From NCBI GenBank assembly GCA_964637565.1, contig CAZWTY010000011.1, positions 459 through 64,458 of the forward strand: a stretch of 64,000 nucleotides of DNA, in the 5' to 3' direction. The position numbers and the translations under genes are program-made. This document shows, piece after piece, positions 1 through 64,000 of the stretch (positions within the stretch are counted from its first letter, which is position 1; every line of letters begins with the position of its first letter). The notes beneath the pieces are model-generated. The model did not search any database. It was not told the DNA's origin and saw only the letters and a list, made by a program, of their open reading frames with translations. The DNA comes from an uncultured Desulforapulum sp. Its GTDB lineage: Bacteria > Desulfobacterota > Desulfobacteria > Desulfobacterales > Desulfolunaceae.

Positions 1-489
1 CCAGACGTTCATCCCCATTTTTTCCGCGAGAATCTTGAGATCCTTCAGCATGCATCGGTCGCAGGTGTCGAAGGGAAACCCGTCGATGATCAGAGTCTGG
101 GGCTTGAAGATGTCCTGTTCGATGAGGTCTCCCAGGCGTTCTTCCAGACGGGGAATGGAAAAGCCGTCGATCTTGAGAGTCATGATCAGCCGGTTGGGGA
201 GAATGGCGTCCCAGGCCGGGTTGATCAGGCTGATGTTGTTCTTGGGGGCCATGAGGTTGAATACCTCACGGTACCAGAGGTTGATTTTCGTCACCGGTTC
301 GTCCAGGCTGATATGGAGAACTTTTTCTCCCCGGGCCATGGCATGGAGGCCCATCTGGACCACGAAAGAGGTTTTACCGATTCCGGCGCGGGCGCAGATT
401 CCGCCCATCTGACCTGGTTCAATCAATCGTTCGGAAGCGAATCCGAGACGTTTCAGGGGATTGTCGAGTGCTATCGTATTTTCATTCAT
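1..489 (-). CDS. RecA-superfamily (KaiC/DnaB-like) P-loop ATPase, partial; C-terminus runs off the window
   Basis: Manual minus-strand translation from ATG at 489-487: MNENTIALDNPLKRLGFASERLIEPGQMGGICARAGIGKTSFVVQMGLHAMARGEKVLHISLDEP... The frame stays open to position 1 (163 codons). Walker A-like 'ARAGIGKTS' and Walker B-like 'TLIIDGF'. Absent from the ORF track because it is truncated. Starts 21 nt downstream of the EF-G stop on the same strand. Confidence 0.6.
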   Translation of the reverse strand, partial: MNENTIALDNPLKRLGFASERLIEPGQMGGICARAGIGKTSFVVQMGLHAMARGEKVLHISLDEPVTKINLWYREVFNLMAPKNNISLINPAWDAILPNRLIMTLKIDGFSIPRLEERLGDLIEQDIFKPQTLIIDGFPFDTCDRCMLKDLKILAEKMGMNVW

Positions 490-509
490 GATGGTTGATT
501 CCTTCTCGG

Positions 510-2591
510 TTATTTCTTTTTTTCGTCCTGGGCTGCTTTCACAAGGGCCTCGGCCACCATCTGGGGAACCTGTTTGTACATGCAGAATTCCATGGTGAAC
601 TGGGCTTTCCCCTGGGTGTTGGAGCGCAGGATGGTGGAGAAGCCGAACATTTCGGAAAGAGGTACATGGGCTTCGATCCGGCACATCACGCCTTCGTCCT
701 GGGAACCCAGGATCATGCCACGGCGCTGGTTGATGAGGCCCATGCAGTTGCCCTGGAATTCGGTGGGGCTTTCGATTTCCACCTTCATGATCGGTTCATG
801 GATCACGGGTTTGGCCTTGTGGTACGCTTCGATAAAAGCACCGCGCGCCGCCGCCTGGAACGCCATGTCCGAACTGTCCACCGCATGGAAAGCGCCGTCG
901 GTCAAAGTGACCTTGATGCCGGTGACCGGGTATTCCATTTTGGGGCCTTTGGCCATGCAGAGGGTAAACCCTTTTTCACAGGCCGGGATATAGTTGGTGG
1001 GGATACGGCCGCCCGTGACCTTGTTCTCGAAGATAAAATGGTCGTCTTCGATGGGCTCGATGAACCCCATGACCTTGGCGTACTGGCCGGAGCCGCCGGT
1101 TTGTTTTTTATGAACGTAATCGTATTCGGCCCTCTGGGTGATGGTTTCCCTGTAAGCCACCCGGGGTTTGCCTGTTTCGACCTCGGCTTTGTATTCACGC
1201 AACATGCGCTCCACGTAGACTTCGAGGTGGAGTTCGCCCATGCCTTCGATGATGGTTTCGTTGGTCTCGGGGTCCACGTGGGTCTTGAATGTGGGGTCTT
1301 CCTTGGTGAAACGGGCCAGGGCCTTGGACATGTTGATCTGGGCTTTGTTGTCCTTGGGTTTCACGGCAAGGGAGATAACCGGCGCCGGAACGAACATGGA
1401 GAGCATGGACAGGTTCAGGGAAGGATCGGTGAAGGTGTCGCCGGATGCGCACTCGATGCCGAACAGGGCGCCGATGTAACCGGCGGGGATCATCTCGATG
1501 TCTTCCATTTCCGCGGCGTGCATCCTGACCACGCGGCCGATTTTCACTTTACGGCCGTTTCTGGAGTTCACCACCGTATCGCCTTTTTTGATGGCTCCCT
1601 GGTAGACCCGGATATAGGTGAGCTGACCGTAGTTCCCGTCTTCGAGCTTGAAGGCCAGGGCCACGGTTTTTTCGCTGGAGTCGCTCTTCAGGACCACGGG
1701 CGTTTCGTTGTTGTCCATGTCCAGGGCGTCGTTGGGAATGTCGTAGGGCGCCGGGAGGTAATGGGCCACCGCATCAAGAAGGGGCTGAACCCCTTTGTTC
1801 TTGTAAGCCGATCCCATGAGCACCGGGGTGAGTTTGCGCTGGATCGTTCCGATCCTTACCGCGTCGTAGATCATGGCCGGGGTGATCTCGGCTTCTTCGA
1901 GAATCGCTTCGGTGAGATCGTCGGAGAAAAGGGACGCGGCTTCGATGAGTTCTTCGCGTCTGGCCATGGCCTCGTCCATAAGATCCGCCGGAATGTCCTT
2001 TTCAAGGATGGTTTCCCCGTTTTTGCCTTCGAAGTAAAGGGCCTTCATGGTGATCAGGTCCACCATGCCCTCGAATTTGTCCTCGAGGCCGATGGGAATC
2101 TGGAGCGCCACGGCGTTGTGGGAGAGTTTTTCCCTGAGCTGGGTGATCACGCGGAAAGGGTTGGCGCCGCTTCTGTCACATTTGTTGACAAAGGCGATGC
2201 AGGGAACGTTGTACCTTTTCATCTGGTTGTCCACGGTGATGGACTGGCTCTGGACGCCGCTTACGGAACAAAGAACGAGAATCGCGCCATCCAGGACCCG
2301 GAGGGACCTTTCGACCTCGATGGTGAAGTCCACGTGGCCCGGGGTGTCGATGATGTTTATCTCGTTGTCCTTCCATTCACAGAACGTGGCGGCCGAGGCG
2401 ATGGTGATGCCCCGTTCCTTTTCCAGTTCCATGGAGTCCATCACGGCGCCAACGCCGTCTTTCCCTTTCACGTCGTGAATGGCGTGGATCTTGTTGGTGT
2501 AGAAGAGAATCCGTTCGGTAAGGGTGGTTTTGCCCGAGTCGATATGGGCGCTGATGCCGATGTTTCTGACGTTTGACAAATCGTTTTTCAT
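510..2591 (-). CDS. fusA: Elongation factor G, spd/mitochondrial-type EF-G1-like paralog
   Basis: 693-aa ORF. G1 'AHIDSGKT', G3 'DTPGHVDF', G4 'NKCD', with full EF-G domain length. The stretch '[47 protein letters not shown]' matches the mtEFG1/spdEFG1 signature rather than the canonical 'DAGKTTTTER...DGAATMDWMEQE'. Confidence 0.95.
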
Positions 2592-2919
2592 GGAGTGTGT
2601 CCTTCACATAAGTACAAAATCTGACGCATGCACAAATGATAAAACGTGATGAAAGCCGTATCCCATAAAGGAGAATTCACCTTCATTAAAGATAACTTTT
2701 CAGATTTTCATGGAATTTCCGGGCTTTCATTACAGGGTGCGGAAAGTACATGGCGGTAAACTGAAATCAACAAGTCGGATAAAATACAGATATGATGTGA
2801 GATTGTCAATATATTCGTGCTAAAAAAATGTGAGCCTCGAATTTCAGTGAGCCACCCGGATCTCCCGTTAACAAAAACTTAGTCATCTTTTCGGCCGGTA
2901 AGCCGGAAAGTTGAGATAA

Positions 2920-5169
2920 TTATTTGACCGATTTCATGAATTCCAGGTCCATGCGGCTCCGCTCGGCCATCTTTTCCTCGAATTCGTTTCTGTCGATGTT
3001 CATGAGAATCCGGTAGGCGTGGTACTTGGTTTTGATGAAGTAGATGTCAAAAGGCGCCTGCCTGTTTTCACTCCGGTAAATTCGGACACCGGGAATGTCG
3101 CCGTGCATTACCGGCTCGCAGTCCATGTTCACCAGAAGGGGTTCGATATCCTCCCGGTTCTGCCAGGGCACGCAGGCCCCGTTCATGGAAAGGTCCGGGT
3201 CCATGATCGAACGGACTTTTTCCGTCACACCGCCCACGGCCAGGATGATGTCCCCCGTCAGTGACCCGGTGATGCCGTAGGTTTGGTTTACCGGAACCTT
3301 GATGTAGTCGCTGATCAGGGCCACATCCATGGCGATGGAGGCGCTGTCGCCCTCCACGCCGCCGTGGGCCTGGATGTATTCGATGTGCATTTCGTAACCG
3401 ATGTAGGGAGCCCCGATTTTCCGGAAGGTCTTTTTGATGGAAGCACGGACATTTTGGGCCGCCGCCTTGGCGATGTCTCCGGTTTTTCCCGATGCGGCCA
3501 CGGTGTCCGCGCCGCCGGGGTTGATCTGGCAGTGGATGGGCAGGGGCTGGCCGAACATCTGGCCGCTGGCCTGTGAGCTGATCACGGCCAGGCCCACCAC
3601 GTAACCGATGGCGTCGGTCATGGAACTGATGTAGTTTTTCAGTTCTTTTTTGTGGCGAATCGCTTCCCGGGACAGGGTGCCTTCCAGGCTGATATGTTCG
3701 GCCAGGGCTTTTTTTACGTGTTTTTCCGTGACCAGGTCGGCGTTTTCCAGAATGGCTTCGTGCTCTGCCGTCTTGATGATCCCGTTAATGGGTCTGAGGA
3801 TGGCGGAGAGCTTGCCGTCTGACGCGCGGCAACGGAGTTCCTTGATGATTTCCGCCACGGCGCTGCGGGTGAATTCACGTTCTTTCAGGGTGTACCCTTC
3901 GGGCAGGTCCCGCCCGAAAATTTTTTCACTGCGGACCCTGACCCCTTCGTATCCTTCGGTTTCGAGGATGTCGTTCCAGGTTTCCCTGAATTCTTTGCCA
4001 AGGTTCATGATTTCCTGTTTCACGTACATGGCGGTCTGCTTCAGGGTATCGGGTGTTTCATCCACGCTGGATTCCATCTGGATCACCTCGCCCTTGTCTT
4101 CGATCCGGCTCAGGAAAGCCCCGTCACCTTCGCTCTGGAGAAAGGAAAGGGTGTCGTGGTTGCAGCAGGCGATGATGATGTTGCTGGCCCGCAAAGGGTT
4201 TTCCGAACGGTCTGCGGCCCCGCTTCCCGTGCTTCTTCCTCCTTCGAGGATGTATTCCCTGTTCTGCATGATTTCCAGAAGACTGGACATGTAGCCTGAA
4301 CGGACAAGGGTTTTGAGTTCGTCTATATAGATGATGGGAGCCTTGGCGTGGGCCCCGAGATAGGTTCTTTTGTGGATCGGCGTCTGGAGGTTGCCGGACT
4401 GGTAGGGGTCGTGCCTGAAACCGCCTTTCATGTTCCTGGCGTCGGGTTCGGAAACGCAGATCATCAGGTCCCGGTCTTTTCTCGGATCGTAGAGGACTTC
4501 AGGAATCATGTCCGACAGGTGTTTCACCTCGTTTTTCCGCCCGGCCTGGTTGTCCTGCTGGATTTTCTCCTGGACCCGGTGGTTGTTGGCCTGCATGAAA
4601 AGAAAAATTGAACCGATGCCGGCAAGCCCGGTGAGGATGAACATCAAAGGAAAGAAAAAACCCAGGATGATGCTTGACAGAGCGACGACAAACAGGATGT
4701 TCCGGGCAAGGACCACGGGCCTGATCTGGTCGTACAGGGAGAAGGGCTCCAGGCTGTAGCGTGCTTTTTCGATGTCCTCCGAGACTTTCTCGATCTGGCG
4801 CTCGAGGGTTTCCGGCGGCGCATAGGCAAACCGGACGTGGTTCTCGTCTTTTCCCGGAAAGGCGGCGATGGCTTCCCTGGGCCGGAGGTAATCCCCGATG
4901 GACATGTCGAGGACGTCCCGGAACATGGAGGCCAGAAGGGATTTGCCGGTGCCGGGACGCCCGACCATGAGGATATGGCCTTTGTTCTGGGCGATTTTGC
5001 GGATGGCCTGTTTGGCGTCGTTCTGGAAAATCACCCGTTCGATGGGGTCTTCCGGAAGAGTCAGTTCCGACGTGTCACGGAACGATGAGAGATGTTCGTC
5101 AAGAAATTCCGGGTATCTGAGAAGCTCGCGGACCGCCTCGTAATCATTTTCAGTGTAGACCTTACTCAT
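2920..5169 (-). CDS. Archaeal-type membrane-anchored Lon protease (LonB-like)
   Basis: 749 aa. Walker A 'GRPGTGKS'. A hydrophobic hairpin 'ILFVVALSSIILGFFFPLMFILTGLAGIGSIFLF' is inserted before Walker B 'IIYIDELK'. The C-terminal S16 protease domain has Ser in 'GDSASIAMD' and Lys in 'GGVTEKV'. Confidence 0.85.
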   Translation of the reverse strand: MSKVYTENDYEAVRELLRYPEFLDEHLSSFRDTSELTLPEDPIERVIFQNDAKQAIRKIAQNKGHILMVGRPGTGKSLLASMFRDVLDMSIGDYLRPREAIAAFPGKDENHVRFAYAPPETLERQIEKVSEDIEKARYSLEPFSLYDQIRPVVLARNILFVVALSSIILGFFFPLMFILTGLAGIGSIFLFMQANNHRVQEKIQQDNQAGRKNEVKHLSDMIPEVLYDPRKDRDLMICVSEPDARNMKGGFRHDPYQSGNLQTPIHKRTYLGAHAKAPIIYIDELKTLVRSGYMSSLLEIMQNREYILEGGRSTGSGAADRSENPLRASNIIIACCNHDTLSFLQSEGDGAFLSRIEDKGEVIQMESSVDETPDTLKQTAMYVKQEIMNLGKEFRETWNDILETEGYEGVRVRSEKIFGRDLPEGYTLKEREFTRSAVAEIIKELRCRASDGKLSAILRPINGIIKTAEHEAILENADLVTEKHVKKALAEHISLEGTLSREAIRHKKELKNYISSMTDAIGYVVGLAVISSQASGQMFGQPLPIHCQINPGGADTVAASGKTGDIAKAAAQNVRASIKKTFRKIGAPYIGYEMHIEYIQAHGGVEGDSASIAMDVALISDYIKVPVNQTYGITGSLTGDIILAVGGVTEKVRSIMDPDLSMNGACVPWQNREDIEPLLVNMDCEPVMHGDIPGVRIYRSENRQAPFDIYFIKTKYHAYRILMNIDRNEFEEKMAERSRMDLEFMKSVK

Positions 5170-6331
5170 CCTGACTTCCTTTGATGGTGTCCAGAAGGTA
5201 GAACGTGCCCGCGTCCGATGCCGGGGCCTTTTTCGAAATCTCGTTGTAGAGATTGGGAATCTGCTCTTTCAGCGGTTCGAGCGCGTTGAGATCGTGCATC
5301 ACCGAAATATGGGTGTGCATCCTTTCTTCACCTGAACTGGAATGGGGGATGTAGTTGAAAGAGATCACCCTCTGTTGGTTGTTCAATGTTTCTGCAATGG
5401 TGTTCCTGTCTTCCGGGGCCAGCCGGGACACATCGAAATTGTTCCGGAATATCTGGGGAAGATGGCTCTGGGAATAGGCGAATTCAAGCTGCCGGGTGAA
5501 AAAAAGCTTGAAGGGCCGGGCTTCTCCCCGGACGCAGAGCTGGAGCGCATCAGCCAGTTTCTCATTGGTCCTGAGGGACTGTTCGAAAAGCTGGAGCCAG
5601 GAAACAAGCCTGGCGTCCTCGACCATAAAGCCGGGAAGCCCGTCTTTCCCCGAAACGAAAAAACGGACCATGCCGTTCTGGAAAAACCGGATCAGCTGGA
5701 AGCGGTTGTCCGGGTTGAACGATTCAAAGGAGTATCCCCTCAACTCGAACAGTCCACGGCTCAGGTAGGACCGTTTCATGGTGATTTTAACCGGAGTCAG
5801 CAGATGGGTTGCCATGTAGTTCAGTTTGTCCTGAACCGTTCCGGTGAGATCAAGTTTGTACCGGTTCCCCGCGATGTCCTCGCAGATTCCCGTGATGTCC
5901 TCGATCTGTGATTCATCTGCGTAGGACAGGTAGCGGAGAAGGTTGTCATAGGGTCTGAGGTGTCTGTAAATCTGCCTGAAATGGTTTTCAAGGGCCTTGT
6001 CTTCAAATCCGTAGGTTTTCATCTGAAGATGGGCCAGGTATTCGTGGCTGTTGTCTTCCCCGTTCTTTTTTCTGGAAAACGGCCTGCCAAGCCCGCCCAT
6101 GAGTTTTTTGTACCAGGGTTTCCTGTAAGTGACATGGCATCCCACCAGCCGGTCCTGAATGACGACAGGCTCGGGATTCAGGAGATACCACCCCAGTTCG
6201 GAAAGGTGATACTCTTTCACAGGTCCGGAGATGTTTCTTTCTCCAAGGGCGTCGAGACTTGAGATGGTGGGATTGCTTTCCGAAATGATCCAGACCGGTG
6301 CGCCGCGCCTTTCGGGGTGTAATGTGTGCAT
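5162..6331 (-). CDS. Hypothetical protein (389 aa), translationally coupled to the LonB-like protease
   Basis: Long ORF with no motif I recognise. The ATG at 6331 is preceded by GAGG with a 6-nt spacer, and the track's 6367 start is a TTG. The stop overlaps the Lon start by 8 nt. Confidence 0.6.
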   Translation of the reverse strand: MHTLHPERRGAPVWIISESNPTISSLDALGERNISGPVKEYHLSELGWYLLNPEPVVIQDRLVGCHVTYRKPWYKKLMGGLGRPFSRKKNGEDNSHEYLAHLQMKTYGFEDKALENHFRQIYRHLRPYDNLLRYLSYADESQIEDITGICEDIAGNRYKLDLTGTVQDKLNYMATHLLTPVKITMKRSYLSRGLFELRGYSFESFNPDNRFQLIRFFQNGMVRFFVSGKDGLPGFMVEDARLVSWLQLFEQSLRTNEKLADALQLCVRGEARPFKLFFTRQLEFAYSQSHLPQIFRNNFDVSRLAPEDRNTIAETLNNQQRVISFNYIPHSSSGEERMHTHISVMHDLNALEPLKEQIPNLYNEISKKAPASDAGTFYLLDTIKGSQDE

Positions 6332-6620
6332 GGACGACCTCAAACATAAAACGTGCATGAAAAACAAGAACGGACTTTTACATATTTATCAATGGGTTGC
6401 AATATCAAATCCGTTTCATCACTGATCTATATGATAAGCAATATAAATGCCATTGTGAACCCTTTTCTTTAGAGTCGGGAAAACAGACTCGGAGAGGTGA
6501 AAAAATGGGATGGACGTTTTGATCAAGATTTTCATTCCGGATGTGTTCTCTATACAGGACAGTGATTCAGTCCAGTGGACAAGCCGGGGTTACGCTGTCG
6601 GGTTCGATTGCCAGAACGTT

Positions 6621-6654
6621 TCGATAGCGATCCCGATATCGATAGCGATCCCGA
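6621..6654. repeat. Tandem direct repeat TCGATAGCGATCCCGA x2 (period 18 nt)
   Basis: Exact 16-nt copies at 6621-6636 and 6639-6654. They sit about 100 nt upstream of the dynamin-like gene start. Confidence 0.8.
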
Positions 6655-6750
6655 GCGAGACAGGAAGGGGCGATCATATCTGTTGACCTGAAAAACCTGT
6701 TCTGATAGCCATGGGTCAGGAACATTCAACCGACGACAAGGAAGAAACCC

Positions 6751-8178
6751 ATGTTTCGTGAAAACTACAAGACGTCTCTTCAGAAAGACTTTCTGGATAT
6801 GGTGGAGCAGAAACTGACGCCCTGCGCCATGCGGTACAAATACAGCGAAGTCCCGCTGGAATCCACCATCAAATGGCGGCCCGTGGTCTTGATCCTTGGG
6901 AATTATTCCTCGGGGAAATCCACCCTGATCAACGAGTATCTGGGAGGATTCATCCAGGAAACAGGGCAGGCCCCCACCGACGATTCCTTTACCGTGATCA
7001 CCTATGACAACGTGGAAACCGATGATTACAAGGTCCGGGTGACCGAGGAGCACGACGGGGCCTACCTTATGAACGATCCCGAGTTCCCCTTTGAAACGTT
7101 CAAGAAGTACGGAAGGCGTTTTTCCGCCCATTTCCGCCTGAAAAAGGTGAATTCCCCGTTTCTCAAGGAACTGGCCATCATCGACACACCGGGAATGCTG
7201 GACAGCGTCACGGAAAGGGACCGGGGGTACAACTACCAGCAGGTGATCGGGGACTTCGCCCGCATCGCCGACCTGATCCTCGTGCTGTTCGATCCCCACA
7301 AAGCGGGAACGGTCCAGGAAACCTACGTGGCCCTGAGGGAAACCCTGCCGGCCAGCACCTTCGACGACCGGATTTTCTTTGTGCTGAACCGCATCGACGA
7401 ATGCGAATCCATGACCGATCTGCTTCAGGTTTACGGAACCTTGTGCTGGAACCTGTCCCAGATGACCGGGAGAAAGGACATCCCCCGCATCCACCTGACC
7501 TACTCGTCCTGCGTTTCAAGGCAATCGGAAAAGACGGATTACCTGAAATACCTCCAGAACCAGAGGGAACAGCTAAGACAGACCCTTCTCAGTGCTCCGG
7601 ACCTTCGTCTGGACCACATGGCCGGTTTTGTGGAAACCCATTCGGAAAGCCTGGACCATTTTCTCGAAGCCCTGCTGAACTACAAGAAAAAAGCCCTGGG
7701 TTTCGACCTGCGCTTCGGGATCTCCACAGGGGTTCTCAGCCTGATCCTGAGTTTTTCCGCCATATTCTTTCTCAGTCTTTCGGGGGCCCTGGGCGGCATG
7801 CCCATCGAACTGCTTCTCCTCTTCGGCCTGGGCGGAGCGGTTCTCCTTTACGCGACCCTGGTGTCCGCGTTCAAGACCATGTTCAAAAACAGGTTTCACA
7901 AGCGTGTGATCGACGACTTCGACAACCTCACGCCCCTTGAGAACCAGAGGCGGAAAGACACCTGGGCTTCGATTCGAAAGCTTGCCCTGTCTTACCTTGA
8001 AACGGAAAAATGGCGTTTCCCCCTGACCCGGGTGAAAAGGGAGCGTGATGTGATTCACCAGGTGGCCACGGCCGGTGTCAAGGAAATCCGTGAAGCCCTG
8101 GCCGAACTGAACACGATCCGGGACGATGAAAGTCTGGAGGAAGGGGATAACCCTGATAATCAGGGAAAAAGTGCTTAG
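6751..8178 (+). CDS. Dynamin-family GTPase with C-terminal membrane hairpin (bacterial dynamin-like protein)
   Basis: 475 aa. G1 'GNYSSGKST', G3 'DTPGM', G4 'NRID'. Two hydrophobic helices near the C-terminus: 'GVLSLILSFSAIFFLSL' and 'IELLLLFGLGGAVLLYATLVSAF'. Confidence 0.75.
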   Translation: MFRENYKTSLQKDFLDMVEQKLTPCAMRYKYSEVPLESTIKWRPVVLILGNYSSGKSTLINEYLGGFIQETGQAPTDDSFTVITYDNVETDDYKVRVTEEHDGAYLMNDPEFPFETFKKYGRRFSAHFRLKKVNSPFLKELAIIDTPGMLDSVTERDRGYNYQQVIGDFARIADLILVLFDPHKAGTVQETYVALRETLPASTFDDRIFFVLNRIDECESMTDLLQVYGTLCWNLSQMTGRKDIPRIHLTYSSCVSRQSEKTDYLKYLQNQREQLRQTLLSAPDLRLDHMAGFVETHSESLDHFLEALLNYKKKALGFDLRFGISTGVLSLILSFSAIFFLSLSGALGGMPIELLLLFGLGGAVLLYATLVSAFKTMFKNRFHKRVIDDFDNLTPLENQRRKDTWASIRKLALSYLETEKWRFPLTRVKRERDVIHQVATAGVKEIREALAELNTIRDDESLEEGDNPDNQGKSA

Positions 8179-8207
8179 GGGTCAGGCGAAGGCCCGCCCC
8201 CTTTTTT
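8178..8207 (+). terminator. Putative intrinsic terminator after the dynamin-like gene
   Basis: GC-rich interrupted hairpin GGGG-tca-GGC/gaag/GCC-cg-CCCC followed by TTTTTT. It lies between convergent genes. Confidence 0.55.
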
Positions 8208-8212
8208 GACCG

Positions 8213-10027
8213 TTAATTTTCTTCAGTGTTTATCAGCTTTCGTTTGACGTAGCTTCCCGGGGCATTTTCTATGGCTTTGTACCGCCGATTCCCCGGCTTT
8301 CTTTTTGGAACTCTCAACCCCGCATACTCTCTGTTCCACCCATGCCAGTTATTCCACCAGGAACCCGCTCGCCAGGTGCTTGTCGTGAACCATTCGTCCG
8401 GAGACTCCGGAAGACTATCTGAAAACCTGAAGCCGTACTTGTTCTTTTCAGGTGGATTGATGACACCTGCCACATGGCCCGACCCCGCCAGAACAAAACG
8501 GACCGGTCCGGAATGAATGCGGCAGCCATGATACGAGCCTTTCCATAAAACGATATGGTCGTCTTCTGTTGTGAGAAAATAGGCCGGTGTGGTGATGGCC
8601 GACAGATCAATGGGAACACCCTTGAGGACGATCCCCCCGGGTTCCTTGAGTTTGTTTTCAATATACATTTTGTTGAGGTAGAACGTGTACATGTTGGCGG
8701 GCAGGTTGGTCGAATCCGAATTCCAGTATAAAATATCGAAGGGAACCGGTGTCTTTCCCTTCAGGTAGTTGTTCACCACATAGGACCAGATCAAATCGTT
8801 GGATCTTAGCATGTTGAAGGTCTGGGCGAGCTGGCGTCCATCGAGGTAGCCTGTGATCTCTATGGTTTTTTTCAGGACATCGAGCTGCTCTTTGTCCACG
8901 AAGATACCCAGGTCGCCCGGGTCTGAAAAATCCATGAGGGTGGCAAGATAGGTCAGGGACGCAAACCTGTCTTCTTTTTTTCCGGCAAGATACGCCGCCG
9001 TCGAGGCGAGCAGGGTCCCTCCCGTACAGTACCCCATGGCGGACACTTTTTGTTCGCCGGTAATATCCTTGATGATATCAAGAGCTTTGATGTGCCCCAT
9101 CTCCATGTAGTCTTCATACTTCATATGGGCGTGACGGCTGTCGCAATTGACCCAGGAGATCATGAAGACCGTGTATCCTTTCTTGACCAGCCAGCGAACC
9201 AGGGAGTTGCTCTCGTTCAAATCCAGGATGTAGAACTTGTTGATCCAGGGCGGGGATATCAGGATGGGGGTTGAATAGACGTCTTTGGTTACCGGTTCGT
9301 ACTGGATCAACTGCATCAGTTCATTCTGGTAAATGACTTTACCGGGTGACGTCGCGATATTTTTCCCCAGTTCGAAGGCCTGGGTGTCGGTCATTTTTAT
9401 ATGGATATTGCCGTCAACACTGCTGACATCGTTGAGGAAGTTTTCAAAACCCTTGATAAGGTTGTCTCCACCTGTTTCAAAGGTGATTTTCATCAGTTCC
9501 GGATTTGTCAGAAGAAAGTTGGACGGTGACAGGGCATCTGTGATCTGCTTGGTAAAAAATACGATTTTCTTTTTTTTCTGTTCATCGATGCCATCGATTC
9601 CGGAGACCATGTCATTGATGTTGTTCGATGTCACCAGATAGAAATCCCTCAATAACTTATAGAACTGGTTGGAGTTCCATTCGTCGCTCTTGAACCGTTT
9701 ATCCGTATGCAGGGCACGTATGCTGTCTTCCGGTTCGATACCGCCGATAAAGTTGCTCATGAAGCACTCGGTAAGACGCATGTAATCCGAGATAAACCGG
9801 TGCTGGATGTTGAGAAACGTTTCAGGATTCATAAAATATTTAAGCAAAGGCCCGCTGTAATCCGAAGCCATCATGAAGTCAGCCTTGATATCCGAAGAGC
9901 TGGACTGTTTTTTGAGAAAGAATGATAAAAGGCCTTTCTGTTTGTAGAACATCTGGTTCATCAGTTCGATGATCTTGACGAGATTAACGCCGGCATTCGT
10001 TTTCTTTTCAGGCATGGACGCCCCCAT
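8213..10027 (-). CDS. phaC: Poly(3-hydroxyalkanoate) synthase, class I-like
   Basis: 604 aa. Lipase-box-like 'GYCTGGT' with the catalytic Cys, alpha/beta-hydrolase core, and typical PhaC length. Confidence 0.88.
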   Translation of the reverse strand: MGASMPEKKTNAGVNLVKIIELMNQMFYKQKGLLSFFLKKQSSSSDIKADFMMASDYSGPLLKYFMNPETFLNIQHRFISDYMRLTECFMSNFIGGIEPEDSIRALHTDKRFKSDEWNSNQFYKLLRDFYLVTSNNINDMVSGIDGIDEQKKKKIVFFTKQITDALSPSNFLLTNPELMKITFETGGDNLIKGFENFLNDVSSVDGNIHIKMTDTQAFELGKNIATSPGKVIYQNELMQLIQYEPVTKDVYSTPILISPPWINKFYILDLNESNSLVRWLVKKGYTVFMISWVNCDSRHAHMKYEDYMEMGHIKALDIIKDITGEQKVSAMGYCTGGTLLASTAAYLAGKKEDRFASLTYLATLMDFSDPGDLGIFVDKEQLDVLKKTIEITGYLDGRQLAQTFNMLRSNDLIWSYVVNNYLKGKTPVPFDILYWNSDSTNLPANMYTFYLNKMYIENKLKEPGGIVLKGVPIDLSAITTPAYFLTTEDDHIVLWKGSYHGCRIHSGPVRFVLAGSGHVAGVINPPEKNKYGFRFSDSLPESPDEWFTTSTWRAGSWWNNWHGWNREYAGLRVPKRKPGNRRYKAIENAPGSYVKRKLINTEEN

Positions 10028-10258
10028 TCGCGAGTGATTTGGATGGATGTATCATCGTGTTATTTTTTAACACTATAGCTTTTTAATGACGCCATGCCAA
10101 GAGAGTCCTTGCCTCTGTTTTTAACGCTCTTCTCACGTGCGGTTGTCCTGACAAACCCAACCAGCAATTCTCGGTGATAATTCTGTTAAATACCATTCGT
10201 GTGGCTGGAGCGGTCCATGCCCGCGATAGCGGAGATTGCTTGGTCCCGATATTGTGTC

Positions 10259-10287
10259 TTTACATCGGCAAAACGATCTTTTATAGT
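10259..10287 (+). promoter_or_regulatory. Putative sigma70 promoter of the thi operon
   Basis: TTTACA (10259-10264), 17-nt spacer, TATAGT (10282-10287). This places the transcription start at the 5' edge of the TPP riboswitch. Confidence 0.5.
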
Positions 10288-10295
10288 GAGTCCAC

Positions 10296-10395
10296 ATATT
10301 CGCTGGGGGTGTCCTGACCGTGGTCGGGACTGAGACGGAAGTTATTTCCAACCCTTTGAACCTGATGCAGGTGATACTGCCGTAGGGAAGCACGA
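10296..10395 (+). promoter_or_regulatory. TPP (THI-box) riboswitch
   Basis: CUGGGGGUGUCC...GGGACUGAGA...ACCCUUUGAACCUGAUGCAGGUGAUACUGCCGUAGGGAAGC matches the conserved THI-box core (GGGGUGC, CUGAGA, ACCCUUUGAACCUGAU, GCGUAGGGAA). It sits directly upstream of thiS. Confidence 0.88.
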
Positions 10396-10432
10396 AAAAA
10401 TCACACATCACTTTTTTATTTTGGTTTTTTTT

Positions 10433-10461
10433 GGCTTGCCTTCATGGCGGGCTTTTTTTTT
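10433..10461 (+). terminator. Probable riboswitch expression platform (terminator hairpin plus U-tract)
   Basis: GGCUUGCC/uucau/GGCGGGCU, 8 bp including 3 G-U pairs, followed by a run of 9 T. Located between the aptamer and the thiS ATG (10496). Confidence 0.45.
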
Positions 10462-10495
10462 GCTTTTTTTGAATTGACCAAAGGACAGGCAAACC

Positions 10496-10696
10496 ATGGA
10501 CATGACGGTCAACGGACAAACAGAGACGGTGAAAGACGGCCTGACTCTTGCCGGGTATCTGACTGAACGGAACCTGGATCCGGAGTCTCTGGTGGTGGAA
10601 CTGAACCTTGCCGTGGTTCCCAGGGACCAGTTTACGGCCTGTGTTCTAAAGGACGGTGACAGCCTTGAAATCGTCCGCTTTGTGGGAGGAGGTTGA
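10496..10696 (+). CDS. thiS: Sulfur-carrier protein ThiS
   Basis: 66 aa ending in ...VGGG (C-terminal Gly-Gly). First gene after the TPP riboswitch. Confidence 0.9.
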
Positions 10697-11481
10697 ACAT
10701 GACAGGTATGACGAACGACGATGCGTTCGAGATCGGCGGAAAAAAACTGACGAGCCGGCTGTTCACGGGGACGGGGAAGTATTCATCCGACACCCTGATT
10801 CCCGCTGTGATCGACAGTTCGGGCTCCCAGGTCATCACCGTGGCCCTGCGCCGTGTGGATATCGGTGCTGAAACGGACAATGTGATGAAACATATCCCCA
10901 AACACGTGGTTCTTCTCCCCAACACTTCCGGTGCGAGAAACGCGGACGAAGCGGTTCGGATCGCCCGTCTTGCCCGGGCCGCGGGTTGCGGCAACTGGAT
11001 CAAAATCGAGGTGATTTCCGACAGCGTATACCTTCTGCCCGACGGGTATGAAACGGCCAAAGCCACGGAAATTCTGGCAAAAGAAGGGTTTGAGGTCTTC
11101 CCCTACATCAACCCGGACCTGATGGTGGCCAGATCCCTGGTCAACGCCGGGGCCGCCGCCGTGATGCCCCTGGGCTCACCCATCGGGAGCAACCGGGGGC
11201 TTCGGACCCGGGAGATGATCCGGATTCTCATCGACGAAATCCCTCTGCCCATCATTGTGGACGCGGGGATCGGTCGTCCTTCCCAGGCCTGCGAAGCCAT
11301 GGAAATGGGGGCCGCCGCCTGTCTGGTGAACACGGCCATTTCCAGTGCCGGTGATCCGGTGGCCATGGCCGCGGCTTTCGGCGAGGCGGTGCGCGCCGGG
11401 AGAAAGGCGTATCTTGCAGGGCCGGGGGCGGTGGGTGAAAAGGCCTCGGCTTCGTCGCCCCTCACGGGTTTTCTGGGATAG
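10693..11481 (+). CDS. thiG: Thiazole synthase ThiG
   Basis: 262 aa with typical ThiG TIM-barrel sequence ('FTGTGKY', 'LLPNTSGA', '[10 protein letters not shown]'). Its start overlaps the thiS stop. Confidence 0.92.
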
Positions 11482-11490
11482 GAGGATACC

Positions 11491-12612
11491 ATGGGTTTCT
11501 ATGAGGTGATGGCTGAGTACAGACCAGGCGACCTGGAATCGTTCATCGGAAAGGTGAAGCCAGACGACGTGAGACGCGTTCTGGGAAAACAGCGCCTGTC
11601 GCCCTGGGACTATCTGACCCTGCTGTCACCCGTTGCATCGGAGTTTCTCGAAGACATGGCGAGAAAAGCCCACGAGATCACGGTCCGGCAGTTCGGGAAA
11701 ACCATTTTGCTCTACACCCCCATGTACCTGTCCGATCATTGCGTGAACCTCTGCCGGTACTGCGGATTCAACGCCTCCATCGACCTTAGGCGTTCAAGGC
11801 TTGAGCCCGAGGACGTGGACCGGGAGGCCGCTGTCATTGCCGAAACGGGCCTCAAGCATATCCTGATATTGACCGGGGAATCCAGGACTCATTCTTCGCC
11901 CCGATACATCGGGGACTGCGCACGACGCCTGGCCCGGTACTTCACGTCCATCGCCATCGAGGTCTACCCCCTGGAAACGGATGAATACGTGGATCTGGTC
12001 AGCGACGGGGTGGACGGGCTGACCTTGTACCAGGAAACATACAACGAAGCCCTTTACGACAGCCTCCATCTCCGTGGACCCAAGAAAAACTTTTCGTTCC
12101 GCCTGGACGCCCCGGAAAGGGGATGCCGGGCCGGTATGAGGACGGTGGGAATCGGGGCGCTTCTCGGTCTCGATGTGTTTTACAGGGATTCGTTTTATAC
12201 CGGACTTCACGCCTGGTATCTCCAGAGAAGCTATCCCGAGGTGGACATCAGCGTGTCTTTTCCAAGAATGAGGCCCCATGCGGGATCGTTCCAGCCCGGG
12301 CATCCGGCGTCGGACCGTGAGATGGTCCAGGCCGTCACAGCCCTGAGGCTGTTCATGCCCAGGGCCGGAATCACCTTGTCCACCCGGGAGACCGAGGATT
12401 TCAGAAACAACATCCTGCCCCTGGGAGTGACGCGGATGTCCGCCGGTTCCTGCACCCAGGTGGGGGGACGAAGCCGGGACAACGCCAACACAGGCCAGTT
12501 CGATATTTCCGATGAACGTTCGGTACAGGAGATGGCCCGTGATCTTGCGGCCCGGGGCTACCAGCCGGTGTACAAGGACTGGGAACCGCTGGTGTCCCTG
12601 GACGTGGCCTGA
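11491..12612 (+). CDS. thiH: 2-iminoacetate synthase ThiH (radical SAM)
   Basis: 373 aa. Radical-SAM 'CVNLCRYCGF' motif, in thi operon context. Confidence 0.9.
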   Translation: MGFYEVMAEYRPGDLESFIGKVKPDDVRRVLGKQRLSPWDYLTLLSPVASEFLEDMARKAHEITVRQFGKTILLYTPMYLSDHCVNLCRYCGFNASIDLRRSRLEPEDVDREAAVIAETGLKHILILTGESRTHSSPRYIGDCARRLARYFTSIAIEVYPLETDEYVDLVSDGVDGLTLYQETYNEALYDSLHLRGPKKNFSFRLDAPERGCRAGMRTVGIGALLGLDVFYRDSFYTGLHAWYLQRSYPEVDISVSFPRMRPHAGSFQPGHPASDREMVQAVTALRLFMPRAGITLSTRETEDFRNNILPLGVTRMSAGSCTQVGGRSRDNANTGQFDISDERSVQEMARDLAARGYQPVYKDWEPLVSLDVA

Positions 12613-12625
12613 AGGATGGAAGATC

Positions 12626-13276
12626 GTGGTGACGTCAACTGAAAAAACGTCGGTGTTCGAACAGGGCGCCCTCAGGTACCTGATAGACTGGGAGCTTGAA
12701 AAAATCCGGTCGGTGAGGATCGGCATTGCAGGGGCCGGGGGGCTTGGCTCCAACTGCGCCCATTTTCTCGTACGATGCGGGTTCAGGCGTTTTGTGCTCG
12801 TTGATGGCGACACGGTGGACGGCTCCAACCTGAACCGACAGTTTTTTTTCGAAAACCAGGTGGGACAATTGAAGGTTTCGGCCCTTCGTGACAACCTTCT
12901 GGCTATTGACGGGAGCCTTGATATCGAGATACAGCCGGTGATGCTGGATACAACCAGCGTGGTCCAGGTTTTCCAGGATGTGGACGTGATCGTCGAGGCC
13001 CTGGACAGGGCGGCGGCCAAGGCCATGATGGCCGGACTTTTCATGAACGGAGACAGGCTTCTGGTGTCCGGCTCGGGAATCGGGTGCTGGGGTCATCCGG
13101 ACAGCATCCGGGTGAAACGGGTGAAACCCCTTTTCTTCATGGTGGGGGATTTTGTCTCGGAACAGAATGAGACAGCACCGCCCCTGTGCCCCAAAGTCGT
13201 CGTGGTGGCGGCCAAACAGGCGGATGTGGTGCTTCAGATGGTGTTAGGGAGGTGGGATCATGAAACAGATACTTGA
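12626..13276 (+). CDS. thiF: ThiF-family E1-like adenylyltransferase
   Basis: Rossmann 'IGIAGAGGLGSN' and 'DGDTVDGSNLNRQ'. The track ORF starts at 12512 inside thiH, so I prefer the in-frame GTG at 12626 or 12629 after GAAGGA. The start is uncertain. Confidence 0.8.
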   Translation: MVTSTEKTSVFEQGALRYLIDWELEKIRSVRIGIAGAGGLGSNCAHFLVRCGFRRFVLVDGDTVDGSNLNRQFFFENQVGQLKVSALRDNLLAIDGSLDIEIQPVMLDTTSVVQVFQDVDVIVEALDRAAAKAMMAGLFMNGDRLLVSGSGIGCWGHPDSIRVKRVKPLFFMVGDFVSEQNETAPPLCPKVVVVAAKQADVVLQMVLGRWDHETDT

Positions 13277-13901
13277 TACAGATATCTACGGTATCACCGG
13301 CGAGGAGTTCTCAAGGGGCCGCGACAATCTGACCATCGCGGAGCTGATGATAAAATCCGGAATCCGGATCATCCAGTACCGTGAAAAGGAAAAACACATG
13401 GGGGAACGGTACAGGGAATGCCTGGCCATCCGTGAGATGACGGCGAAAGCCGGGGTGACGTTCATCGTGAACGACCATGTGGACCTGGCCCTGGCCGTGT
13501 CGGCGGACGGAATCCATGTGGGCCAGGAAGATCTTCCCATTGAGGCCATCCGGCGCGTCACAGGCGGAAAGATGATCGTGGGGCTTTCCACCCACAGCCC
13601 GGAACAGGCAAGGAAGGCTGTGGCCGACGGCGCGGATTATATCGGCGTGGGGCCCATTTTCAGTACCACCACGAAAAAGGATGTGGTCGACCCCGTGGGT
13701 TTCGACTATCTGGATTTTGTGGTGAAAAACATCCCGATTCCCTTTGTGGCCATCGGCGGAATCAAGGAGCACAACGCGGGCGAGCTGGTGAGACGGGGGG
13801 CGTCCTGTCTTGCCATGATCACGGAAATTGTCGGTGCCGACGATATGGTGAGAAAAGTTGAAAACATCAGAAACAGCATGAAAAAAGGAATGAGACCATG
13901 A
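13260..13901 (+). CDS. thiE: Thiamine-phosphate synthase ThiE
   Basis: 213 aa. Contains 'IQYREK', 'NDHVDLA', 'GVHVGQEDL' and 'YIGVGPIF', which are typical ThiE motifs. Confidence 0.9.
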
Positions 13902-15202
13902 CTTACACCACCCAGATGGATGCGGCGAGAAAAGGCATCGTGACCCGTGAGATGAAAATCGTTGCCGAAAAGGAAAAGATGGAGCCTGAAAAGCTCATGG
14001 AGCTCATGGCCCGGGGCAAGGTCATCATACCCGCCAATAAAAATCACCGGAACCTGGAGCCCGAAGGGGTGGGGGAGGGCCTCCGCACCAAGATCAACGT
14101 AAATCTCGGAATCTCCAAAGACTGCGCCGACGTGAACCTTGAAATGGAAAAGGCCCGGCTTGCCGTGGAACTCAAGGCCGAGGCCATCATGGACCTGAGC
14201 TGTTACGGAAAGACCCGGGAGTTCCGCCAGCGGCTGATCGCCATGTCCCCGGCCATGATCGGCACCGTTCCCATCTATGACGCGGTGGGATTCTACGAAA
14301 AGGACCTGGCGGACATCACCGTGGATGAGTTTTTCAAGGTGGTGGAAACCCATGCCATGGACGGGGTTGATTTTGTCACCATCCACGCCGGGCTGAACCG
14401 GGCCACGGCCGAAAAGATCAGGAAAAACGAACGGTTGATGGGTATTGTTTCCCGTGGTGGTTCCCTGCTTTACGCCTGGATGAACCTGAACGGCAAGGAA
14501 AACCCGTTTTACGAACATTTCGACCGTCTTCTCGATATCTGTGTTGCACACGACCTCACGCTGAGCCTGGGAGACGGATGCCGGCCGGGAAGTCTGGCGG
14601 ACTCCACCGACGCCTGCCAGATCGAGGAGCTGGTCGTGCTGGGGGAACTGACGAAAAAGGCCTGGGAACGAAATGTCCAGGTGATGATCGAAGGGCCGGG
14701 ACACATGGCCCTGACTGAAATCGCCGGAAACATGATGCTCGAGAAAAAGCTGTGCCACGGCGCGCCGTTCTATGTGCTGGGCCCCCTGGTCACGGACGTG
14801 GCTCCCGGTTACGACCATATCACCAGCGCCATCGGAGGGGCCATCGCGGCGGCCAACGGGGCGGATTTCCTCTGCTACGTGACCCCGGCTGAACATCTTC
14901 GCCTTCCCACGGCAGACGACATGAAAGAGGGGATCATGGCCTCCCGGATCGCGGCCCATGCCGCCGATATCGCAAAGAATATCCCCGGCGCCAGAGACTG
15001 GGACAACGCCATGAGCAAGGCCCGGGCCGAACTTGACTGGAGCCGGATGATCGAACTTTCTATTGACCCGGACAAGGCAAGACGGTACCGTGAGAGCTCG
15101 AAACCCGAACACGAGGACAGCTGCACCATGTGTGGAAAGATGTGTGCCGTCCGGAACATGAACCGGGTGCATTCGGGCAAGGACATTCAGCTGAACGACT
15201 GA
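13898..15202 (+). CDS. thiC: Phosphomethylpyrimidine synthase ThiC
   Basis: 434 aa with the conserved ThiC core ('VTIHAG', 'GIVSRGGS') and a C-terminal 'CTMCG..C' cluster motif. ATGA overlap with thiE. Confidence 0.92.
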
Positions 15203-15236
15203 GCCCAGGGAACAAAGGATATTCAGGAACGAGGTC

Positions 15237-16094
15237 ATGAAACAGACAAGACGCCAGTCCATGCTCTGCCCCAACTGCAGAAAGCTGATCAACAGCGACG
15301 AACCCATGTGCCCCTACTGCAACATGGTGAAACCCGGTTCGTCGTTCCGGAACAACTCCCTGGTGAGAAACATGGACGACCCGAGAACCGTGGCTTTGAC
15401 CATTGTCTGGGTCAACGTGGTGATGTTCGTCATCTCCCTTCTGTTCAGCGGAAGGTATGTGGGATTCTCCATGAATCCCCTGGATACCCTGTCTCCGGCC
15501 CGTTTCAGTCTGGAGATTTTAGGCGGAAGCGGTCGTATTCCCATTGACGGTTACGGCCTTTGGTGGACCCTTGTTTCGGCTAACTACCTGCACGGAAGCA
15601 TTCTCCATATCCTGTTCAACATGATCATGTTCTGGCAGCTCGTTCCTCTGACCGCACGGGAATACGGCGTTTACCGGATGTTCACCATCTACACCCTGGG
15701 GGGTGTTTTCGGGTTTCTGGTCTCCTATATGGCCGGTATTCCCTTCACCATCGGAGCTTCGGCAGCCGTGTGTGCCCTGGTGGGTTCCCTGCTTTACTTC
15801 GGAAAATCCAGGGGAGGTGTCTACGGACAGACCGTCTACAAACAGATCATGGGATGGGTGATCAGCCTTTTCCTGTTCGGTTTCATCGTTCCCGGAATCA
15901 ACAACTGGGCCCACGGCGGCGGAATCCTGGGAGGCCTGCTTCTGGGGTATGTTCTCGGTTACGAGGAACGGACCCGGGAAACGTCTTTTCACAAAACCCT
16001 GGCCCTGATCTGCGTGGTCGTGACGGTTCTCGTGCTCCTGTGGGCCCTGTTCAGCGCCGTTCTCCTGGTCATATCCTCAAACCGGGCTGTGTGA
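15237..16094 (+). CDS. Rhomboid-family intramembrane serine protease with N-terminal zinc ribbon
   Basis: 285 aa. 'CPNC...CPYC' ribbon, 'HGSILHILFNM' (HxxxxHxxxN), catalytic 'GASAAV', and a distal 'AHGGGILGG'. Confidence 0.85.
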   Translation: MKQTRRQSMLCPNCRKLINSDEPMCPYCNMVKPGSSFRNNSLVRNMDDPRTVALTIVWVNVVMFVISLLFSGRYVGFSMNPLDTLSPARFSLEILGGSGRIPIDGYGLWWTLVSANYLHGSILHILFNMIMFWQLVPLTAREYGVYRMFTIYTLGGVFGFLVSYMAGIPFTIGASAAVCALVGSLLYFGKSRGGVYGQTVYKQIMGWVISLFLFGFIVPGINNWAHGGGILGGLLLGYVLGYEERTRETSFHKTLALICVVVTVLVLLWALFSAVLLVISSNRAV

Positions 16095-16107
16095 CAGCTC
16101 GTCCGGA

Positions 16108-17097
16108 ATGCCTATGAAACTTTATCTCGCGCCACTCCAGGGGTTCACGGACCGTGTTTTCCGGAACACCTTTTCCATGTTCTTCGAGGGTTTCGACCTG
16201 GCCATCGCCCCGTTTATCTCGGCGCTCCAGGGATGCCGCTACAAAAACCGGGAGATCCGGGACGTCTTGCCGGAACTCAATGGAAGGATGCCGGTGATCC
16301 CCCAGATCATGGGCAACAACCCCGATGATTTTGCCGCCGTGGCCCGTGTGCTTCACGACCTGGGTTACACCACGGTGAACTGGAATCTGGGCTGTCCGTA
16401 CAAGATGGTGGCCAAAAAAATGAAAGGGTCGGGCCTTTTATGCTTTCCCGACGTGGTGGATTCGTTTCTCGAACGGGTGTTTCCCCAGATCAAGACAGGA
16501 CTTTCCATCAAGATGCGGCTGGGACGTCATGACAAACGGGAGATCTTCACCCTGATGCCCATTCTGAACCGCTACCCCCTGGACGAGGTGACCATCCACC
16601 CCAGGACCGGCGTTCAGATGTACGAGGGGTCCGTGGATCTCGACACCTTCGAGGAGGCCTGTTCCATGTGCCGTCACCCGGTGGTGTACAACGGTGACAT
16701 CCGGAGCCTTTCGGATTTTGAGAACATGAAGCGACGGCTGCCCTATATCGATCGATGGATGATCGGAAGAGGGGTGCTGGCTGACCCGTTTCTTCCGGGT
16801 GTGATCCGCAACGGTAGAGATGCCGTGGATGATAAAATGGACCGGATCAAACGGTTTCATGACGCCTATTTCACCGAACGGCTGGAAACCCTTTCCGGGC
16901 CGATTCACGTCATGGACCGGATGAAATCGTTCTGGAGCTGTCTCGCCCCTTCGATGGAGGACGGGGACGAGCTGTTCAAACAGATCAAAAAAGTCAGGGA
17001 CCCCGAGATCTACCGACTCCGGATGGAAGCTTTTTTCCACCAGGGAACCCGGTGGCTCGGCCCATTTCAATCTTTGCAAGGAGGTTGTGACCCATGA
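16108..17097 (+). CDS. tRNA-dihydrouridine synthase (Dus family)
   Basis: 329 aa. 'LAPLQGFTDRVFR', 'NLGCPYKMV', and an FMN TIM-barrel pattern. Confidence 0.8.
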   Translation: MPMKLYLAPLQGFTDRVFRNTFSMFFEGFDLAIAPFISALQGCRYKNREIRDVLPELNGRMPVIPQIMGNNPDDFAAVARVLHDLGYTTVNWNLGCPYKMVAKKMKGSGLLCFPDVVDSFLERVFPQIKTGLSIKMRLGRHDKREIFTLMPILNRYPLDEVTIHPRTGVQMYEGSVDLDTFEEACSMCRHPVVYNGDIRSLSDFENMKRRLPYIDRWMIGRGVLADPFLPGVIRNGRDAVDDKMDRIKRFHDAYFTERLETLSGPIHVMDRMKSFWSCLAPSMEDGDELFKQIKKVRDPEIYRLRMEAFFHQGTRWLGPFQSLQGGCDP

Positions 17098-18236
17098 ATC
17101 ATTCCATGCATTCCATGATGCGTCGGTTCCTTTCGAAAAGCCTTTTGGTGGTTCTTCTTCTGCCGTTCATGTCCTGCACATCCTCGAACGAGTCCCGTGT
17201 CATCGTGGAGACTCGAACCGTGGAAAACCGTTACCCGGATATCTACGAGTACGATCTGCCCGAGTCCATGACACTTTGCGGGGAAACCATCGACCTGACC
17301 GACCCTCTGACACGCGAAATGTTCGACCGGGAGTTCACCATCATGGTTTGGGACAGGCCCCAGGTTTTCATGTGGGTCAAACGATCCGGGCGGTATTTTC
17401 CCTATTTCGAAAAGAAACTGGCTGAACACGGATTGCCCGATGATCTGAAATACCTGGCTGTGGCTGAAAGCGCCCTTCACATTACGGCCAAATCGGGCGC
17501 AGGGGCTCTCGGTTTGTGGCAGATCATGCCGGGAACAGGGAAAGACCTGGGTTTGAGAGTGGAAAACGGTGTGATCGACGAACGGATGAGTGTGGAGCGA
17601 TCCACAGACGCGGCCATTCGCCATTTGAAAAGATTGAACGGCAAGTTTGACAACTGGATTCTTTCCATGGCGGCTTACAACGGGGGGGACAACCGGGTGA
17701 ACCAGGCCATGAAAAGCCAGAGTGTGACCAACTATTTCAAGCTGAACCTGCCCCCGGAGACCGAAAGGTACGTGTTCCGCATCGCCGCCATCAAGATGAT
17801 TCTGGAAAATCCAGAGAAGTTCGGATACAAAATCGATCCGTCAAGAATTTACAAGCCACATGACGCCAAGTCCGTCATTGTGAATATTTCCGGACGTTTT
17901 TATATCACCGACGTGACGTTTGTGGCTAAAATCAACTTCAGGACTTTCATGGAGCTCAATCCGCTGCTCCTGGGTTCAACACTGCCCGAAGGCCGTTATA
18001 TGGTTCAGGTTCCTTCCGAAAGCAGGGATGATTTCGTCAAGGCACTTGAAAAACTCAGCGATCCCGTCTTCAGATCGCAGAACGGCTTTGACAAACGGTA
18101 TGTGGTGGTCCAGGAAGGGGACGGACTTTACAGTATTTCATGGAAAACCGGTGTTTCGGTCACCACGATCATGAAGCTGAACAACATGAAAAACAGCCAG
18201 ATCACACCGGGGCAGAGGCTTCTGGTCAGGGACTGA
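17094..18236 (+). CDS. Lytic transglycosylase (SLT domain) with C-terminal LysM, MltD-like
   Basis: 380 aa. N-terminal signal/lipobox-like 'LLLPFMSC', SLT 'AESALHITAKSGAGALGLWQIMPGTG' and 'AAYNGG', and LysM 'YVVVQEGDGLYSISWKTGVSVTTIMKLNN'. Confidence 0.85.
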   Translation: MNHSMHSMMRRFLSKSLLVVLLLPFMSCTSSNESRVIVETRTVENRYPDIYEYDLPESMTLCGETIDLTDPLTREMFDREFTIMVWDRPQVFMWVKRSGRYFPYFEKKLAEHGLPDDLKYLAVAESALHITAKSGAGALGLWQIMPGTGKDLGLRVENGVIDERMSVERSTDAAIRHLKRLNGKFDNWILSMAAYNGGDNRVNQAMKSQSVTNYFKLNLPPETERYVFRIAAIKMILENPEKFGYKIDPSRIYKPHDAKSVIVNISGRFYITDVTFVAKINFRTFMELNPLLLGSTLPEGRYMVQVPSESRDDFVKALEKLSDPVFRSQNGFDKRYVVVQEGDGLYSISWKTGVSVTTIMKLNNMKNSQITPGQRLLVRD

Positions 18237-19353
18237 GAGCTTCGTTCAGGATGATGGTGATGCATGTGCCATGATCCTCGGGAAAGGCGTTTTCATCTTT
18301 CGAGAGGATCTCCATGGTTCCGCTGTATTCGGAAACGAATTTCTTCACCAGTGGAATGCCGAACCCCGTACCTTTTTCACCCATGGTTCCGAAACGGGTG
18401 CTTCTCCTGTCGATGGAATAAATCCTTTTCATAAGGTCATCGGGGATGCCGATTCCCTGGTCCGTGACGGAGAGAAGGACTTTCCCATCTTTTTTTTCCG
18501 CGTTGAGGTTGATGATGCTCGCCGGATAGGAAAATTTGATGGCGTTGGTGAGCAGGTTGTTCAGGACGGAATTGACCAGCGAGACTTTTTCGGCGAGAAC
18601 GAATGTCTTTTCATCGAGGGAAACGACCACACGGATGTTTTTTCTGTCCAGCTGATACTGGAGGGTCTCTATGGATTCATTGACGGCCCAGGCCAGGTCC
18701 ACTGGGGCGAGGCTGAAAACGGCCTTTTCCTCCGCAATGGCCCTTAGCTCCCGGACAAGACCGATAATATCGTATTGCCTTCTCAGGTAATCAAGGATCA
18801 GATGCTTGTTCTGCCTCAGGTAGTCCGGGTCGTATTCCGCCAGCTCGAAACAGGAAATCACGGCACCCAGAGGATTGGAAAGATCGTGGCAGAGGATCTG
18901 GACCATTTCCCTGAGCTCGTTTCTCTGTCTGATGACGGTCTCCTGGCTGAGTTTCAGTTTGAGGTGGATTTCAACCCTGGCCACCAGTTCGTTGGAACTG
19001 AAAGGCTTGGTGATGTAATCCACCCCGCCCAGCTCGAACCCTTTCATGATGTCGTCGATATGGCTTTTTGCCGTGAGAAAAATGATGGGAATGTTTTTTG
19101 TTTCAGGACATTCCTTAAGTTTCCTGCACGCTTCGAATCCATCCATCACCGGCATCATGATGTCCAGCAGTATCAGGTCGGGCAGTTCGTTCTTGACGAT
19201 CTCCAGGGCCTGCAAGCCGTTTTTTGCGACCATGACGTCGAATCCCCTCATGGACATCACGGCGTTGAGAAGCTGAACGTTGTTGGGGTTGTCGTCAACG
19301 ATCAGAATGGTGGCCTGGGTGACTTTTCCGTCTACTGAAATAATCGGATTCAA
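18226..19353 (-). CDS. Hybrid response-regulator receiver / histidine kinase (REC-HisKA-HATPase)
   Basis: 375 aa. REC 'ILIVDDNPNN...DLILLDIMMP...FLTAK', H-box 'CHDLSNPLG', N-box 'LLTNAIKFS', G-boxes 'DQGIGIP' and 'GTGFGIP'. No sensor domain is evident. Confidence 0.85.
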   Translation of the reverse strand: MNPIISVDGKVTQATILIVDDNPNNVQLLNAVMSMRGFDVMVAKNGLQALEIVKNELPDLILLDIMMPVMDGFEACRKLKECPETKNIPIIFLTAKSHIDDIMKGFELGGVDYITKPFSSNELVARVEIHLKLKLSQETVIRQRNELREMVQILCHDLSNPLGAVISCFELAEYDPDYLRQNKHLILDYLRRQYDIIGLVRELRAIAEEKAVFSLAPVDLAWAVNESIETLQYQLDRKNIRVVVSLDEKTFVLAEKVSLVNSVLNNLLTNAIKFSYPASIINLNAEKKDGKVLLSVTDQGIGIPDDLMKRIYSIDRRSTRFGTMGEKGTGFGIPLVKKFVSEYSGTMEILSKDENAFPEDHGTCITIILNEALSP

Positions 19354-19644
19354 TGTCAGCTCTGATAGATGTTTGGGTTTAAAATGTTGTCGAACCTATT
19401 AAAAACACGAGACTATTTTCCATTTCAAGAAAACAGCCGGAATATCAATTGCAGGTTGTCCGGACGACAGGCTGGCAATCACGGAAACAACATGGCGCTC
19501 TGTCATGGTGCTGTAATTCAATCAGGGCTTTGTAACCGGACCTGCTTTGTTAGGAAACAGCTTTTGGAAAATCTGAATTTTTCGGATCGTAACATAAGTA
19601 AAAACACGCGGCAAGTATATTCATGACCCCTTTAAATTCCTCTT

Positions 19645-20763
19645 TCATTTCTTTTGAAGACGGGAAACTCGATTTGGGATGGTGATTTTTCCTGAAATAT
19701 CGATTGAAAGAGGTGTTTCAGGGAAATCTTTTTTCGTCAGTTCGGCGATATCTTTGATGGCACGGTTCTGTGGGTCTGGGGCCGGACCTTTCTTTGGAAC
19801 CTGGAACGTCGGAATGATCAGGCCTTCCATGAACTCTCCGGTTCTGGTCGTTTTTATTCGCAGAAGCGGGGCTGTCCCATTGTATCCCTTGAGGTTGAAA
19901 CGGCCGTAAGTGCAGAAGTTGCCAAGGCTGTAGGCGATCAGCCGGCCCTTGTAAAGTTCCACGGCCCTGGTCACGTGGGGACCGTGACCCAGAACCAGGT
20001 CCGCACCCGCATCCACGACGGCATGGGCGAAGGCGTAAACATTGCCCCGGTCCTCGTTGTGGTATGTTTCTGTCTGGCGTGTCACGTGACGGTGTTTGTC
20101 TCCCTCACCGCCTGCATGGACAGACACGATGACGAGATCACACAACCTTGAAAGTTTTTCGATGATTTTAACAGAGCTTTGAATATCCCGGAGGTCGGGT
20201 GTCGCCAGATTGGGGGAGAAGGCGGCGAAACCCACCCTGACACCGTTCATCTCGAAAATCGTGTTGGGGTGGGAATGCACTCCGGCAAAATGGATGCCCG
20301 ATGCTGTCAGGGCCCTGACCGTGCTGTCGATTCCCGCGTTTCCAAAATCTCCGATATGGTTGTTTGCAATGCTCATCAGGTTGAAACCCGCGTCTACCAG
20401 AAAGCCGGCATACCGTTGGGGCATTTTGAAGGCGTAACAGGTTTCAGGGTCGTTGCACTTTTTGACACAGTCTCCTTCATCGAGGAGAGACCCTTCGAGG
20501 TTTCCGAAAACGATATCCGAGTCTGAAAGAAAGGAGCGGACGTTGCTGAAAAGTGAGGTTCCGTCATCTTCAGGAAGCCAGTCGGCAGAGGGGAAGTGGC
20601 TGCCCATCATGACATCGCCTACGGCGGTTATGGTAATGGACGGTTCAAGAGCGTCACTCTGTCCATGGACCGGGGCTGACAGGTTGAATGTTGAAATGGC
20701 AAGGAAAAGAACGACAAGCCTCAATGTCTGACGAAAATCACAGAGGTCCAGCATGTAACTCAT
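19645..20763 (-). CDS. CapA/PGA_cap-family metallophosphatase-like protein, secreted
   Basis: 372 aa. Signal peptide, 'AVGDVMMG', 'SIANNHIGDFG', 'VSVHAGGEG'. Confidence 0.75.
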   Translation of the reverse strand: MSYMLDLCDFRQTLRLVVLFLAISTFNLSAPVHGQSDALEPSITITAVGDVMMGSHFPSADWLPEDDGTSLFSNVRSFLSDSDIVFGNLEGSLLDEGDCVKKCNDPETCYAFKMPQRYAGFLVDAGFNLMSIANNHIGDFGNAGIDSTVRALTASGIHFAGVHSHPNTIFEMNGVRVGFAAFSPNLATPDLRDIQSSVKIIEKLSRLCDLVIVSVHAGGEGDKHRHVTRQTETYHNEDRGNVYAFAHAVVDAGADLVLGHGPHVTRAVELYKGRLIAYSLGNFCTYGRFNLKGYNGTAPLLRIKTTRTGEFMEGLIIPTFQVPKKGPAPDPQNRAIKDIAELTKKDFPETPLSIDISGKITIPNRVSRLQKK

Positions 20764-20911
20764 GATTATCTCTAAAAACCTGAATCATAATCTCGGGATG
20801 AAAACAGGGTCGCGATCCAGGGCGCCCCACGGAAAGTTCACGCGCGTGACCCGGTCCTGTTTCATCGGGAACGTATCGAAAAGAGGAAAGGATACAGGAT
20901 CGAGGCTGAAA

Positions 20912-21577
20912 TCACAAGGTTATTTTTTCCTGTCCAAGAGCGGGTGCTAATTTGTCATTTTCGATGTATTCCAGGTAGTTGTCGTTTTTTATGGCTTCAT
21001 GAAAGGCTCTGGCCGTTATCTTGACAATATGGTAAAGATTTTCACGGTTGGAAGGACCGCTTGTTTTCGGGTAGTTCCTGAATGTGATGACATTCCCGAA
21101 AAGGGCTGTGAAAAAGGCGTGTGAGTAGAAGCCTTTGATGACGGTCGGAGAGGTACGTGAAAGGGCCGACTCCAGCATGTTGAGGAAGATTTCCTGGATG
21201 ATGTTGAATTTTTCAAGGGTGTCCGGTTTTTTTTCTCCGCGTATCATGAAATGGCTTATCATCTGGAATATGTCTTCATGGTCGATCAGAAAGTCCGCGA
21301 TACTGATGGAGATGTCCTCGAGAGACTGGGGCTCAGTCCACAATTTTTCCTTGATGCCGATCATTTCCGTTTTGAGAATGGCGACAAACAGATCGTCCTG
21401 GCTTGGAAAATACTGGTAGAGTGACGCCACGGAAATTCCCGCCTCACTGGCGATATCCCTCATCCCGATATCGTGAAAAGACAGCTTTTTATAGAGTTTT
21501 TTGGCGGCGTTTACGATCAGCTTCCGTCTGACTTCCCTCTCGTCTTCCTTGAGTTGTTTGAGTACGGATTTGCCCAT
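20912..21577 (-). CDS. TetR-family transcriptional regulator
   Basis: HTH 'FHDIGMRDIASEAGISVASLYQYFPSQDDLF'. The start is placed at the internal ATG (21577, MGKSVLK...). The track start at 21664 is also possible. Confidence 0.8.
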   Translation of the reverse strand: MGKSVLKQLKEDEREVRRKLIVNAAKKLYKKLSFHDIGMRDIASEAGISVASLYQYFPSQDDLFVAILKTEMIGIKEKLWTEPQSLEDISISIADFLIDHEDIFQMISHFMIRGEKKPDTLEKFNIIQEIFLNMLESALSRTSPTVIKGFYSHAFFTALFGNVITFRNYPKTSGPSNRENLYHIVKITARAFHEAIKNDNYLEYIENDKLAPALGQEKITL

Positions 21578-22053
21578 GGTTGCTTCACATCTCCCATCAA
21601 ATTCATCTTTATATATCCGGCTATGAATCAGGAAAACATCCGGACCTGATATCATGTGCGCCATGTTTTAACATGTGTGAAAATAAATACATTCTGTGAA
21701 AGTCCTTGTCAATAACGTTTATACGCGGGAAATCTAATATTTCTCATTTATCTGAAAAAAACAAGTAATACAGACCGTTTGTTCAGAGTTTAATATTTCT
21801 TGATAAAGGCAAGATTCTAATGTTTTTCTTTAACAATCTTATGTAGATAGGGCTTTAAACCTAATTGTGAAAATAAAAATGAACATAAATTCAAATTTAA
21901 AAATCTTATATCAGAGAGATATTGCAATGTCCATGAGATAATAAATGAAAGGAAAGGTTGTGGAACCTGTAAACGATAACTGAAAATGAGGGGACATGGT
22001 CTGTGTTCAGAGAACGTGCATGGGATTGCCATGGAGGCTGGTTTCTGAATGTG

Positions 22054-22081
22054 TTGACATTCATGGCCCGGTGGTTATTAT
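22054..22081 (+). promoter_or_regulatory. Putative sigma70 promoter of the MoxR/Bat operon
   Basis: TTGACA (22054-22059), 16-nt spacer, TATTAT (22076-22081). About 75 nt upstream of the moxR ATG. Confidence 0.45.
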
Positions 22082-22156
22082 ATCAACGCTGCAACCAATG
22101 GCAGGCAACTGCATCGGACATTCGAACCATTCACACCTTATCCGAGGACGATTCCC

Positions 22157-23131
22157 ATGGAAGAATTAAAACAAAGGGTGGAAGAGAAACATGCCCTGGT
22201 CAGTCAGATCAGAAACGAAATAGGAAAAGTTCTTGTAGGCCAGAGAGATCTGGTGGATGGCCTCCTCACAGGCTTGTTCACCAAAGGCCATGTTCTGATC
22301 GAAGGGGTTCCGGGACTTGCCAAAACCAGTGCTGTCAAGGCTCTTGCCGATACCGTCCAGGCTGATTTCAAACGGGTTCAGTTCACACCGGACCTTCTTC
22401 CGGCAGATCTTCTTGGAACCGAGGTCTACAGACCGAACTCAGGGGATTTTGTCATAAAGAAAGGCCCCCTGTTCCACAACATCATTCTTGCCGATGAAAT
22501 CAACAGGGCCCCATCCAAAGTTCAGTCGGCCCTGCTTGAAGCCATGCAGGAGCACCAGGTCACCATTGGCGACACCACGTTTCAGCTGGCCGATCCTTTC
22601 CTGGTTCTTGCGACACAGAACCCCATTGAACAGGAAGGCACCTATCCGCTTCCGGAAGCCCAGGTGGATCGTTTCATGCTGAAGCTCAAGGTGGACTACC
22701 CGGACCGGAATGAGGAAAAAGAAATTTTGAACCGTGTGGGATTCGAGGATGGGAAAACGGTCAGACCCGTGATGGGGAAAGACCAGCTGGATGATATCTG
22801 CCGTCTTGTCAAAGACATTTATGTGGATGACAAGCTGAAAGATTACATGGTGGACCTGGTGTTCGCCACACGTCATCCGGATAAACACCTCAGGGATCTC
22901 GTACCTTACATCCATTTTGGCGGATCACCCAGGGCCACCATCTGCCTCAGCCTGGCCGCCAGGGTCAGGGCCTTTTTGAACGGCAGGCCCTACGTGACGC
23001 CCCAGGATATCAAAACCGTGGGGCCGGACGTCCTGCGCCACCGGATCATTCTGACCTACGAAGCCGAGGCCGAAGACTTGACCACAGACCAGATTATCCA
23101 TCAGGTGTTCGAATCTGTACCCGTGCCTTGA
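22157..23131 (+). CDS. MoxR-family AAA+ ATPase
   Basis: 324 aa. Walker A 'GVPGLAKT', Walker B 'ILADEINR', and MoxR-typical length and context. Confidence 0.9.
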   Translation: MEELKQRVEEKHALVSQIRNEIGKVLVGQRDLVDGLLTGLFTKGHVLIEGVPGLAKTSAVKALADTVQADFKRVQFTPDLLPADLLGTEVYRPNSGDFVIKKGPLFHNIILADEINRAPSKVQSALLEAMQEHQVTIGDTTFQLADPFLVLATQNPIEQEGTYPLPEAQVDRFMLKLKVDYPDRNEEKEILNRVGFEDGKTVRPVMGKDQLDDICRLVKDIYVDDKLKDYMVDLVFATRHPDKHLRDLVPYIHFGGSPRATICLSLAARVRAFLNGRPYVTPQDIKTVGPDVLRHRIILTYEAEAEDLTTDQIIHQVFESVPVP

Positions 23132-23200
23132 CAATCTGGGGAGTTTGGGTCTTTCATGGGCTGAACAGCGCAGGATGTGAAATCTGCAGGACAGAAAATT

Positions 23201-24082
23201 ATGCTTTCACCTGAGTCGATCAAAAAAATCAGGAAAATCCATATCCACAGCCGCCGTCAGGTGGATACCATGATGGCCGGGCAGTACCGGTCCGTGTTCC
23301 GTGGGACGGGCATGGAATTCGAGGAAGTCCGGGAATACACACCGGGCGATGAGGTGAAGAACATCGACTGGAAGGTGTCCGCGAGAATGGGAAGACCTTT
23401 CGTCAAACTTTACCGTGAAGAGCGTGAAATGGTCGTGATGCTTCTCGTGGACATGAGCGCCTCCGGAAAATTCGGCACCACGGGACGGTCAAAAAGGGAA
23501 ACAGCCGCAGAAATCGCCTCAATTCTTGCATTCAACGCCATCCGGAACAACGACAAGGTCGGCGTGATTCTCTTTACGGATACGGTTGAAAAATACATTC
23601 CGCCCAAAAAAGGGTCCGCCCATATCTGGCGGGTGATCAAGGAGATTTTCACGTTCAGGCCTGAACACACGTCGACGGATATCTCCCGGGCGCTACGGTA
23701 TCTGGGGCATGTGAGCCGGAAAAGAACCGTGAGTTTCCTGATATCCGACTTTCTCGACGAAGGTTATGAGAAAAGCATGAAAATCGCCTCGAAACGTCAC
23801 GAGCTGATCACGATCCTTCTTTCAGATCCCAGGGATTTTGAACTGCCTGAAAAAGGTATCCTTCTCGCCAGAGATTTTGAAACAGGAGAGAACTTTCTCA
23901 TTGACGCTTCCGATCCGAGGTCACGGAAACGGTTCTCGGAATCCAAACGTAAAGAATACGGTGAGGCCCTGGAAACCATTCGCCGGGCAGGGGTGGACTG
24001 CATCGAGATGGACACCCGTTCCGAAGTGGCCGACGCCCTCGTCCGCTACTTTCGTTTCAGGGAAAGGATGGCTGGAAAATGA
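23201..24082 (+). CDS. DUF58 (vWA-like) protein, MoxR partner
   Basis: 'EFEEVREYTPGDEVKNIDWKVSAR' and 'LLVDMSASG' are typical DUF58 motifs. The ATG at 23201 is preferred over the GTG at 23177. Confidence 0.85.
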   Translation: MLSPESIKKIRKIHIHSRRQVDTMMAGQYRSVFRGTGMEFEEVREYTPGDEVKNIDWKVSARMGRPFVKLYREEREMVVMLLVDMSASGKFGTTGRSKRETAAEIASILAFNAIRNNDKVGVILFTDTVEKYIPPKKGSAHIWRVIKEIFTFRPEHTSTDISRALRYLGHVSRKRTVSFLISDFLDEGYEKSMKIASKRHELITILLSDPRDFELPEKGILLARDFETGENFLIDASDPRSRKRFSESKRKEYGEALETIRRAGVDCIEMDTRSEVADALVRYFRFRERMAGK

Positions 24083-24795
24083 GAATCGTCTTGGCGGGAG
24101 TCTTCTTGTTTCTGGTCTGCTTTTTACCCGTGGCCGCCTTTCCCGTGGACGCGGAACAACCGGCTGGCCCGAACAGCGCGATGGACTCTCTGACCCCTTC
24201 TGTCTCCCCCGCGCATCCCGGTACAAAAACGGTTTCCCCGGCAGACCCTTCCGGCGTGGAGGCCATGACCGATATCATCGATATCAGACCCATCGAAGAC
24301 ATTGGTTACGATACACGGATCATCCGATATGCGCTGTACGCCGTTTGCGTTATTTTGATTATCGTTCTTGCTTTTTACCTGATGGACCGGCTGCTCCGGA
24401 AAAGGAAACAAAAAACCGGGGTCAGGGAGATGGCCATTCCACCGGACCAGCTTGCCCTTGAACGTCTCGCTGCACTGGAATCCCAGGATGATCCCGGAGA
24501 AAAGGAGTTCTATTTCCGGTTGACCGCCATTGTCCGGGAGTATATCAAAGGACGGTTTTCCCTGGACGCCCCGGAAATGACCACGGAAGAGCTTCTGCCG
24601 GTCATTTCCTCTCTCCATGTGGATCGGGCTCTGGCATCAGGGCTGAAAGAACTCCTCAGGTCCACGGACCCGGTGAAGTTCGCGGGGTTTTCTGTCTCAC
24701 GTGATAAAATGGCGGGAGACATGGCCTTTGCCCGTCATTTTGTCGAAGCGACCAGGAACGTTCCTGAAAATCCTGAAGATATCAGCGGAGAGTAG
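24079..24795 (+). CDS. DUF4381-like membrane protein of the Bat operon
   Basis: 238 aa. Signal/TM, a central TM 'YALYAVCVILIIVLAFYL', and its position between DUF58 and BatA. Confidence 0.6.
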   Translation: MRIVLAGVFLFLVCFLPVAAFPVDAEQPAGPNSAMDSLTPSVSPAHPGTKTVSPADPSGVEAMTDIIDIRPIEDIGYDTRIIRYALYAVCVILIIVLAFYLMDRLLRKRKQKTGVREMAIPPDQLALERLAALESQDDPGEKEFYFRLTAIVREYIKGRFSLDAPEMTTEELLPVISSLHVDRALASGLKELLRSTDPVKFAGFSVSRDKMAGDMAFARHFVEATRNVPENPEDISGE

Positions 24796-24798
24796 GCC

Positions 24799-25800
24799 AT
24801 GTTCCGATTCGCGTCACCTCTTTTTCTCCTTCTCCTGGCCGTTGTTCCGTTGATTCTTTACCTGAGGTGGAAGAGGGGGGATTCCCGTCCGGCGATGTCT
24901 TTGTCGCGAATCCTTCACGTCAAAAGGATCCAGGGCTCTTTTTTCATCCACACCCTTGCCCTGGTTTATTCTCTGAAGTACCTGGCCTTTATTCTGATGG
25001 TTCTCGCCCTGGCAAGGCCCCAGTGGGGAACCCAAAAGAAGAATATCGAAACGGAAGGGGTGAACATCGTGCTTGCCGTGGATGTGTCAGGAAGCATGTC
25101 GGCCCTTGATTTCAAACGGGATGGACGGATTGTGGACCGTCTCGAGGCCATCAAGGGCGTGGTCCGCGATTTCATCACACGGCGTGAAAACGACCGCATC
25201 GGTCTGGTGGTGTTTGGAACCCACGCCTTCACCCAGGTTCCTCTGACACGGGACTACAACACATTATCTTTTGTTCTCGAAAAACTTCAGATCGGGTCGG
25301 CCGGTGAAAGCACGGCCGTGGGGGATGCCATCGGTATCGCCCTGAAACGGCTCGAGGACATCAAAAGCAAATCCAACGTGATCATCCTTCTTACCGATGG
25401 CGAAAGCAACGCAGGGGAGCTGAGCCCTGAAATCGCCGCGGGCATAGCTTTCAATAAGCGAGTGAAAATCTACACCATCGGGGTCGGAAGCAGGGGACGG
25501 GCTCCTTACCGTGTTCAGGACCCATTGTTCGGAGAACGTTTCATCTATCAGGATGTGACCATCGACGAGGAAACCCTGGAACGGGTGGCGAAAAAAACTG
25601 GCGGGCTTTATTTCAGGGCCGAAAACACCCAGGGCCTGGAAGATATCTACGCGACCATCGACAGACTGGAAAAGACAAAGGTCGACGTCACGCTCTATTT
25701 CGAATACCGGGAGTTTTACCCTTACCTGCTGGGTCCGGCGATTGGTCTGCTTCTGTTGGGAATTGTTCTTGAAAACACAAGGTATCTGAGGATTCCATGA
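24799..25800 (+). CDS. batA: vWA-domain protein BatA
   Basis: 333 aa. N-terminal BatA-type TM segment, vWA MIDAS 'VDVSGSM', 'LLTDGESN', and a C-terminal TM. Confidence 0.85.
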   Translation: MFRFASPLFLLLLAVVPLILYLRWKRGDSRPAMSLSRILHVKRIQGSFFIHTLALVYSLKYLAFILMVLALARPQWGTQKKNIETEGVNIVLAVDVSGSMSALDFKRDGRIVDRLEAIKGVVRDFITRRENDRIGLVVFGTHAFTQVPLTRDYNTLSFVLEKLQIGSAGESTAVGDAIGIALKRLEDIKSKSNVIILLTDGESNAGELSPEIAAGIAFNKRVKIYTIGVGSRGRAPYRVQDPLFGERFIYQDVTIDEETLERVAKKTGGLYFRAENTQGLEDIYATIDRLEKTKVDVTLYFEYREFYPYLLGPAIGLLLLGIVLENTRYLRIP

Positions 25801-26810
25801 CCTTTGCGAGAAGTGAAATGCTGTTTTTCATCTGGATCGTTCCCCTGGCTTTTCTCGTCTGTTCCCATGGCATGAGACGAAGGCGGCGGATTCTCCTGAA
25901 TTACAGTTCAAAACATCACATGGCACAACTCTCGCCCCGGTCTTCGGTCAGGAAACGCTGGGTCCGCCACGGCCTTGTCCTTCTTTCCCTTCTTTTTTCC
26001 GTCCTCGCTTTGTCCGGCCCCCTTTACGGGTATAAATGGCAGACGGTCGAACGCAAGGGCGTGGATCTTTTCATCGCCATAGACTGTTCGAAAAGCATGC
26101 TGGCCGACGATATCAAACCCACACGCCTGGAGCGGGCCAAAAGGGAAGTCACGGATCTTCTTTCCATGCTGGAAGGTGATCGGGCCGGGCTTGTGGCCTT
26201 CGCGGGCACCGCTTTCATTCAGTGTCCTTTGACCCTGGATTACCAGGCCTTTCACGTTTTCATGAACGCCCTGGGGCCGGATTACATCCCAGTGGGCGGC
26301 ACGGATATCAATGGAGCGATACTCGAGGCTCTGAAAGGCTTCGGGGAAAAGGACAATACGGACAAGGCCGTGATTCTCATCACCGACGGGGAAAGCACCG
26401 TCAGCGATGCGCAAGAAGCCGTGGATGAAGCGAAACGAAAAGGGGTGAAGGTCTTCTGCATCGGGGTGGGAACCGAGGATGGGGTCCCTGTTCCGGACGC
26501 TGCGGGAGGTTTTGTCAAGGATGACCAGGGAAAAATCGTCCTGTCCAGAATGGATGAATCGTCTCTTTCGTCTATCGCTTCCCAGACAGGGGGGGGCTAT
26601 GTCAGATCTGTGGCCGGTGACATGGATCTGGACAGAATCTACAGGCAGGAGATTCGAAAAGACATGGAACAGAAAACCCTGTCCAGTGGAAAGCAGAAAA
26701 TCGCCGAAGACAGGTTCCAGTGGTTTCTTCTTCCTTCGGTGTTGTTCATGACTTTGGCCATGGGACTCCGTTCCGTCGATTCCGGCCGGAAAGACAAGGG
26801 AGGCGTATGA
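25797..26810 (+). CDS. batB: vWA-domain protein BatB
   Basis: 337 aa. TM segments, MIDAS 'IDCSKSM', 'LITDGEST'. ATGA overlaps on both sides. Confidence 0.85.
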   Translation: MTFARSEMLFFIWIVPLAFLVCSHGMRRRRRILLNYSSKHHMAQLSPRSSVRKRWVRHGLVLLSLLFSVLALSGPLYGYKWQTVERKGVDLFIAIDCSKSMLADDIKPTRLERAKREVTDLLSMLEGDRAGLVAFAGTAFIQCPLTLDYQAFHVFMNALGPDYIPVGGTDINGAILEALKGFGEKDNTDKAVILITDGESTVSDAQEAVDEAKRKGVKVFCIGVGTEDGVPVPDAAGGFVKDDQGKIVLSRMDESSLSSIASQTGGGYVRSVAGDMDLDRIYRQEIRKDMEQKTLSSGKQKIAEDRFQWFLLPSVLFMTLAMGLRSVDSGRKDKGGV

Positions 26811-27679
26811 AAGGAAAGTATGCCATGCGTTCAGCAATTTTTCTGCTGGCCGTTCTTTTTTTTGCAGGGAGTCAGGCCTGGGCTGAAAGTCTGTATTCTC
26901 TCGGGAAAAAAGGGCGGGAAGCTTTTGAAAAGGAAGATTACCCCAGGGCTCTCGATGCCTATACAAAGGCCCAGCTCGAATCACCTGAAAAACCTGAGAT
27001 CAGTTACAATCTCGGAAACGTTCAGTACAAAAACGGTGATTTCGACGCAGCCATCGCCCATTACAAGTCTGTGCTCACATCCGCAGACAGGAAACTGAAA
27101 CAAAAAGCCCGATTCAATATGGGAAACGCGTATTTCCGCAAAGGTGATTACGACAAAGCCATTTCAGAATACGAAGAGGTCCTGAAACTCGATCAAACGG
27201 ACGACGATGCCCGGAAAAATCTGGCCTTCACGAAAAAAATCAGGGAGCGAAAAAAAGAAGAACCTCCGAAGCAAGATCAGAAAGATCAAAAAGATCCGAA
27301 AGATCAGAAAAAGGATTCCAAAGACACGAAAGAAAACGGAAACGATCAGGGTAAGAAAGACGGCGATTCCGGAAAAGATAATACCAAGCCGGACGGTAAC
27401 TCGCCATCGAAAGACAACACCGAAGAAAAACAGGATAAACGGCAAAAGCAGGATCAGAAGGATCAGAAAAACCCGAACGGCCAGAGACCTGATCCCGCTG
27501 AGTCGGGCGGCGGGGGACCACATGAAAGAGAACCGTCTCCGGGTCAGAGCATGGGACGGGAAAACGATTCGTCAGGGGAAGGAACCCCGGCCGATACCAT
27601 GTTGAAACGGCTGGAAGACCAGCCGGGAAAAGCGCTGCTTCTTGATCGAAGACCTCGTAAGGTGGAAAAGGACTGGTAA
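26807..27679 (+). CDS. batC: TPR protein BatC with K/D/Q-rich low-complexity tail
   Basis: The ATG at 26807 overlaps the batB stop. Signal peptide 'AIFLLAVLFFAGSQAWA', TPR repeats ('YNLGNVQYKNGDFDAAI', 'FNMGNAYFRKGDYDKAI'), then 'KQDQKDQKDPKDQKKDSKD...'. Confidence 0.8.
   Translation: MKGKYAMRSAIFLLAVLFFAGSQAWAESLYSLGKKGREAFEKEDYPRALDAYTKAQLESPEKPEISYNLGNVQYKNGDFDAAIAHYKSVLTSADRKLKQKARFNMGNAYFRKGDYDKAISEYEEVLKLDQTDDDARKNLAFTKKIRERKKEEPPKQDQKDQKDPKDQKKDSKDTKENGNDQGKKDGDSGKDNTKPDGNSPSKDNTEEKQDKRQKQDQKDQKNPNGQRPDPAESGGGGPHEREPSPGQSMGRENDSSGEGTPADTMLKRLEDQPGKALLLDRRPRKVEKDW
27272..27307 (+). repeat. Four tandem 9-bp units (c/aAAGATCnn) inside batC
   Basis: caagatcag aaagatcaa aaagatccg aaagatcag, encoding QDQ-KDQ-KDP-KDQ. 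A related pair, 'caggatcag aaggatcag', occurs near 27450. Confidence 0.75.
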
Positions 27680-27682
27680 TCC

Positions 27683-29434
27683 ATGGTTAAAAAATGTGTG
27701 ACCGCATTGTGTCTCATGCTTCTTATTCCCATGACCGCTTTCGGGTTGTCTGCCAAAGCCCGTGTGGATAAAAACCGTATGTCCCTTGATGAAAACCTGG
27801 CACTGACGGTGACAGTTGACGAAGGAAAAGCGGAAATCGACACGTCGAAAATTGTGGACTTCCAGATTGTGTCCCACACCACAGGCTCCAGCTTTCAATG
27901 GATCAACGGACGTTCCTTTTCGGAATATACCCATGTTTACACCCTGAGCCCTGTGAAGAAAGGACGGCTCACCATCCCTCCGCTATCCGTCACGTACAAA
28001 AACGAAAGAACTTCCACGGAAAAGATCGACGTGGTCGTTGAAGACAATCCAAAAAGCACCGGTATCAGGTCAGAAGGGGATATTTTTGTCAAAGCCTCGG
28101 TAAACGATGATTCACCCTATCCAGGACAACAGATCGTCTATACCTTCGCCCTGTACTATACGATGCAGATCAGCGGCCCCACGCTCAACCTTCCTGATTT
28201 CAGAAATTTTTCCGTCAAGGAAAGCGACAAGGACAGACAGTACAGCACCACGATCAACGGAAGGGAATACCAGGTTATCGAAAGGAATGTGGTTCTCGAT
28301 CCTGTGAAACCTGGATCGGTGCTTATCCCACCCTCCGTTCTCAACTGCAAGGTGGCTGTGGTCCGGGGCAGGCGTTCGGCAGATCCCTTTGATTCTTTTT
28401 TTAACGATCCTTTTTTCAACAGGGCCGCCCTTGTACCAAAAACCCTGAGAACCAATCCGGTTTCCGTCCGTGTCATCCCCCTCCCACCCAACCCTCATCC
28501 TGTGCCGTTTTCAGGGTTGGTAGGCCAGTTCGAACTCAAAGCTTCCCTGGAACCGTCAACCCTCAACGTGGGGGACTCTACGACCCTGTCCCTGACAGTT
28601 GCGGGCCGGGGAAACATAAAGGACGCCATTGAACCGGAGATCAAGATTCCGCCGGCTTTCAAGATGTACAAGGACAGTCCGCTGGAGGATATCCGTCTGG
28701 ACAACGGCGGGTACCTTGGAAACAAGACGTTCCGCCTGGCCCTGGTGGCCCTGGAAGAAGGCCGTTACACCATACCCCCTGTTTCCATGACATGCTTCGA
28801 TATCGAAAAAGGGATATACAAGGTTTTGACCACTCCGTCGTTCACGGTCACGGTCAATCCTTCGCCTGATGGTTCGGTGACGCCACAACCAGAAAAATCA
28901 GAAACCCGGAACGAGGTTTCAACGGGTTCCATCAAACGTAAAGTCGAGTTTACCGGACACGATATCCTGCCTCTGAAAGAATCCCTTGAAGGCGCACGCT
29001 CTCGTGTGACTTTCACGTTTACGGGTTTTGTTTTCTGTCTTCTTGTCCCGGCCTTTGTTCTGGGCCTGGTAAAACTGCTGGTCCGTTTGAAGAAAAAGAA
29101 CAAGACACCGTCGATGATCATGGCCGAAAGGGCTGAAAAATCGCTGAAGGAAGCAGGGAAACCCAACCTGAATGACAGGGAGTTCCTGTCAAGCGTCTAC
29201 CTGGCCTTTGTCAGCCGTGTGTTCGCGAAAGGCGGCGTGACAGGAGAAATTCTTACCGGACGGGAAGTGAGAACCATTCTGTCTTCCTCCGGCTGTGACC
29301 CGGTTCTGGTTGACGAAGCGGTCCATCTCCTGGATCGCATCGAGGGGTTCCGCTTCACGGGAAAATCCCTGGACAGCGACACCCGGAAAAAACTTCTCGA
29401 AGAAACGCGAATCATGTCAAGGAGGATTGGATGA
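27683..29434 (+). CDS. batD: BatD-like oxygen-tolerance protein
   Basis: 583 aa. Signal peptide, long beta-rich ectodomain, one C-terminal TM 'FTGFVFCLLVPAFVLGLV', and operon position. Confidence 0.75.
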   Translation: MVKKCVTALCLMLLIPMTAFGLSAKARVDKNRMSLDENLALTVTVDEGKAEIDTSKIVDFQIVSHTTGSSFQWINGRSFSEYTHVYTLSPVKKGRLTIPPLSVTYKNERTSTEKIDVVVEDNPKSTGIRSEGDIFVKASVNDDSPYPGQQIVYTFALYYTMQISGPTLNLPDFRNFSVKESDKDRQYSTTINGREYQVIERNVVLDPVKPGSVLIPPSVLNCKVAVVRGRRSADPFDSFFNDPFFNRAALVPKTLRTNPVSVRVIPLPPNPHPVPFSGLVGQFELKASLEPSTLNVGDSTTLSLTVAGRGNIKDAIEPEIKIPPAFKMYKDSPLEDIRLDNGGYLGNKTFRLALVALEEGRYTIPPVSMTCFDIEKGIYKVLTTPSFTVTVNPSPDGSVTPQPEKSETRNEVSTGSIKRKVEFTGHDILPLKESLEGARSRVTFTFTGFVFCLLVPAFVLGLVKLLVRLKKKNKTPSMIMAERAEKSLKEAGKPNLNDREFLSSVYLAFVSRVFAKGGVTGEILTGREVRTILSSSGCDPVLVDEAVHLLDRIEGFRFTGKSLDSDTRKKLLEETRIMSRRIG

Positions 29435-30210
29435 TGAAGGCAGGGAAAGGCGGGCCGGCCTTATGGCTCCAAGTATTCGTGCTGTTCACGGCCCAGTTTT
29501 TTTTCGCATTTTCTCTTTACGGCGCATCGGGTCCCGAGAGCCTCTATCTTGAAGGGATCAAAGCTTACCAGGCGGGCCATTACGACAGGGCCTCAGAAAT
29601 TTTTCTCCAGGTGGCTGAAGCACCTGTTGAAAATGGTGAGCTGTACTACAATCTCGGAAATGCGTTCTACAAAAAAGGTGACCTTGGCCGCAGCGTCCTC
29701 TGGTATGAGCGGGCTCTGAAACTGATGCCGACCGATCCTGATCTTCAGTTCAACCACCAATTGGTGACAGGTCTTGTGGTGGACAAGGCGGACAATCGTT
29801 CCAATCCCCTTGCCGATGTTTTCCTGTTCTGGAAACACAGGATGTCTCGCCAGGCCACGGTGTGGTCGGCTGTCTTGCTTTTCGCGGCTTTCACATGGCT
29901 GTCTCTTGTCCGAATCGTGAAACCTTCCCGTAGTCTGAAGTATACGGAAAGAACGGTACTGGCTTTCTCACTGGTCTTTATCTTGTCGGCCGGCTACGAT
30001 TTTTATTCGGACAGATTCAACAGGCAGGCCGTGGTGGTTTCACAAGAAGCTGTTGTACGTTCAGGGTTGAGCGACGATGCCACGGAGCTGTTCCGTCTTC
30101 ACGACGGTACAAAAGTATCTGTCCGTGAAGAGCTTCGGGGATACGTGAAAATCCGGTTCTCTGACGATAAAATTGGCTGGATTGATAAAAAGAATATTGA
30201 AATAATTTAG
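29431..30210 (+). CDS. batE: BatE-like TPR plus SH3b protein
   Basis: 259 aa. TPR ('YNLGNAFYKKGDLGRSVLWYERAL'), a TM, and a C-terminal SH3b-like 'GTKVSVREELRGYVKIRFSDDKIGWIDKKNIE'. Confidence 0.75.
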   Translation: MMKAGKGGPALWLQVFVLFTAQFFFAFSLYGASGPESLYLEGIKAYQAGHYDRASEIFLQVAEAPVENGELYYNLGNAFYKKGDLGRSVLWYERALKLMPTDPDLQFNHQLVTGLVVDKADNRSNPLADVFLFWKHRMSRQATVWSAVLLFAAFTWLSLVRIVKPSRSLKYTERTVLAFSLVFILSAGYDFYSDRFNRQAVVVSQEAVVRSGLSDDATELFRLHDGTKVSVREELRGYVKIRFSDDKIGWIDKKNIEII

Positions 30211-30306
30211 GTTTTTTTAGGTATTTCTTCATTTCATTTCTTATATTATAGGTTCTAAATATCTGGATGTATTGTTTTTATGTATAATAAAAAACATGAA
30301 ACAACA

Positions 30307-30335
30307 TTGACAGGCCACCCGTAACTTTGTAATAT
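30307..30335 (+). promoter_or_regulatory. Near-consensus sigma70 promoter upstream of the pilus cluster
   Basis: TTGACA (30307-30312), exactly 17 nt, TAATAT (30330-30335). It lies in an AT-rich intergenic region about 240 nt upstream of the first pilus gene. Confidence 0.6.
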
Positions 30336-30574
30336 GTATTAAAATTTTCTTTCCGAAAGACCGATGGATCATACAGATCATGGTTCCGGCCTGGTTAGAC
30401 AGGCCCTGATCACAGGCCCGATGGGCTGATCTGGCCGAACGTTGAAACAGCATCGGCAGGGCCGGTCTGGAAAGAATATGGGGGAGAGATTCCATGGGGG
30501 GAATCGCTTTCCGTAGCGTCTTTGTCATCGACTGACAACAATCCGATACTTACAGTGAAAACCCGGGTGGCCTG

Positions 30575-32338
30575 GTGAACAAGAAAACGTCCGAAAAAGT
30601 GATGGGTTTCAAGGGCTTTGGCGGTGAACTCAACGCAGGCCTTGTCCTGGGGTACACCGGCCTGATTTACGTGGTGGCCCGGGTGGATTCCGGAAAAACC
30701 CCTGAGATCCTGGCCTGGGGTAAAGAGCCCTACGGACATGGAGTGACACGCAAGAGCCCGGAATTTCCTGAGATCCTTGAAAAGACTCTTAAAAAATGCC
30801 TGGGTTCCTATAAAAAAGCGAAAATCTGGTGCACCATCCAGTCCAAGGGTGTGGAAACCCGGTTTCTCGTGGTCCCTGACGCGCCCCGGAAGCACCTTCC
30901 CAAAACCGTTTTCTGGGCCTTCAAAAAAGAAGCGGCCATTGGAGACGAGCCCCTGGTGTTCGACTTCGACGTTCTTGGAAGCCGTGAAACCAAGGGAAGA
31001 AAAGAACTGGAAATCCTCGCCTGTTCCGCGCCGGTGTCCGATCTCGAAGACATCAAGTCTGTTTTCAAACTGGCGGGCAGACCGCTCACCGGCATCACCG
31101 TCACGTCCTTCGCATTCCAGAACCTGTTCAGAACAGGTTATTCAGGGGAAGGCAGCCGCCATATCGGCACCCTGTTCATCGGAACCGACTGGTCCAGGAT
31201 CGACATTTTTTCAGAGGGCAACCTGATCCTGTCGCGCGACATCAAAACCGGAACCCGAAGCATGGATGAAGTGCTTCTGGAGCCGGCCGTCAGAGAGATA
31301 AAACAGCAGGAAGCGGTCATCGACATGGACCGCTATCTTTCAGACCAGGAGAAAGAGCCAGCCGGGGATAGCCCGTCTGACGTTCCAGCCGTCGAGACGC
31401 CGTCTTTGAACGATAAATCTTTTGGAATGATCGAATTGCTGGAAAAGGGGACAGCTCAGGACAGGGAGGCGTCGTTCGGCCGGATCATTCCTGTGGTCAA
31501 CCGCCTGATCCGTCAGATCGAAAGGACCTTCGAGCATTTTTCCATGACCACGGGAGGTCGAAAGGTCGAACGGATCTACTTTACCGGCCCTTTGTGTTCG
31601 TACCGCCGTCTCCTGAAGTTCACAGGCGATCAGCTTGGCATCCCCGTCCATACCATCAACCCTTTTCCTTTGGAAGAACAGGACAACCCTTCGCGTTTCG
31701 ACGAATTTGTCCCGGCCGCCGGTCTGGCTCTTTCCCACAACGACCACACCCTGAACTTCATCTTCACCTACAAGGACAGGGAAAACAGCCGGAAAAACAA
31801 AAAAATGACGGCGATCCTCTGTCTTCTCATCGCCGTGACCCTGGTTGCCGGCCTTGTTTTTCACCGTGTCTCCATCAAAAGGGACAAGCGTCAGGCCGCA
31901 GCCATAAGCCTGATGACTGCGGATCTGGCCCAACGGGAGTCTCTCTACGGGAAAGAAAAAATCCAGGTCCTGGCGGACAGGCTGTCTGAAAGTAAAAAAC
32001 AGCTCGAAAAGCTGAAAAAGAACGCGATGGGTGTCGCGGTGTTTACAGACATCTGCCGGGTGACCCGTGGCAATATCCGGCTGACCTCCTTTCTTTTCGA
32101 ACAGGCCCAGGAAGGGCCGAAAACAGCACGTGTGGAGCTAAGGGGTGTGGTTCTCGTGAGCCAGCCCGAACAGGCGAAAAGCGAACACGAGGCTTATGTG
32201 GAAAATCTCAAGAAGCTGAACGGCGTCAGTCAGGTCACGGTGACCCATTCGGCCCAGGCTTCCCTGGCTGGCCAGGGAGAACAACAGGTTCTTTATTTTG
32301 AAATGGATCTGACAACCAATGACACATCGAGACCATGA
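30575..32338 (+). CDS. PilM-like actin-fold protein fused to a PilN-like TM/periplasmic module (MshI-like)
   Basis: 587 aa. The N-terminal ~400 aa are PilM/FtsA-like, followed by TM 'MTAILCLLIAVTLVAGLVF' and a coiled-coil/PilN-like C-terminus. The start is GTG 30575 or ATG 30602. Confidence 0.7.
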   Translation: MNKKTSEKVMGFKGFGGELNAGLVLGYTGLIYVVARVDSGKTPEILAWGKEPYGHGVTRKSPEFPEILEKTLKKCLGSYKKAKIWCTIQSKGVETRFLVVPDAPRKHLPKTVFWAFKKEAAIGDEPLVFDFDVLGSRETKGRKELEILACSAPVSDLEDIKSVFKLAGRPLTGITVTSFAFQNLFRTGYSGEGSRHIGTLFIGTDWSRIDIFSEGNLILSRDIKTGTRSMDEVLLEPAVREIKQQEAVIDMDRYLSDQEKEPAGDSPSDVPAVETPSLNDKSFGMIELLEKGTAQDREASFGRIIPVVNRLIRQIERTFEHFSMTTGGRKVERIYFTGPLCSYRRLLKFTGDQLGIPVHTINPFPLEEQDNPSRFDEFVPAAGLALSHNDHTLNFIFTYKDRENSRKNKKMTAILCLLIAVTLVAGLVFHRVSIKRDKRQAAAISLMTADLAQRESLYGKEKIQVLADRLSESKKQLEKLKKNAMGVAVFTDICRVTRGNIRLTSFLFEQAQEGPKTARVELRGVVLVSQPEQAKSEHEAYVENLKKLNGVSQVTVTHSAQASLAGQGEQQVLYFEMDLTTNDTSRP

Positions 32339-32879
32339 CACGTTTTTTGCCGTTCTGACTCCGCTCAACAAGGTCCTTCTGGCCGTTTTCGCGGTGCTTG
32401 TCTGTGGGGTGGGCTTTCTGGCTTTTCTGGATCATGGCCGGATGGAGAAAAGGTCGGACGAGAAAAACGCATTGGAAAAAAAGATCGGCGACCTTGCTTT
32501 CCTTGAACAGTTCCACGGTGCCCTTGTCAAGGAAAACGAGGTTGTCGAAAAAGAGCTGGAACTGTTTCCCCGAGATCGGACTTTCAATCGATACGGGGAT
32601 TTAAGCGGTCAGGATCTGAAAGCCCTGGCACTGAAACACCGGATGATTCCCGGCTGGGTGGATGAAATCCGTTATGCCGATTCCGGGGCCGTCCTTTCGA
32701 CACCTGGAACAGGCTTTTCCATGACAGGCTCTTTTTCCGGTTTTCTCGCGTTTTTAAGGGAACTGGTTTCCGACCCCTCGGTCGGCGGTGTTTCATTGAT
32801 CCAGATTCATTCCGAATTTGAACTTCTCGACATCATGATCAACATAGACAGACCCTCCGGGAGGGCCGTTCATGAATAA
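32319..32879 (+). CDS. PilO/MshJ-like pilus assembly protein
   Basis: 186 aa. A single N-terminal TM 'VLLAVFAVLVCGVGFLAFL' followed by a coiled-coil. Position after the PilMN-like gene, with a 20-nt overlap. Confidence 0.55.
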   Translation: MTHRDHDTFFAVLTPLNKVLLAVFAVLVCGVGFLAFLDHGRMEKRSDEKNALEKKIGDLAFLEQFHGALVKENEVVEKELELFPRDRTFNRYGDLSGQDLKALALKHRMIPGWVDEIRYADSGAVLSTPGTGFSMTGSFSGFLAFLRELVSDPSVGGVSLIQIHSEFELLDIMINIDRPSGRAVHE

Positions 32880-33327
32880 ACGTGAAAAGATCCTTGTGTT
32901 CGCCAGCGTGGCCGCCGCGGTCTGGGGAGCGATCGTGATCCTGAACGGTCCGGTGAAAACCAAGGATGGGGGGGCAGGAGAAGGGGACACCCAGCAATTT
33001 GTGGCCAGTATCGCGGAACAGGTCAAGGCTTCGGGCGGAACGTCCCTTGCGGGATACGACATTTCGATGATCATGGGAAACCGGATTTCCAGCCCCTTTC
33101 TACCTAGGAGGCTGAGCGCCCGGAAACAGGACGTGGATCTGGTTTACAACGGCTATGTGAGAAGCGGCCACCGCATGTTCGCGCTGATCAACAAAAAGGA
33201 ATACAAAGTGGGCGACATTGTTGAAGGGACCTTTATGCAGGTGAAGAACATCGACCCTTGCCGTGTTGTCCTTGCGGAGGGCATGAAGAAGAAACGCATC
33301 CTGCCCCTGGAAGGAGGCTTGAAATGA
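32872..33327 (+). CDS. PilP/MshK-like pilus assembly protein
   Basis: 151 aa. N-terminal TM and a C-terminal beta-domain, 'LVYNGYVRSGHRMFALINKKEYKVGDIVEG...VKNIDPCRVVL', typical of the PilP/GspC HR domain. ATGA overlap with the secretin gene. Confidence 0.55.
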   Translation: MNKREKILVFASVAAAVWGAIVILNGPVKTKDGGAGEGDTQQFVASIAEQVKASGGTSLAGYDISMIMGNRISSPFLPRRLSARKQDVDLVYNGYVRSGHRMFALINKKEYKVGDIVEGTFMQVKNIDPCRVVLAEGMKKKRILPLEGGLK

Positions 33328-34826
33328 AACAAGAACAAACGCCAACCTATGGTGGTTTCATCCCACGACTGATCATGGCGGTTCTTTTTCTGGCGTTTCT
33401 CACGTCATGCCGGACGTTCGAGGAAAAGAAGAAGTCTATCCGCCTTGAAGAGGCGTCCCCTAAAAGCACTGAAGCATCCATGGGGTATTCTCCGCCTCCG
33501 CGAAAGAAAAATCTCGATATCAAAAGGGACACGACCCGGTATTCCGTGGAAAAAACCCGGCCCCTTCCCAGGCGTCTGGTCAGCCTGAAAATGGGAGACG
33601 CCGACTTGCCCACGGTTCTGCGATCCCTGGCCCGGTCCGTGGATGTCAATATTCTGGTCAGCGAAAAAGTGACAGGTAAGATCAATGTGGCCGTGGACCA
33701 GGTTCCCTGGGACGAGGTTTTCAAAAACATCCTGAAAACCCATGGGCTTTCCTATGTATACGACAGCCGGATCATCCGGGTCATGACCGATGAGGACCTG
33801 GTGGCGGAACTCAACCGGGAAAAACTCAAGCAGTCCCTTGAAAAGATGGAACCCCTGATGACCCGGATTATCAAAATAGACTACGCGGATTCCAAACATC
33901 TCAAAGAAAGCCTGCTGGTGTTCCTTGACCGAAAAGCACCGGCTTCTTCCGGTCAACAGGCGGACAAGGCCCCGGTTGAACCTGAAACAAGCACCATCAC
34001 CGTGGATTCCCATACCAATTCCCTTGTGATCAGGGCCACGCGCCAGGAAATGGCCAAGATCCTTCCTGTGATCGAAGCGCTGGACAGACCCACGCCCCAA
34101 GTGCTGATCAAAGCGTGGATCGTTGAAACCAACCAGTCCACCGCAAGGGAGCTTGGTGCCAAATGGAACAGGGGATACGGGGATTTTACGGCGGGAGTGG
34201 ATCTTTCCGTGACCGACGGCGCTTTTCTTGGGTTTTCTTCCACCCATAACGGAAACATTCTTTCCCTGGAGCTGTCCGCCCTTGAAAGCGAGGGGAAACT
34301 GAGAATCCTCTCCAATCCCTCCATTACCACCGTGGATAACCGGAAGGCCATGATCGAGAGCGGCAAGGAGATCCCTTATCAGAGCATCGAGGACGGCGAA
34401 ATCAGTGTGGAGTACAAAAAGGCTGTGATCCACCTGGATGTGACACCCCATGTGATCGACAGGGAGCTGATCCGTCTCAGTATCTCCACCAGCAAAGATG
34501 AAATTGACAACAGCGTGGTGGTGAACGGCAACCCTGGAATCATCACGAAGAAAGCCGAAACGGAAGTGGTTCTTTACAACGGGAGCACCACGGTGATCGG
34601 CGGTCTCAACAAGGACAAAAGCGAGAGAAACATCAAGGGGATTCCCTATCTGATGGATATCCCCCTCTTGGGCCATCTGTTCAAATGGGACAGTGACAGC
34701 CAGGAAATGGAGGAACTGCTGATCTTCATCTCCCCGGTGGTTCTTGGAGAACGTACGGCAGAGGAGGCTAAAGTCCAGGGAAAAACATCGACCGGTGGAG
34801 ACTCGGATGAAAAAAAGACTCGGTGA
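33324..34826 (+). CDS. Secretin (PilQ/MshL/GspD family)
   Basis: The ATG at 33324 overlaps the upstream stop. N-domains and a C-terminal secretin core: 'LGAKWN', 'ILSNPSITTVDNRKA', 'IPYLMDIPLLGHLFKW'. Confidence 0.88.
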   Translation: MKQEQTPTYGGFIPRLIMAVLFLAFLTSCRTFEEKKKSIRLEEASPKSTEASMGYSPPPRKKNLDIKRDTTRYSVEKTRPLPRRLVSLKMGDADLPTVLRSLARSVDVNILVSEKVTGKINVAVDQVPWDEVFKNILKTHGLSYVYDSRIIRVMTDEDLVAELNREKLKQSLEKMEPLMTRIIKIDYADSKHLKESLLVFLDRKAPASSGQQADKAPVEPETSTITVDSHTNSLVIRATRQEMAKILPVIEALDRPTPQVLIKAWIVETNQSTARELGAKWNRGYGDFTAGVDLSVTDGAFLGFSSTHNGNILSLELSALESEGKLRILSNPSITTVDNRKAMIESGKEIPYQSIEDGEISVEYKKAVIHLDVTPHVIDRELIRLSISTSKDEIDNSVVVNGNPGIITKKAETEVVLYNGSTTVIGGLNKDKSERNIKGIPYLMDIPLLGHLFKWDSDSQEMEELLIFISPVVLGERTAEEAKVQGKTSTGGDSDEKKTR

Positions 34827-36501
34827 AATGCTGGTTGACGCAGGCTACCTGACCGGGGACAAGCTGAACGAATGCATCCTCGAGCAGAAGAAAAGCGGCC
34901 TGAAACTTGGGCAGTTTCTGGTGAGGCAGGGTCTTGTCTCCGAACGCCAGATCGTGGAACTGGTGTCGGCCCAGCTCAGGATCGACACCTACGATTCGAA
35001 CCGCTATCCCCTGGACGTTTCCTTGAGCGAGGTCCTGCCCCAGGATGTGGCGAAAAAATACCGGGTGGTTCCGGTGCGTAGGAAAGGCAACCTTCTGACC
35101 ATCGCCATGGACGATCCCATGGACATCTCCGCCGTGGATGCCATCGAGATTTATTCCAACCTGGAAGTGGAAGCGGTGATTGCCACGGAAAAGGAAGTGG
35201 ACCACCTTACCGCCATCCTGTACAGCGCCCATTCGGATATCGACGAAGCCATGGACCAGATGGGCCTGGAAATCGGGGTCCGGGACGACAACCTGGGGGA
35301 AAGCGCGGATTTCCAGGTCAGCAGCCTGAAGGACATGGCCGAAGAGGTGCCGGTCATCCGGCTGGTGAATTCCATCCTGGCCCAGGCCGTGAAAGACAGG
35401 GCCAGTGACATCCACCTGAGCCCTGAAAAAACCCATGTCCAGGTCCGGTTCCGTGTGGACGGAAAACTCCAGGACGTGCCATCGCCTCCGAAAAACATGT
35501 TTCTGTCCATGATTTCACGCCTTAAAATCCAGGGAGGGCTGGATATCTCTGTTTCCAGGATTCCCCAGGACGGCCGGTTCACCATGAGGGCTCACAACAG
35601 GGAAATCAACGTGAGGGTTTCCACCATGCCCACCATCTACGGGGAGAACATGGTTCTGAGGCTTCTGGACACGAGTACCGAGGTGTTTTCCCTGGCCCAG
35701 CTTGGATTTCATGAAAATGACCAGAAAAAGATCAGCGAGATGATCCGGAAACCCTACGGGATGATTCTGAGTTCAGGCCCAACGGGCAGCGGAAAAAGCA
35801 CCACCCTCTATTCCCTGCTGAAAACGGTGAACACGCCGGACGTGAACATCATCACCGTGGAAGATCCTGTGGAGTTTCGCATGGCCGGTATACGCCAGGT
35901 TCAACTGAACCGTAAGGCGGGCATGACCTTTGCTGAAGGACTCCGGGCCATACTGAGGCAGGACCCGGACGTGATCATGGTGGGTGAAATCAGGGATTCG
36001 GAAACGGCGAAAGTCGCGGTTCAGGCAGCCATGACAGGTCACAGGGTTCTCAGCACCGTTCATACCAACGACGCGGCCGGGGCCGTGACACGATTCATCG
36101 AAATGGACATCGAACCTTTCCTTGTTTCATCGGTGATGCTGGCGTCTGTTGGACAACGGCTCATCCGTAAAGTGTGCAGCGAGTGCCGGACACCCTACAA
36201 ACCCTCTGAAACCGTGCTCAGGCACTGGGGGATCGATCCTTCGGAGCCTGCGGAATACGTTTACGGAAAAGGGTGTTTTCATTGCAGGCAGACCGGGTTT
36301 TCTGGCCGTGTCGGGCTTTACGAGGTGCTGGTCATCGACGAGGAGATCCAGAAACTGATTTTGAACAGGGCATCTTCCCATGAGATCACCCGGCACGCTG
36401 TCAATGCGGGAAATTTCCTTACGTTGAAACAGGCCGCAGCCGATAAGATAAAACAGGGAATCACCACGTTCGAAGAGGCCGCATCGGCTGTCATGGTTTA
36501 G
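34807..36501 (+). CDS. GspE/PilB/MshE-family assembly ATPase with N-terminal MshEN (c-di-GMP-binding) domain
   Basis: Start 'MKKRLGEML...'. Tandem 24-residue MshEN motifs, Walker A 'GPTGSGKST', Walker B 'IMVGEIRD', and a tetracysteine 'CSEC...CFHC'. Confidence 0.9.
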   Translation: MKKRLGEMLVDAGYLTGDKLNECILEQKKSGLKLGQFLVRQGLVSERQIVELVSAQLRIDTYDSNRYPLDVSLSEVLPQDVAKKYRVVPVRRKGNLLTIAMDDPMDISAVDAIEIYSNLEVEAVIATEKEVDHLTAILYSAHSDIDEAMDQMGLEIGVRDDNLGESADFQVSSLKDMAEEVPVIRLVNSILAQAVKDRASDIHLSPEKTHVQVRFRVDGKLQDVPSPPKNMFLSMISRLKIQGGLDISVSRIPQDGRFTMRAHNREINVRVSTMPTIYGENMVLRLLDTSTEVFSLAQLGFHENDQKKISEMIRKPYGMILSSGPTGSGKSTTLYSLLKTVNTPDVNIITVEDPVEFRMAGIRQVQLNRKAGMTFAEGLRAILRQDPDVIMVGEIRDSETAKVAVQAAMTGHRVLSTVHTNDAAGAVTRFIEMDIEPFLVSSVMLASVGQRLIRKVCSECRTPYKPSETVLRHWGIDPSEPAEYVYGKGCFHCRQTGFSGRVGLYEVLVIDEEIQKLILNRASSHEITRHAVNAGNFLTLKQAAADKIKQGITTFEEAASAVMV

Positions 36502-36523
36502 AAAAAGGGTGAATCGGAGCGTT

Positions 36524-37741
36524 ATGAATTTCATCTACAAAGCCATCGACCCTTCAGGCAGGGAAATGAAAGGGAACATCAAAGCCGCCTCTCCCCAGGA
36601 AGCCGAACAGCTCATCGGCAACATGGGGTTGATTCCCATTCATGTCCGTCAAGGGAAGGAAGGGCGAGCCGAGTTCAGTTTTTCCGATCTGACTGAACGT
36701 CTGAATCCCGTCCGTCCTGAGGATCTGGTAATTTTCACCAAGCAGTTCAGGACCATGATCAAGGCCGGGGTCAACATTCTCCGGATTCTCGATATCCTTG
36801 TGGAGCAAACGGAAAACGTCCGGCTGAAAAAAACCATCCGCACGATCCGGAAAGACTTGAGCGAAGGAACCAGCATCAACGAGGCGTTCGCCAGACATTC
36901 CGACGTGTTTTCACCTCTTTACGTCAGCATGATCGAGGCCGGTGAAGTAAGCGGATCTTTGCCGGATATCCTGGAGAGGCTGATCTACATCATCGAACAT
37001 GAAAACAAGATCAAGGCGGATATCAAGTCGGCCCTGAGGTATCCGGCCATTGTGGTGATGACGCTGGTTGCGGCCTTTTTTATCCTGTTGACCTTTGTCA
37101 TTCCAAAGTTTGTCACGATTTTCAAGAAGGCGGGGATCAATCTTCCCCTGCCGACCAAAATTTGTCTGTTGCTGTACAATTTTCTCCATGATTTCTGGTA
37201 TCTCCTGCTGGCCGGAGTTGTTTTTGGAGGTTTTGCGATTTACATGTACGTCAGAACGGACCAGGGACGTTTTGTCAGGGACAGCCTGGTTCTGGCTCTG
37301 CCCATTGTGGGGCCCCTTTTCATCAAATCGGTGATGTCAAGGTTCAGCAGCGTATTCGCCATTCTTCTTTCAAGCGGTGTGGCGATCCTGAGCTCTCTGG
37401 ATGTGCTCGCTAAAACCATTGGAAATTCAGCGATCACCCGGCAATTCCAGATGATATCCGGAAAACTGGAAGAAGGGCAGGGCATGGCCGTTCCTCTCAG
37501 ATCGGCCAAGTACTTTACGCCCATGGTGATCAACATGGTCGCCATCGGTGAAGAGGCTGGAACGCTTGACGAAATGCTGAAGGAGGTGGCGGTTCATTAC
37601 GACGACGAGGTGGAGTATGCGGTAAAGGGGCTTTCCGAAGCCATAGGCCCCTTGTTGACTGTGGGTCTGGCCGCGGTGGTGGGCTTTTTCGCCCTGGCCA
37701 TTTTTCTGCCCATGTGGGATCTGACCAAAATGGTCAAATAG
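36524..37741 (+). CDS. GspF/PilC/MshG-family platform protein
   Basis: 'MNFIYKAIDPSGRE...' after a GGAG RBS. Two T2SSF repeats and three TM segments. Confidence 0.88.
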   Translation: MNFIYKAIDPSGREMKGNIKAASPQEAEQLIGNMGLIPIHVRQGKEGRAEFSFSDLTERLNPVRPEDLVIFTKQFRTMIKAGVNILRILDILVEQTENVRLKKTIRTIRKDLSEGTSINEAFARHSDVFSPLYVSMIEAGEVSGSLPDILERLIYIIEHENKIKADIKSALRYPAIVVMTLVAAFFILLTFVIPKFVTIFKKAGINLPLPTKICLLLYNFLHDFWYLLLAGVVFGGFAIYMYVRTDQGRFVRDSLVLALPIVGPLFIKSVMSRFSSVFAILLSSGVAILSSLDVLAKTIGNSAITRQFQMISGKLEEGQGMAVPLRSAKYFTPMVINMVAIGEEAGTLDEMLKEVAVHYDDEVEYAVKGLSEAIGPLLTVGLAAVVGFFALAIFLPMWDLTKMVK

Positions 37742-37803
37742 ATGAAAGACAAACACCGTGCCTGTCGCGGTGTCCATGCGCTTAAACGTGAAAATAACAA
37801 CCC

Positions 37804-37819
37804 GTGTCCTTCGGGACAC
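37804..37819 (+). other. GTGTCC-TTCG-GGACAC stem-loop in the 5' leader of the first pilin gene
   Basis: Perfect 6-bp stem with a UUCG tetraloop, 25 nt upstream of the pilin ATG. There is no U-tract, so it is more likely an mRNA-stabilising or processing hairpin than a terminator. Confidence 0.4.
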
Positions 37820-37843
37820 ACCAAACACACCATCTGGAGGAAA

Positions 37844-38227
37844 ATGATGAAACGACATGTGTTGAAAGATCAACGTGGTTTTACCCTGGTCGAAATTATC
37901 GCTGTGCTGATTCTTCTGGGCATCCTGGCCGCCGTGGCCGTGCCCAAGTACATCGATTTGACGGAAAACGCGGAAGTGAAGGCCATCGATGCGGGAATCG
38001 CCGAGCTGAACGGCCGTGAAAACATGGCTTGGGGCAAGCTCAAACTTTCCGACACTTTGACTGACGCCGCTGTTATTACCGAAGTCGATGCGGCCAATCT
38101 GGGAGACGATTATTCTTGGGAAGCCGCTCCCACAGCAACCGGTGGAACACTCCAGTTTGGAAGCGCTTCCCAACCATTGACCAGAACCGCCTCGTCAGAG
38201 ACGGCTCCGGGAATCTGGAAAAAGTAA
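37844..38227 (+). CDS. Type IV pilin (probable major subunit)
   Basis: GGAGG RBS, then 'MMKRHVLKDQRG|FTLVEIIAVLILLGILAAVAVPKY', a class III signal with Gly-1, Phe+1 and Glu+5. 127 aa. Confidence 0.85.
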   Translation: MMKRHVLKDQRGFTLVEIIAVLILLGILAAVAVPKYIDLTENAEVKAIDAGIAELNGRENMAWGKLKLSDTLTDAAVITEVDAANLGDDYSWEAAPTATGGTLQFGSASQPLTRTASSETAPGIWKK

Positions 38228-38273
38228 AGCCGCTTGGCAACTAACACAGAATGACGATTGAAACCAAAGTTCT

Positions 38274-38669
38274 ATGAAATGTTCCGGTTTGGATGAACGA
38301 GCCTTTACCCTGCTCGAAATTCTCATGGTGCTTCTGATCGTGGGATTTCTTACAGCAGCGTCACTCCACCGTTTCGATGCGGTGATGAAACGTCACAACC
38401 GCATGGTTGTGTTTGCGGCTGTGGCGGAACTGAACTGCCGGGAAACGTTGATCTGGGCCAATGAAAAACTGGCGTCCCGGGGATTTCGAAACGACAAGAC
38501 GGTTTTCTCCAAACTGGATACGGACCTTGGAAAGGATTATTCCTGGAAAACACAGTCGCCCGCCATCAACGGCGGGCTGCTTGTGTTCCAGGAAAAACTT
38601 GATTTCAATCTGAAACGAATGCCGTCGAACGATACAAGCCCTGGAAAGTGGACTGCCGATGGACCCTGA
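38274..38669 (+). CDS. Pilin paralog with Ala at the -1 position
   Basis: 'MKCSGLDERA|FTLLEILMVLLIVGFL'. The globular part aligns with the preceding pilin: AELNGRE/AELNCRE, LGDDYSW/LGKDYSW, APGIW/SPGKW. Confidence 0.75.
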   Translation: MKCSGLDERAFTLLEILMVLLIVGFLTAASLHRFDAVMKRHNRMVVFAAVAELNCRETLIWANEKLASRGFRNDKTVFSKLDTDLGKDYSWKTQSPAINGGLLVFQEKLDFNLKRMPSNDTSPGKWTADGP

Positions 38670-39081
38670 CCAAAAAATTCAGGAAGCGGGATTCACCACG
38701 GTTGAAATCATCGCCGTTCTGCTTCTTCTGGCCGTGATTACCGCCGTGATTGTTTCAAGGTATTCTACAGGTACGGTGGATGCGGCGGCCAGTGCGGACA
38801 AGCTGAAAGTCTACCTCCGCTATACCCAGATGCGCGCCATGAATTCCGATGTGTCCTGGGGAATGAGTTTCAGCGGGACAGGTTACAGCCTGATCCGGGA
38901 CATGGGCGGGACACAGACGGTTCAAACTCTGCCGGGAGAAAGCGACACGTCTGTGTCGTTGCCCGTTTCTGTTACAGGTTCTGTCCAGTTCGACACCTGG
39001 GGAAGACCTTCAGGGCTTGATTCCATCTCCCTTGGAAACGTGACGGTGACCATCACTCCGGATACGGGGTTTATTCCATGA
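38659..39081 (+). CDS. Minor pilin / pseudopilin
   Basis: '...QEAG|FTTVEIIAVLLLLAVITAVIV', a class III signal. Confidence 0.75.
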   Translation: MDPDQKIQEAGFTTVEIIAVLLLLAVITAVIVSRYSTGTVDAAASADKLKVYLRYTQMRAMNSDVSWGMSFSGTGYSLIRDMGGTQTVQTLPGESDTSVSLPVSVTGSVQFDTWGRPSGLDSISLGNVTVTITPDTGFIP

Positions 39082-39488
39082 ATGACAGCCGGGGCATGAC
39101 CCTTGTGGAAATATTGGCCGGGCTCGTGATTCTGTCCATCGTGGCCCTGGTGGCCCTGAGGTATCTTGGCACGGGCCTTACAGCCAGCGGCAACAGCGTG
39201 GCCCATGTCAGGGAACAGGAGCAGGTGGCTACGGTGATGGAACGGATCAACGTGGAATACAGCCGACTTGAGAAGACCGATCCCGGCGCGCTGGCCACAC
39301 TGAAAGCCGCCATCGGAGCCGAAGGTTCAGACCAGGACAACGAATTCGGATCGTACTCGGTCGTCAGAAACAAGTATATCGGTTTCAACGCTTCCCAGGT
39401 GGAAATTGACGACAATGTCAACCTGAATGTCCTGAAAGTCAAGGTCAAGGTCGGTTCGCGCCAGTTGGTCTCGATTTTCACGATGTAA
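39078..39488 (+). CDS. Minor pilin / pseudopilin
   Basis: 'MNDSRG|MTLVEILAGLVILSIVAL', a class III signal. Confidence 0.75.
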   Translation: MNDSRGMTLVEILAGLVILSIVALVALRYLGTGLTASGNSVAHVREQEQVATVMERINVEYSRLEKTDPGALATLKAAIGAEGSDQDNEFGSYSVVRNKYIGFNASQVEIDDNVNLNVLKVKVKVGSRQLVSIFTM

Positions 39489-39518
39489 ACCACACCCTAT
39501 CCTGTGAGGGCAGGCCCC

Positions 39519-40118
39519 ATGATTTTCTTCAGCCGCAACCGTATAAAGGGTGACCAGCGAGGTTTCACTCTGGTTGAAATCATCGTGGTGCTTCTTCTGT
39601 CATCGATCCTTGCAGCCACCACCGGCCTGATCCTGACCACCTTTGTCAAAAGCTATGTCCTTTCCAGGCAGAGTGCAGATCTCACCCAGAAAGCCCAGCT
39701 GACCCTGAAACGGCTGAAAATTGAATTTGAGCACCTCAGCGATGTCCACACGGCCACCTCCACATCGTTGTATTATAAGGTTAAAAACGATTCAGGTGTG
39801 GAAAGTATCCGGGTCGCCGGGCTTGACGGTTCCACGGTGAAACTGGGAGACTCTCTGCCCGCAGCAGGAGGACGCATACTCCTTGATCAGGTCCAAAACT
39901 TTACTTTGAGTTATTTTGACGAGAACGGCAATCTGGCCGGAACAACCAACTGGTCTTCTTCCGGAAGCTGGAACAATCCGTCTTTCACCAGTCTTTACGC
40001 CATCAGGATCGATTTTACCCTGGATCATGAGTCCGGACCGATCCCTTTTTCAACCACGATCTACCCCAGTTTCAGGACAAGCCGGATTCCGGGGCCGCTG
40101 AACTGGAACAGTCAATAA
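39519..40118 (+). CDS. Minor pilin / pseudopilin
   Basis: 'MIFFSRNRIKGDQRG|FTLVEIIVVLLLSSILAA'. The ATG at 39519 is preferred over the GTG at 39504. Confidence 0.75.
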   Translation: MIFFSRNRIKGDQRGFTLVEIIVVLLLSSILAATTGLILTTFVKSYVLSRQSADLTQKAQLTLKRLKIEFEHLSDVHTATSTSLYYKVKNDSGVESIRVAGLDGSTVKLGDSLPAAGGRILLDQVQNFTLSYFDENGNLAGTTNWSSSGSWNNPSFTSLYAIRIDFTLDHESGPIPFSTTIYPSFRTSRIPGPLNWNSQ

Positions 40119-40127
40119 GGACCGAGG

Positions 40128-42377
40128 ATGGGTTATTTCAATTCGTTCGATACAGGATCGAAAGCAAGGGGGAGCATCACCCTCAACCTGATCGTGATTC
40201 TTGTGATAACCGGTGTGATCGGTGTCACCCTCATGTCCCTCACGTCCACCACCTTCATCCAGCAGATTCACAGTGATTCAGCCCAGCGTGCCGAGAGTCT
40301 GGCTGAATCAGGGTTCAGATATCTGGCGTCCCGTTACAGGCAGGCCGTTGACAACGAAAGTCGAAACGCCGTTCTGAAAGAACTCCACGGAAGAACGTTC
40401 TCTCTTTCAGACGGCGACGGTCGTTTTACCCTGGGGGTTTATCCTTACGTCTACATGGTGAGGACAGCGGCAAACTCGGGATCAGGGCAGGTGGGGGTGG
40501 AGTTTTTCGGCTCAAAACCCGACCACATGACCATCCCTTCAAACGGAATGATCGCTGTGCTTCTCGGTTCCAGGTACACGGTTTACAGTTACTCGTCCCT
40601 CACCGGGGACAACGTCCATTTTACCTTTGTCAATCTGGTGAACGTTTCCGACAACTCACCCGGGCTGGATACCGCCCTGTCCGTGGGAACCACAGTTTTC
40701 CCCGTGTTCCCCTCTGAAGTCAAGGTTCTGACAAACGGGGCAGGGAACAGTCTAACCGTTCCAGGTTCCGGTTCGTTCATGCCTTCTGCCGACGGTGTTT
40801 TTGAAATCATCGGGGTGAACGGAGAACGTGTCGACGGAAACGGCGTTAAAACAAAAATTTACACCTATAAAACAAGAAACGGCAACACGCTTCAGGATAT
40901 TTCAGAGTACCCGGACAACGACGCCGCCTTTTCACTGGCCCTGACAGCAACCACGAAAATTGTGGTTCATAAATCCGCTGAGATTCGATCAAAAGGGACG
41001 GTTTCTCCAGGGACCGACGCTGAAACAAACCGGGTCATGGGCCGGATGACGGCTCTCGGGTACACCCTTGAAACAGTGTCTGCCGGAGATCTGATCTACG
41101 ATACGCCGGATAACAAGCTGAAAGGGCTGATCGATTCGGCCACGGTCAACGGCGACGCCTCACTTGTGGCAGGGGGAAAGATCGGATCGGCCATGGTCTT
41201 CGATGGGGACATGGATTACATCCGCCTGGATGACCATCCGGACCTTGATCTCAGCACGGAGGGCAGCATCGGGGCATGGATCAAAGTGACGGCCTTTGAC
41301 AACAATTTTGCCGGAATCATTCGAAAAGGCGGGCTCCGGGATGATTCGGACCTGGCCTATTCCCTTGAATTTCGGGCAGACAAAAGGATCACCCTAAAAA
41401 TCGTCGGGACGACCAAGACCCTTTCCCTGGATTCGGATTCAGCCCTGTCAGCTGGTATATGGTACCATGTGGCCGGGACCTGGGGGCCAGCGGGCATGGC
41501 CATCTATGTTGACGGCATGCTGGACAGTTCCGCGGCCCAAACACTCGCTGTGAGGAACACCACGGGGACGGTTCAGATCGGAGCCCAGCTCGATGAGGTG
41601 TTCAATCCATCCCAGAAAAACAGGGGATTCCATGGAATCATGGATGAGGTCTTTATCTTCAACACCCAGAAAAATCTTTGTGAAATCCGTGACATCTATT
41701 CAAATCCCTGCAACGTGGGCTGTGATGCTTATGTCTATTACCCGTTTAGCGGAAACTACGAGGACGGAAGCGGGGAAGACAAGGCCGGAAACGACATTCA
41801 TAACGGCACCCCATACGGCACCTCTATTTCGACCGACCGTTTCGACTGCTCTCAGTGTTCCTCTCAGTACGGATTTATTGATTATGTGATAATTCCACAG
41901 GAAGCGGATTTTGATTTAACCGAATCTTTCACCATTGCTTTTTGGGTTAAAATCAGCGCACTTTCATCGATCCTTGGCAGTGATTCATTCGTTACAAAAG
42001 GCAGCAATTCATACCGGGTGACAAAAAACAGCGGGTCCAATTCCGTAAACTTCGGTACCACCGGGCTTTCGGTAGTCAATACATCGGGCAGTGTAAATAT
42101 TGGTGGAAATGTCTGGCACCATGTCGCGGTGGTGTATGACCGAGCGATTTCAGGTCCGTCCAGGAAAATAATCTATATTAATGGTGAAATGGATGTCTCC
42201 AGATCAGTCACAGGTAATCTTTCCCAGAACAACAGCAGTTTGAGATTTGGGTCAACAGGACTGTTGGTGCCATTTATCGGAAGCATCGATGATGTGGCCA
42301 TCTGGAAGCGGGCACTCACCGAGGCTGAAATTCAAAACGTAGTCAAGGGGATCAGGACAGATCCGTCTCTGCCCTGA
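40128..42377 (+). CDS. PilX-N-anchored large pilus-associated protein with two LamG (concanavalin-like lectin) domains (MshQ/tip-adhesin-like)
   Basis: 749 aa. N-terminus 'ARGSITLNLIVILVITGVIGVTLMSL' resembles the PilX_N anchor and has no Glu5. Two Laminin_G_3-like modules: '...SIGAWIKVTAFD...WYHVAGTW...IYVDGML' and '...FTIAFWVKISAL...WHHVAVVYD...IYINGEM...IDDVAIWKRALTEAEI'. Confidence 0.7.
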   Translation: MGYFNSFDTGSKARGSITLNLIVILVITGVIGVTLMSLTSTTFIQQIHSDSAQRAESLAESGFRYLASRYRQAVDNESRNAVLKELHGRTFSLSDGDGRFTLGVYPYVYMVRTAANSGSGQVGVEFFGSKPDHMTIPSNGMIAVLLGSRYTVYSYSSLTGDNVHFTFVNLVNVSDNSPGLDTALSVGTTVFPVFPSEVKVLTNGAGNSLTVPGSGSFMPSADGVFEIIGVNGERVDGNGVKTKIYTYKTRNGNTLQDISEYPDNDAAFSLALTATTKIVVHKSAEIRSKGTVSPGTDAETNRVMGRMTALGYTLETVSAGDLIYDTPDNKLKGLIDSATVNGDASLVAGGKIGSAMVFDGDMDYIRLDDHPDLDLSTEGSIGAWIKVTAFDNNFAGIIRKGGLRDDSDLAYSLEFRADKRITLKIVGTTKTLSLDSDSALSAGIWYHVAGTWGPAGMAIYVDGMLDSSAAQTLAVRNTTGTVQIGAQLDEVFNPSQKNRGFHGIMDEVFIFNTQKNLCEIRDIYSNPCNVGCDAYVYYPFSGNYEDGSGEDKAGNDIHNGTPYGTSISTDRFDCSQCSSQYGFIDYVIIPQEADFDLTESFTIAFWVKISALSSILGSDSFVTKGSNSYRVTKNSGSNSVNFGTTGLSVVNTSGSVNIGGNVWHHVAVVYDRAISGPSRKIIYINGEMDVSRSVTGNLSQNNSSLRFGSTGLLVPFIGSIDDVAIWKRALTEAEIQNVVKGIRTDPSLP

Positions 42378-42397
42378 TCCTTTTTTGCCGTCAGGGC
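42371..42397. terminator. Hairpin spanning the gap between convergent genes (possible bidirectional terminator)
   Basis: GCCCTGA / 13-nt T-rich loop / TCAGGGC. It includes the stop codon of the upstream (+) gene and ends 1 nt before the (-) gene stop (42399-42401). Confidence 0.35.
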
Positions 42398-42398
42398 G

Positions 42399-43772
42399 TT
42401 AGTTTTTGAGGCTGTGAATCGGGGCTGGAATCCGTCCTCCGTGGCGGATGAAATGGTTTACACCGTCAGCATTTTTCACCCCGATGATGCTGGCGTGGCC
42501 AAGTAAGCCGCCGAAATGGGCTTTTTCCCCTTCTTTTTTTCCTGGAACGGGAATGATCCGGGTGGCCGTTGTCTTGGAGTTGATCATGCCCACCGCCATT
42601 TCATCGGCAATGATTCCGGCCAGGGTGTCCACCGATGTGTTACCGGGTATGGCCACCATGTCGAGTCCAACCGAACAGACACTGGTCAGGGCTTCCAGCT
42701 TTTCGATGTTCAGGTATCCTTTTCGTGTCGCTTCCTCGATGTTGAGGTCTTCACTCACGGGAATGAACGCTCCGCTAAGTCCACCCACGTAAGAACTGGC
42801 AAAGGCCCCGCCTTTTTTAACCGCGTCGTTCAGCATGGCAAGTGCCGCCGTGCTTCCCGGAACACCGATACTCAGAAGCCCCATGCTCTGGAAAATTTCC
42901 CCCACGCTGTCGCCCACCGTGGGTGTGGGGGCCAGGGAAAGATCCACCACCCCGAATGGTATCCCGAGGTTTTCTGCAACTTCCCGTCCGATCAGTTCTC
43001 CAACGCGTGTCACTTTGCAGGCTGTCCGCTTGATGATTTCTGCAATCCTGCCGAGGTCCGGACGGTTTTCACCCTCAAGAGCACGGTCGATGGCTTTCTT
43101 GACCACTCCGGGTCCTGAAACCCCCACGTTGATCACGGCGTCGGCCTCGCCCGTTCCCAGATAGGCTCCAGCCATGAACGGAACGTCTTCGGGGATGTTG
43201 CAGAATACACAGAGCTTGGCGCAGGCCAGTCCGTCACTGTCACGGGTGAGATCCGCCGCTTTTTTAATGGCTTCGGCCATGAGAAGTACGGCATCCATGT
43301 TGATTCCGGCCCGTGTGGAAGCCACATTGACTGAAGAGCAGAGTCTTTGGGTGGTGGCCAGAGCCTCAGGAATCGCCTGAATCAGGGCCTTGTCGCCGTT
43401 GGCGATGCCTTTTTCCACCAGGGCCGAAAAACCGCCGATAAAATCCACGTTCACCTCCCTGGCGATGTCATCCAGGGTTCGGGCGATGTCCACCATCTGT
43501 TCCGCTGAAAAAGCCGCGGCCACCACGGCGATGGGGCTGATGGAGATCCGTTTGTTGACCACTTCAATCCCGTATTTGTGGCCGACACGGTTGCACACCG
43601 TGACCAGGTCACGGGCGAGGGTGGTCATTTTTTTTCGGATATTGGACTTGAAAACATCCAAATCATGGCTGGAACAGTCGGCAAGATTGATGCCGAGGGT
43701 CACGGCTCTTACGTCGAGGTGCTCGTATTTCAACATATCGAGGGTCGATATGAATTCTCTTTCGTTTAACAT
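42399..43772 (-). CDS. UPF0210 (DUF711) family protein
   Basis: 457 aa. N-terminus 'ISTLDMLKYEHLDVRAVTLGINL', with length and overall pattern typical of UPF0210. Confidence 0.8.
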   Translation of the reverse strand: MLNEREFISTLDMLKYEHLDVRAVTLGINLADCSSHDLDVFKSNIRKKMTTLARDLVTVCNRVGHKYGIEVVNKRISISPIAVVAAAFSAEQMVDIARTLDDIAREVNVDFIGGFSALVEKGIANGDKALIQAIPEALATTQRLCSSVNVASTRAGINMDAVLLMAEAIKKAADLTRDSDGLACAKLCVFCNIPEDVPFMAGAYLGTGEADAVINVGVSGPGVVKKAIDRALEGENRPDLGRIAEIIKRTACKVTRVGELIGREVAENLGIPFGVVDLSLAPTPTVGDSVGEIFQSMGLLSIGVPGSTAALAMLNDAVKKGGAFASSYVGGLSGAFIPVSEDLNIEEATRKGYLNIEKLEALTSVCSVGLDMVAIPGNTSVDTLAGIIADEMAVGMINSKTTATRIIPVPGKKEGEKAHFGGLLGHASIIGVKNADGVNHFIRHGGRIPAPIHSLKN

Positions 43773-43785
43773 GGTCGTTTATTCC

Positions 43786-44340
43786 TTAAATGCGGTTCAC
43801 CGCGTCGAAGATGTTCTTGTGTTGGATATTGAGATCAAGTCCGATATCGGAGGCCCTGCGGCGAAGTTCCTCGGAAAAGTTTTGAAAATCCACGGAAACA
43901 GGGATGTCTATTTCAAAGATCATGATGTTGCGATCCGGGTTTTCTCCACCCTGGAACACCGCTTTCAAATTGGATATGTTGACGCAGGCGTCGGCTATGG
44001 CCTTTGAGATGACAGACACAATCCCTTGTTTGTCAGGCCCCCTGGTGCTGACAATGAAGGGTTCCGTGGGAACTTTGTCGTGATCCTGGCGATCATCGTC
44101 CAGATCCTTGATGGTGATCTGGAGGTTGAAACCCGCAAGCTCCCGGTCCATGGCGCTCCGAAGAACCCCGTTATCGAGGTCAGGCGGCATGGAAACAAGA
44201 CAGATTCCCGCAAATTCCGATTGAAGGATAGTCTGGGTGATATTTTCGATATTGCACTGGTGCGTGAATAAAACACCGGAGACGCCCGCGATGATTCCCG
44301 GTCTGTCCGGGCCAATGACGGTGATAATGACTTTTTTCAT
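43786..44340 (-). CDS. Tandem ACT-domain protein (GcvR/UPF0237-like)
   Basis: Starts at the ATG at 44340 ('MKKVIITVIGPDRPGIIAGVSGVL'). A second ACT begins at 'FIVSTRGPDKQGIVSVISKAI'. Located immediately upstream of UPF0210. Confidence 0.75.
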   Translation of the reverse strand: MKKVIITVIGPDRPGIIAGVSGVLFTHQCNIENITQTILQSEFAGICLVSMPPDLDNGVLRSAMDRELAGFNLQITIKDLDDDRQDHDKVPTEPFIVSTRGPDKQGIVSVISKAIADACVNISNLKAVFQGGENPDRNIMIFEIDIPVSVDFQNFSEELRRRASDIGLDLNIQHKNIFDAVNRI

Positions 44341-44468
44341 CAGAACCTCGAAACGATTTGATATTTTCAATAATTTGCGTTTAACTTGTAGCACACGATG
44401 ATGTGAAAGCCCACATCATCGTGTGTGTATCCTATGAAAAAAAGACAGTGGCGGGAGTTTTCTGAGTC

Positions 44469-45770
44469 ATGAAGATTATCAGCACCCATAAAGGGACGGA
44501 TTTTGACGCCCTGGCATCGGTCGTGGCGGCATCCCTGATCTATCCGGACGCCGTGACCGTGATGAGCGACAACATGAATCCCAACGTCAAAGCCTTCCTT
44601 TCTCTCCATAAAGAGCTCTTTCATATCACAGCGCCGGGAGATATCAACCTTTCCGATGTAAAAACCCTGATCGCCGTCGACGTCTGTTCTTGGGGACGGA
44701 TTGAGGGACTGGGAAAGCTCAAAGATCGAAAGGATCTTGAGATCATCATCTGGGACCACCATGTGGGCGGGGATATGAACCCGACATGGAAATGCCAGGA
44801 ACCCAAAGGTGCCACCGTCACCCTGATCGCCAGAAAACTGATGGAGAACCGGACGCCGCTTACCCCGATCATCGCCACGCTTCTTCTTATGGGGATATAT
44901 GAAGACACCGGGAACCTGACTTTTTCTTCGACCACGGCGGAGGACGCGGCCACCTGTGCCTTCCTCTTGGAGCGCAAAGCGGATCTGACGGTTTTGAATT
45001 CATTTTTAAGGCCCGCTTATGGTGAAAAGCAGAAAAACATCCTCTTCGACATGATGGGAACCACCCTCAGGCGAAAGATCAGGGGATACAAGCTCGCTTT
45101 CTGCCAGGTCGATCTTGAAGGCCATGTGGGAAATCTTTCCGTGGTGGTCAGCATGTACAGGGACCTGGAAAACGTGGACGGGGCCTTTGGCATATTCCAT
45201 GAAAAGAAGAAAAACCGATGTATCGTCATCGGACGAAGCTCCAATGACGGTCTCGATATTGGAAAGCTGATGCGGAACATCGGGGGCGGGGGACACCCGG
45301 GCGCCGGGTCTGCTTTGATCCAGTCCGAATTTCTCAATCCTGAAGCGGTGATCGAAATGCTTTCCGAACTCATCGAAGGGCATCAGCGTTCATCGGTTCA
45401 ACTGAACGATCTCATGTCCTACCCGGTTCAGACCGTTTCTTCGGACATGACCATGGAGGAGGTGGCCGGGCTTCTCCGAGAAAAAGGATATTCGGGTTTG
45501 CCCGTGGTCGAAAACGGCGCCATGGTCGGTGTGATTTCACGCAGGGATTTCAGAAAGATGAGAAAGGAATCCCATATGAAGTCTCCGGTGAAAGCCTACA
45601 TGAGCACGGACATAATCACCATTGATGCGTCAAGAAGCCCCCTCGAAGCGGTTCGCCTGATGATCAAACACGATATTGGACGTGTCCCTGTAATCAAGGA
45701 AGGGGATATCATCGGAATCCTGACCAGAACCGATGTGATGCGGTATTATTACAATCTTCTCCCCGACTGA
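44469..45770 (+). CDS. DHH/DHHA1 phosphoesterase with C-terminal CBS pair
   Basis: 433 aa. 'THKGTDFDALAS', 'IIWDHH', 'GGGGHPGAGSA' (DHHA1), then two CBS motifs ('LPVVENGAMVGVISRRD', 'VPVIKEGDIIGILTRTD'). Confidence 0.8.
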   Translation: MKIISTHKGTDFDALASVVAASLIYPDAVTVMSDNMNPNVKAFLSLHKELFHITAPGDINLSDVKTLIAVDVCSWGRIEGLGKLKDRKDLEIIIWDHHVGGDMNPTWKCQEPKGATVTLIARKLMENRTPLTPIIATLLLMGIYEDTGNLTFSSTTAEDAATCAFLLERKADLTVLNSFLRPAYGEKQKNILFDMMGTTLRRKIRGYKLAFCQVDLEGHVGNLSVVVSMYRDLENVDGAFGIFHEKKKNRCIVIGRSSNDGLDIGKLMRNIGGGGHPGAGSALIQSEFLNPEAVIEMLSELIEGHQRSSVQLNDLMSYPVQTVSSDMTMEEVAGLLREKGYSGLPVVENGAMVGVISRRDFRKMRKESHMKSPVKAYMSTDIITIDASRSPLEAVRLMIKHDIGRVPVIKEGDIIGILTRTDVMRYYYNLLPD

Positions 45771-45928
45771 TAATATCGTTCAGAGGAACCATCCTTAGAT
45801 ACCAGGCGTTTTAAGCATTTTCTTTGACTTTTGAAATTTTGTATATTAACTGATTAAACGTTGTCATCAAATCCAATGCCTATCACCATGCCAATATTGT
45901 TGCGCCTCAGAACGATGGAGGATTGTTT

Positions 45929-47650
45929 ATGAAATGCCCTGAATGCGGTTTTGAATGTCTTGACGGCGACTTGGAATGCCTTGCATGCGGGGTCCATATC
46001 GGTGCCGCCCTTGAAAACAAGGAAAAAGAACGCATCAGGGCCATTGAGGCCAATGAAAGAAAAGCGCAATATGAGCTTGAGCTGAAAAAGGAGCTGGGTC
46101 TTATACCCGCAGATGATGAAAAAATCACACCTGCTCAAGGGAGCACCCTTGAAGAAACGTTCAAAAAAAAGCCGTCGTGCCCTAAATGCGGGACTGAACG
46201 GAAACCTGATGCGGTGGAATGCATACGCTGCGGGGTCATTTTCGATAAATTGAAATACGGCACAAACAACGTTGCGTCAAAAAGCACTGCGCCTTCTCCT
46301 GGTCAGAAACCTTCGGATGAGTCCGTCGAATCTGTCAAACCAGCCAAGTCCATGCCTGTCTTCGATGCGGATAAAACAGATGAAATCAACCTTGAGACAC
46401 TTGATCAGCTTCTCAAAGAACATCCGGCAGAGCCCCGTGGCGATGAGGCTTCTGGAAGTGGATTAGCTGACAACACCATGCATGTGACGGGGCATGATCC
46501 GAAAGATACGGCCTCTTTTGTCAAACCTGTTCGAAATTCTCAAGAGATGCCTCCAGATGAGGGTGCGGCTGTCCCAAAACCCCCTCGGACACGTGAGTTC
46601 AACATCAGATCTTTCCAGAAAAAAGAGACGACCTGGGATATATACAGAAACAAAATAGTCCAGCGTTCAGAACATGCCATGACCAGGATCAGGGCATTGT
46701 GGAACTGGTTTGAAAATACATGCGGAAGCAGGAACAAAGCCCTTGTCAGCACCGGTATCATGCTCCTGGTCTTTGTGATTCTTTCTTTTTCACCAGCTAT
46801 ATACCACTGGAGCTCGTCTGTTTATCAAGGGTTTCAGGAGAAGGCGGAGTTGAAGCGGCAGAAAAACATCGCCAGTGAGTTTTTAAAAAATAAAGACGGA
46901 ATCACAAAAAACATCAAACAGAATCTTGAAGCGGGGAATTTCGTGGAAGCTGAAAAGATTCTGGCCTTTTACGATGTTCCTCCCTTGAAAAAGGAATTGG
47001 TTTCACTTAAAAATTTTTATGAAGAAAAACAGATTTATAGGTCACTTGGTCAGATCCCCCGTGGGCAGTTCGAAAGTCTCTTCAAAGCGTATTCCAGGCT
47101 GGCAGAGCTGAATCCTCAAAATGAATCGTACAAAGAAGGGCTCGGTAAAGCTCGGCTGGAATATGCGGAAAGCCTTTACACCAAGGCTTCGGGCTACCAC
47201 AACGCAGGCAAAAAAGATCCCGAAAAACTGGATCAGGGCATCCGCCTGATTAAAAAAGCGGTCGAGGTTATTCCTGGAGCCAGCAAATATCAAGCCCTGA
47301 AAGTCCGCATGATAAATGAGAAACTGCTTTTTTATGACGGCAACGATAAAATTGCCATGGCTGTCCGTGACGACGGCATGGGCCAAAGACTTTTCAGCGG
47401 CCAGAGAAAAATCAGCGTCTGGGTCCTTAACAGAAGCCAGGAACGGATCTTTATCAATGTTCAATATTTTACCATGCTTGGGAAAAATGGCTTGAAATAC
47501 ACGTACAACGATACTGGGAGCAAGCTCAGTGGAAAGCTGGAACCCGGTGAGCAGACATTCGGGGAACTGTATTTCAGAACCGGAACGAGTCCTGCGAAAA
47601 TTACGTTCCATCATTTGGTATGCGGTACGATATTCCGTGAATTTCCCTGA
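45929..47650 (+). CDS. Hypothetical membrane protein with two N-terminal zinc ribbons
   Basis: GGAGG RBS plus the ATG at 45929. 'CPECGFEC..CLACG' and 'CPKCGTE...CIRCG', one TM 'ALVSTGIMLLVFVILSF', and a long helical/TPR-like periplasmic part. Confidence 0.6.
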   Translation: MKCPECGFECLDGDLECLACGVHIGAALENKEKERIRAIEANERKAQYELELKKELGLIPADDEKITPAQGSTLEETFKKKPSCPKCGTERKPDAVECIRCGVIFDKLKYGTNNVASKSTAPSPGQKPSDESVESVKPAKSMPVFDADKTDEINLETLDQLLKEHPAEPRGDEASGSGLADNTMHVTGHDPKDTASFVKPVRNSQEMPPDEGAAVPKPPRTREFNIRSFQKKETTWDIYRNKIVQRSEHAMTRIRALWNWFENTCGSRNKALVSTGIMLLVFVILSFSPAIYHWSSSVYQGFQEKAELKRQKNIASEFLKNKDGITKNIKQNLEAGNFVEAEKILAFYDVPPLKKELVSLKNFYEEKQIYRSLGQIPRGQFESLFKAYSRLAELNPQNESYKEGLGKARLEYAESLYTKASGYHNAGKKDPEKLDQGIRLIKKAVEVIPGASKYQALKVRMINEKLLFYDGNDKIAMAVRDDGMGQRLFSGQRKISVWVLNRSQERIFINVQYFTMLGKNGLKYTYNDTGSKLSGKLEPGEQTFGELYFRTGTSPAKITFHHLVCGTIFREFP

Positions 47651-47661
47651 TAGAGGCAGAG

Positions 47662-47919
47662 CTAACGCGGGATCTTTGACAGTATGTCAAGGGCACGGTC
47701 ATATTCATTGGGATACAGGTCCAAGGGAACCTTGGTCAAACCACATGACGAATAGACCATATAGATAGCGCATGCCTCCTTGCAAGAGTGGCAATACCTT
47801 TCCTTGAACCGGTGGGCAATGGATTCGATTCTCATTTCATGGATAAAAAAACTGCAACGATCCAGCAGTTCGCAGGTGGAAAGGACGGTCATATCAACCC
47901 CCGAATTGTCATGTTCCAA
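47662..47919 (-). CDS. Small Cys-rich hypothetical protein (76-85 aa)
   Basis: ORF-track ORF with seven Cys, including 'CELLDRC' and 'CHSCKEAC'. The start is uncertain (47919 or 47892). I recognise no family. Confidence 0.4.
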   Translation of the reverse strand: MEHDNSGVDMTVLSTCELLDRCSFFIHEMRIESIAHRFKERYCHSCKEACAIYMVYSSCGLTKVPLDLYPNEYDRALDILSKIPR

Positions 47920-48061
47920 ACGATCGTGATGAGATGATCGTCCGGGATTGGAAAAAAAGCCCGTATCAGGAAATTCTGGTGGATTCTATCGTGTTATAAA
48001 TTTCAATGCCATCTTTTTTTACCGGTATGATAAGTGGATAAAAAAGTACGACAGGAGAATC

Positions 48062-49000
48062 ATGGACGTTTCAACTTATCTCAAAAAATCAAAGAATACG
48101 TTAATCTATCTTGGGATCGTGGCCCTGATTGCCTTCCTGAGATTCCTTTCAAGAAAGAACGCCATCGCTTTCATGCGTTCCGTGGGTTCTCTCGCATTTA
48201 TTCTTGCTAAACACGAACGAAAAAATACGATCAAGCATCTGACCATGGCCTTTGGAAAAGAAAAAACGAATGACCAGATCGAACAGCTGGCGAAAAGGGT
48301 ATTTCTGAATCTTTCCGTCTGCGTCGCAGATGCGATCAGGCTTCCGGTCATGGTCAAGGACGGATTCATAGACGAGCTTGTGACCGCAGAAGGTTTTCAT
48401 CATTTTGCAAACGCTGCGGACAGAAAAAAAGGGTTGATCGCCATGACAGGCCACTTCGGGAACTGGGAACTTCTTGGGACCTGGATTGTGAGACATGGTT
48501 ACCCCATCAAGGTTGTGGCAAAAAAATCTTATGACCCAAGACTTGACAAACTGATTGTCGATTACAGAAACCAGGCTGGATATGCAAACACCGCAAGAGG
48601 CAGCGCAACCCGTTCTGTAGTGGATGGGCTTATGCATGGAGAAACCTTCGGGCTTCTGTTTGATCTGGATACCAAGGTAAAGGGTGTTTTTGTCGATTTT
48701 TTCGGGAAGCCGGCCCACACGGCAACCATTCCCGTCATTCTCGCTACGAAAATGAACGTTCCCATTGTCCCCATATTTATCAGGCTGACCCCTGACTTTA
48801 AATATGTGATCATGTGTCGCGAAGAACTCAAACTTGTGAATACGGGAAACGAGGAACAGGATGTGATCACCAACACCCAGATCTGTTCAAACGTTTACGA
48901 GGACATGATCAGAAAATACCCTGAACAGTGGATTTGGATGCACAGGAGATGGAAAAAGAAACCAGGGGACATCCTGCCTGGCGAGAAACCTGCCAAGTGA
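48062..49000 (+). CDS. Lipid A biosynthesis (LpxL/HtrB-family) lysophospholipid acyltransferase
   Basis: N-terminal TM, 'MTGHFGNWELLG' (the HX4D/E-type motif region), and a family-typical length. Starts at the ATG at 48062. Confidence 0.75.
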   Translation: MDVSTYLKKSKNTLIYLGIVALIAFLRFLSRKNAIAFMRSVGSLAFILAKHERKNTIKHLTMAFGKEKTNDQIEQLAKRVFLNLSVCVADAIRLPVMVKDGFIDELVTAEGFHHFANAADRKKGLIAMTGHFGNWELLGTWIVRHGYPIKVVAKKSYDPRLDKLIVDYRNQAGYANTARGSATRSVVDGLMHGETFGLLFDLDTKVKGVFVDFFGKPAHTATIPVILATKMNVPIVPIFIRLTPDFKYVIMCREELKLVNTGNEEQDVITNTQICSNVYEDMIRKYPEQWIWMHRRWKKKPGDILPGEKPAK

Positions 49001-49310
49001 CCTGCTTCACTGACATGTGTTTTCAGATGGATTAAGATGCATCAAAAAGATGGGGACACGTACAGTCATGGAAATTGGGGATGACGGTGCGAAATTTTCG
49101 CGAAACCATAAAACCATTGACATTATTAGCTTTGGTATTGGATTAACGTGTTTATTGTGTTAAATTGGACACCGACAATATAGATTTAACATACGTCGGT
49201 TGGCTCCGTTCATCGTTTGAATGTAATTGTTTTGAAATTATTAAGTAAATTAATTCTTCAACGTATTGTGTGTGAATGAGCTAAAAGGCTATTTCTGGGG
49301 GGGATAGAAC

Positions 49311-51023
49311 ATGCCGGTAAATTATCGTTCTGTTTTTTGTCTTGTCTTGACGCTGGCTTTTTTACCATTGTTTTCAACAAACAGCCAGTCCGATGATTAT
49401 CAGGATTATCTGAAAGCCCAGGCCGAGGATTTCCAGTCATACAAAGATGAGCGTGACGCGGAATTCATAGGGTTTCTCAAGGACCAATGGAAGGAATACA
49501 ATATTCACAAAGGGCTGACCCCCGATACCAACCCAAAACCTGTGAAACTTCCTGTAGCCGAACCCAAAGCCGCCCCGGTTTTACCCAAAAAACTCAAAAA
49601 AGTTAAAAAAGTCGATATCCCGAAAAAGAAACCGGTTGATTTTCCCGTGGAAGTCCCTGCTGAAAAGCCCGTGGTCGATCTTGCAGAGAAGCCACCGGTC
49701 AAGGTCGAATCCCTTAAAGATCTTCCCGTTGTCAAACCTCAGGAAAAACCCTATGTAAAACCCTTTGAACGTGTGGTTGAAACACCCGTTGAAAAAAAGA
49801 CGCCGGAACCGGCACCCCAGATCGCTAAACCTGAGCCAGAAATTTACACACGGCCTGAAGAGAAACCCGTTGACAGCGAACCGGTCAAAAAAGTTTCAAA
49901 ACCCGCCCCCGTCAAAGAAGATACACGTAAAATAGCCATAAAAACAGATTTTTACATGACACCCGTGGTGATCTATGGCACGTACAACTTTCCAGTCATG
50001 AACGGGAGAGCGGTGAACAAGGAAATGATCGCCTCGTTCTGGGACAAAATGAGCCAGCTTGACTATGATTCAATCATTGCTCAGTCCCAGAAATACAGGA
50101 TTGATTTGAAACTCAATGACTGGGGGTATCATTATATTCTGTATCGGCTTGGTCTTGAACAGTACAAGGGAGACAAGAACATGGCCAATCTGTTCACTTG
50201 GTACATGTCGTCCAAGTCAGGTTATGAATCCAGAATTGGTTACAACGACACCCAGGTTTTTCTTCTCATGCCATCAAAGAACAACCTGTACAGCATTCCC
50301 TTTCTGACCTTGAACAACAAAAAATACTATTCACTGTTTTACGATGACAAACCTTCTTCATTTAAAAGTCTTTTCACCTACCAGGGAAGTTATCCTGATG
50401 CAAGGAAGTCCATGGATTTCGAACTGTCTTCATCACCGGACATTCCCAAAGTGATGAAACAGAGAAACCTTGCCTTTGAAGTGAACAAGCAAGGCGTTGA
50501 GTTCAGTGCTGTTTACAACAAGAATATCGTTGATTTTTTCAAGTATTACCCACAGACCAACATGAAGGTGTATTTCGAGTCTTTTATGTCCCCGGAATTG
50601 GAATACGCACTTCTGACTGCTCTGAAACCCATGGTTGAAGGAAAAACGGAAGCTGAAGCTGTAAACAACCTTTTGAGTTTTGTTCAAAAAGCTTTCAGTT
50701 ATAAAACGGACGATGGTCAGTTTGGACATGAAAAATACATGCTTCCTGAAGAGACCGTTTTTTATCCCTACTCGGACTGCGAGGACCGATCTTTTTTCTT
50801 TGCCTATCTTGTGCGAAAACTGGTAGGGCTTGAAGTGGTCGGGCTTGACTACCCCGGTCATGTCGCGACAGGTGTTCGTTTCAACGACAATCTTCCGGGG
50901 GATTACGTGGTAAACAACAATGTGAAATACATGGTGTGTGACCCCACATATATCAACGCCACGCTGGGCATGGCCATGCCCCAGTACAAGAAAACAAAGC
51001 CGGAAGTGGTAAAAATCAGGTAG
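49311..51023 (+). CDS. Secreted protein with Pro/Lys-rich spacer and C-terminal transglutaminase-like Cys-His-Asp core
   Basis: 570 aa. Signal peptide, about 130 aa of 'KPV/PEP/KKV' low complexity, and a C-terminal 'SDCEDRSFFFAYLVR...YPGHVATGV...VCDPT'. Confidence 0.6.
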   Translation: MPVNYRSVFCLVLTLAFLPLFSTNSQSDDYQDYLKAQAEDFQSYKDERDAEFIGFLKDQWKEYNIHKGLTPDTNPKPVKLPVAEPKAAPVLPKKLKKVKKVDIPKKKPVDFPVEVPAEKPVVDLAEKPPVKVESLKDLPVVKPQEKPYVKPFERVVETPVEKKTPEPAPQIAKPEPEIYTRPEEKPVDSEPVKKVSKPAPVKEDTRKIAIKTDFYMTPVVIYGTYNFPVMNGRAVNKEMIASFWDKMSQLDYDSIIAQSQKYRIDLKLNDWGYHYILYRLGLEQYKGDKNMANLFTWYMSSKSGYESRIGYNDTQVFLLMPSKNNLYSIPFLTLNNKKYYSLFYDDKPSSFKSLFTYQGSYPDARKSMDFELSSSPDIPKVMKQRNLAFEVNKQGVEFSAVYNKNIVDFFKYYPQTNMKVYFESFMSPELEYALLTALKPMVEGKTEAEAVNNLLSFVQKAFSYKTDDGQFGHEKYMLPEETVFYPYSDCEDRSFFFAYLVRKLVGLEVVGLDYPGHVATGVRFNDNLPGDYVVNNNVKYMVCDPTYINATLGMAMPQYKKTKPEVVKIR

Positions 51024-51040
51024 AAAACAAGGCTGTATAC

Positions 51041-51071
51041 GCTTTAGAATATTATTCAAGTATTCTAAAGC
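51041..51071. promoter_or_regulatory. Perfect 11-bp inverted repeat GCTTTAGAATA-N9-TATTCTAAAGC (hairpin or operator)
   Basis: Read directly from the sequence. Starts 18 nt after the upstream stop and lies about 90 nt before the LPP20-like gene. No U-tract follows. Confidence 0.5.
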
Positions 51072-51103
51072 ACAAGATAAAATGAAGCGCGTGTTGTGAG
51101 AGT

Positions 51104-51133
51104 TTGAACTGCAAAGTAGACTTTGCATATTAT
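51104..51133 (+). promoter_or_regulatory. Putative sigma70 promoter of the LPP20-like operon, with an embedded 7-bp inverted repeat
   Basis: TTGAAC, 18-nt spacer, TATTAT. The spacer contains TGCAAAG-taga-CTTTGCA (51110-51127). Confidence 0.4.
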
Positions 51134-51161
51134 TAATCAAAATGAAGGAGAAAAAACGGGT

Positions 51162-51749
51162 ATGAAAAAAATTATAGTGATCATGGCTGTCCTTGCTGTT
51201 GCATGTGTTGCTTTTACAGGTTGCCAAAAAACCGGCAAAGTTTCTTCCAATCTTCCTGAATGGGTTCTTGTTCCTCCTGAAGGCGGGATTTCCGGTGTGG
51301 GTTCAGCTAAGGTAGGTCCTGCCGGTATGCAGACTGCAAGAATCGAGGCCGCTGCAAACGCACGTGATGAAATTTCCCGCACTCTCAATGTCAGAGTGAA
51401 AAACATGATCAAAAATTTCACGGAAACAACGGGTGTTGGCGATGCTCAGACCGTGGACAAAGTTTTCACCAACGTATCGAAACAAGTCTCAAAAGTTGAC
51501 CTTTCAGGTTCTCAGATCAAAAAGGTGTTTCTTGATGAGAAAAACAATGAACTGCATGTTCTTGTTGCCGTTAACCCGGAAGTTGTCACCCAGGTGACCG
51601 ATGCCATGAAACAGGCCGCCATTACAAGCATGAGAAATGAACAGGCTCTCTGGCAGAAATTTCAGGCCAAAAAAGGTCACGAAGAACTGGAAAAGGAAAT
51701 TGAAAAAGAGTTTGGCGAAGCCAAAGCCACCATGTCAGATGATGAATGA
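51162..51749 (+). CDS. LPP20/FlgP-like lipoprotein
   Basis: Lipobox 'VAFTGC'. 'WVLVPPEGGISGVGSAKVGPAGMQTARIEAAANARDEISRTL' is an LPP20-type pattern. 195 aa. Confidence 0.7.
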   Translation: MKKIIVIMAVLAVACVAFTGCQKTGKVSSNLPEWVLVPPEGGISGVGSAKVGPAGMQTARIEAAANARDEISRTLNVRVKNMIKNFTETTGVGDAQTVDKVFTNVSKQVSKVDLSGSQIKKVFLDEKNNELHVLVAVNPEVVTQVTDAMKQAAITSMRNEQALWQKFQAKKGHEELEKEIEKEFGEAKATMSDDE

Positions 51750-51800
51750 TCATCTGAATTATCAAGCCTGACCAAACGATTCGCTACCATCAAAACATAC

Positions 51801-51836
51801 CAGGGTGGTGTACGCCACCCTGAATGTTTTTTTTTA
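51801..51836 (+). terminator. Intrinsic terminator/attenuator
   Basis: CAGGGTGG-tgtacg-CCACCCTG (perfect 8 bp) followed by aatg and T9. It lies between two co-oriented lipoprotein genes. Confidence 0.75.
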
Positions 51837-51852
51837 TTCGGGGGAGGACTGT

Positions 51853-52245
51853 GTGAATCATAGTAAATTGGTGATTTTTATTTCGACATGCCTTTTTTTA
51901 TTTGCTTGTACATCTGCCAAGCCTGTAATCAAACCATCATGGATTCATAACTCCAGTGTTTCTGGGAAAGTCGCAGGGATAGGCATTTGTGGAATGCATG
52001 TCAACGGGGTCAATGCCCAACGCTCTCTTGCCATTAAGCGGGCTATTGATGAAATCGCTCTCCAGCTTGGAGTCAAGGTCAACAACGTCGCCCTTGTTGG
52101 AACGAAATCCGGCGCAGGTGGTGGGAGTTCTGTTGAAAGTTACAGCTTTCAGACGGTTGAAGGGAGCGTGGTCAAGGCGGTTATCAAAGAAACCTGGAAA
52201 GATCCAAAAACCGAAGAGATATACGTCTGGATGGTGACGGAATGA
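51853..52245 (+). CDS. Small LPP20/FlgP-like lipoprotein
   Basis: GTG start after GGGGAGG. Lipobox 'LFLFAC'. 'VAGIGICGMHVNGVNAQRSLAIKRAIDEIALQLGVKV'. 130 aa. Confidence 0.6.
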   Translation: MNHSKLVIFISTCLFLFACTSAKPVIKPSWIHNSSVSGKVAGIGICGMHVNGVNAQRSLAIKRAIDEIALQLGVKVNNVALVGTKSGAGGGSSVESYSFQTVEGSVVKAVIKETWKDPKTEEIYVWMVTE

Positions 52246-52874
52246 TTCGTTACATATTTCTTCTTGTTCTGTCGATTATTTCATTTTCTGGCTGCATACT
52301 GCTTGAACGCTCCGTCAATGTCACTGTCGGGAAGTCTGATGTTGCCTATATCCATGGAACATATGCCATCATGCCTTTCCAGGATAAAAGGGAATCTGTA
52401 TCAAGAGATCTGGGATACAGCGCTGTTGACGCTATGACAGACGCTTTTGAAACTGAATTTATCGGAGCTGGTTTCAAGGTTGTCGATCGAAGGAATATCC
52501 AAAGTGCGTTGGATGAGCTTAAGTTCTCATATCAGGGAGACGTTGACCCGGATCAGAGAAAACAGATCGGTAAACTGACGAATTCGGATGTCATGGTCAT
52601 AGGGAAATTGAGAACATTTCACAATGCGTTATTTCAAAATTCCGCAAAGCCAGATAAACCGTCTAAATGCACATCCATCAGTTTTTCCGTGAAAGCGATC
52701 AATATTGAAACCGGAGAGATTGTCTGGACCGGTTCTTTGACAAAATCAACTGGTTACAAGGATGATTTCATATACGGATGCAACTGCGATGTTCTCAAAT
52801 ATTCGAACAGGGCCGCAGCCGATTTTATAAAAACCATTGTCAAAAAAATGCATATTCCACAAAACAACAACTGA
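52242..52874 (+). CDS. CsgG/FlgO/LpoB-fold-like lipoprotein
   Basis: Lipobox 'ISFSGC'. 'FIGAGFKVVDRRNIQSALDELKFSYQGDVDP...SDVMVIGKL...AINIETGEIVWTG'. ATGA overlap with the preceding gene. Confidence 0.55.
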   Translation: MIRYIFLLVLSIISFSGCILLERSVNVTVGKSDVAYIHGTYAIMPFQDKRESVSRDLGYSAVDAMTDAFETEFIGAGFKVVDRRNIQSALDELKFSYQGDVDPDQRKQIGKLTNSDVMVIGKLRTFHNALFQNSAKPDKPSKCTSISFSVKAINIETGEIVWTGSLTKSTGYKDDFIYGCNCDVLKYSNRAAADFIKTIVKKMHIPQNNN

Positions 52875-52904
52875 ATTAGCGCTTTATCCTGTTTGATGTA
52901 AACA

Positions 52905-52935
52905 AAAAGCCTTCTTTCATCAAGAAGGCTTTTTT
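52905..52935. terminator. Bidirectional intrinsic terminator between convergent lipoprotein operons
   Basis: AAAAGCCTTCTT-tcatc-AAGAAGGCTTTT, a perfect 12-bp stem with T-runs on both strands. Confidence 0.8.
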
Positions 52936-52968
52936 AATGTGATAAATTGTGAACTTTCAATGATGATG

Positions 52969-54126
52969 TTAATTGAAATACTGGATCAGTTTTTCAGAAA
53001 CTTTTTCAGAAACTTTTTTGATCGAAACATGGGAAGCTTCTTCATGATTCAATCCGGCGCCACGATCGTTTTCTGCCACCTGGCCCACCTGAGTTCCTGA
53101 AAGAGCGTCGATGATATTGAGAGACACGGTGGCTCTGGCGAATTTAAATCTTGGGTTGTTGTTTTTCACTTCATCAATTTTGACAGAACCCTGGATTGAG
53201 ACGTCCGCGTTTGATTCAAAATCTCCGATTTTAAAACCGTTGTCCGTCAATATCTCAGCGACTTTATCTCGTACCGATTTTCCGTTTGGTCCTGCAACGT
53301 CAATGTCGATAAGCATAGAAGATTTGAGATCCCAAACATTTTGAAGGATGTCTTTCATGTCATTTCGGTCAAATTCCGAAGCGAAACCGATGATTCTCAA
53401 CCGGCTGAGGGTCGCTTCTCTGCTCACCCACAGCTCAAGCACTTTTTTCAGGGGAAGAAGTTTTTGTATTTTACTTTTTGATTTATTGGACTTGTCGATG
53501 AGGATATCGATTTCCGTATCGACTTTCCGTATATCTCTTTCCCACTTCTCTTTGGCTTTTATTTTGTCAAGGGCCACCATGGTCACGTATTCGCTGCGTT
53601 CTCTTTGAGTTTCTCCAATTTGAAGTCCCTCCAGCTCAATTTCCGAAACAACCTGAACACGGGATTGAAGTGAACGGGTATAAGAGCTTCCTTTGACGGA
53701 ATCTGAAACCTGCTTGACCTTTGAAGTCACATCGCTTGAAATTTTTGCCTTGAAAATATTGGATAGTTCGGCCTTGGCCTGGTTGATGGATTCCGGTTTG
53801 GATGACCCATAACCTTTGGCTGTCAGGTAGCGGGAGGAGCTGAAATCAATTTTTTCTTCCACTACCGGAGGCACGGACGAAGGAGATGGCGTTTCAACAA
53901 TCTTTTTTGGGGGGCTGACTTTGACAGGGGCAGGGGGAGGTTCGATTTCTTCAGTCTGTTCCACTGCTGACTGTTCGACAGGTTTGTCATCCAGTTCGTC
54001 AAATGCGATTCGTGCTCTTTCATGCTGACTTTTTACAGATCTGGTTTCTTTTTTAGCAGGGGGAGCTGACACACAGGCCAGAAATGAAACAAGAAGTATT
54101 AAGAGAATGAACGATTGTTTTTTCAT
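52969..54126 (-). CDS. Large lipoprotein: Pro/Glu-rich linker, LPP20-like domain and C-terminal CsgG/LpoB-like module
   Basis: Starts at the ATG at 54126 ('MKKQSFILLILLVSFLAC'). 'YLTAKGYGSSKPESINQAKAELSNIFKAKI' is LPP20-like, and the C-terminus carries 'VAEILTDNGFKIG...ADVSIQGSVKI'. Confidence 0.55.
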   Translation of the reverse strand: MKKQSFILLILLVSFLACVSAPPAKKETRSVKSQHERARIAFDELDDKPVEQSAVEQTEEIEPPPAPVKVSPPKKIVETPSPSSVPPVVEEKIDFSSSRYLTAKGYGSSKPESINQAKAELSNIFKAKISSDVTSKVKQVSDSVKGSSYTRSLQSRVQVVSEIELEGLQIGETQRERSEYVTMVALDKIKAKEKWERDIRKVDTEIDILIDKSNKSKSKIQKLLPLKKVLELWVSREATLSRLRIIGFASEFDRNDMKDILQNVWDLKSSMLIDIDVAGPNGKSVRDKVAEILTDNGFKIGDFESNADVSIQGSVKIDEVKNNNPRFKFARATVSLNIIDALSGTQVGQVAENDRGAGLNHEEASHVSIKKVSEKVSEKLIQYFN

Positions 54127-54185
54127 ACACTGGGCTCCAGGAACTACAGTCAAATGTTTGTTAAAAGTCAATATCGATAAAAAAA

Positions 54186-55487
54186 TCAATACATCGTATC
54201 ACAAAAAACGAATTTTGTCTCTCCAGCTTTTACTGAAATTTTGTTGAGATCTTTTCTGTAACCATCGCACAGTTCAATATTGATTTGATATTCTCCGGGT
54301 GGGACAAAAGATCGTGCAATGTATATTTCCCCGGGAAGGGTCCGCCAGGATCGGGTGTCTGCTCTTTCCAGGGCGCTGGCTGCGACATTCCCTGCGATGT
54401 TGGCCATAAGGCCTGCCATGGCGCCGTAATGCTTTTCCATTTCTTTTGAGCTGGCCTGAACAACGGCCTGTTTTGCAACGGCCCTGGCAATTGCCTTGGC
54501 TGTGATTCTGAATTTTCTGTCTTCGAGATCCTTCACGGCTATACGGTTGATATCTTCGAACAATTCCGTTTCAACCTCGCATGAGTGGGCAGGAGAACTG
54601 AGAATCATTCGGCTGGTTCTGCAGGCAGGAGGGTTCACAGAATAGTCAGGAAAGGCGATGCTGATGGGACCTGTTGCCGTAACTACAGAGAATTTGTTTT
54701 CAATCTTCACGGGTGCTTTTCCATTTAAATGAACGAGGATGATTTTACCTAATGTACGTGACGTTCGGTGATCTATCATCCCGATATTTCTTTCACCGGG
54801 CACAAGCTTTATGGCTTCTGATTTTCTGTCGGCTGGAATGGAGACACGCAAGAGATCTTCGAGAAGGTAGTTCGGTGTGGGCGTCCCGTAAGCTTCCTCA
54901 TAATTTTTAAACGCTTTGAGCGCGTCATGATAAAATATATAGGCTTCACTGAATTCTTTATCTGCTTCCGAAAGAACACCGCTGATGTAACGACCCAATG
55001 CGTCTTCTTTATAGACGTTTTTCTTTTCATATTGAGCATTATATTCGCTGAGAATGATGTCAAGTCTTCTGCAATCTGCCATGGCTTCATCGAATTCACC
55101 GAGTTTGATATAGCTGAAAGCAGAGAATAGACAGATCATCGCTCTTTCAAAGTCCTCGCCCCGGTAGGGAAGGATGAAGTCGTTGGTTACAAACGACGCA
55201 GCTTCTTTTGAAAAGCTCTTGGTCCATAGATCTTGGGCAAGATGGTCCGCGTTCTGAAAAAAAAGAGTGGCTTCCTTTGGATCGTCGCACTGAAAATGAA
55301 TCATACCTGAATCAAGCATGTGAATCAGCAAGGCTTTTGGCCCATAGGCCTGTTGAGAATTTTTCAGTAACTCGATAGAACCCGGGCAATCTTTTGATGC
55401 CATGGCGTTTTGCAATGAATCATAATTGAACTTCGGTGCGCAACTGGAAACACAAAGGAAAATCAGTAAGACGAAAAAATTTTTCAT
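54186..55487 (-). CDS. Lipoprotein with TPR-like N-terminal half (resembles COG3014-type proteins)
   Basis: Starts at the ATG at 55487 ('MKNFFVLLIFLCVSSC'). 'YRGEDFERAMICLFSAFSYIKLGEFDEAMADCRRL'. 433 aa. The family assignment is from memory only. Confidence 0.5.
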   Translation of the reverse strand: MKNFFVLLIFLCVSSCAPKFNYDSLQNAMASKDCPGSIELLKNSQQAYGPKALLIHMLDSGMIHFQCDDPKEATLFFQNADHLAQDLWTKSFSKEAASFVTNDFILPYRGEDFERAMICLFSAFSYIKLGEFDEAMADCRRLDIILSEYNAQYEKKNVYKEDALGRYISGVLSEADKEFSEAYIFYHDALKAFKNYEEAYGTPTPNYLLEDLLRVSIPADRKSEAIKLVPGERNIGMIDHRTSRTLGKIILVHLNGKAPVKIENKFSVVTATGPISIAFPDYSVNPPACRTSRMILSSPAHSCEVETELFEDINRIAVKDLEDRKFRITAKAIARAVAKQAVVQASSKEMEKHYGAMAGLMANIAGNVAASALERADTRSWRTLPGEIYIARSFVPPGEYQINIELCDGYRKDLNKISVKAGETKFVFCDTMY

Positions 55488-55566
55488 GAGCCCCCATCTC
55501 ATTCAAAGAAACACGTGTGCATGTTTTCGTTATCGTTGTGAAAGTTCCCCGGATAGTTTGGCGGTT

Positions 55567-56169
55567 TTAAAAACCGATCCGGCTTTGCTTGATCAGTTTT
55601 TTTATTTTTTTCTCGCCTATCCAGACTTTTCGGTTTTTTGAAATATCAATGAGAGTGAGGTTGATCTGGTAAAATTTGACGGATTTTCCCCCTTCCTTGT
55701 TGATGATGCTGTTCAGTTCGCCATTAAGCATGAAATCGGCGCCAATCTCTTCACCGTCATACTTTGCCGTGTCCTCACTGGCGTTTGATGCCTGGTCGAA
55801 ACGTTCGTCCCTGATTTCATCGCGTTCACTTTTTCCGGCGACAAAATCAATCTCACCGGAATTCAGCAACGCTCTTTCAAGATCACGGACAAAGGTTCGT
55901 ACGTTGATATGTTCATGGCTTCTGTTTTTCACAGATCCAATTATAACGGTCGGGTTCTTCTGGTTATTGCTTTGTTTGAATTGGCTCAACCAAGGCCTCT
56001 CCAGTGCGTCCTCAATCATCTCTTCGGCGACGAGTCTTGAATCCGTGTCATTCCATTTGTCCCCCACATCCGTTACCGCGTCTGTTTCAACCCGGCTGGT
56101 CGTGACGGTCTGGCAACCTGAGATTATCAATGAGACGCAGATTGAGAACAGGAAAAAAAATTTTTTCAT
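55567..56169 (-). CDS. LpoB-like (COG3417-type) lipoprotein
   Basis: Lipobox 'IISGC'. 'PTVIIGSVKNRSHEHINVRTFVRDLERALLNSGEIDFV...ADFMLNGEL...INLTLIDISKNRKVWIG' parallels the LpoB core pattern. Confidence 0.6.
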   Translation of the reverse strand: MKKFFFLFSICVSLIISGCQTVTTSRVETDAVTDVGDKWNDTDSRLVAEEMIEDALERPWLSQFKQSNNQKNPTVIIGSVKNRSHEHINVRTFVRDLERALLNSGEIDFVAGKSERDEIRDERFDQASNASEDTAKYDGEEIGADFMLNGELNSIINKEGGKSVKFYQINLTLIDISKNRKVWIGEKKIKKLIKQSRIGF

Positions 56170-56483
56170 GGCTGAAACATCTCCTTCTTATCAATGATTA
56201 TGTGATAATAAAAAAACGATTCTAAATTAGCGCATTATCATCATTTTTTAAAGTTATTGATGAAAAAAATAGCATTTTTTTCGATTTGAATCATAGTCGA
56301 TCCGTTGATCAATGTATGTGAAATTCATTGCATGTCATCAACAGCCAAAATATTTATATGAAACATATCGGCCGGGCATGGGGTGATATTGACAAAAAAT
56401 GGTTTTCAAGGGGATCTTTTTGTGATGTGTTTTTGAATCAATTACATCGAATAATGAGTTAACATATTGAAATAAATATAATA

Positions 56484-56519
56484 ACCGCCCTCCTTGTGAG
56501 GTTTAAAAAGGAGGGCGGT
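56484..56519 (-). terminator. Strong hairpin downstream of the 116-aa gene
   Basis: ACCGCCCTCCTT / 12-nt loop / AAGGAGGGCGGT, a perfect 12-bp stem that starts 5 nt after the stop on the minus strand. Confidence 0.6.
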
Positions 56520-56524
56520 ATCTT

Positions 56525-56875
56525 TCAAAGAACGCGAGAAACGTTGATATCTTCAACCACAAAAGGCGTCGCATGGATGCCGACGCTTCCTTTTTTAACC
56601 CAGATCCGGGCGGTGGTGGCTGTTTCCCCATCAATGGTCACTGCATTGGAGAGCCGCTCGACATAGGATATGTCCTGAAGGTTGAATTCGTAATACGTTG
56701 GATGCGTTCCAAAAAGATCGGAAACAAGGATGATCTTGTTGTCACGATCCGGATGTTTGCGCGGAGAGCCTGAAAAACAGACGTGGTTTTTCCTGAGTGA
56801 AGAAATGTCCTGTTTTTCATCAAAGATTTGAATGTCGAATTTCTCTTTAAGCTGCAATAAATGATCAATGGGCAT
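56525..56875 (-). CDS. Hypothetical protein (116 aa)
   Basis: The ATG at 56875 is preceded by GGAGG with a 7-nt spacer. I recognise no motif. Confidence 0.5.
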   Translation of the reverse strand: MPIDHLLQLKEKFDIQIFDEKQDISSLRKNHVCFSGSPRKHPDRDNKIILVSDLFGTHPTYYEFNLQDISYVERLSNAVTIDGETATTARIWVKKGSVGIHATPFVVEDINVSRVL

Positions 56876-57033
56876 TTTAAAACCTCCGAAACCGATGATG
56901 TAGCCAACCCTGACAGCGGGAAGAAAATACCATGGGACATTCATAGCACAACGAAAAAACATAATTCAAATGATTTTGAGCATCGAATTTCATCTGAAAG
57001 CGCTGTGGAGTAGATGAAATATAGGAGGGGGTC

Positions 57034-57765
57034 TTAGCCATTGATTCTGTCAAGAAATTTCAGTTTCAATTTTTTCGCCCCCTCGAAAACAGCCCCGTTT
57101 GTTATTTTGTATTGTACGATTCCGCTTTCAGGAAGGATGGCCCTGCTCTCAGCTTCGGATGTGACGGATTCGTTGGATAAAATTACATTTTCCTTGATGT
57201 CGATCAGGGAATACTCAACTTTTGTGAATATTTTGATGGTCTGGGTCTCCAGAAAAAAATAGGGCATACCCAGGCCAAAAATGGTCGGAATGGTCCATCC
57301 GTTATGGTAACGGTAAACGTTCGAAAAGGAATTGAGAACAAGGACATACCTGGCCTGTTGTCTTGCCCCCATCAGACGAAGGGTTGAAAGATTGGGAAGG
57401 GACGAGACAGCGATGACCTCAACCTGGGTCAGGTTGTTTTCTTTTTTCTGGATTTCCTGTTTGAATTCATCAAAAAAAACGGTATCGATTCCGGTAAGGT
57501 TGTTGATAATCAGGAGTTTGCCTTTTTCAATGAAAAAAGAGCTTTTCATGGATGTTTTCTGGCTGATCCCCGCTTCATGGCCGCTGAGCAGCATTTCGAG
57601 TTTTTTTTCAAATTCAGGATCGTTCTTATCTTCTTTGTCTGACGGAAACAGCGTGGATGTAATGGTTTTGTTTTCAGGGTAAAATTTGGGTTCAAGGGCA
57701 CCACAGGATGAAAATAGCAGGCCGGCAAGAATCGCAAGGACAATCGGTCGGATTGTGTGAGCCAT
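57034..57765 (-). CDS. Hypothetical lipoprotein (243 aa)
   Basis: Signal plus lipobox 'LAGLLFSSC'. No recognised domain. Confidence 0.55.
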   Translation of the reverse strand: MAHTIRPIVLAILAGLLFSSCGALEPKFYPENKTITSTLFPSDKEDKNDPEFEKKLEMLLSGHEAGISQKTSMKSSFFIEKGKLLIINNLTGIDTVFFDEFKQEIQKKENNLTQVEVIAVSSLPNLSTLRLMGARQQARYVLVLNSFSNVYRYHNGWTIPTIFGLGMPYFFLETQTIKIFTKVEYSLIDIKENVILSNESVTSEAESRAILPESGIVQYKITNGAVFEGAKKLKLKFLDRING

Positions 57766-57800
57766 GGCAAATCCCCCTTGTTTTTAATATGTTAAGATCA

Positions 57801-58862
<1,062 letters not shown>

Positions 58863-58951
58863 TTAATATAATTTTTTGTAACCTTTTTGATTTTTCCGGT
58901 TCCTTATGTTCAAAAATGTTTCATGTTAAAAAATGTAGCCAGAGGTTTTTT

Positions 58952-59944
58952 ATGACATCCATTTCACGACGATCCTTTATCAAAGGAACAGCAGCTCTTC
59001 TCTGTTCAACAGCTGTTCCTGGCCTGGCCGAAAGTGCCGGTAAGATCAACCAGGAACCTCTTGCCACCCTTCATGATCTGAGAAAATGCGTTGGGTGCGG
59101 AGAGTGTGTGGAAGCCTGCCGTGAAGAGAATCAACGTTATTTTCCTGAACCTTCAAAGCCTTTTCCACGCATGCGCCCTTCACGTGTCAAGGCTGAAGAC
59201 TGGTCTGACATGAGAGAGGAGAGAAGCCGGCTGACACCCTATAACTGGCTGACTATCCAGCAGGCAGATGTGACGACGGGCCAGGGCGATCTTACGGTGT
59301 TCATCCCGAGGCGCTGTATGCACTGCGTCAACCCGCCTTGTGTGAAACTCTGTCCATGGGGAGCCGCATACCAGAAGAAAAACGGCCTTTCTGTGATCAA
59401 CCCGGATATCTGTCTTGGAGGGGCGAAATGTCAAAACGTTTGCCCATGGGATATCCCTCAGCGACAGACCGGAGTCGGCCTTTATCTCGATATCCTTCCA
59501 TCCCTTGCGGGCAACGGTGTTATGTACAAATGCCATCGATGTTACGAAAAAGTTGCCATGGGGGCGAATCCGGCATGTATCGATGTCTGCCCTGAACATG
59601 TTCAAACGATCGGCCCCAGGAGTGAAATTGTGGCGAAAGCTCATGAAATTGCCCGTGAAACAGGGGGATACGTTTACGGTGAACTTGAAAACGGTGGCAC
59701 TAACACAATCTATGTATCGCCTGTACCTTTTGATCTTTTGAATCAGGCAATCCAGAAAGGGAAGGGACTTCCTGATCTTGATCGAAAAAAGGATGTCATG
59801 GCGGATGGAAACGCAATGGCCACCGCTCTTTTCTTCTCTCCGATTGCAGGTGTTGTGGCGGCGGTTTCGCGTTTTATTTTCACGATGAAAAAAACGACTG
59901 GCAACGAATTGATGACACAGAAAGAGGAGTCCCATGAATCATAA
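58952..59944 (+). CDS. TAT-exported 4x[4Fe-4S] ferredoxin-type subunit (NrfC/PsrB/HybA-like) with C-terminal TM anchor
   Basis: Twin-arginine 'SRRSFIKGTAALL'. Cys clusters 'CVGCGECVEAC', 'CMHCVNPPCVKLCP', 'CLGGAKCQNVCP' and 'CHRC...CIDVCP'. C-terminal hydrophobic helix. Confidence 0.8.
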   Translation: MTSISRRSFIKGTAALLCSTAVPGLAESAGKINQEPLATLHDLRKCVGCGECVEACREENQRYFPEPSKPFPRMRPSRVKAEDWSDMREERSRLTPYNWLTIQQADVTTGQGDLTVFIPRRCMHCVNPPCVKLCPWGAAYQKKNGLSVINPDICLGGAKCQNVCPWDIPQRQTGVGLYLDILPSLAGNGVMYKCHRCYEKVAMGANPACIDVCPEHVQTIGPRSEIVAKAHEIARETGGYVYGELENGGTNTIYVSPVPFDLLNQAIQKGKGLPDLDRKKDVMADGNAMATALFFSPIAGVVAAVSRFIFTMKKTTGNELMTQKEESHES

Positions 59945-60386
59945 AATCTTTAAGATCGCCCTGAAGGCGGCATTTTTTATGCTGCTGCTTTCGGGGTTCG
60001 CCCAGATGCCAATATTTAAAAGGTACTATATAGCGGATATTCCGGGTTTCGGTTGGCTTGCGGATTTTGAACTGACACATGCCCTTCATTACGGTTTTGC
60101 CATTGTATTCTGCCTATTGTTTTTTTATCATGTTACTTTGGAGATGCTGGTAAAACGATACACTTGTCTTACAAAAAAGCAGGTTACGGATACGCTGATC
60201 AACCACGGCCTTACCATCGGGATCGTGAGCACGGGGATGATCTTGGTTTTGAAAAATTTTCCGGGTTACCATATGGCTCCCGAGGTGATTGTAGGCCTTG
60301 ACATCATGCACCTTGGTCTCGTGATGACCCTCCTGGGATACAAGGCTTTGGGTTTTGTTCGGTTGAAATACGCTCGACAATCGTGA
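59934..60386 (+). CDS. Small integral membrane protein (4 TM), putative quinone-interacting/cytochrome b-like partner
   Basis: 150 aa and hydrophobic, with conserved-looking His in TM segments ('THALHYG', 'FFYHVT', 'MHLG'). An 11-nt overlap with the Fe-S gene. Confidence 0.55.
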   Translation: MNHKIFKIALKAAFFMLLLSGFAQMPIFKRYYIADIPGFGWLADFELTHALHYGFAIVFCLLFFYHVTLEMLVKRYTCLTKKQVTDTLINHGLTIGIVSTGMILVLKNFPGYHMAPEVIVGLDIMHLGLVMTLLGYKALGFVRLKYARQS

Positions 60387-60405
60387 TGAAAACATGGAGG
60401 TACCG

Positions 60406-60549
60406 ATGAAAAGTGTTCTGTTGTTTCTGGGATTTATTGGGTTATGGGTTCTGCTTCAAACCGTCATTCTTCCCAAAATGGGAATAAGCACCTGAATGCG
60501 CGATGCCTGCCAGGTGGCAGACATGAAAAAAAATGACGATAAAAAATGA
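60406..60549 (+). CDS. Mini-ORF for a single-TM peptide: 29 aa if UGA 60493-60495 terminates, 47 aa if it is decoded as Sec
   Basis: GGAGG RBS (60396-60400), then ATG 60406: MKSVLLFLGFIGLWVLLQTVILPKMGIST-[UGA]-MRDACQVADMKKNDDKK-stop. The extended stop (60547-60549) overlaps the ECF sigma ATG (60546) as ATGA. The ORF is below the track's size cut-off. Confidence 0.35.
60503..60524 (+). other. SECIS-like hairpin 8 nt downstream of the in-frame UGA
   Basis: AUGCCUGCC-AGGU-GGCAGACAU, a 9-position stem with one C/A mismatch. The loop GGU falls at +21..+23 from the U of UGA, versus G22 G23 U24 in the E. coli fdhF SECIS. Confidence 0.35.
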
Positions 60550-61148
60550 AAAAAACCTCAACACACGAAGAGGACCTGAGACTCATTGACGGGATACGGC
60601 ATGGTAAACCAGGGTTGTTCCACCGTATCATGGAAAAATACCAGGTTAAAATTTATAATTTCGGTCTGAAAATCTGTCCCACGGCTCAAGACGCCGAGGA
60701 CCTGGTTCAGGAGAGTTTTTTTAACGTATTCAAATACCTGAAAGACTTCAGGCAGGAGATGTCATTTAAAAACTGGCTTTACCTGATTGCCTCATCCGTG
60801 TGTCACAAAATGAAACGGAAATCAAAATTTGCTCCTGAGCGAGAGCTTTCGCTGGAAGAGTTCATGCCCTCCCATTCCGGCCTTGACATGGAGAGTGTTC
60901 CGGAATGGGCGGATGAACCGGTTGAAAAACTGCTAAACCTTGAGCTTGCTGAAAAAATTCAGACCGCTGTCTCAAATCTTCCGACAGACTATCGCCTCGT
61001 TCTTGTGCTCAGAGACGTGGAAGGCTTTTCAACACAGGAAACCGCTGGTATCCTTGGAATATCATCCCCCACCGTTAAGGTCCGCCTCCACAGAGCCCGT
61101 CTTTTTTTACGGGAAGCTTTGAAGGAGTATTATGATCACTCATCCTGA
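60546..61148 (+). CDS. ECF (group 4) sigma-70 factor
   Basis: 200 aa. Region 2 'AEDLVQESFFNVFK' and region 4 'VLVLRDVEGFSTQETAGILGISSPTVKVRLHRAR'. Confidence 0.9.
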   Translation: MKKTSTHEEDLRLIDGIRHGKPGLFHRIMEKYQVKIYNFGLKICPTAQDAEDLVQESFFNVFKYLKDFRQEMSFKNWLYLIASSVCHKMKRKSKFAPERELSLEEFMPSHSGLDMESVPEWADEPVEKLLNLELAEKIQTAVSNLPTDYRLVLVLRDVEGFSTQETAGILGISSPTVKVRLHRARLFLREALKEYYDHSS

Positions 61149-61392
61149 AACGAAAGACGATCATTCGTTTTGCAGATCGTGCTTTGAACGCCTTTCAGAA
61201 TATATCGACCATGAACTTGGGGACAGTGGAATGGACGAAATTAAAAATCATCTTGAAAATTGCATCTGCTGTACGGCGTGTTACAGTACTTTGAAAAAAA
61301 CAGTGGAAATCTGCGGAAAATTGAATGACAAACCGGTCCCCACGGGATTTGCATCACGATTGAGATCTTTTTGCGAAAAAATGAACGGGTAG
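61132..61392 (+). CDS. Cytoplasmic zinc-binding anti-sigma factor (ZAS, RsrA-like)
   Basis: 86 aa with no TM. 'HLENCICC' (H-x3-C-x2-C) plus upstream 'CRSC'. A 17-nt overlap with the sigma gene. Confidence 0.8.
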   Translation: MITHPETKDDHSFCRSCFERLSEYIDHELGDSGMDEIKNHLENCICCTACYSTLKKTVEICGKLNDKPVPTGFASRLRSFCEKMNG

Positions 61393-61449
61393 ACGGATCA
61401 AGACGCGGTGCTGACGTTTATCTGGGAGAGGGGAATGCCTCTTATGAGG

Positions 61450-62355
61450 CTACAAGCCCGGCATAAGCCAGGATATGGCGACGATGAACACGGCCAACAC
61501 CAGAAGGATCCATTGCAGATCGTTGTTTGAGGCGGCGTTTCTGAAAAGCAGGACGTCGATGGCCCCAAGAACTCCTCCGGCGCAAAATCCAAAAAAATGG
61601 GCCAGGACATCTGTCTGCTCACTTGATCCCAGAAGACCGAGCAGGGCGAGACCGGCTCCAACAGGAAGCAGCGCTTTGATCCGGGGCGCTTTTTCCCTGA
61701 AAAGACGGGTGGCTCTGATGGTCGAGAGAATTCCCACAGCCCCGAAAACCGCAGTGGATGCTCCAATGGAAATATGTTCAGTCTGGTAAAAGAAGGCGTT
61801 TGCCAGGTTTCCTGCCGTACCAGAAAGAAGAACCATCAGCCATCCTGTCCCCAATCCACAGATGCTGACAACCGCGGAACAGAATAAAACGATTCAGGCC
61901 ATGTTTCCTGCAAGATGAAGTGTGTCGCCATGGAGGAATAGGGCGGTGACGCTGAGGTGCCATGAGCCGTCCACAATTCGTTCCGCTGATGAGCCGAATC
62001 GTTGAACGATCTCCGCATGATACGCATCGCTGGAAGATGTTTTTAAATGAACGAGGAGAAGCAGGGTGGCGATGAAGAGACCGCTGGCCGATTTGTTGAA
62101 CTTGTCCAAAGACGGTTCGATGCTTTCCTGGAGCTGGTTTTCTTCACTGTAAAGCAGCAGAACATGGTTTGCTTTTGTTTCGTTACGGATATCGACCAGA
62201 ATATCAATGGCCTGATCGTCAGTTCGGACGAATTTGTAGGGGATTCGTTGTGACGCAAGAACAAGCCCAACCGTGTCGGCCTCTTCAACCGTCAGGCCAT
62301 GAAGCAGAACTGTTTTTTCCGGGAGTTCATATGTACTGATCTTTGACTCCTTCAA
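61450..62355 (-). pseudogene. Rhomboid-family protease interrupted by a single in-frame TGA (61894-61896)
   Basis: Upstream ORF ends '...ALFLHGDTLHLAGNMA*' (HxxxxHxxxN). The same frame continues 'IVLFCSAVVSICGLGTGWLMVLLSGTAGNL...GASTAVFGAVG...AHFFGFCAGGVLG'. The downstream track ORF begins only at a TTG. Confidence 0.6.
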
Positions 62356-63472
62356 AACAGATGTAGGCCGGGGGACGGCCTGCAGATGTGTTCTGTTTTC
62401 GGGCTTTAAGCTCTTTGATCCGATACTGTGACTTTATTTTTTTCTTGAAATTAGCCGGATCCAGTTTTTTTTCAAGTATCGCCTCGTACACTGAACGCAG
62501 TTCAGCCCATGTGAAAGTTTTGTCCAAAAATTCAAAGGCGATGGGAGAGTGGGCCAGTTTTTTCTGAAGCCTTTTCTTGAGGTCGCTGACGATCTGTGCA
62601 TGGTCAAAGGCAAGTTTTTCGGTTTTGAACGAAGAATCTTTTTCAACCTGCTGAATGGGAAACCATTTCGTCTCTTCGGCATTTTCGTTGACAACCGGGT
62701 TCTGGCATTGGACAAGACTCCGATTGACCAGAGAATAATAAGCCGTGGTCAGAACCCGTGTCCTTGGATCCCTGTCAACATCGCCATAGGTTTTGAGCTG
62801 TTCGATGTAAAGCTGGCTCAGCCCGGTTTTTTCCTTGATTTTTCTTGCGGCAGCGGCATCAAGGTCTTCATTGTCTTCGATATGGATGAATCCTCCCGGC
62901 AAGGCCCATTGTCCTTTGAATGGAGGGTTTTTCCTCTTGACGAGAAGAATATTGAGAGCTCCCTGGATCAGGGAACAGGTCACGATATCGACTGAAACGG
63001 AAGGGTTTCTCAATTCCCGGTCGATAAACCGACTTGTGTCATTAAAAACAGGCAATTCCAAAACCGCATCTTCGAGTCCCCCATCGTCTTCGGCACGATT
63101 TTGTTCAAATCGTGCGTAAGGTGTCTTGAAATATTTCCCGTACACATCCGAATCGTCGATATGGAGTGAAATACCAAATCTCTGGCAGTATTCCGCCTTG
63201 GCTTTGTTCCATATTTTATTGTCCATGTAGGGGTTGCCGTCTATATAGGTGATTTCCGTCCCGATTTTCTTATGATGGCTTGTGGTGGAAAAAAAATGGG
63301 TGAAGGAAAGGCCCAGCACATGGCGGATTTCATGCTCCAGTTCTTCTGTCTGTTCCGCACCCGTAAGGATATGCACTTCGTGCCCGTTTTCCACAAGAAG
63401 TCGCGACAGTTCGGAAAACAGGTGAGGATTGGCATCCGCAACCCCGTGGACATCAATGCCTAATTTTATCAT
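62327..63472 (-). CDS. NrtR-like regulator: N-terminal HAD-like domain, degenerate Nudix domain and C-terminal winged-helix-like domain
   Basis: 381 aa. 'GIDVHGV' is a HAD motif-I-like sequence with the second Asp replaced. The Nudix box 'PGGFIHIEDNEDLDAAAARKIKEKTGL' carries Glu-to-Lys changes. A C-terminal ~110 aa follows. Adjacent to nadE. Confidence 0.65.
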   Translation of the reverse strand: MIKLGIDVHGVADANPHLFSELSRLLVENGHEVHILTGAEQTEELEHEIRHVLGLSFTHFFSTTSHHKKIGTEITYIDGNPYMDNKIWNKAKAEYCQRFGISLHIDDSDVYGKYFKTPYARFEQNRAEDDGGLEDAVLELPVFNDTSRFIDRELRNPSVSVDIVTCSLIQGALNILLVKRKNPPFKGQWALPGGFIHIEDNEDLDAAAARKIKEKTGLSQLYIEQLKTYGDVDRDPRTRVLTTAYYSLVNRSLVQCQNPVVNENAEETKWFPIQQVEKDSSFKTEKLAFDHAQIVSDLKKRLQKKLAHSPIAFEFLDKTFTWAELRSVYEAILEKKLDPANFKKKIKSQYRIKELKARKQNTSAGRPPAYICFEGVKDQYI

Positions 63473-63502
63473 GACCCGATTCCCATGAATGTATGCCCAC
63501 CT

Positions 63503-64000
63503 TTATTGACAGAGGTTTCCCTGGTCATCCCTGAGGTTGATGACAAAGGGGGCTTCATGCTTATGCTTGTTGTTTAGGTGTCTCTTCCAGACAAAACGCT
63601 GGATTTCCGAAAACGCGGATTCATCGAGGGCGTGATAATTCATCAGAATGTGACGGATGGCTGGTTCCATCTCATCGTAACTGTAACCGAGTTCGTCTTC
63701 ATCCGTTTGATTTTCCCATAAACCTGCCGATGGAACCCGGTTGATCATGTCTTCCGTGATTTTTCCACAATCTCGAAAGTATTCAAGCATCTTATAGACT
63801 TCAGATTTAAACAGTTGTCCGATGGGGAAAATATCGGCCAGGGCATCTCCGCCTTTTGTATCATACCCGATAAAATCTTCAGAAAGATTTCCGGTGCCCA
63901 TGACTCTGACCCTGTTTTTCAGCTTTTCATTCAGGTGATGGGCGTAACCGTACAGAACACACATCCGGGCCCTGGACCTGCCGTTGCCTGCATTCAAAGT
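63503..64000 (-). CDS. nadE: NH3-dependent NAD+ synthetase, partial (N-terminus off window)
   Basis: 'RARMCVLYGYA...VMGTGNLSEDFIGYDTKGGDALADIFPIGQLFKSEVY' is the typical NadE C-terminal half. Confidence 0.85.
   Translation of the reverse strand, partial: TLNAGNGRSRARMCVLYGYAHHLNEKLKNRVRVMGTGNLSEDFIGYDTKGGDALADIFPIGQLFKSEVYKMLEYFRDCGKITEDMINRVPSAGLWENQTDEDELGYSYDEMEPAIRHILMNYHALDESAFSEIQRFVWKRHLNNKHKHEAPFVINLRDDQGNLCQ

Follow-up and report, generated by a model that had tools for sequence, protein, structure and literature searches.

LpoB is the outer-membrane activator of PBP1B. In gammaproteobacteria its gene lies in a hinT-ycfL-lpoB-thiK locus, which in Aeromonas also houses a COG3014 gene; E. 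coli is not known to carry one. Outside this group, the TPR lipoproteins HP0018 of Helicobacter pylori and Cj0089 of Campylobacter jejuni are reported in operons with the LpoB homologues HP1457 and Cj0091 (PMC11394524, PMC3100323). Cj0089 is homologous to HP0018 and Cj0091 to HP1457, and in the cj0089-cj0090-cj0091 operon the TPR lipoprotein is co-transcribed with Cj0091, which is of the LpoB/COG3417 type (PMC3100323). The homologues of hp0018 and hp1457 share an operon in enterohepatic Helicobacter (PMC11394524). In H. pylori itself the parts are divided over two loci, the Lpp20 operon (HP1454, HP1456/Lpp20 and HP1457) and HP0018. When hp0018 was deleted, chained outer-membrane vesicles and a changed cell shape were observed, and HP0018 brought down MltD and AmiA in co-immunoprecipitation (PMC11394524).

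The window analyzed here is a 64,000-nucleotide stretch of an uncultured Desulforapulum sp. Six consecutive ORFs (51162-56169) each carry a lipobox, G1 to G3 on the plus strand and G4 to G6 on the minus strand. All six, with the same lipoboxes, had been listed in the first-pass annotation. Together with the preceding gene G0, the features of the locus are as follows.

49311..51023, plus strand: G0, secreted protein of 570 aa, containing a Pro/Lys-rich linker and, at the C-terminus, a transglutaminase-like domain
51162..51749, plus strand: G1, Lpp20-type lipoprotein (Cys21, lipobox VAFTGC)
51801..51835, plus strand: terminator-like hairpin between G1 and G2, a 9-bp GC-rich stem followed by AATG and a T9 run
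51853..52245, plus strand: G2, small LPP20-like lipoprotein of 130 aa (lipobox LFLFAC)
52242..52874, plus strand: G3, CsgG/LpoB-fold lipoprotein (lipobox ISFSGC) with a 4-bp overlap with G2
52904..52934, both strands: convergent hairpin, bidirectional and intrinsic-terminator-like, with A/T runs on either side
52969..54126, minus strand: G4, HP1454-like lipoprotein (lipobox SFLAC)
54186..55502, minus strand: G5, COG3014-family lipoprotein (lipobox CVSSC)
55567..56169, minus strand: G6, LpoB-fold lipoprotein heading the minus operon (lipobox IISGC)

When the locus is set against H. pylori, G1 corresponds to Lpp20, G4 to HP1454 and G6 to HP1457, a reported LpoB-fold lipoprotein, while the likeness of G5 to HP0018 is by description only (COG3014-family TPR lipoproteins). 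The window and most environmental loci hold these parts in a single cassette that runs LpoB-like, COG3014, HP1454-like and, usually, Lpp20. In addition, the window lineage has G0, G3 and a further small Lpp20 paralogue (G2), and its G4 bears a long Pro-rich linker. The C. jejuni operon differs from the window cassette in its reversed gene order, in its middle gene (a 122-aa lipoprotein that is neither HP1454-like nor Lpp20), in its regulation by CmeR and in its reported phenotype, host adhesion.

An LPP20-like segment had been proposed for three proteins. G1 scores above the Pfam LPP20 cutoff (36.4 bits; cutoff 25.9), and its family profile finds H. pylori Lpp20 (5ok8) over the full length (E-value 1.5e-7), whereas G2 (13.8 bits; L028 orthologue 21.4 bits) and G4 (19.1 bits; orthologues up to 29.7 bits) are weak matches below the cutoff. 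Profile iteration brings G1, G2 and G4 together in a single family, and the G1 and G4 families align with 95 % probability (E-value 2e-8). The most probable start codon of G2 is GTG 51853, behind a GGAGGA ribosome-binding site; in relatives, gene callers give G2-type proteins 122-146 aa. The best fold match of the predicted G4 model (pLDDT 78) in the PDB is H. pylori HP1454 (4kzs; E-value 6.9e-6, 292 columns, TM 0.57). The protein begins its mature part with no fixed order implied by the following list: a disordered Pro-rich linker, the LPP20-like domain at about 100-187, several long helices, and at 272-384 a C-terminal alpha/beta domain, which in the model resembles LptE, PelC and CsgG, and also FlgT.

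G5 was confirmed as the one TPR-like protein: Pfam gives weak TPR matches only, the PDB generic TPR matches only, and the model (pLDDT 86, pTM 0.85) has an N-terminal TPR-like solenoid (27-233) followed by a C-terminal beta-sandwich with a long helical hairpin. Its homologues bear the name "COG3014 family protein", and the signature E379-x-A-D-x-R-x-W-x-T-L-P-G is invariant in their alignment. The family comprises 5751 clusters at 50 % identity. A homologue in Aeromonas caviae (E-value 1e-23) lies inside hinT-COG3014-DUF1425(ycfL)-lpoB; the window has no such hinT, ycfL (DUF1425) or thiK context.

G6 matches Pfam LpoB with 143.7 bits and is just under the TIGR02722 cutoff (105.4 against 110.55 bits), where the Aeromonas LpoB reaches 218.6 bits. 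To this genuine LpoB it is 25 % identical over the full length (E-value 4e-20), while its family profile barely matches the E. coli and Salmonella LpoB chains (E-value about 0.3). G3 exceeds the Pfam cutoffs of both CsgG (31.5 bits) and LpoB (26.2 bits), the former match being limited to profile positions 30-150 of 210, and is weakly related to G6 (E-value 1e-3, 87 columns). The alpha/beta module reported earlier for three proteins is thus seen by sequence in G3 and G6; in the C-terminus of G4 it is present at the fold level only, with no sequence-level similarity to LptE/PelC/CsgG-type proteins. HMM searches gave LPP20, CsgG and LpoB matches within the block, and no window protein had a Pfam match to FlgO or FlgT at E<=1.

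Gene order was surveyed around 84 COG3014 loci, with the evaluable loci for each partner as denominators, and the order G6-G5-G4 was found to be kept. G6 adjoins G5 upstream in 62/66 loci and G4 adjoins it downstream in 54/60. A short G1-type LPP20 lipoprotein is present in 22/39, and in 14 of those 22 it comes fourth, behind G4 and on its strand. Both G6-G5-G4-Lpp20 and Lpp20-G6-G5-G4 were seen, and the same partners are kept through at least four gene orders. Judging from these arrangements, G6-G5-G4 is an ancient core and G1 usually its fourth member. The set is no orphan: the minus operon with G1 represents, in Desulfobacterales, a cassette of very wide distribution.

In L028 and L033 the genes run on one strand as G6-G5-G4-G0-x-G1-G2. 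As these two loci place G0, G1 and G2 behind G4 on one strand, we assign the three genes to the cassette. The convergent layout was observed in the window, L001, L088, L089 and L091, and could have arisen by inversion from a one-strand order such as L028 and L033 have. G0, formerly listed as a flanking gene, is always directly upstream of G1. It has no sequence match in Pfam, NCBIfam or the PDB; in an alignment of 6 orthologues, Cys490, His517 and Asp544 and the motifs YPYSDCEDRS, YPGH and CDPT are invariant. G3 is a dispensable, lineage-specific accessory: the congener L091, although 87% identical, lacks it, and its homologues (39-48 % identity) are solitary, away from LPP20 genes. The view of a functionally linked lipoprotein set built from LPP20-like, LpoB/CsgG-like and TPR modules was upheld, but not that of six equal partners. 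The seventh lipoprotein (57034-57765), previously placed beside the set, does carry a lipobox. However, it is unrelated to the cassette, being missing from L091 and without a homologue in the 89 related loci searched.

The window block is an enlarged, lineage-specific copy of a cassette that is already known and poorly understood in function. The observations concern the genes present and their homology, folds, synteny and transcription; localization, complex formation and a role are what we infer, and we give an even chance to the reading that this Desulfobacterales version of a widespread envelope cassette encodes an outer-membrane-anchored periplasmic complex regulating peptidoglycan remodeling. 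None of the block lipoproteins has Asp at position +2, and their lipid anchors would hold them to the outer membrane on its periplasmic side, where the TPR protein G5 would serve as adaptor of a sub-membrane complex. Such a complex may dock and tune peptidoglycan-remodeling enzymes, the LpoB-fold subunit acting on class A PBPs and G5 on lytic transglycosylases or amidases, so that outer membrane and cell wall would be kept coordinated. G0 may add a Cys-His-Asp enzymatic activity, either cross-linking or cleavage of proteins or peptides. A peptidoglycan role is suggested because the published HP0018 co-immunoprecipitation yielded MltD and AmiA, and because an MltC-like SLT lytic transglycosylase gene (Pfam SLT 94.8 bits) lies between G2 and G3 in L001 and Desulfatiferula L088. 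Counted against it are the position of G6 below the LpoB equivalog cutoff, the restriction of the SLT gene within the operon to these two related lineages, and the lack of any PBP, amidase or transglycosylase gene in the window. Also against it, deletion of hp1456 in H. pylori gave neither an envelope nor a motility phenotype, and two-hybrid assays showed no binding of HP1454 to HP1456 (PMC11756786). No phenotype is reported for the cj0089 mutant, and Cj0089 fractionates with the inner membrane (PMC3100323).

We also considered a self-sufficient ring or cage tethered to the outer membrane, or an assembly for transport or secretion, either as a non-flagellar cousin of the FlgP/FlgT/FlgO disk or as a PelC/CsgG-like export ring. 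The C-terminal domain of G4 is similar to PelC, which forms a dodecameric ring, and to CsgG, LptE and FlgT. The Lpp20 fold is reported to be common to FlgT and the disk-forming FlgP, and HP1454 shows weak to moderate self-interaction (PMC11756786). HP0018-sfGFP forms discrete foci (PMC11394524). A set of four to six lipoproteins encoded together would be in keeping with a stoichiometric assembly, and the attenuator-like hairpin after G1 and the stronger G1 RNA coverage hint at an abundant G1 subunit. However, no beta-barrel, ATPase, polymerase, cargo or substrate gene is found in the cassette, nor does any recur in the flanks of the 84 loci, which leaves the proposed transport function unsupported. 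The window shows no pelB, csgEF, lptD or flagellar partner genes and no channel-forming elements, and its sole CsgG-family match, G3, is partial, congener-absent and solitary elsewhere. We consider this reading doubtful as a whole; a ring or scaffold is possible for the block, and a scaffold role is compatible with the peptidoglycan-regulation model rather than an alternative to it. A motor accessory of the basal-disk or H/T-ring type, encoded apart from the flagellar genes, is quite improbable. It would fit the same fold kinship, the weak FlgT_M match of the Aeromonas LpoB, and the co-precipitation and two-hybrid signals of HP1454 and HP1456 with FlgP and FapH, but an hp1456 deletion mutant is like the wild type in motor structure, number of flagella and motility (PMC11756786). 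No flagellar gene was found in the scanned 36-64 kb part of the window, FlgO and FlgT matches are lacking, and in Aeromonas the cassette accompanies the housekeeping lpoB locus. As stated in the first-pass annotation, flagellar, curli and PBP genes are absent from the neighborhood, and none of these families recurs in the flanks of the 84 loci.

That two unrelated lipoprotein operons merely abut, the plus unit being independent of the minus unit, is improbable despite their opposite strands and separate terminators, the solitary G3 homologues and the occurrence of the minus cassette without the plus unit in Desulfoluna and one Nitrospirae MAG. G1-type genes are in the operon of G4 in many loci, L028 and L033 have G0, G1 and G2 behind G4 on its strand, at least four different gene orders preserve the linkage, and G1, G2 and G4 have a homologous domain. 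For G0, G1 and G2 this linkage largely refutes unrelatedness, which is plausible for G3 alone. Surface-exposed adhesins or antigens are a very remote explanation. In their favor, adhesion to INT 407 cells and early chick colonization are reduced in a cj0091 mutant (PMC3100323), and Lpp20 is reported as a vesicle-associated antigen. Surface exposure of Cj0091, however, was never demonstrated (PMC3100323). Adhesion defects can follow secondarily from envelope defects, and the cassette occurs commonly among free-living sulfate reducers, in Nitrospirae and in metagenomes of wastewater or sediment.

The two gene sets converge as described before, but they are not two equal three-gene operons. Since a strong terminator-like hairpin with a T9 run (-20.8 kcal/mol, z -5.4) separates G1 from G2, the plus unit does not qualify as a simple three-gene operon; RNA contigs stop at 51772 and 51789, just ahead of this hairpin. 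The convergent hairpin, previously given as a perfect 12-bp terminator, has a perfect 13-bp stem (52904-52916 / 52922-52934) with a 5-nt loop, AAAAAGCCTTCTT-tcatc-AAGAAGGCTTTTT. Its folding energy is -15.3 kcal/mol on one strand (z -4.3) and -17.2 kcal/mol on the other (z -5.7), and 0/200 shuffles were as good. In L091 it is kept between G4 and G2 with a different loop. Fragments of all cassette genes were present in wastewater RNA-type runs, and G1 was assembled in 4/4 metatranscriptome runs.

When the block at 51162-56169 was translated, six consecutive ORFs (G1 to G6) were read, and their lipoboxes were identical to those quoted in the first-pass annotation. None of the six carries an Asp after the lipobox Cys (0/6). 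The start of G2 is most likely the GTG at 51853, which on sequence inspection lies downstream of a GGAGGA ribosome-binding site. The features of the block are as follows.

51162-51749, plus strand: G1, lipid-anchor Cys21
51801-51835, between G1 and G2-G3: strong terminator-like hairpin followed by a T9 run
51853-52245 (start re-assigned), plus strand: G2, lipid-anchor Cys19
52242-52874, plus strand: G3, lipid-anchor Cys18
52969-54126, minus strand: G4, lipid-anchor Cys18
54186-55502, minus strand: G5, lipid-anchor Cys21
55567-56169, minus strand: G6, lipid-anchor Cys19

As first described, the plus unit (G1-G2-G3) and the minus unit (G6-G5-G4) converge on a perfect hairpin; its stem is 13 bp at 52904-52934 instead of 12 bp at 52905-52935. 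This hairpin folds far better than shuffled sequence (z -4.3 and -5.7 on the two strands) and is kept, with a different loop, in a congener (L091). Metatranscriptome contigs over G1 stop at 51772 and 51789, just before the hairpin at 51801-51835, and G1 was the sole gene assembled in 4/4 of the runs examined. Since these are assembled contigs of mixed communities, which show presence and not operon structure or levels, this evidence is weak. The hairpin may be a candidate attenuator giving G1 a higher dosage than G2 and G3.

A total of 84 non-redundant loci centred on G5 homologues (32-87 % identity) were compared, with L091 outside these counts. The ORFs of each locus were searched with the window proteins and iterated profiles. 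The metagenome scan used an alignment as the query, and a genome-contig scan with the single G5 protein gave one locus only. The neighbourhood was found to be conserved, as G6, G4 and often an Lpp20 gene recur around the G5 homologues. Among the evaluable loci, 62 of 66 have G6 immediately upstream of G5 and in the same orientation, and 54 of 60 have G4 immediately downstream. A short Lpp20 lipoprotein of the G1 type was present in 22 of 39 evaluable loci, its gene being the fourth gene after G4 in 14 loci and lying upstream of G6 in 5. No other gene family was recurrent in the flanks across the 84 loci. The feature is real and its first description was largely correct. The notion of an orphan set of six members is superseded; the block belongs to a cassette that is known, though its function is unsolved, and represents a variant specific to this lineage.

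Two loci, L028 and L033, have the order G6-G5-G4-G0-x-G1-G2 on one strand, and therefore G0 (49311-51023, plus strand; a secreted 570-aa protein upstream of G1 in the window), G1 and G2 are tied to the core. The convergent layout is common to the window, L001, L088 (Desulfatiferula olefinivorans), L089 and L091; judging from gene order, inversion of an L028-like layout could yield it. L028 also contains a 134-aa ORF without a family match between G0 and G1 (11916-12320, plus strand), and a CHASE2-adenylate/guanylate cyclase and a FecR-domain protein after G2 (13612-16408, plus strand). An MltC-like SLT lytic transglycosylase (411-412 aa; Pfam SLT 94.8 bits) is encoded between G2 and G3 in L001 and L088; the window, L089 and L091 do not have this gene.

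L001 13390-14628, minus strand: SLT transglycosylase gene inside the G0-G1-G2-(SLT)-G3 unit
L088 13561-14796, minus strand: SLT transglycosylase gene inside the same unit

We also considered G7 (56525-56962) and G8 (57034-57765) as cassette members and rejected both, as no homologue was found in 89 related loci. G8 had been noted as a seventh lipoprotein flanking the block. L091 keeps a G7-like 145-aa ORF and the NMO gene and lacks G8 (a 243-aa lipobox ORF), so that G8, which has no connection with the cassette, reflects a recent insertion or deletion.

The presence of LPP20-like segments in three proteins (G1, G2 and G4) was borne out by scores and profile convergence. G1 scored 36.4 bits on Pfam LPP20 (PF02169; gathering cutoff 25.9 bits), and G2 (13.8 bits) and G4 (19.1 bits) fell below the cutoff. 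The G4 orthologue in L028 passes it with 29.7 bits, PF02169 is precomputed on the G4 orthologues P0132, P0134, P0151 and P0152, and a G2 orthologue reaches 21.4 bits, still under the cutoff. When iterated, the profiles of G1, G2 and G4 converged on nearly identical sets of ORFs (105-110 in 61-62 loci), and the G1 and G4 families were matched by hhalign with 95 % probability (E 2e-8). The G1-family profile also matched the solved Lpp20 of H. pylori (5ok8), the alignment spanning the whole protein (residues 4-157; E 1.5e-7). The lipobox Cys is invariant in the Lpp20-type alignments A2 and A5, and signal peptides are present in the translations.

The structures of G4 and G5 were predicted from alignments. 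In the G4 model (pLDDT 78) a disordered linker leads into an Lpp20-like domain, which is followed by long helices and, at the C-terminus, by an alpha/beta domain. Its top Foldseek match was HP1454 of H. pylori (4kzs; E 6.9e-6, 292 aligned columns, TM 0.57 normalised to target), so G4 is predicted to have the three-domain HP1454-like architecture, in which the first domain is Lpp20-like, the second helical and the C-terminal one alpha/beta. The sequence profile of G4 matched HP1454 weakly (E 0.039) and in the first domain only, and no NCBIfam model matched G4. In fold searches the C-terminal domain resembles LptE, PelC, CsgG and FlgT. Sequence-level similarity of this domain to G3 or G6 was not detected, signal peptides alone being aligned. 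In loci L069, L070 and L073-L075, where the order is Lpp20-(gap)-G6-G5-G4, the G4 homologues are 505-512 aa, or about 130-170 residues longer.

The first-pass annotation had also placed a CsgG/FlgO/LpoB-like module in three proteins; this holds by sequence for G3 and G6, and for G4 at the level of the predicted fold only. G6 scored 143.7 bits on Pfam LpoB (PF13036; profile positions 1-147) and G3 26.2 bits. The LpoB equivalog TIGR02722 (cutoff 110.55) was reached by neither G6 (105.4 bits) nor G3 (25.3 bits), and the G6-family profile matched enterobacterial LpoB chains at E about 0.3 only. The hinT-ycfL-lpoB-thiK context is missing in the window, where the neighbours of G6 are the COG3014 and HP1454-like genes. 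G3 (210 aa) scored 31.5 bits on Pfam CsgG (cutoff 20.8), matching just positions 30-150 of the 210-position profile, and no csgE, csgF, csgA or csgB was found among the window neighbours or near distant G3 homologues. As the contexts of these homologues are without LPP20 or COG3014 genes, G3 was not accepted into the core. Its homologues (39-48 % identity) are solitary and in unrelated contexts, and the congener L091, at 87 % identity, has no G3. We therefore class G3 as an accessory gene.

The one TPR-like protein of the set is G5, as its model and fold matches agree. The model (pLDDT 86, pTM 0.85) has an N-terminal TPR-like solenoid (27-233), followed towards the C-terminus by a beta-sandwich that carries a long helical hairpin. 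Its fold search of the PDB returned generic TPR analogues only and no full-length analogue, and sequence searches of the PDB with G5 and the G5 profile gave nothing meaningful. No family model matches G5, NCBIfam being without one. Seven homologues (P0035, P0037, P0051, P0061, P0071, P0088 and P0116) are named 'COG3014 family protein' in NCBI and UniRef; this family comprises 5751 clusters at 50 % identity (E<=1e-3). The lipobox Cys21 is invariant in the homologue alignment.

HP0018 of H. pylori and Cj0089 of C. jejuni were described as homologous TPR lipoproteins, and HP1457 and Cj0091 as LpoB homologues; the hp0018 and hp1457 homologues are operonic in enterohepatic Helicobacter, as are cj0089 and cj0091 in C. 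jejuni (PMC11394524, PMC3100323). G5 appears to be linked to HP0018/Cj0089 by family name, architecture and synteny. When a plasmid collection (PLSDB) was searched by tblastn, a locus of Aeromonas caviae was found (NZ_AP026896.1, 3085762-3096817; L090). This record is labelled as a plasmid, yet at 4.9 Mb it is chromosome-sized, and it has only 18 annotated features. The gene order is hinT, a COG3014 homologue, DUF1425 (YcfL family; 94.7 bits), LpoB and a thiK-like kinase. The COG3014 homologue is 25 % identical to G5 (E 1e-23) and has the ERADTRSW-TLP signature in common with it. The LpoB is genuine (TIGR02722, 218.6 bits) and aligns with G6 along the whole length at 25 % identity (E 4e-20). 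The COG3014-LpoB pairing therefore extends into true lpoB loci, and the DUF1425/hinT context was seen in Aeromonas only. A COG3014 gene operonic with an LpoB-fold gene is common to the window cassette, Aeromonas and, according to the literature, Campylobacter and enterohepatic Helicobacter. Copies of the cassette are common across Desulfobacterota and Nitrospirota and in many metagenomes, and the cassette still accompanies genuine lpoB in Aeromonas.

In G0, residues C490, H517 and D544 are invariant, in the motifs YSDCEDRS, YPGH and CDPT. We read these motifs and the triad spacing as suggestive of the transglutaminase-like cysteine protease superfamily. No Pfam or NCBIfam match was found at E<=1, Transglut_core included, and the profile search of the PDB gave low-complexity matches only. 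G0 would be a lineage-specific enzymatic add-on to the cassette.

The cassette is conserved and transcribed, and its products are predicted lipid-anchored periplasmic proteins with TPR (protein-interaction) folds and Lpp20/LptE/PelC/LpoB (oligomer-prone) folds. We consider it an even call whether they would form a complex, anchored in the outer membrane, that docks peptidoglycan synthases and hydrolases and tunes them. This was inferred because of the SLT gene inside the unit in L001 and L088, the HP0018 data and the kinship of G6 with LpoB. Deletion of hp0018 results in vesicle chains and altered cell shape, and HP0018 co-precipitates MltD and AmiA (PMC11394524). The SLT gene insertion and the HP0018 data are two independent pointers to peptidoglycan. 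The evidence against the peptidoglycan reading is substantial: no PBP or hydrolase gene was found in the window neighbours scanned, G6 is under the TIGR02722 cutoff and only weakly like enterobacterial LpoB, deletion of hp1456 (Lpp20) gave no phenotype (PMC11756786), and Cj0089 fractionated with the inner membrane (PMC3100323).

A ring or scaffold, one of the two assemblies suggested at first, is compatible with the predicted folds of the cassette proteins. An extended form of it, which we regard as unlikely, is a previously unseen non-flagellar ring or lattice under the outer membrane, in which the Lpp20-type proteins (G1, G2, G4) and the LptE/PelC/LpoB-type domains (G4 C-terminal domain, G6, G3) would be organised by G5, and the transglutaminase-like G0 would process these parts or link them covalently; the assembly would act as a mobile 'workbench' positioning peptidoglycan synthases and hydrolases, and E. 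coli LpoB would be its stripped-down remnant. The other suggestion, a transport assembly, lacks support, as no channel or cargo gene was found. The hp1456 mutant has normal motors (PMC11756786), and flagellar genes are missing from the scanned window neighbours and do not recur in the flanks of the 84 loci, which contradicts a flagellar accessory role. No window protein had a FlgO or FlgT Pfam match at E<=1, and the scanned neighbours are without flagellar or csg genes, in agreement with the first reading. The view that two operons simply lie side by side is refuted for G0, G1 and G2, which stay linked in rearranged orders, and may hold for G3.

Until now LpoB, Lpp20, HP1454 and HP0018 were each studied on their own, and their phenotypes were puzzling or weak. 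The window locus and its 84 relatives indicate that proteins of the Lpp20, HP1454, HP0018/Cj0089 and LpoB types belong together in a single ancient module, a view that can be tested by multimer modelling and by genetics in carriers such as Aeromonas and Campylobacter. The role of LpoB-fold proteins outside enteric bacteria, the purpose of the vaccine antigen Lpp20 and the coupling of outer-membrane lipoproteins to peptidoglycan hydrolases thereby become testable questions. The Desulfobacterales variant brings experimental handles, namely the candidate enzyme G0 and, in some relatives, the SLT transglycosylase.

The stretch upstream of G0 (45923-49000) codes for a double zinc-ribbon membrane protein of 575 aa and for a lipid A acyltransferase of the LpxL type (Pfam 167.7 bits); among the relatives, synteny of these genes with the cluster is confined to L001, L088, L089 and L091. 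At 34744-42377 there is a cluster resembling type II secretion and type IV pilus systems, which includes a T2SSE ATPase, a T2SSF platform, a pseudopilin bearing an N-methylation motif, and a protein of 749 aa that has Laminin_G_3 domains; this cluster was rejected as a cassette partner, not being recurrent near the cassette elsewhere. The G+C content is 0.43-0.46 at about 46000-58000 versus 0.50-0.57 in the greater part of the first 44 kb, where two 2-kb bins are lower (0.46 and 0.49). The low-G+C stretch is probably not a recent island, because the gene order is conserved in relatives.

Follow-up and report, generated by a model that had tools for sequence, protein, structure and literature searches.

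A UGA-containing mini-gene in an ECF sigma factor operon of Desulfobacterales probably encodes a small membrane selenoprotein

Directly upstream of an ECF sigma factor gene of an uncultured Desulforapulum sp., in a 64-kb stretch of DNA that was analysed as a whole (hereafter the window), a short reading frame is interrupted by an in-frame UGA. Does this codon end a 29-residue product, or does it specify selenocysteine (Sec)? A preliminary description of the locus had proposed a UGA-encoded membrane selenopeptide, and comparison with related loci strongly supports that proposal through the invariance of the TGA, the open frame beyond it, covariation in a hairpin and the existence of Cys homologues. 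The explanation that best accounts for the whole, to which we assign a probability of roughly 0.8, is an uncatalogued selenoprotein family with Sec at the UGA, an operon setting and a tentative redox function. On comparative sequence evidence, it is very probable that the mini-ORF is a real Sec-encoding gene.

The mini-gene and its operon

Direct reading placed the ribosome-binding site, ATG, 29 codons, UGA, 17 further codons, ATGA overlap and hairpin where the preliminary description had put them (Table 1). The 29 codons from ATG 60406 encode MKSVLLFLGFIGLWVLLQTVILPKMGIST, and past the UGA the same frame continues as MRDACQVADMKKNDDKK to a stop (TGA 60547-60549) that overlaps the sigma start codon, ATG 60546, as ATGA. 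GGAG-type sites are found 5' of the start in most orthologues. An independent assembly from the same organism (L103) carries a mini-ORF that is identical throughout, including the TGA, which is therefore not a read error.

Table 1. Features of the operon (positions in the window)
Feature	Position	Strand	Basis or remark
ECF-type promoter-like motif TGTAACC-N16-TTCCTTA	58877..58906	+	sole exact match in the window
TAT-exported poly-ferredoxin, HybA/FdnH/HmcB-like, four 4Fe-4S motifs	58916..59944	+	NCBIfam/Pfam
150-aa four-helix membrane protein	59934..60386	+	1457 homologues; invariant H52 and H126
Shine-Dalgarno GGAGG of the selenopeptide gene	60396..60400	+	read directly
Putative selenopeptide gene	60406..60549	+	47 codons + stop, MKSVLLFLGFIGLWVLLQTVILPKMGIST-U-MRDACQVADMKKNDDKK; conserved in 36 distinct loci
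In-frame UGA, proposed Sec codon (residue 30)	60493..60495	+	TGA in 36/36 loci
SECIS-like hairpin AUG.CUGCC-AGGU-GGCAG.CAU	60503..60524	+	apical tetraloop AGGU 60512-60515
ECF sigma factor	60546..61148	+	TIGR02937 95.8 bits vs cut-off 42.9; Sigma70_r2 + r4_2
Soluble 86-aa ZAS anti-sigma, H-x3-C-x2-C	61132..61392	+	Pfam zf-HC2 PF13490 29.9 bits vs cut-off 22.2

The mini-gene is the third of five genes, in the order periplasmic Fe-S protein, cytochrome-b-like membrane protein, selenopeptide, ECF sigma and soluble ZAS anti-sigma. Synteny with the other four genes was found in 32/37 loci, and also in all seven of the loci that were retrieved via the peptide itself. Thirty related loci each have exactly one copy of the promoter motif, located between 60 and 130 nt upstream of their Fe-S gene, and this conserved ECF-type promoter apparently puts the operon under the control of its own sigma factor. 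Conserved synteny and the common promoter thus bear out the proposed linkage of the mini-ORF to a TAT Fe-S/membrane module and a sigma/anti-sigma pair.

The poly-ferredoxin gave partial NCBIfam matches to HmcB, HybA and FDH-beta, and Pfam matches to Fer4_7, Fer4_11 and TAT_signal; its true start is probably the second ATG, at 58952 (MTSISRRSFIKG), a choice favoured by the end of the promoter motif at 58906. For the membrane protein, neither Pfam nor NCBIfam nor PDB gave a match at the sequence level. For its AlphaFold2 model (pLDDT 90.5) the best PDB folds, with weak E-values, were E. coli hydrogenase-1 cytochrome b (TM 0.66) and cytochrome b6. With its invariant H52 and H126 the protein probably binds haem b, although the pattern of invariant residues points to a single bis-His site. 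A TAT-exported four-cluster ferredoxin followed by a four-helix cytochrome-b-like membrane protein recalls the FdnH-FdnI and HybA-type modules; unlike in those, no catalytic subunit is encoded near the selenopeptide operon.

The sigma gene product is an ECF (group 4) sigma factor, with sigma-70 regions 2 and 4 and no region 3. In its partner the motif reads HLENCICC; 35 orthologues keep its Cys and His residues, and in none of them is a hydrophobic membrane-spanning stretch visible. This protein had been described as an RsrA-like, thiol-type anti-sigma factor. The assignment to the ZAS proteins (zf-HC2) stands, but the score against the RsrA equivalog TIGR03988 (26.4 bits) lies below the cut-off of 62.5, and the protein may work like RsrA at most by analogy. 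As outlined in PMC4960319 and PMC3961337, the sigmaR-RsrA-thioredoxin circuit of Streptomyces is a ZAS anti-sigma redox switch. The locus shares with that outline a soluble H-x3-C-x2-C anti-sigma paired with an ECF sigma, which seems to transcribe the operon that encodes it and, along with it, a candidate (seleno)thiol redox component. However, the co-regulated part is here an Fe-S/cytochrome-b/selenopeptide membrane module instead of thioredoxin, and the feedback loop is putative.

Comparative evidence for selenocysteine

Among 36 distinct related loci the segment before the UGA has an invariant length of 29 codons, and codon 30 is always TGA, never TAA or TAG. Beyond it the same frame is open for at least 17 codons in every locus, as against 6/36 and 7/36 for the other two frames, and reads [M/L]xx[A/S]C[Q/R][V/L]. 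Cys at +5 is invariant and encoded by both TGC and TGT, Gln occupies +6 in 34 of the 36 loci, and position +3 is D, N or E with synonymous changes. Two of the observations named beforehand as arguments against the selenopeptide were looked for, and neither refuted it. One was orthologues ending at the first stop; instead, the downstream frame and the hairpin are both conserved in the 36 loci. In the "ULxxSCQVTS" clade, 43-46 nt of the tail are shared with the sigma gene, whose frame may account for the conservation of the tail there.

Whether homologues carry Cys or UGA at this column had been raised with the original proposal, and both occur: the aligned column holds UGA in Desulfobacterales and TGT or TGC in other lineages. 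The selenopeptide matches 882 representative clusters at 50% identity; among the best 147 of these 882, 31 have Cys, 77 end at the UGA and 34 have a "W" that stems from code-4 gene calls. TGT or TGC at the Sec column was confirmed in the DNA of loci L085, L087, L089 and L091-L102. The Cys forms read TxC-x4-C and continue in frame with a C-x4-C-Q motif, and the AGGU tetraloop is absent from +20..+23 in the Cys-form loci L085 and L091-L102.

In the window the AGGU of the hairpin occupies +20..+23, counted from the U of the UGA as +1. The loop is AGGU in 30 of the 36 loci, AGUU in four, GGUU in one and GGGU in one, that is, G at position 2 followed by G or U, with G at position 1 as well in the last two variants. 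It measures 4 nt throughout and follows the UGA at a spacing of 16 nt, on a stem of 5-10 bp. The bSECIS consensus of Zhang and Gladyshev, which PMC13188914 summarises, has a loop of 3-9 nt with a G within its first two positions, a stem of 4-16 bp, a spacing of 16-37 nt and an MFE of at most -7.5 kcal/mol. The geometry of the hairpin lies within these limits, but the energy does not in 8/36 loci; the MFE of 48 nt is -7.5 kcal/mol or lower in the other 28 (-10.2 in the window), and for roughly half of the loci the stem by itself gives only -4.7 to -6.9 kcal/mol.

Folded as a single sequence, the window's copy of the hairpin region gave -11.8 kcal/mol at z = -1.5, which is not significant alone; the significance of the hairpin derives only from comparison among the loci. 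Of the 36, 22 have UA and 14 have CG at pair 21-34, which is never broken, and pair 24-31 is UA in 24, CG in eight and UG in two. Pairing cells amounted to 88.5% versus 32-75% with slid partners; the covariation score was reached by 0/500 shuffles, and the slid controls scored lower. The predicted structure is thus supported by compensatory changes at two pairs. These should be interpreted with some caution, since the changes stem from few clades and represent few independent events, and since the stem nucleotides are at the same time codon bases of A/S-C-Q-V, so that RNA and protein constraints are partly confounded.

The hairpin had been likened to the SECIS of fdhF, and the likeness holds for loop and spacing, though not for the bulged U. 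Whereas the E. coli fdhF element has an apical G23/U24 and a bulged U17 in the upper stem, the hairpin described here presents its G-G-U one position nearer to the UGA, at +21..+23, has no bulged U and contains a C/A mismatch in the window stem. An Rfam scan at gathering and E-value thresholds returned no SECIS match; this is uninformative, because to our knowledge the Rfam SECIS models are expected to be too family-specific to detect such a hairpin. Compared more broadly with bacterial genes that have an in-ORF SECIS, of which E. coli fdhF is the prototype, the locus agrees in having a UGA followed by a small hairpin with apical G-G/U, a spacing inside the 16-37 nt range and Cys homologues aligned to the UGA. 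It differs in the shortness of the gene (144 nt), in a minimal hairpin of 5-10 bp with a tetraloop, and in a SECIS region that overlaps or abuts the next gene, that of the ECF sigma.

Motif scans of the 64-kb window for SelA, SelB and SelD found nothing and no tRNA-Sec lies in it; a scan of the same window for other TGA-interrupted ORFs gave noise only. A TGA in a rhomboid gene, considered as a second Sec site, was rejected, because an independent assembly has Gly (GGA) at the aligned position. The organisms that carry the peptide include a Desulforapulum autotrophicum MAG and the Olavius Delta-1 symbiont. The type strain of D. autotrophicum has selA, selB, selC and selD together with at least 31 selenoproteins (PMC2702500), and the Delta-1 symbiont has the largest known selenoproteome (BSepDB).

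Possible roles of the peptide and of the UGA

As a selenoprotein gene, the mini-ORF would yield a 47-residue single-pass membrane peptide with Sec as residue 30, its insertion at the UGA being directed by the minimal SECIS hairpin. One predicted transmembrane helix (about residues 4-22) would be followed by LPK(M/L)G(I/V)xT-U-x4-C-Q-V and a short charged tail, and according to the positive-inside rule the tail with its Sec-x4-Cys pair most likely faces the cytoplasm. At the membrane surface the pair could alternate between a selenol/thiol and a selenenylsulfide state. The peptide might then serve the Fe-S/cytochrome-b module as a small redox-active subunit or as a partner, and could couple the redox state of that module to the cytoplasmic, thiol-sensitive anti-sigma, in the way that thioredoxin closes the sigmaR-RsrA loop. 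We put forward this relay role tentatively; it is the leading candidate function, but on balance it is doubtful. A distant parallel exists in SELENOK and SELENOS, eukaryotic single-pass ER membrane selenoproteins with Sec in a short polar cytosolic tail, of which SELENOS forms a Cys-Sec selenenylsulfide. Their small size, single membrane span and cytosolic Sec match what is predicted for the selenopeptide. However, they belong to another domain of life, their SECIS lies in the 3'-UTR and their Sec is near the C-terminus, whereas in the selenopeptide, which has no Pfam match and no detectable homology to them, Sec stands next to the membrane.

It could be hypothesized that the UGA is an ordinary stop, that the product is a 29-residue membrane micropeptide, and that the hairpin and the apparent frame have been kept as a translational-coupling or attenuator element of the sigma gene. 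A 29-aa product is indeed what gene callers annotate, a truncated peptide would be made in any case because bacterial Sec insertion is inefficient, and in one clade the hairpin overlaps the sigma initiation signals. The exclusive use of TGA and the open frame in all 36 loci nevertheless make this hypothesis very improbable, as do the Cys codons at exactly the UGA column in homologues that continue with C-x4-C-Q. Moreover, UGA and hairpin are retained in five Sec-form loci without a downstream sigma gene, so that the hairpin is not simply a sigma translation signal; its reading as a Shine-Dalgarno element of sigma only was rejected on the same ground. Those five loci also count against a second hypothesis, which we regard as improbable, namely that UGA and hairpin are mainly regulatory and form a selenium-gated leader ORF, possibly alongside a functional peptide. 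Ribosomes would reach the sigma start only if Sec-tRNA(Sec) and SelB decode the UGA, the SECIS would double as part of the sigma initiation region, and the synthesis of sigma, and via autoregulation that of the whole operon and regulon, would report selenium status. Such a dependence of sigma translation on SelB and Sec-tRNA(Sec) would arise because the sigma start overlaps or lies inside the read-through frame, 3-64 nt within it in every sigma-linked locus. For the sigma ATG at 60546 no Shine-Dalgarno site was found, and the ATGA overlap recurs, again with no such site found, in three close relatives; in the largest clade the loop of the hairpin, AGGUG, is a potential Shine-Dalgarno site for sigma, being located 10 nt upstream of its ATG. 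However, translation can initiate on A-rich leaders without a Shine-Dalgarno site, and the Cys forms keep C-x4-C across unrelated gene contexts, an argument for a function of the peptide itself. If the gate were real, it would be the first selenium-responsive sigma factor, with recoding newly used as a sensor.

The same Cys-form contexts bear on what a functional peptide might do. Instead of relaying redox state to the anti-sigma, the membrane-anchored (U/C)-x4-C could bind a soft metal, or carry a persulfide or perselenide from a rhodanese-type donor to a membrane partner, and thus serve in metal, metalloid or sulfane-sulfur handling. The neighbours of the Cys forms include RND efflux pumps, ArsR regulators, a DsbD-thioredoxin fusion and a YgaP-like membrane protein with a CoA-disulfide-reductase/rhodanese fusion. 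In one Sec-form operon a rhodanese gene is inserted directly 5' of the peptide, and the anti-sigma N-termini are His-rich. These contexts fit metal or sulfur handling as well as a redox relay, but they are heterogeneous and drawn from few examined loci, and the query of the metagenome scan had Cys at the Sec position and retrieved only Cys forms, a biased sample of contexts. Since the dominant Sec-form context is without a transporter and usually without a rhodanese, we consider a handling function rather unlikely.

Novelty of the family and its detection

The view that the peptide belongs to no known selenoprotein family withstood comparison with existing models and lists. Thirteen Sec- and Cys-form variants gave no NCBIfam (release 20) match at E <= 10 (<= 0.1 for the first variant), Pfam-A scans of the same variants gave only sub-threshold chance matches, and the family is absent from the May 2026 inventory of 119 prokaryotic selenoprotein families. 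For the selenoprotein families described by Haft, the check covered the table of PMC13188914 and NCBIfam. TsoA, the "LULAxC motif selenoprotein" (NF045695, Haft and Tolstoy 2025) listed in Table 1 of PMC13188914, is an uncharacterised selenoprotein. It likewise has Sec and Cys a few residues apart, and some selenopeptide members read T-U-L-A-D-S-C; compared by table entry and model, however, TsoA has U-x3-C where the selenopeptide has U-x4-C, and NF045695 gave no match.

If the selenoprotein reading is correct, a family as widespread as the 882 clusters indicate is invisible to current pipelines. In the BSepDB workflow, ORFs must measure at least 200 nt for the prediction of Sec-machinery genes; were selenoprotein ORFs filtered by length in a similar way, the selenopeptide gene would be lost. 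At 47-64 residues, the membrane-anchored selenopeptide would rank among the smallest bacterial selenoproteins, and as far as we found no earlier selenoprotein gene is embedded in an ECF sigma/anti-sigma operon. The locus would thereby connect selenium biochemistry, in a concrete and testable way, with a membrane electron-transfer module and with transcriptional stress signalling in sulfate reducers that are environmentally dominant. Gene callers annotate the product as a 29-residue hypothetical protein or, under genetic code 4, as a Trp-containing protein. An in-frame ATG also lies upstream, at 60394, and was chosen by one gene caller; the conserved start is that at 60406.

Conservation of the UGA and of the frame beyond it

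The mini-ORF at 60406-60549 very probably belongs to a new, widespread family of very small membrane selenoproteins set in an ECF sigma/anti-sigma operon, its novelty being judged by comparison with inventory descriptions and models. The feature is real: rereading the sequence placed the ribosome-binding site, ATG, TGA, 17 further codons and sigma overlap exactly where a preliminary description of this DNA had them, and the mini-ORF, TGA included, is identical in L103, an independently made assembly of this organism. The UGA-encoded membrane selenopeptide proposed there is borne out by the conserved UGA gene, a covarying hairpin, Cys homologues and synteny.

Features of the selenopeptide operon and the TPP riboswitch in the window
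Feature	Position	Strand	Remarks
TPP riboswitch (RF00059)	10295-10405	+	72 bits, above gathering threshold
ECF-type promoter-like motif	58877-58906	+	TGTAACC-N16-TTCCTTA; conserved upstream of Fe-S gene
TAT-signal poly-ferredoxin		+	upstream of peptide gene; related to HybA, FdnH, HmcB
150-aa membrane protein	59934-60386	+	overlaps poly-ferredoxin end; no Pfam/NCBIfam family
Shine-Dalgarno site	60396-60400	+	GGAGG; read in sequence
Mini-ORF, ATG and 29 codons	from 60406	+	MKSVLLFLGFIGLWVLLQTVILPKMGIST; read in sequence
In-frame TGA ending these codons	60493-60495	+	read in sequence
17 further in-frame codons	3' of TGA 60493-60495	+	MRDACQVADMKKNDDKK; read in sequence
Hairpin	60503-60524	+	AUG.CUGCC-AGGU-GGCAG.CAU; GGU at +21..+23
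Stop TGA of read-through frame	60547-60549	+	overlaps ECF sigma ATG 60546
ECF sigma factor, then 86-aa zf-HC2 (ZAS) anti-sigma		+	downstream of peptide gene

Searching proteins directly with the peptide brought up just three close relatives, with annotated lengths of 29-33 aa, and 80 genome loci were therefore fetched through the adjacent membrane protein. The same mini-ORF was found in 40 of 84 loci, the window among them, representing 36 distinct sequences, mostly from Desulfobacterales. The distance from Met to stop was 29 codons in every one, the stop at codon 30 was always TGA, and the frame always continued as [M/L]-x-[D/N/E]-[A/S]-C-[Q/R]-[V/L] plus a polar tail (17-34 codons in total). 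Orthologues ending at the first stop with no conservation downstream, which the preliminary description regarded as evidence against its reading, were not seen: frame 0 is open for at least 17 codons past the UGA in 36/36 loci, as opposed to 6/36 and 7/36 for the other two frames. The Cys at +5 is invariant in the 36 loci (TGC in 9, TGT in 27), and position +3 shows synonymous variation (GAT/GAC and AAT/AAC).

No tRNA gene lies in the 64-kb window, and its sole Rfam match is the TPP riboswitch, away from the mini-ORF. The type strain of Desulforapulum autotrophicum carries selA, selB, selC and selD as well as at least 31 selenoproteins (PMC2702500), and one carrier of the UGA form is a MAG of this species. 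BSepDB reports the highest selenoprotein counts in Desulfobacteria and the Olavius symbiont.

The hairpin and the Cys homologues

Folded alone, the window hairpin is unremarkable (-11.8 kcal/mol, z = -1.5). Among the 36 sequences the apical loop reads AGGU in 30, AGUU in 4, GGUU in 1 and GGGU in 1, at +20..+23 in all. Two stem pairs covary, alignment columns 21-34 (UA 22, CG 14, none broken) and 24-31 (UA 24, CG 8, UG 2, other 2), and at least four combinations of them occur, which argues for more than one event, although the clades are few. Paired cells make up 88.5% of the stem alignment versus 32-75% with the 3' partners slid, and the observed covariation score was reached by 0 of 500 shuffles. 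Published bSECIS constraints are a loop of 3-9 nt with G within its first two positions followed by G or U, a stem of at least 4 bp and an MFE of at most -7.5 kcal/mol (PMC13188914). Folding, proposed earlier as a check, gave a hairpin that agrees with the loop, stem and G-position constraints, with a UGA-to-loop spacing of exactly 16 nt; the energy limit, taken over 48 nt, was passed by 28/36 loci (window, -10.2). Of the claimed likeness to the E. coli fdhF SECIS, the loop and its spacing from the UGA stand, but the bulged U of fdhF is absent from this element.

A profile built from the peptides matched 688 proteins, nearly all 29-aa stubs; about 20 ran to "full length" and had W in the Sec column, the mark of gene calls under a code where UGA encodes Trp, and a few had Cys. 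When 1.84 billion cluster representatives were searched exhaustively with an HMM, 882 matched at E up to 1e-3, and in the best 147 of these the Sec column held a stop at UGA in 77, W in 34, Cys in 31, G in 2, R in 2 and S in 1, the second Cys being retained in 30/34 W forms and 29/31 Cys forms. At the DNA level, the preliminary description's question of whether homologues carry Cys or UGA was answered by UGA in Desulfobacterales and TGT/TGC in Cys forms from other lineages. Among the fetched loci, TGT occupies the column in L085 (Omnitrophica; hairpin absent, C-x4-C-Q kept), L087 (five-pair stem left, loop AGUUA) and L089, where the hairpin conserved across UGA forms is kept and the TGT is probably a recent change; L090 has CGA. 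A metagenome scan added 12 Cys-form loci, reading ILPKLGI[SP]T-C-[LM][RS]G[SA]-C, from which the AGGU tetraloop at +20..+23 is absent. The UGA/Cys pattern is the classical Sec/Cys signature, and it partly splits the protein constraint (C/U-x4-C, which persists where there is no hairpin) from the RNA constraint (a hairpin shared by the UGA forms, though present in full or in part in two Cys forms, L089 and L087).

In public protein collections (P0124-P0144, P0245-P0345), many entries of the family show W, and a few G, where Sec would stand; their sources are short contigs gene-called with codes where UGA is sense, and this systematic error of annotation conceals selenoproteins. Thirteen variants, of Sec or Cys form, matched no Pfam or NCBIfam model (June 2026). 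Of the 119 families of prokaryotic selenoproteins inventoried in May 2026 (PMC13188914), none fits a small U-x4-C peptide with a transmembrane helix; OS_HP2 from the Olavius study stood outside the sequence comparison. TsoA (LULAxC, NF045695) is nearest by motif but has U-x3-C rather than U-x4-C, with no HMM match. We found no literature joining selenocysteine with ECF sigma factors. BSepDB applied a 200-nt minimum ORF in predicting Sec-machinery genes; with a similar cut-off for selenoprotein ORFs, a gene of 144-195 nt would be discarded, and standard pipelines may well miss it.

Operon context and possible function

The linkage proposed earlier with an upstream TAT Fe-S/membrane module and a downstream sigma/anti-sigma pair proved to be conserved. 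ECF sigma and ZAS lie directly 3' in 32/37 distinct Sec-form loci, the other 5 having neither while still keeping UGA and hairpin, and the full order (Fe-S protein, membrane protein, peptide, sigma, ZAS) occurs in 7/7 loci reached by way of the peptide, the Olavius Delta-1 symbiont's among them. Selenopeptide and sigma genes are both absent from about half of the Fe-S/membrane-protein loci. An AlphaFold2 model of the membrane protein (pLDDT 90.5) has four long helices, and its best PDB matches by Foldseek, with weak E-values, are cytochrome b of E. coli hydrogenase-1 (TM 0.66) and cytochrome b6; two histidines are invariant. Its family has at least 1457 members without a Pfam/NCBIfam model, and the motif QMPIFKRYYIAD(I/L)PG(L/F)GWL hardly varies among them. 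Soluble and 85-95 residues long, the anti-sigmas share a conserved C...H-x3-C-x2-C-x2-C...C. An extra Cys thus follows H-x3-C-x2-C, with another conserved Cys about 14 residues later, and the N-terminus is His-rich (HDHxH-C) in 61132-61392 and orthologues.

We suggest that Sec would be inserted at the UGA in a SelB-dependent manner and that the peptide would lie N-out/C-in (K+R averages 0.6 in the N-terminal flank versus 1.7 in the first 15 residues past the helix). The cytoplasmic face of the membrane could then carry a selenol/thiol to selenenylsulfide couple that acts together with the Fe-S/cytochrome-b module and perhaps signals back to the thiol-sensitive anti-sigma. The gene neighbourhoods of the Cys forms would also suit a part in metal or sulfane-sulfur handling; among them are RND efflux beside Usp, ArsR beside a ferredoxin, Trx beside a DsbD-Trx fusion, and a YgaP-like protein beside CoADR-rhodanese. 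The last is the Omnitrophica locus L085, where the Cys form (5001-5186) has the YgaP-like membrane protein on one side and the CoA-disulfide-reductase/rhodanese fusion on the other; in L110, one of the seven peptide-retrieved loci, a 276-aa rhodanese-domain gene (4033-4863) lies between membrane protein and selenopeptide. These rhodanese neighbours hint at sulfur or selenium transfer.

Promoter motif, sigma start and other observations

Each of 30 loci has a single TGTAACC-N16-YTC motif, placed 60-130 nt upstream of the Fe-S gene. Its ECF promoter form suggests that the operon may be autoregulated, and its position in the window makes the annotated Fe-S start (58916) unlikely to be correct, the true start probably being ATG 58952, just before the twin-arginine motif. 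The motif also occurs in three Fe-S/membrane-protein loci whose fetched stretches lack sigma, anti-sigma and selenopeptide genes (L061 2879-2908, L066 742-771, L060 1996-2025), a hint that modules of this kind may be served by the sigma in trans.

For the window and the three relatives closest to it, the sigma ATG and the stop of the read-through frame share ATGA, without a Shine-Dalgarno site. In the large "ULxxSCQVTS" clade the sigma ATG lies at UGA+34, 10 nt past the loop AGGUG, with 43-46 nt common to the peptide tail and the sigma gene. UGA-decoding ribosomes would therefore always cross the sigma initiation region, and on this rests the unproven proposal that sigma synthesis is gated by Sec decoding.

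A second Sec site, at the in-frame TGA 61894-61896 of a minus-strand rhomboid protease gene (61450-62355), was rejected: L103 has GGA (Gly), the relative L001 has an intact 301-aa gene with Gly at this position, and the TGA reflects either a nonsense SNP or an error of assembly. L104 (8945-10035) and L107-L110 (about 6060-9500) encode, immediately downstream of the operon but on the other strand, a DtxR-type iron-dependent repressor, joined in L104 by a FeoB-associated gene and in L107-L110 by FeoA and FeoB; this adjacency could point to a link with iron or could be synteny peculiar to the clade.
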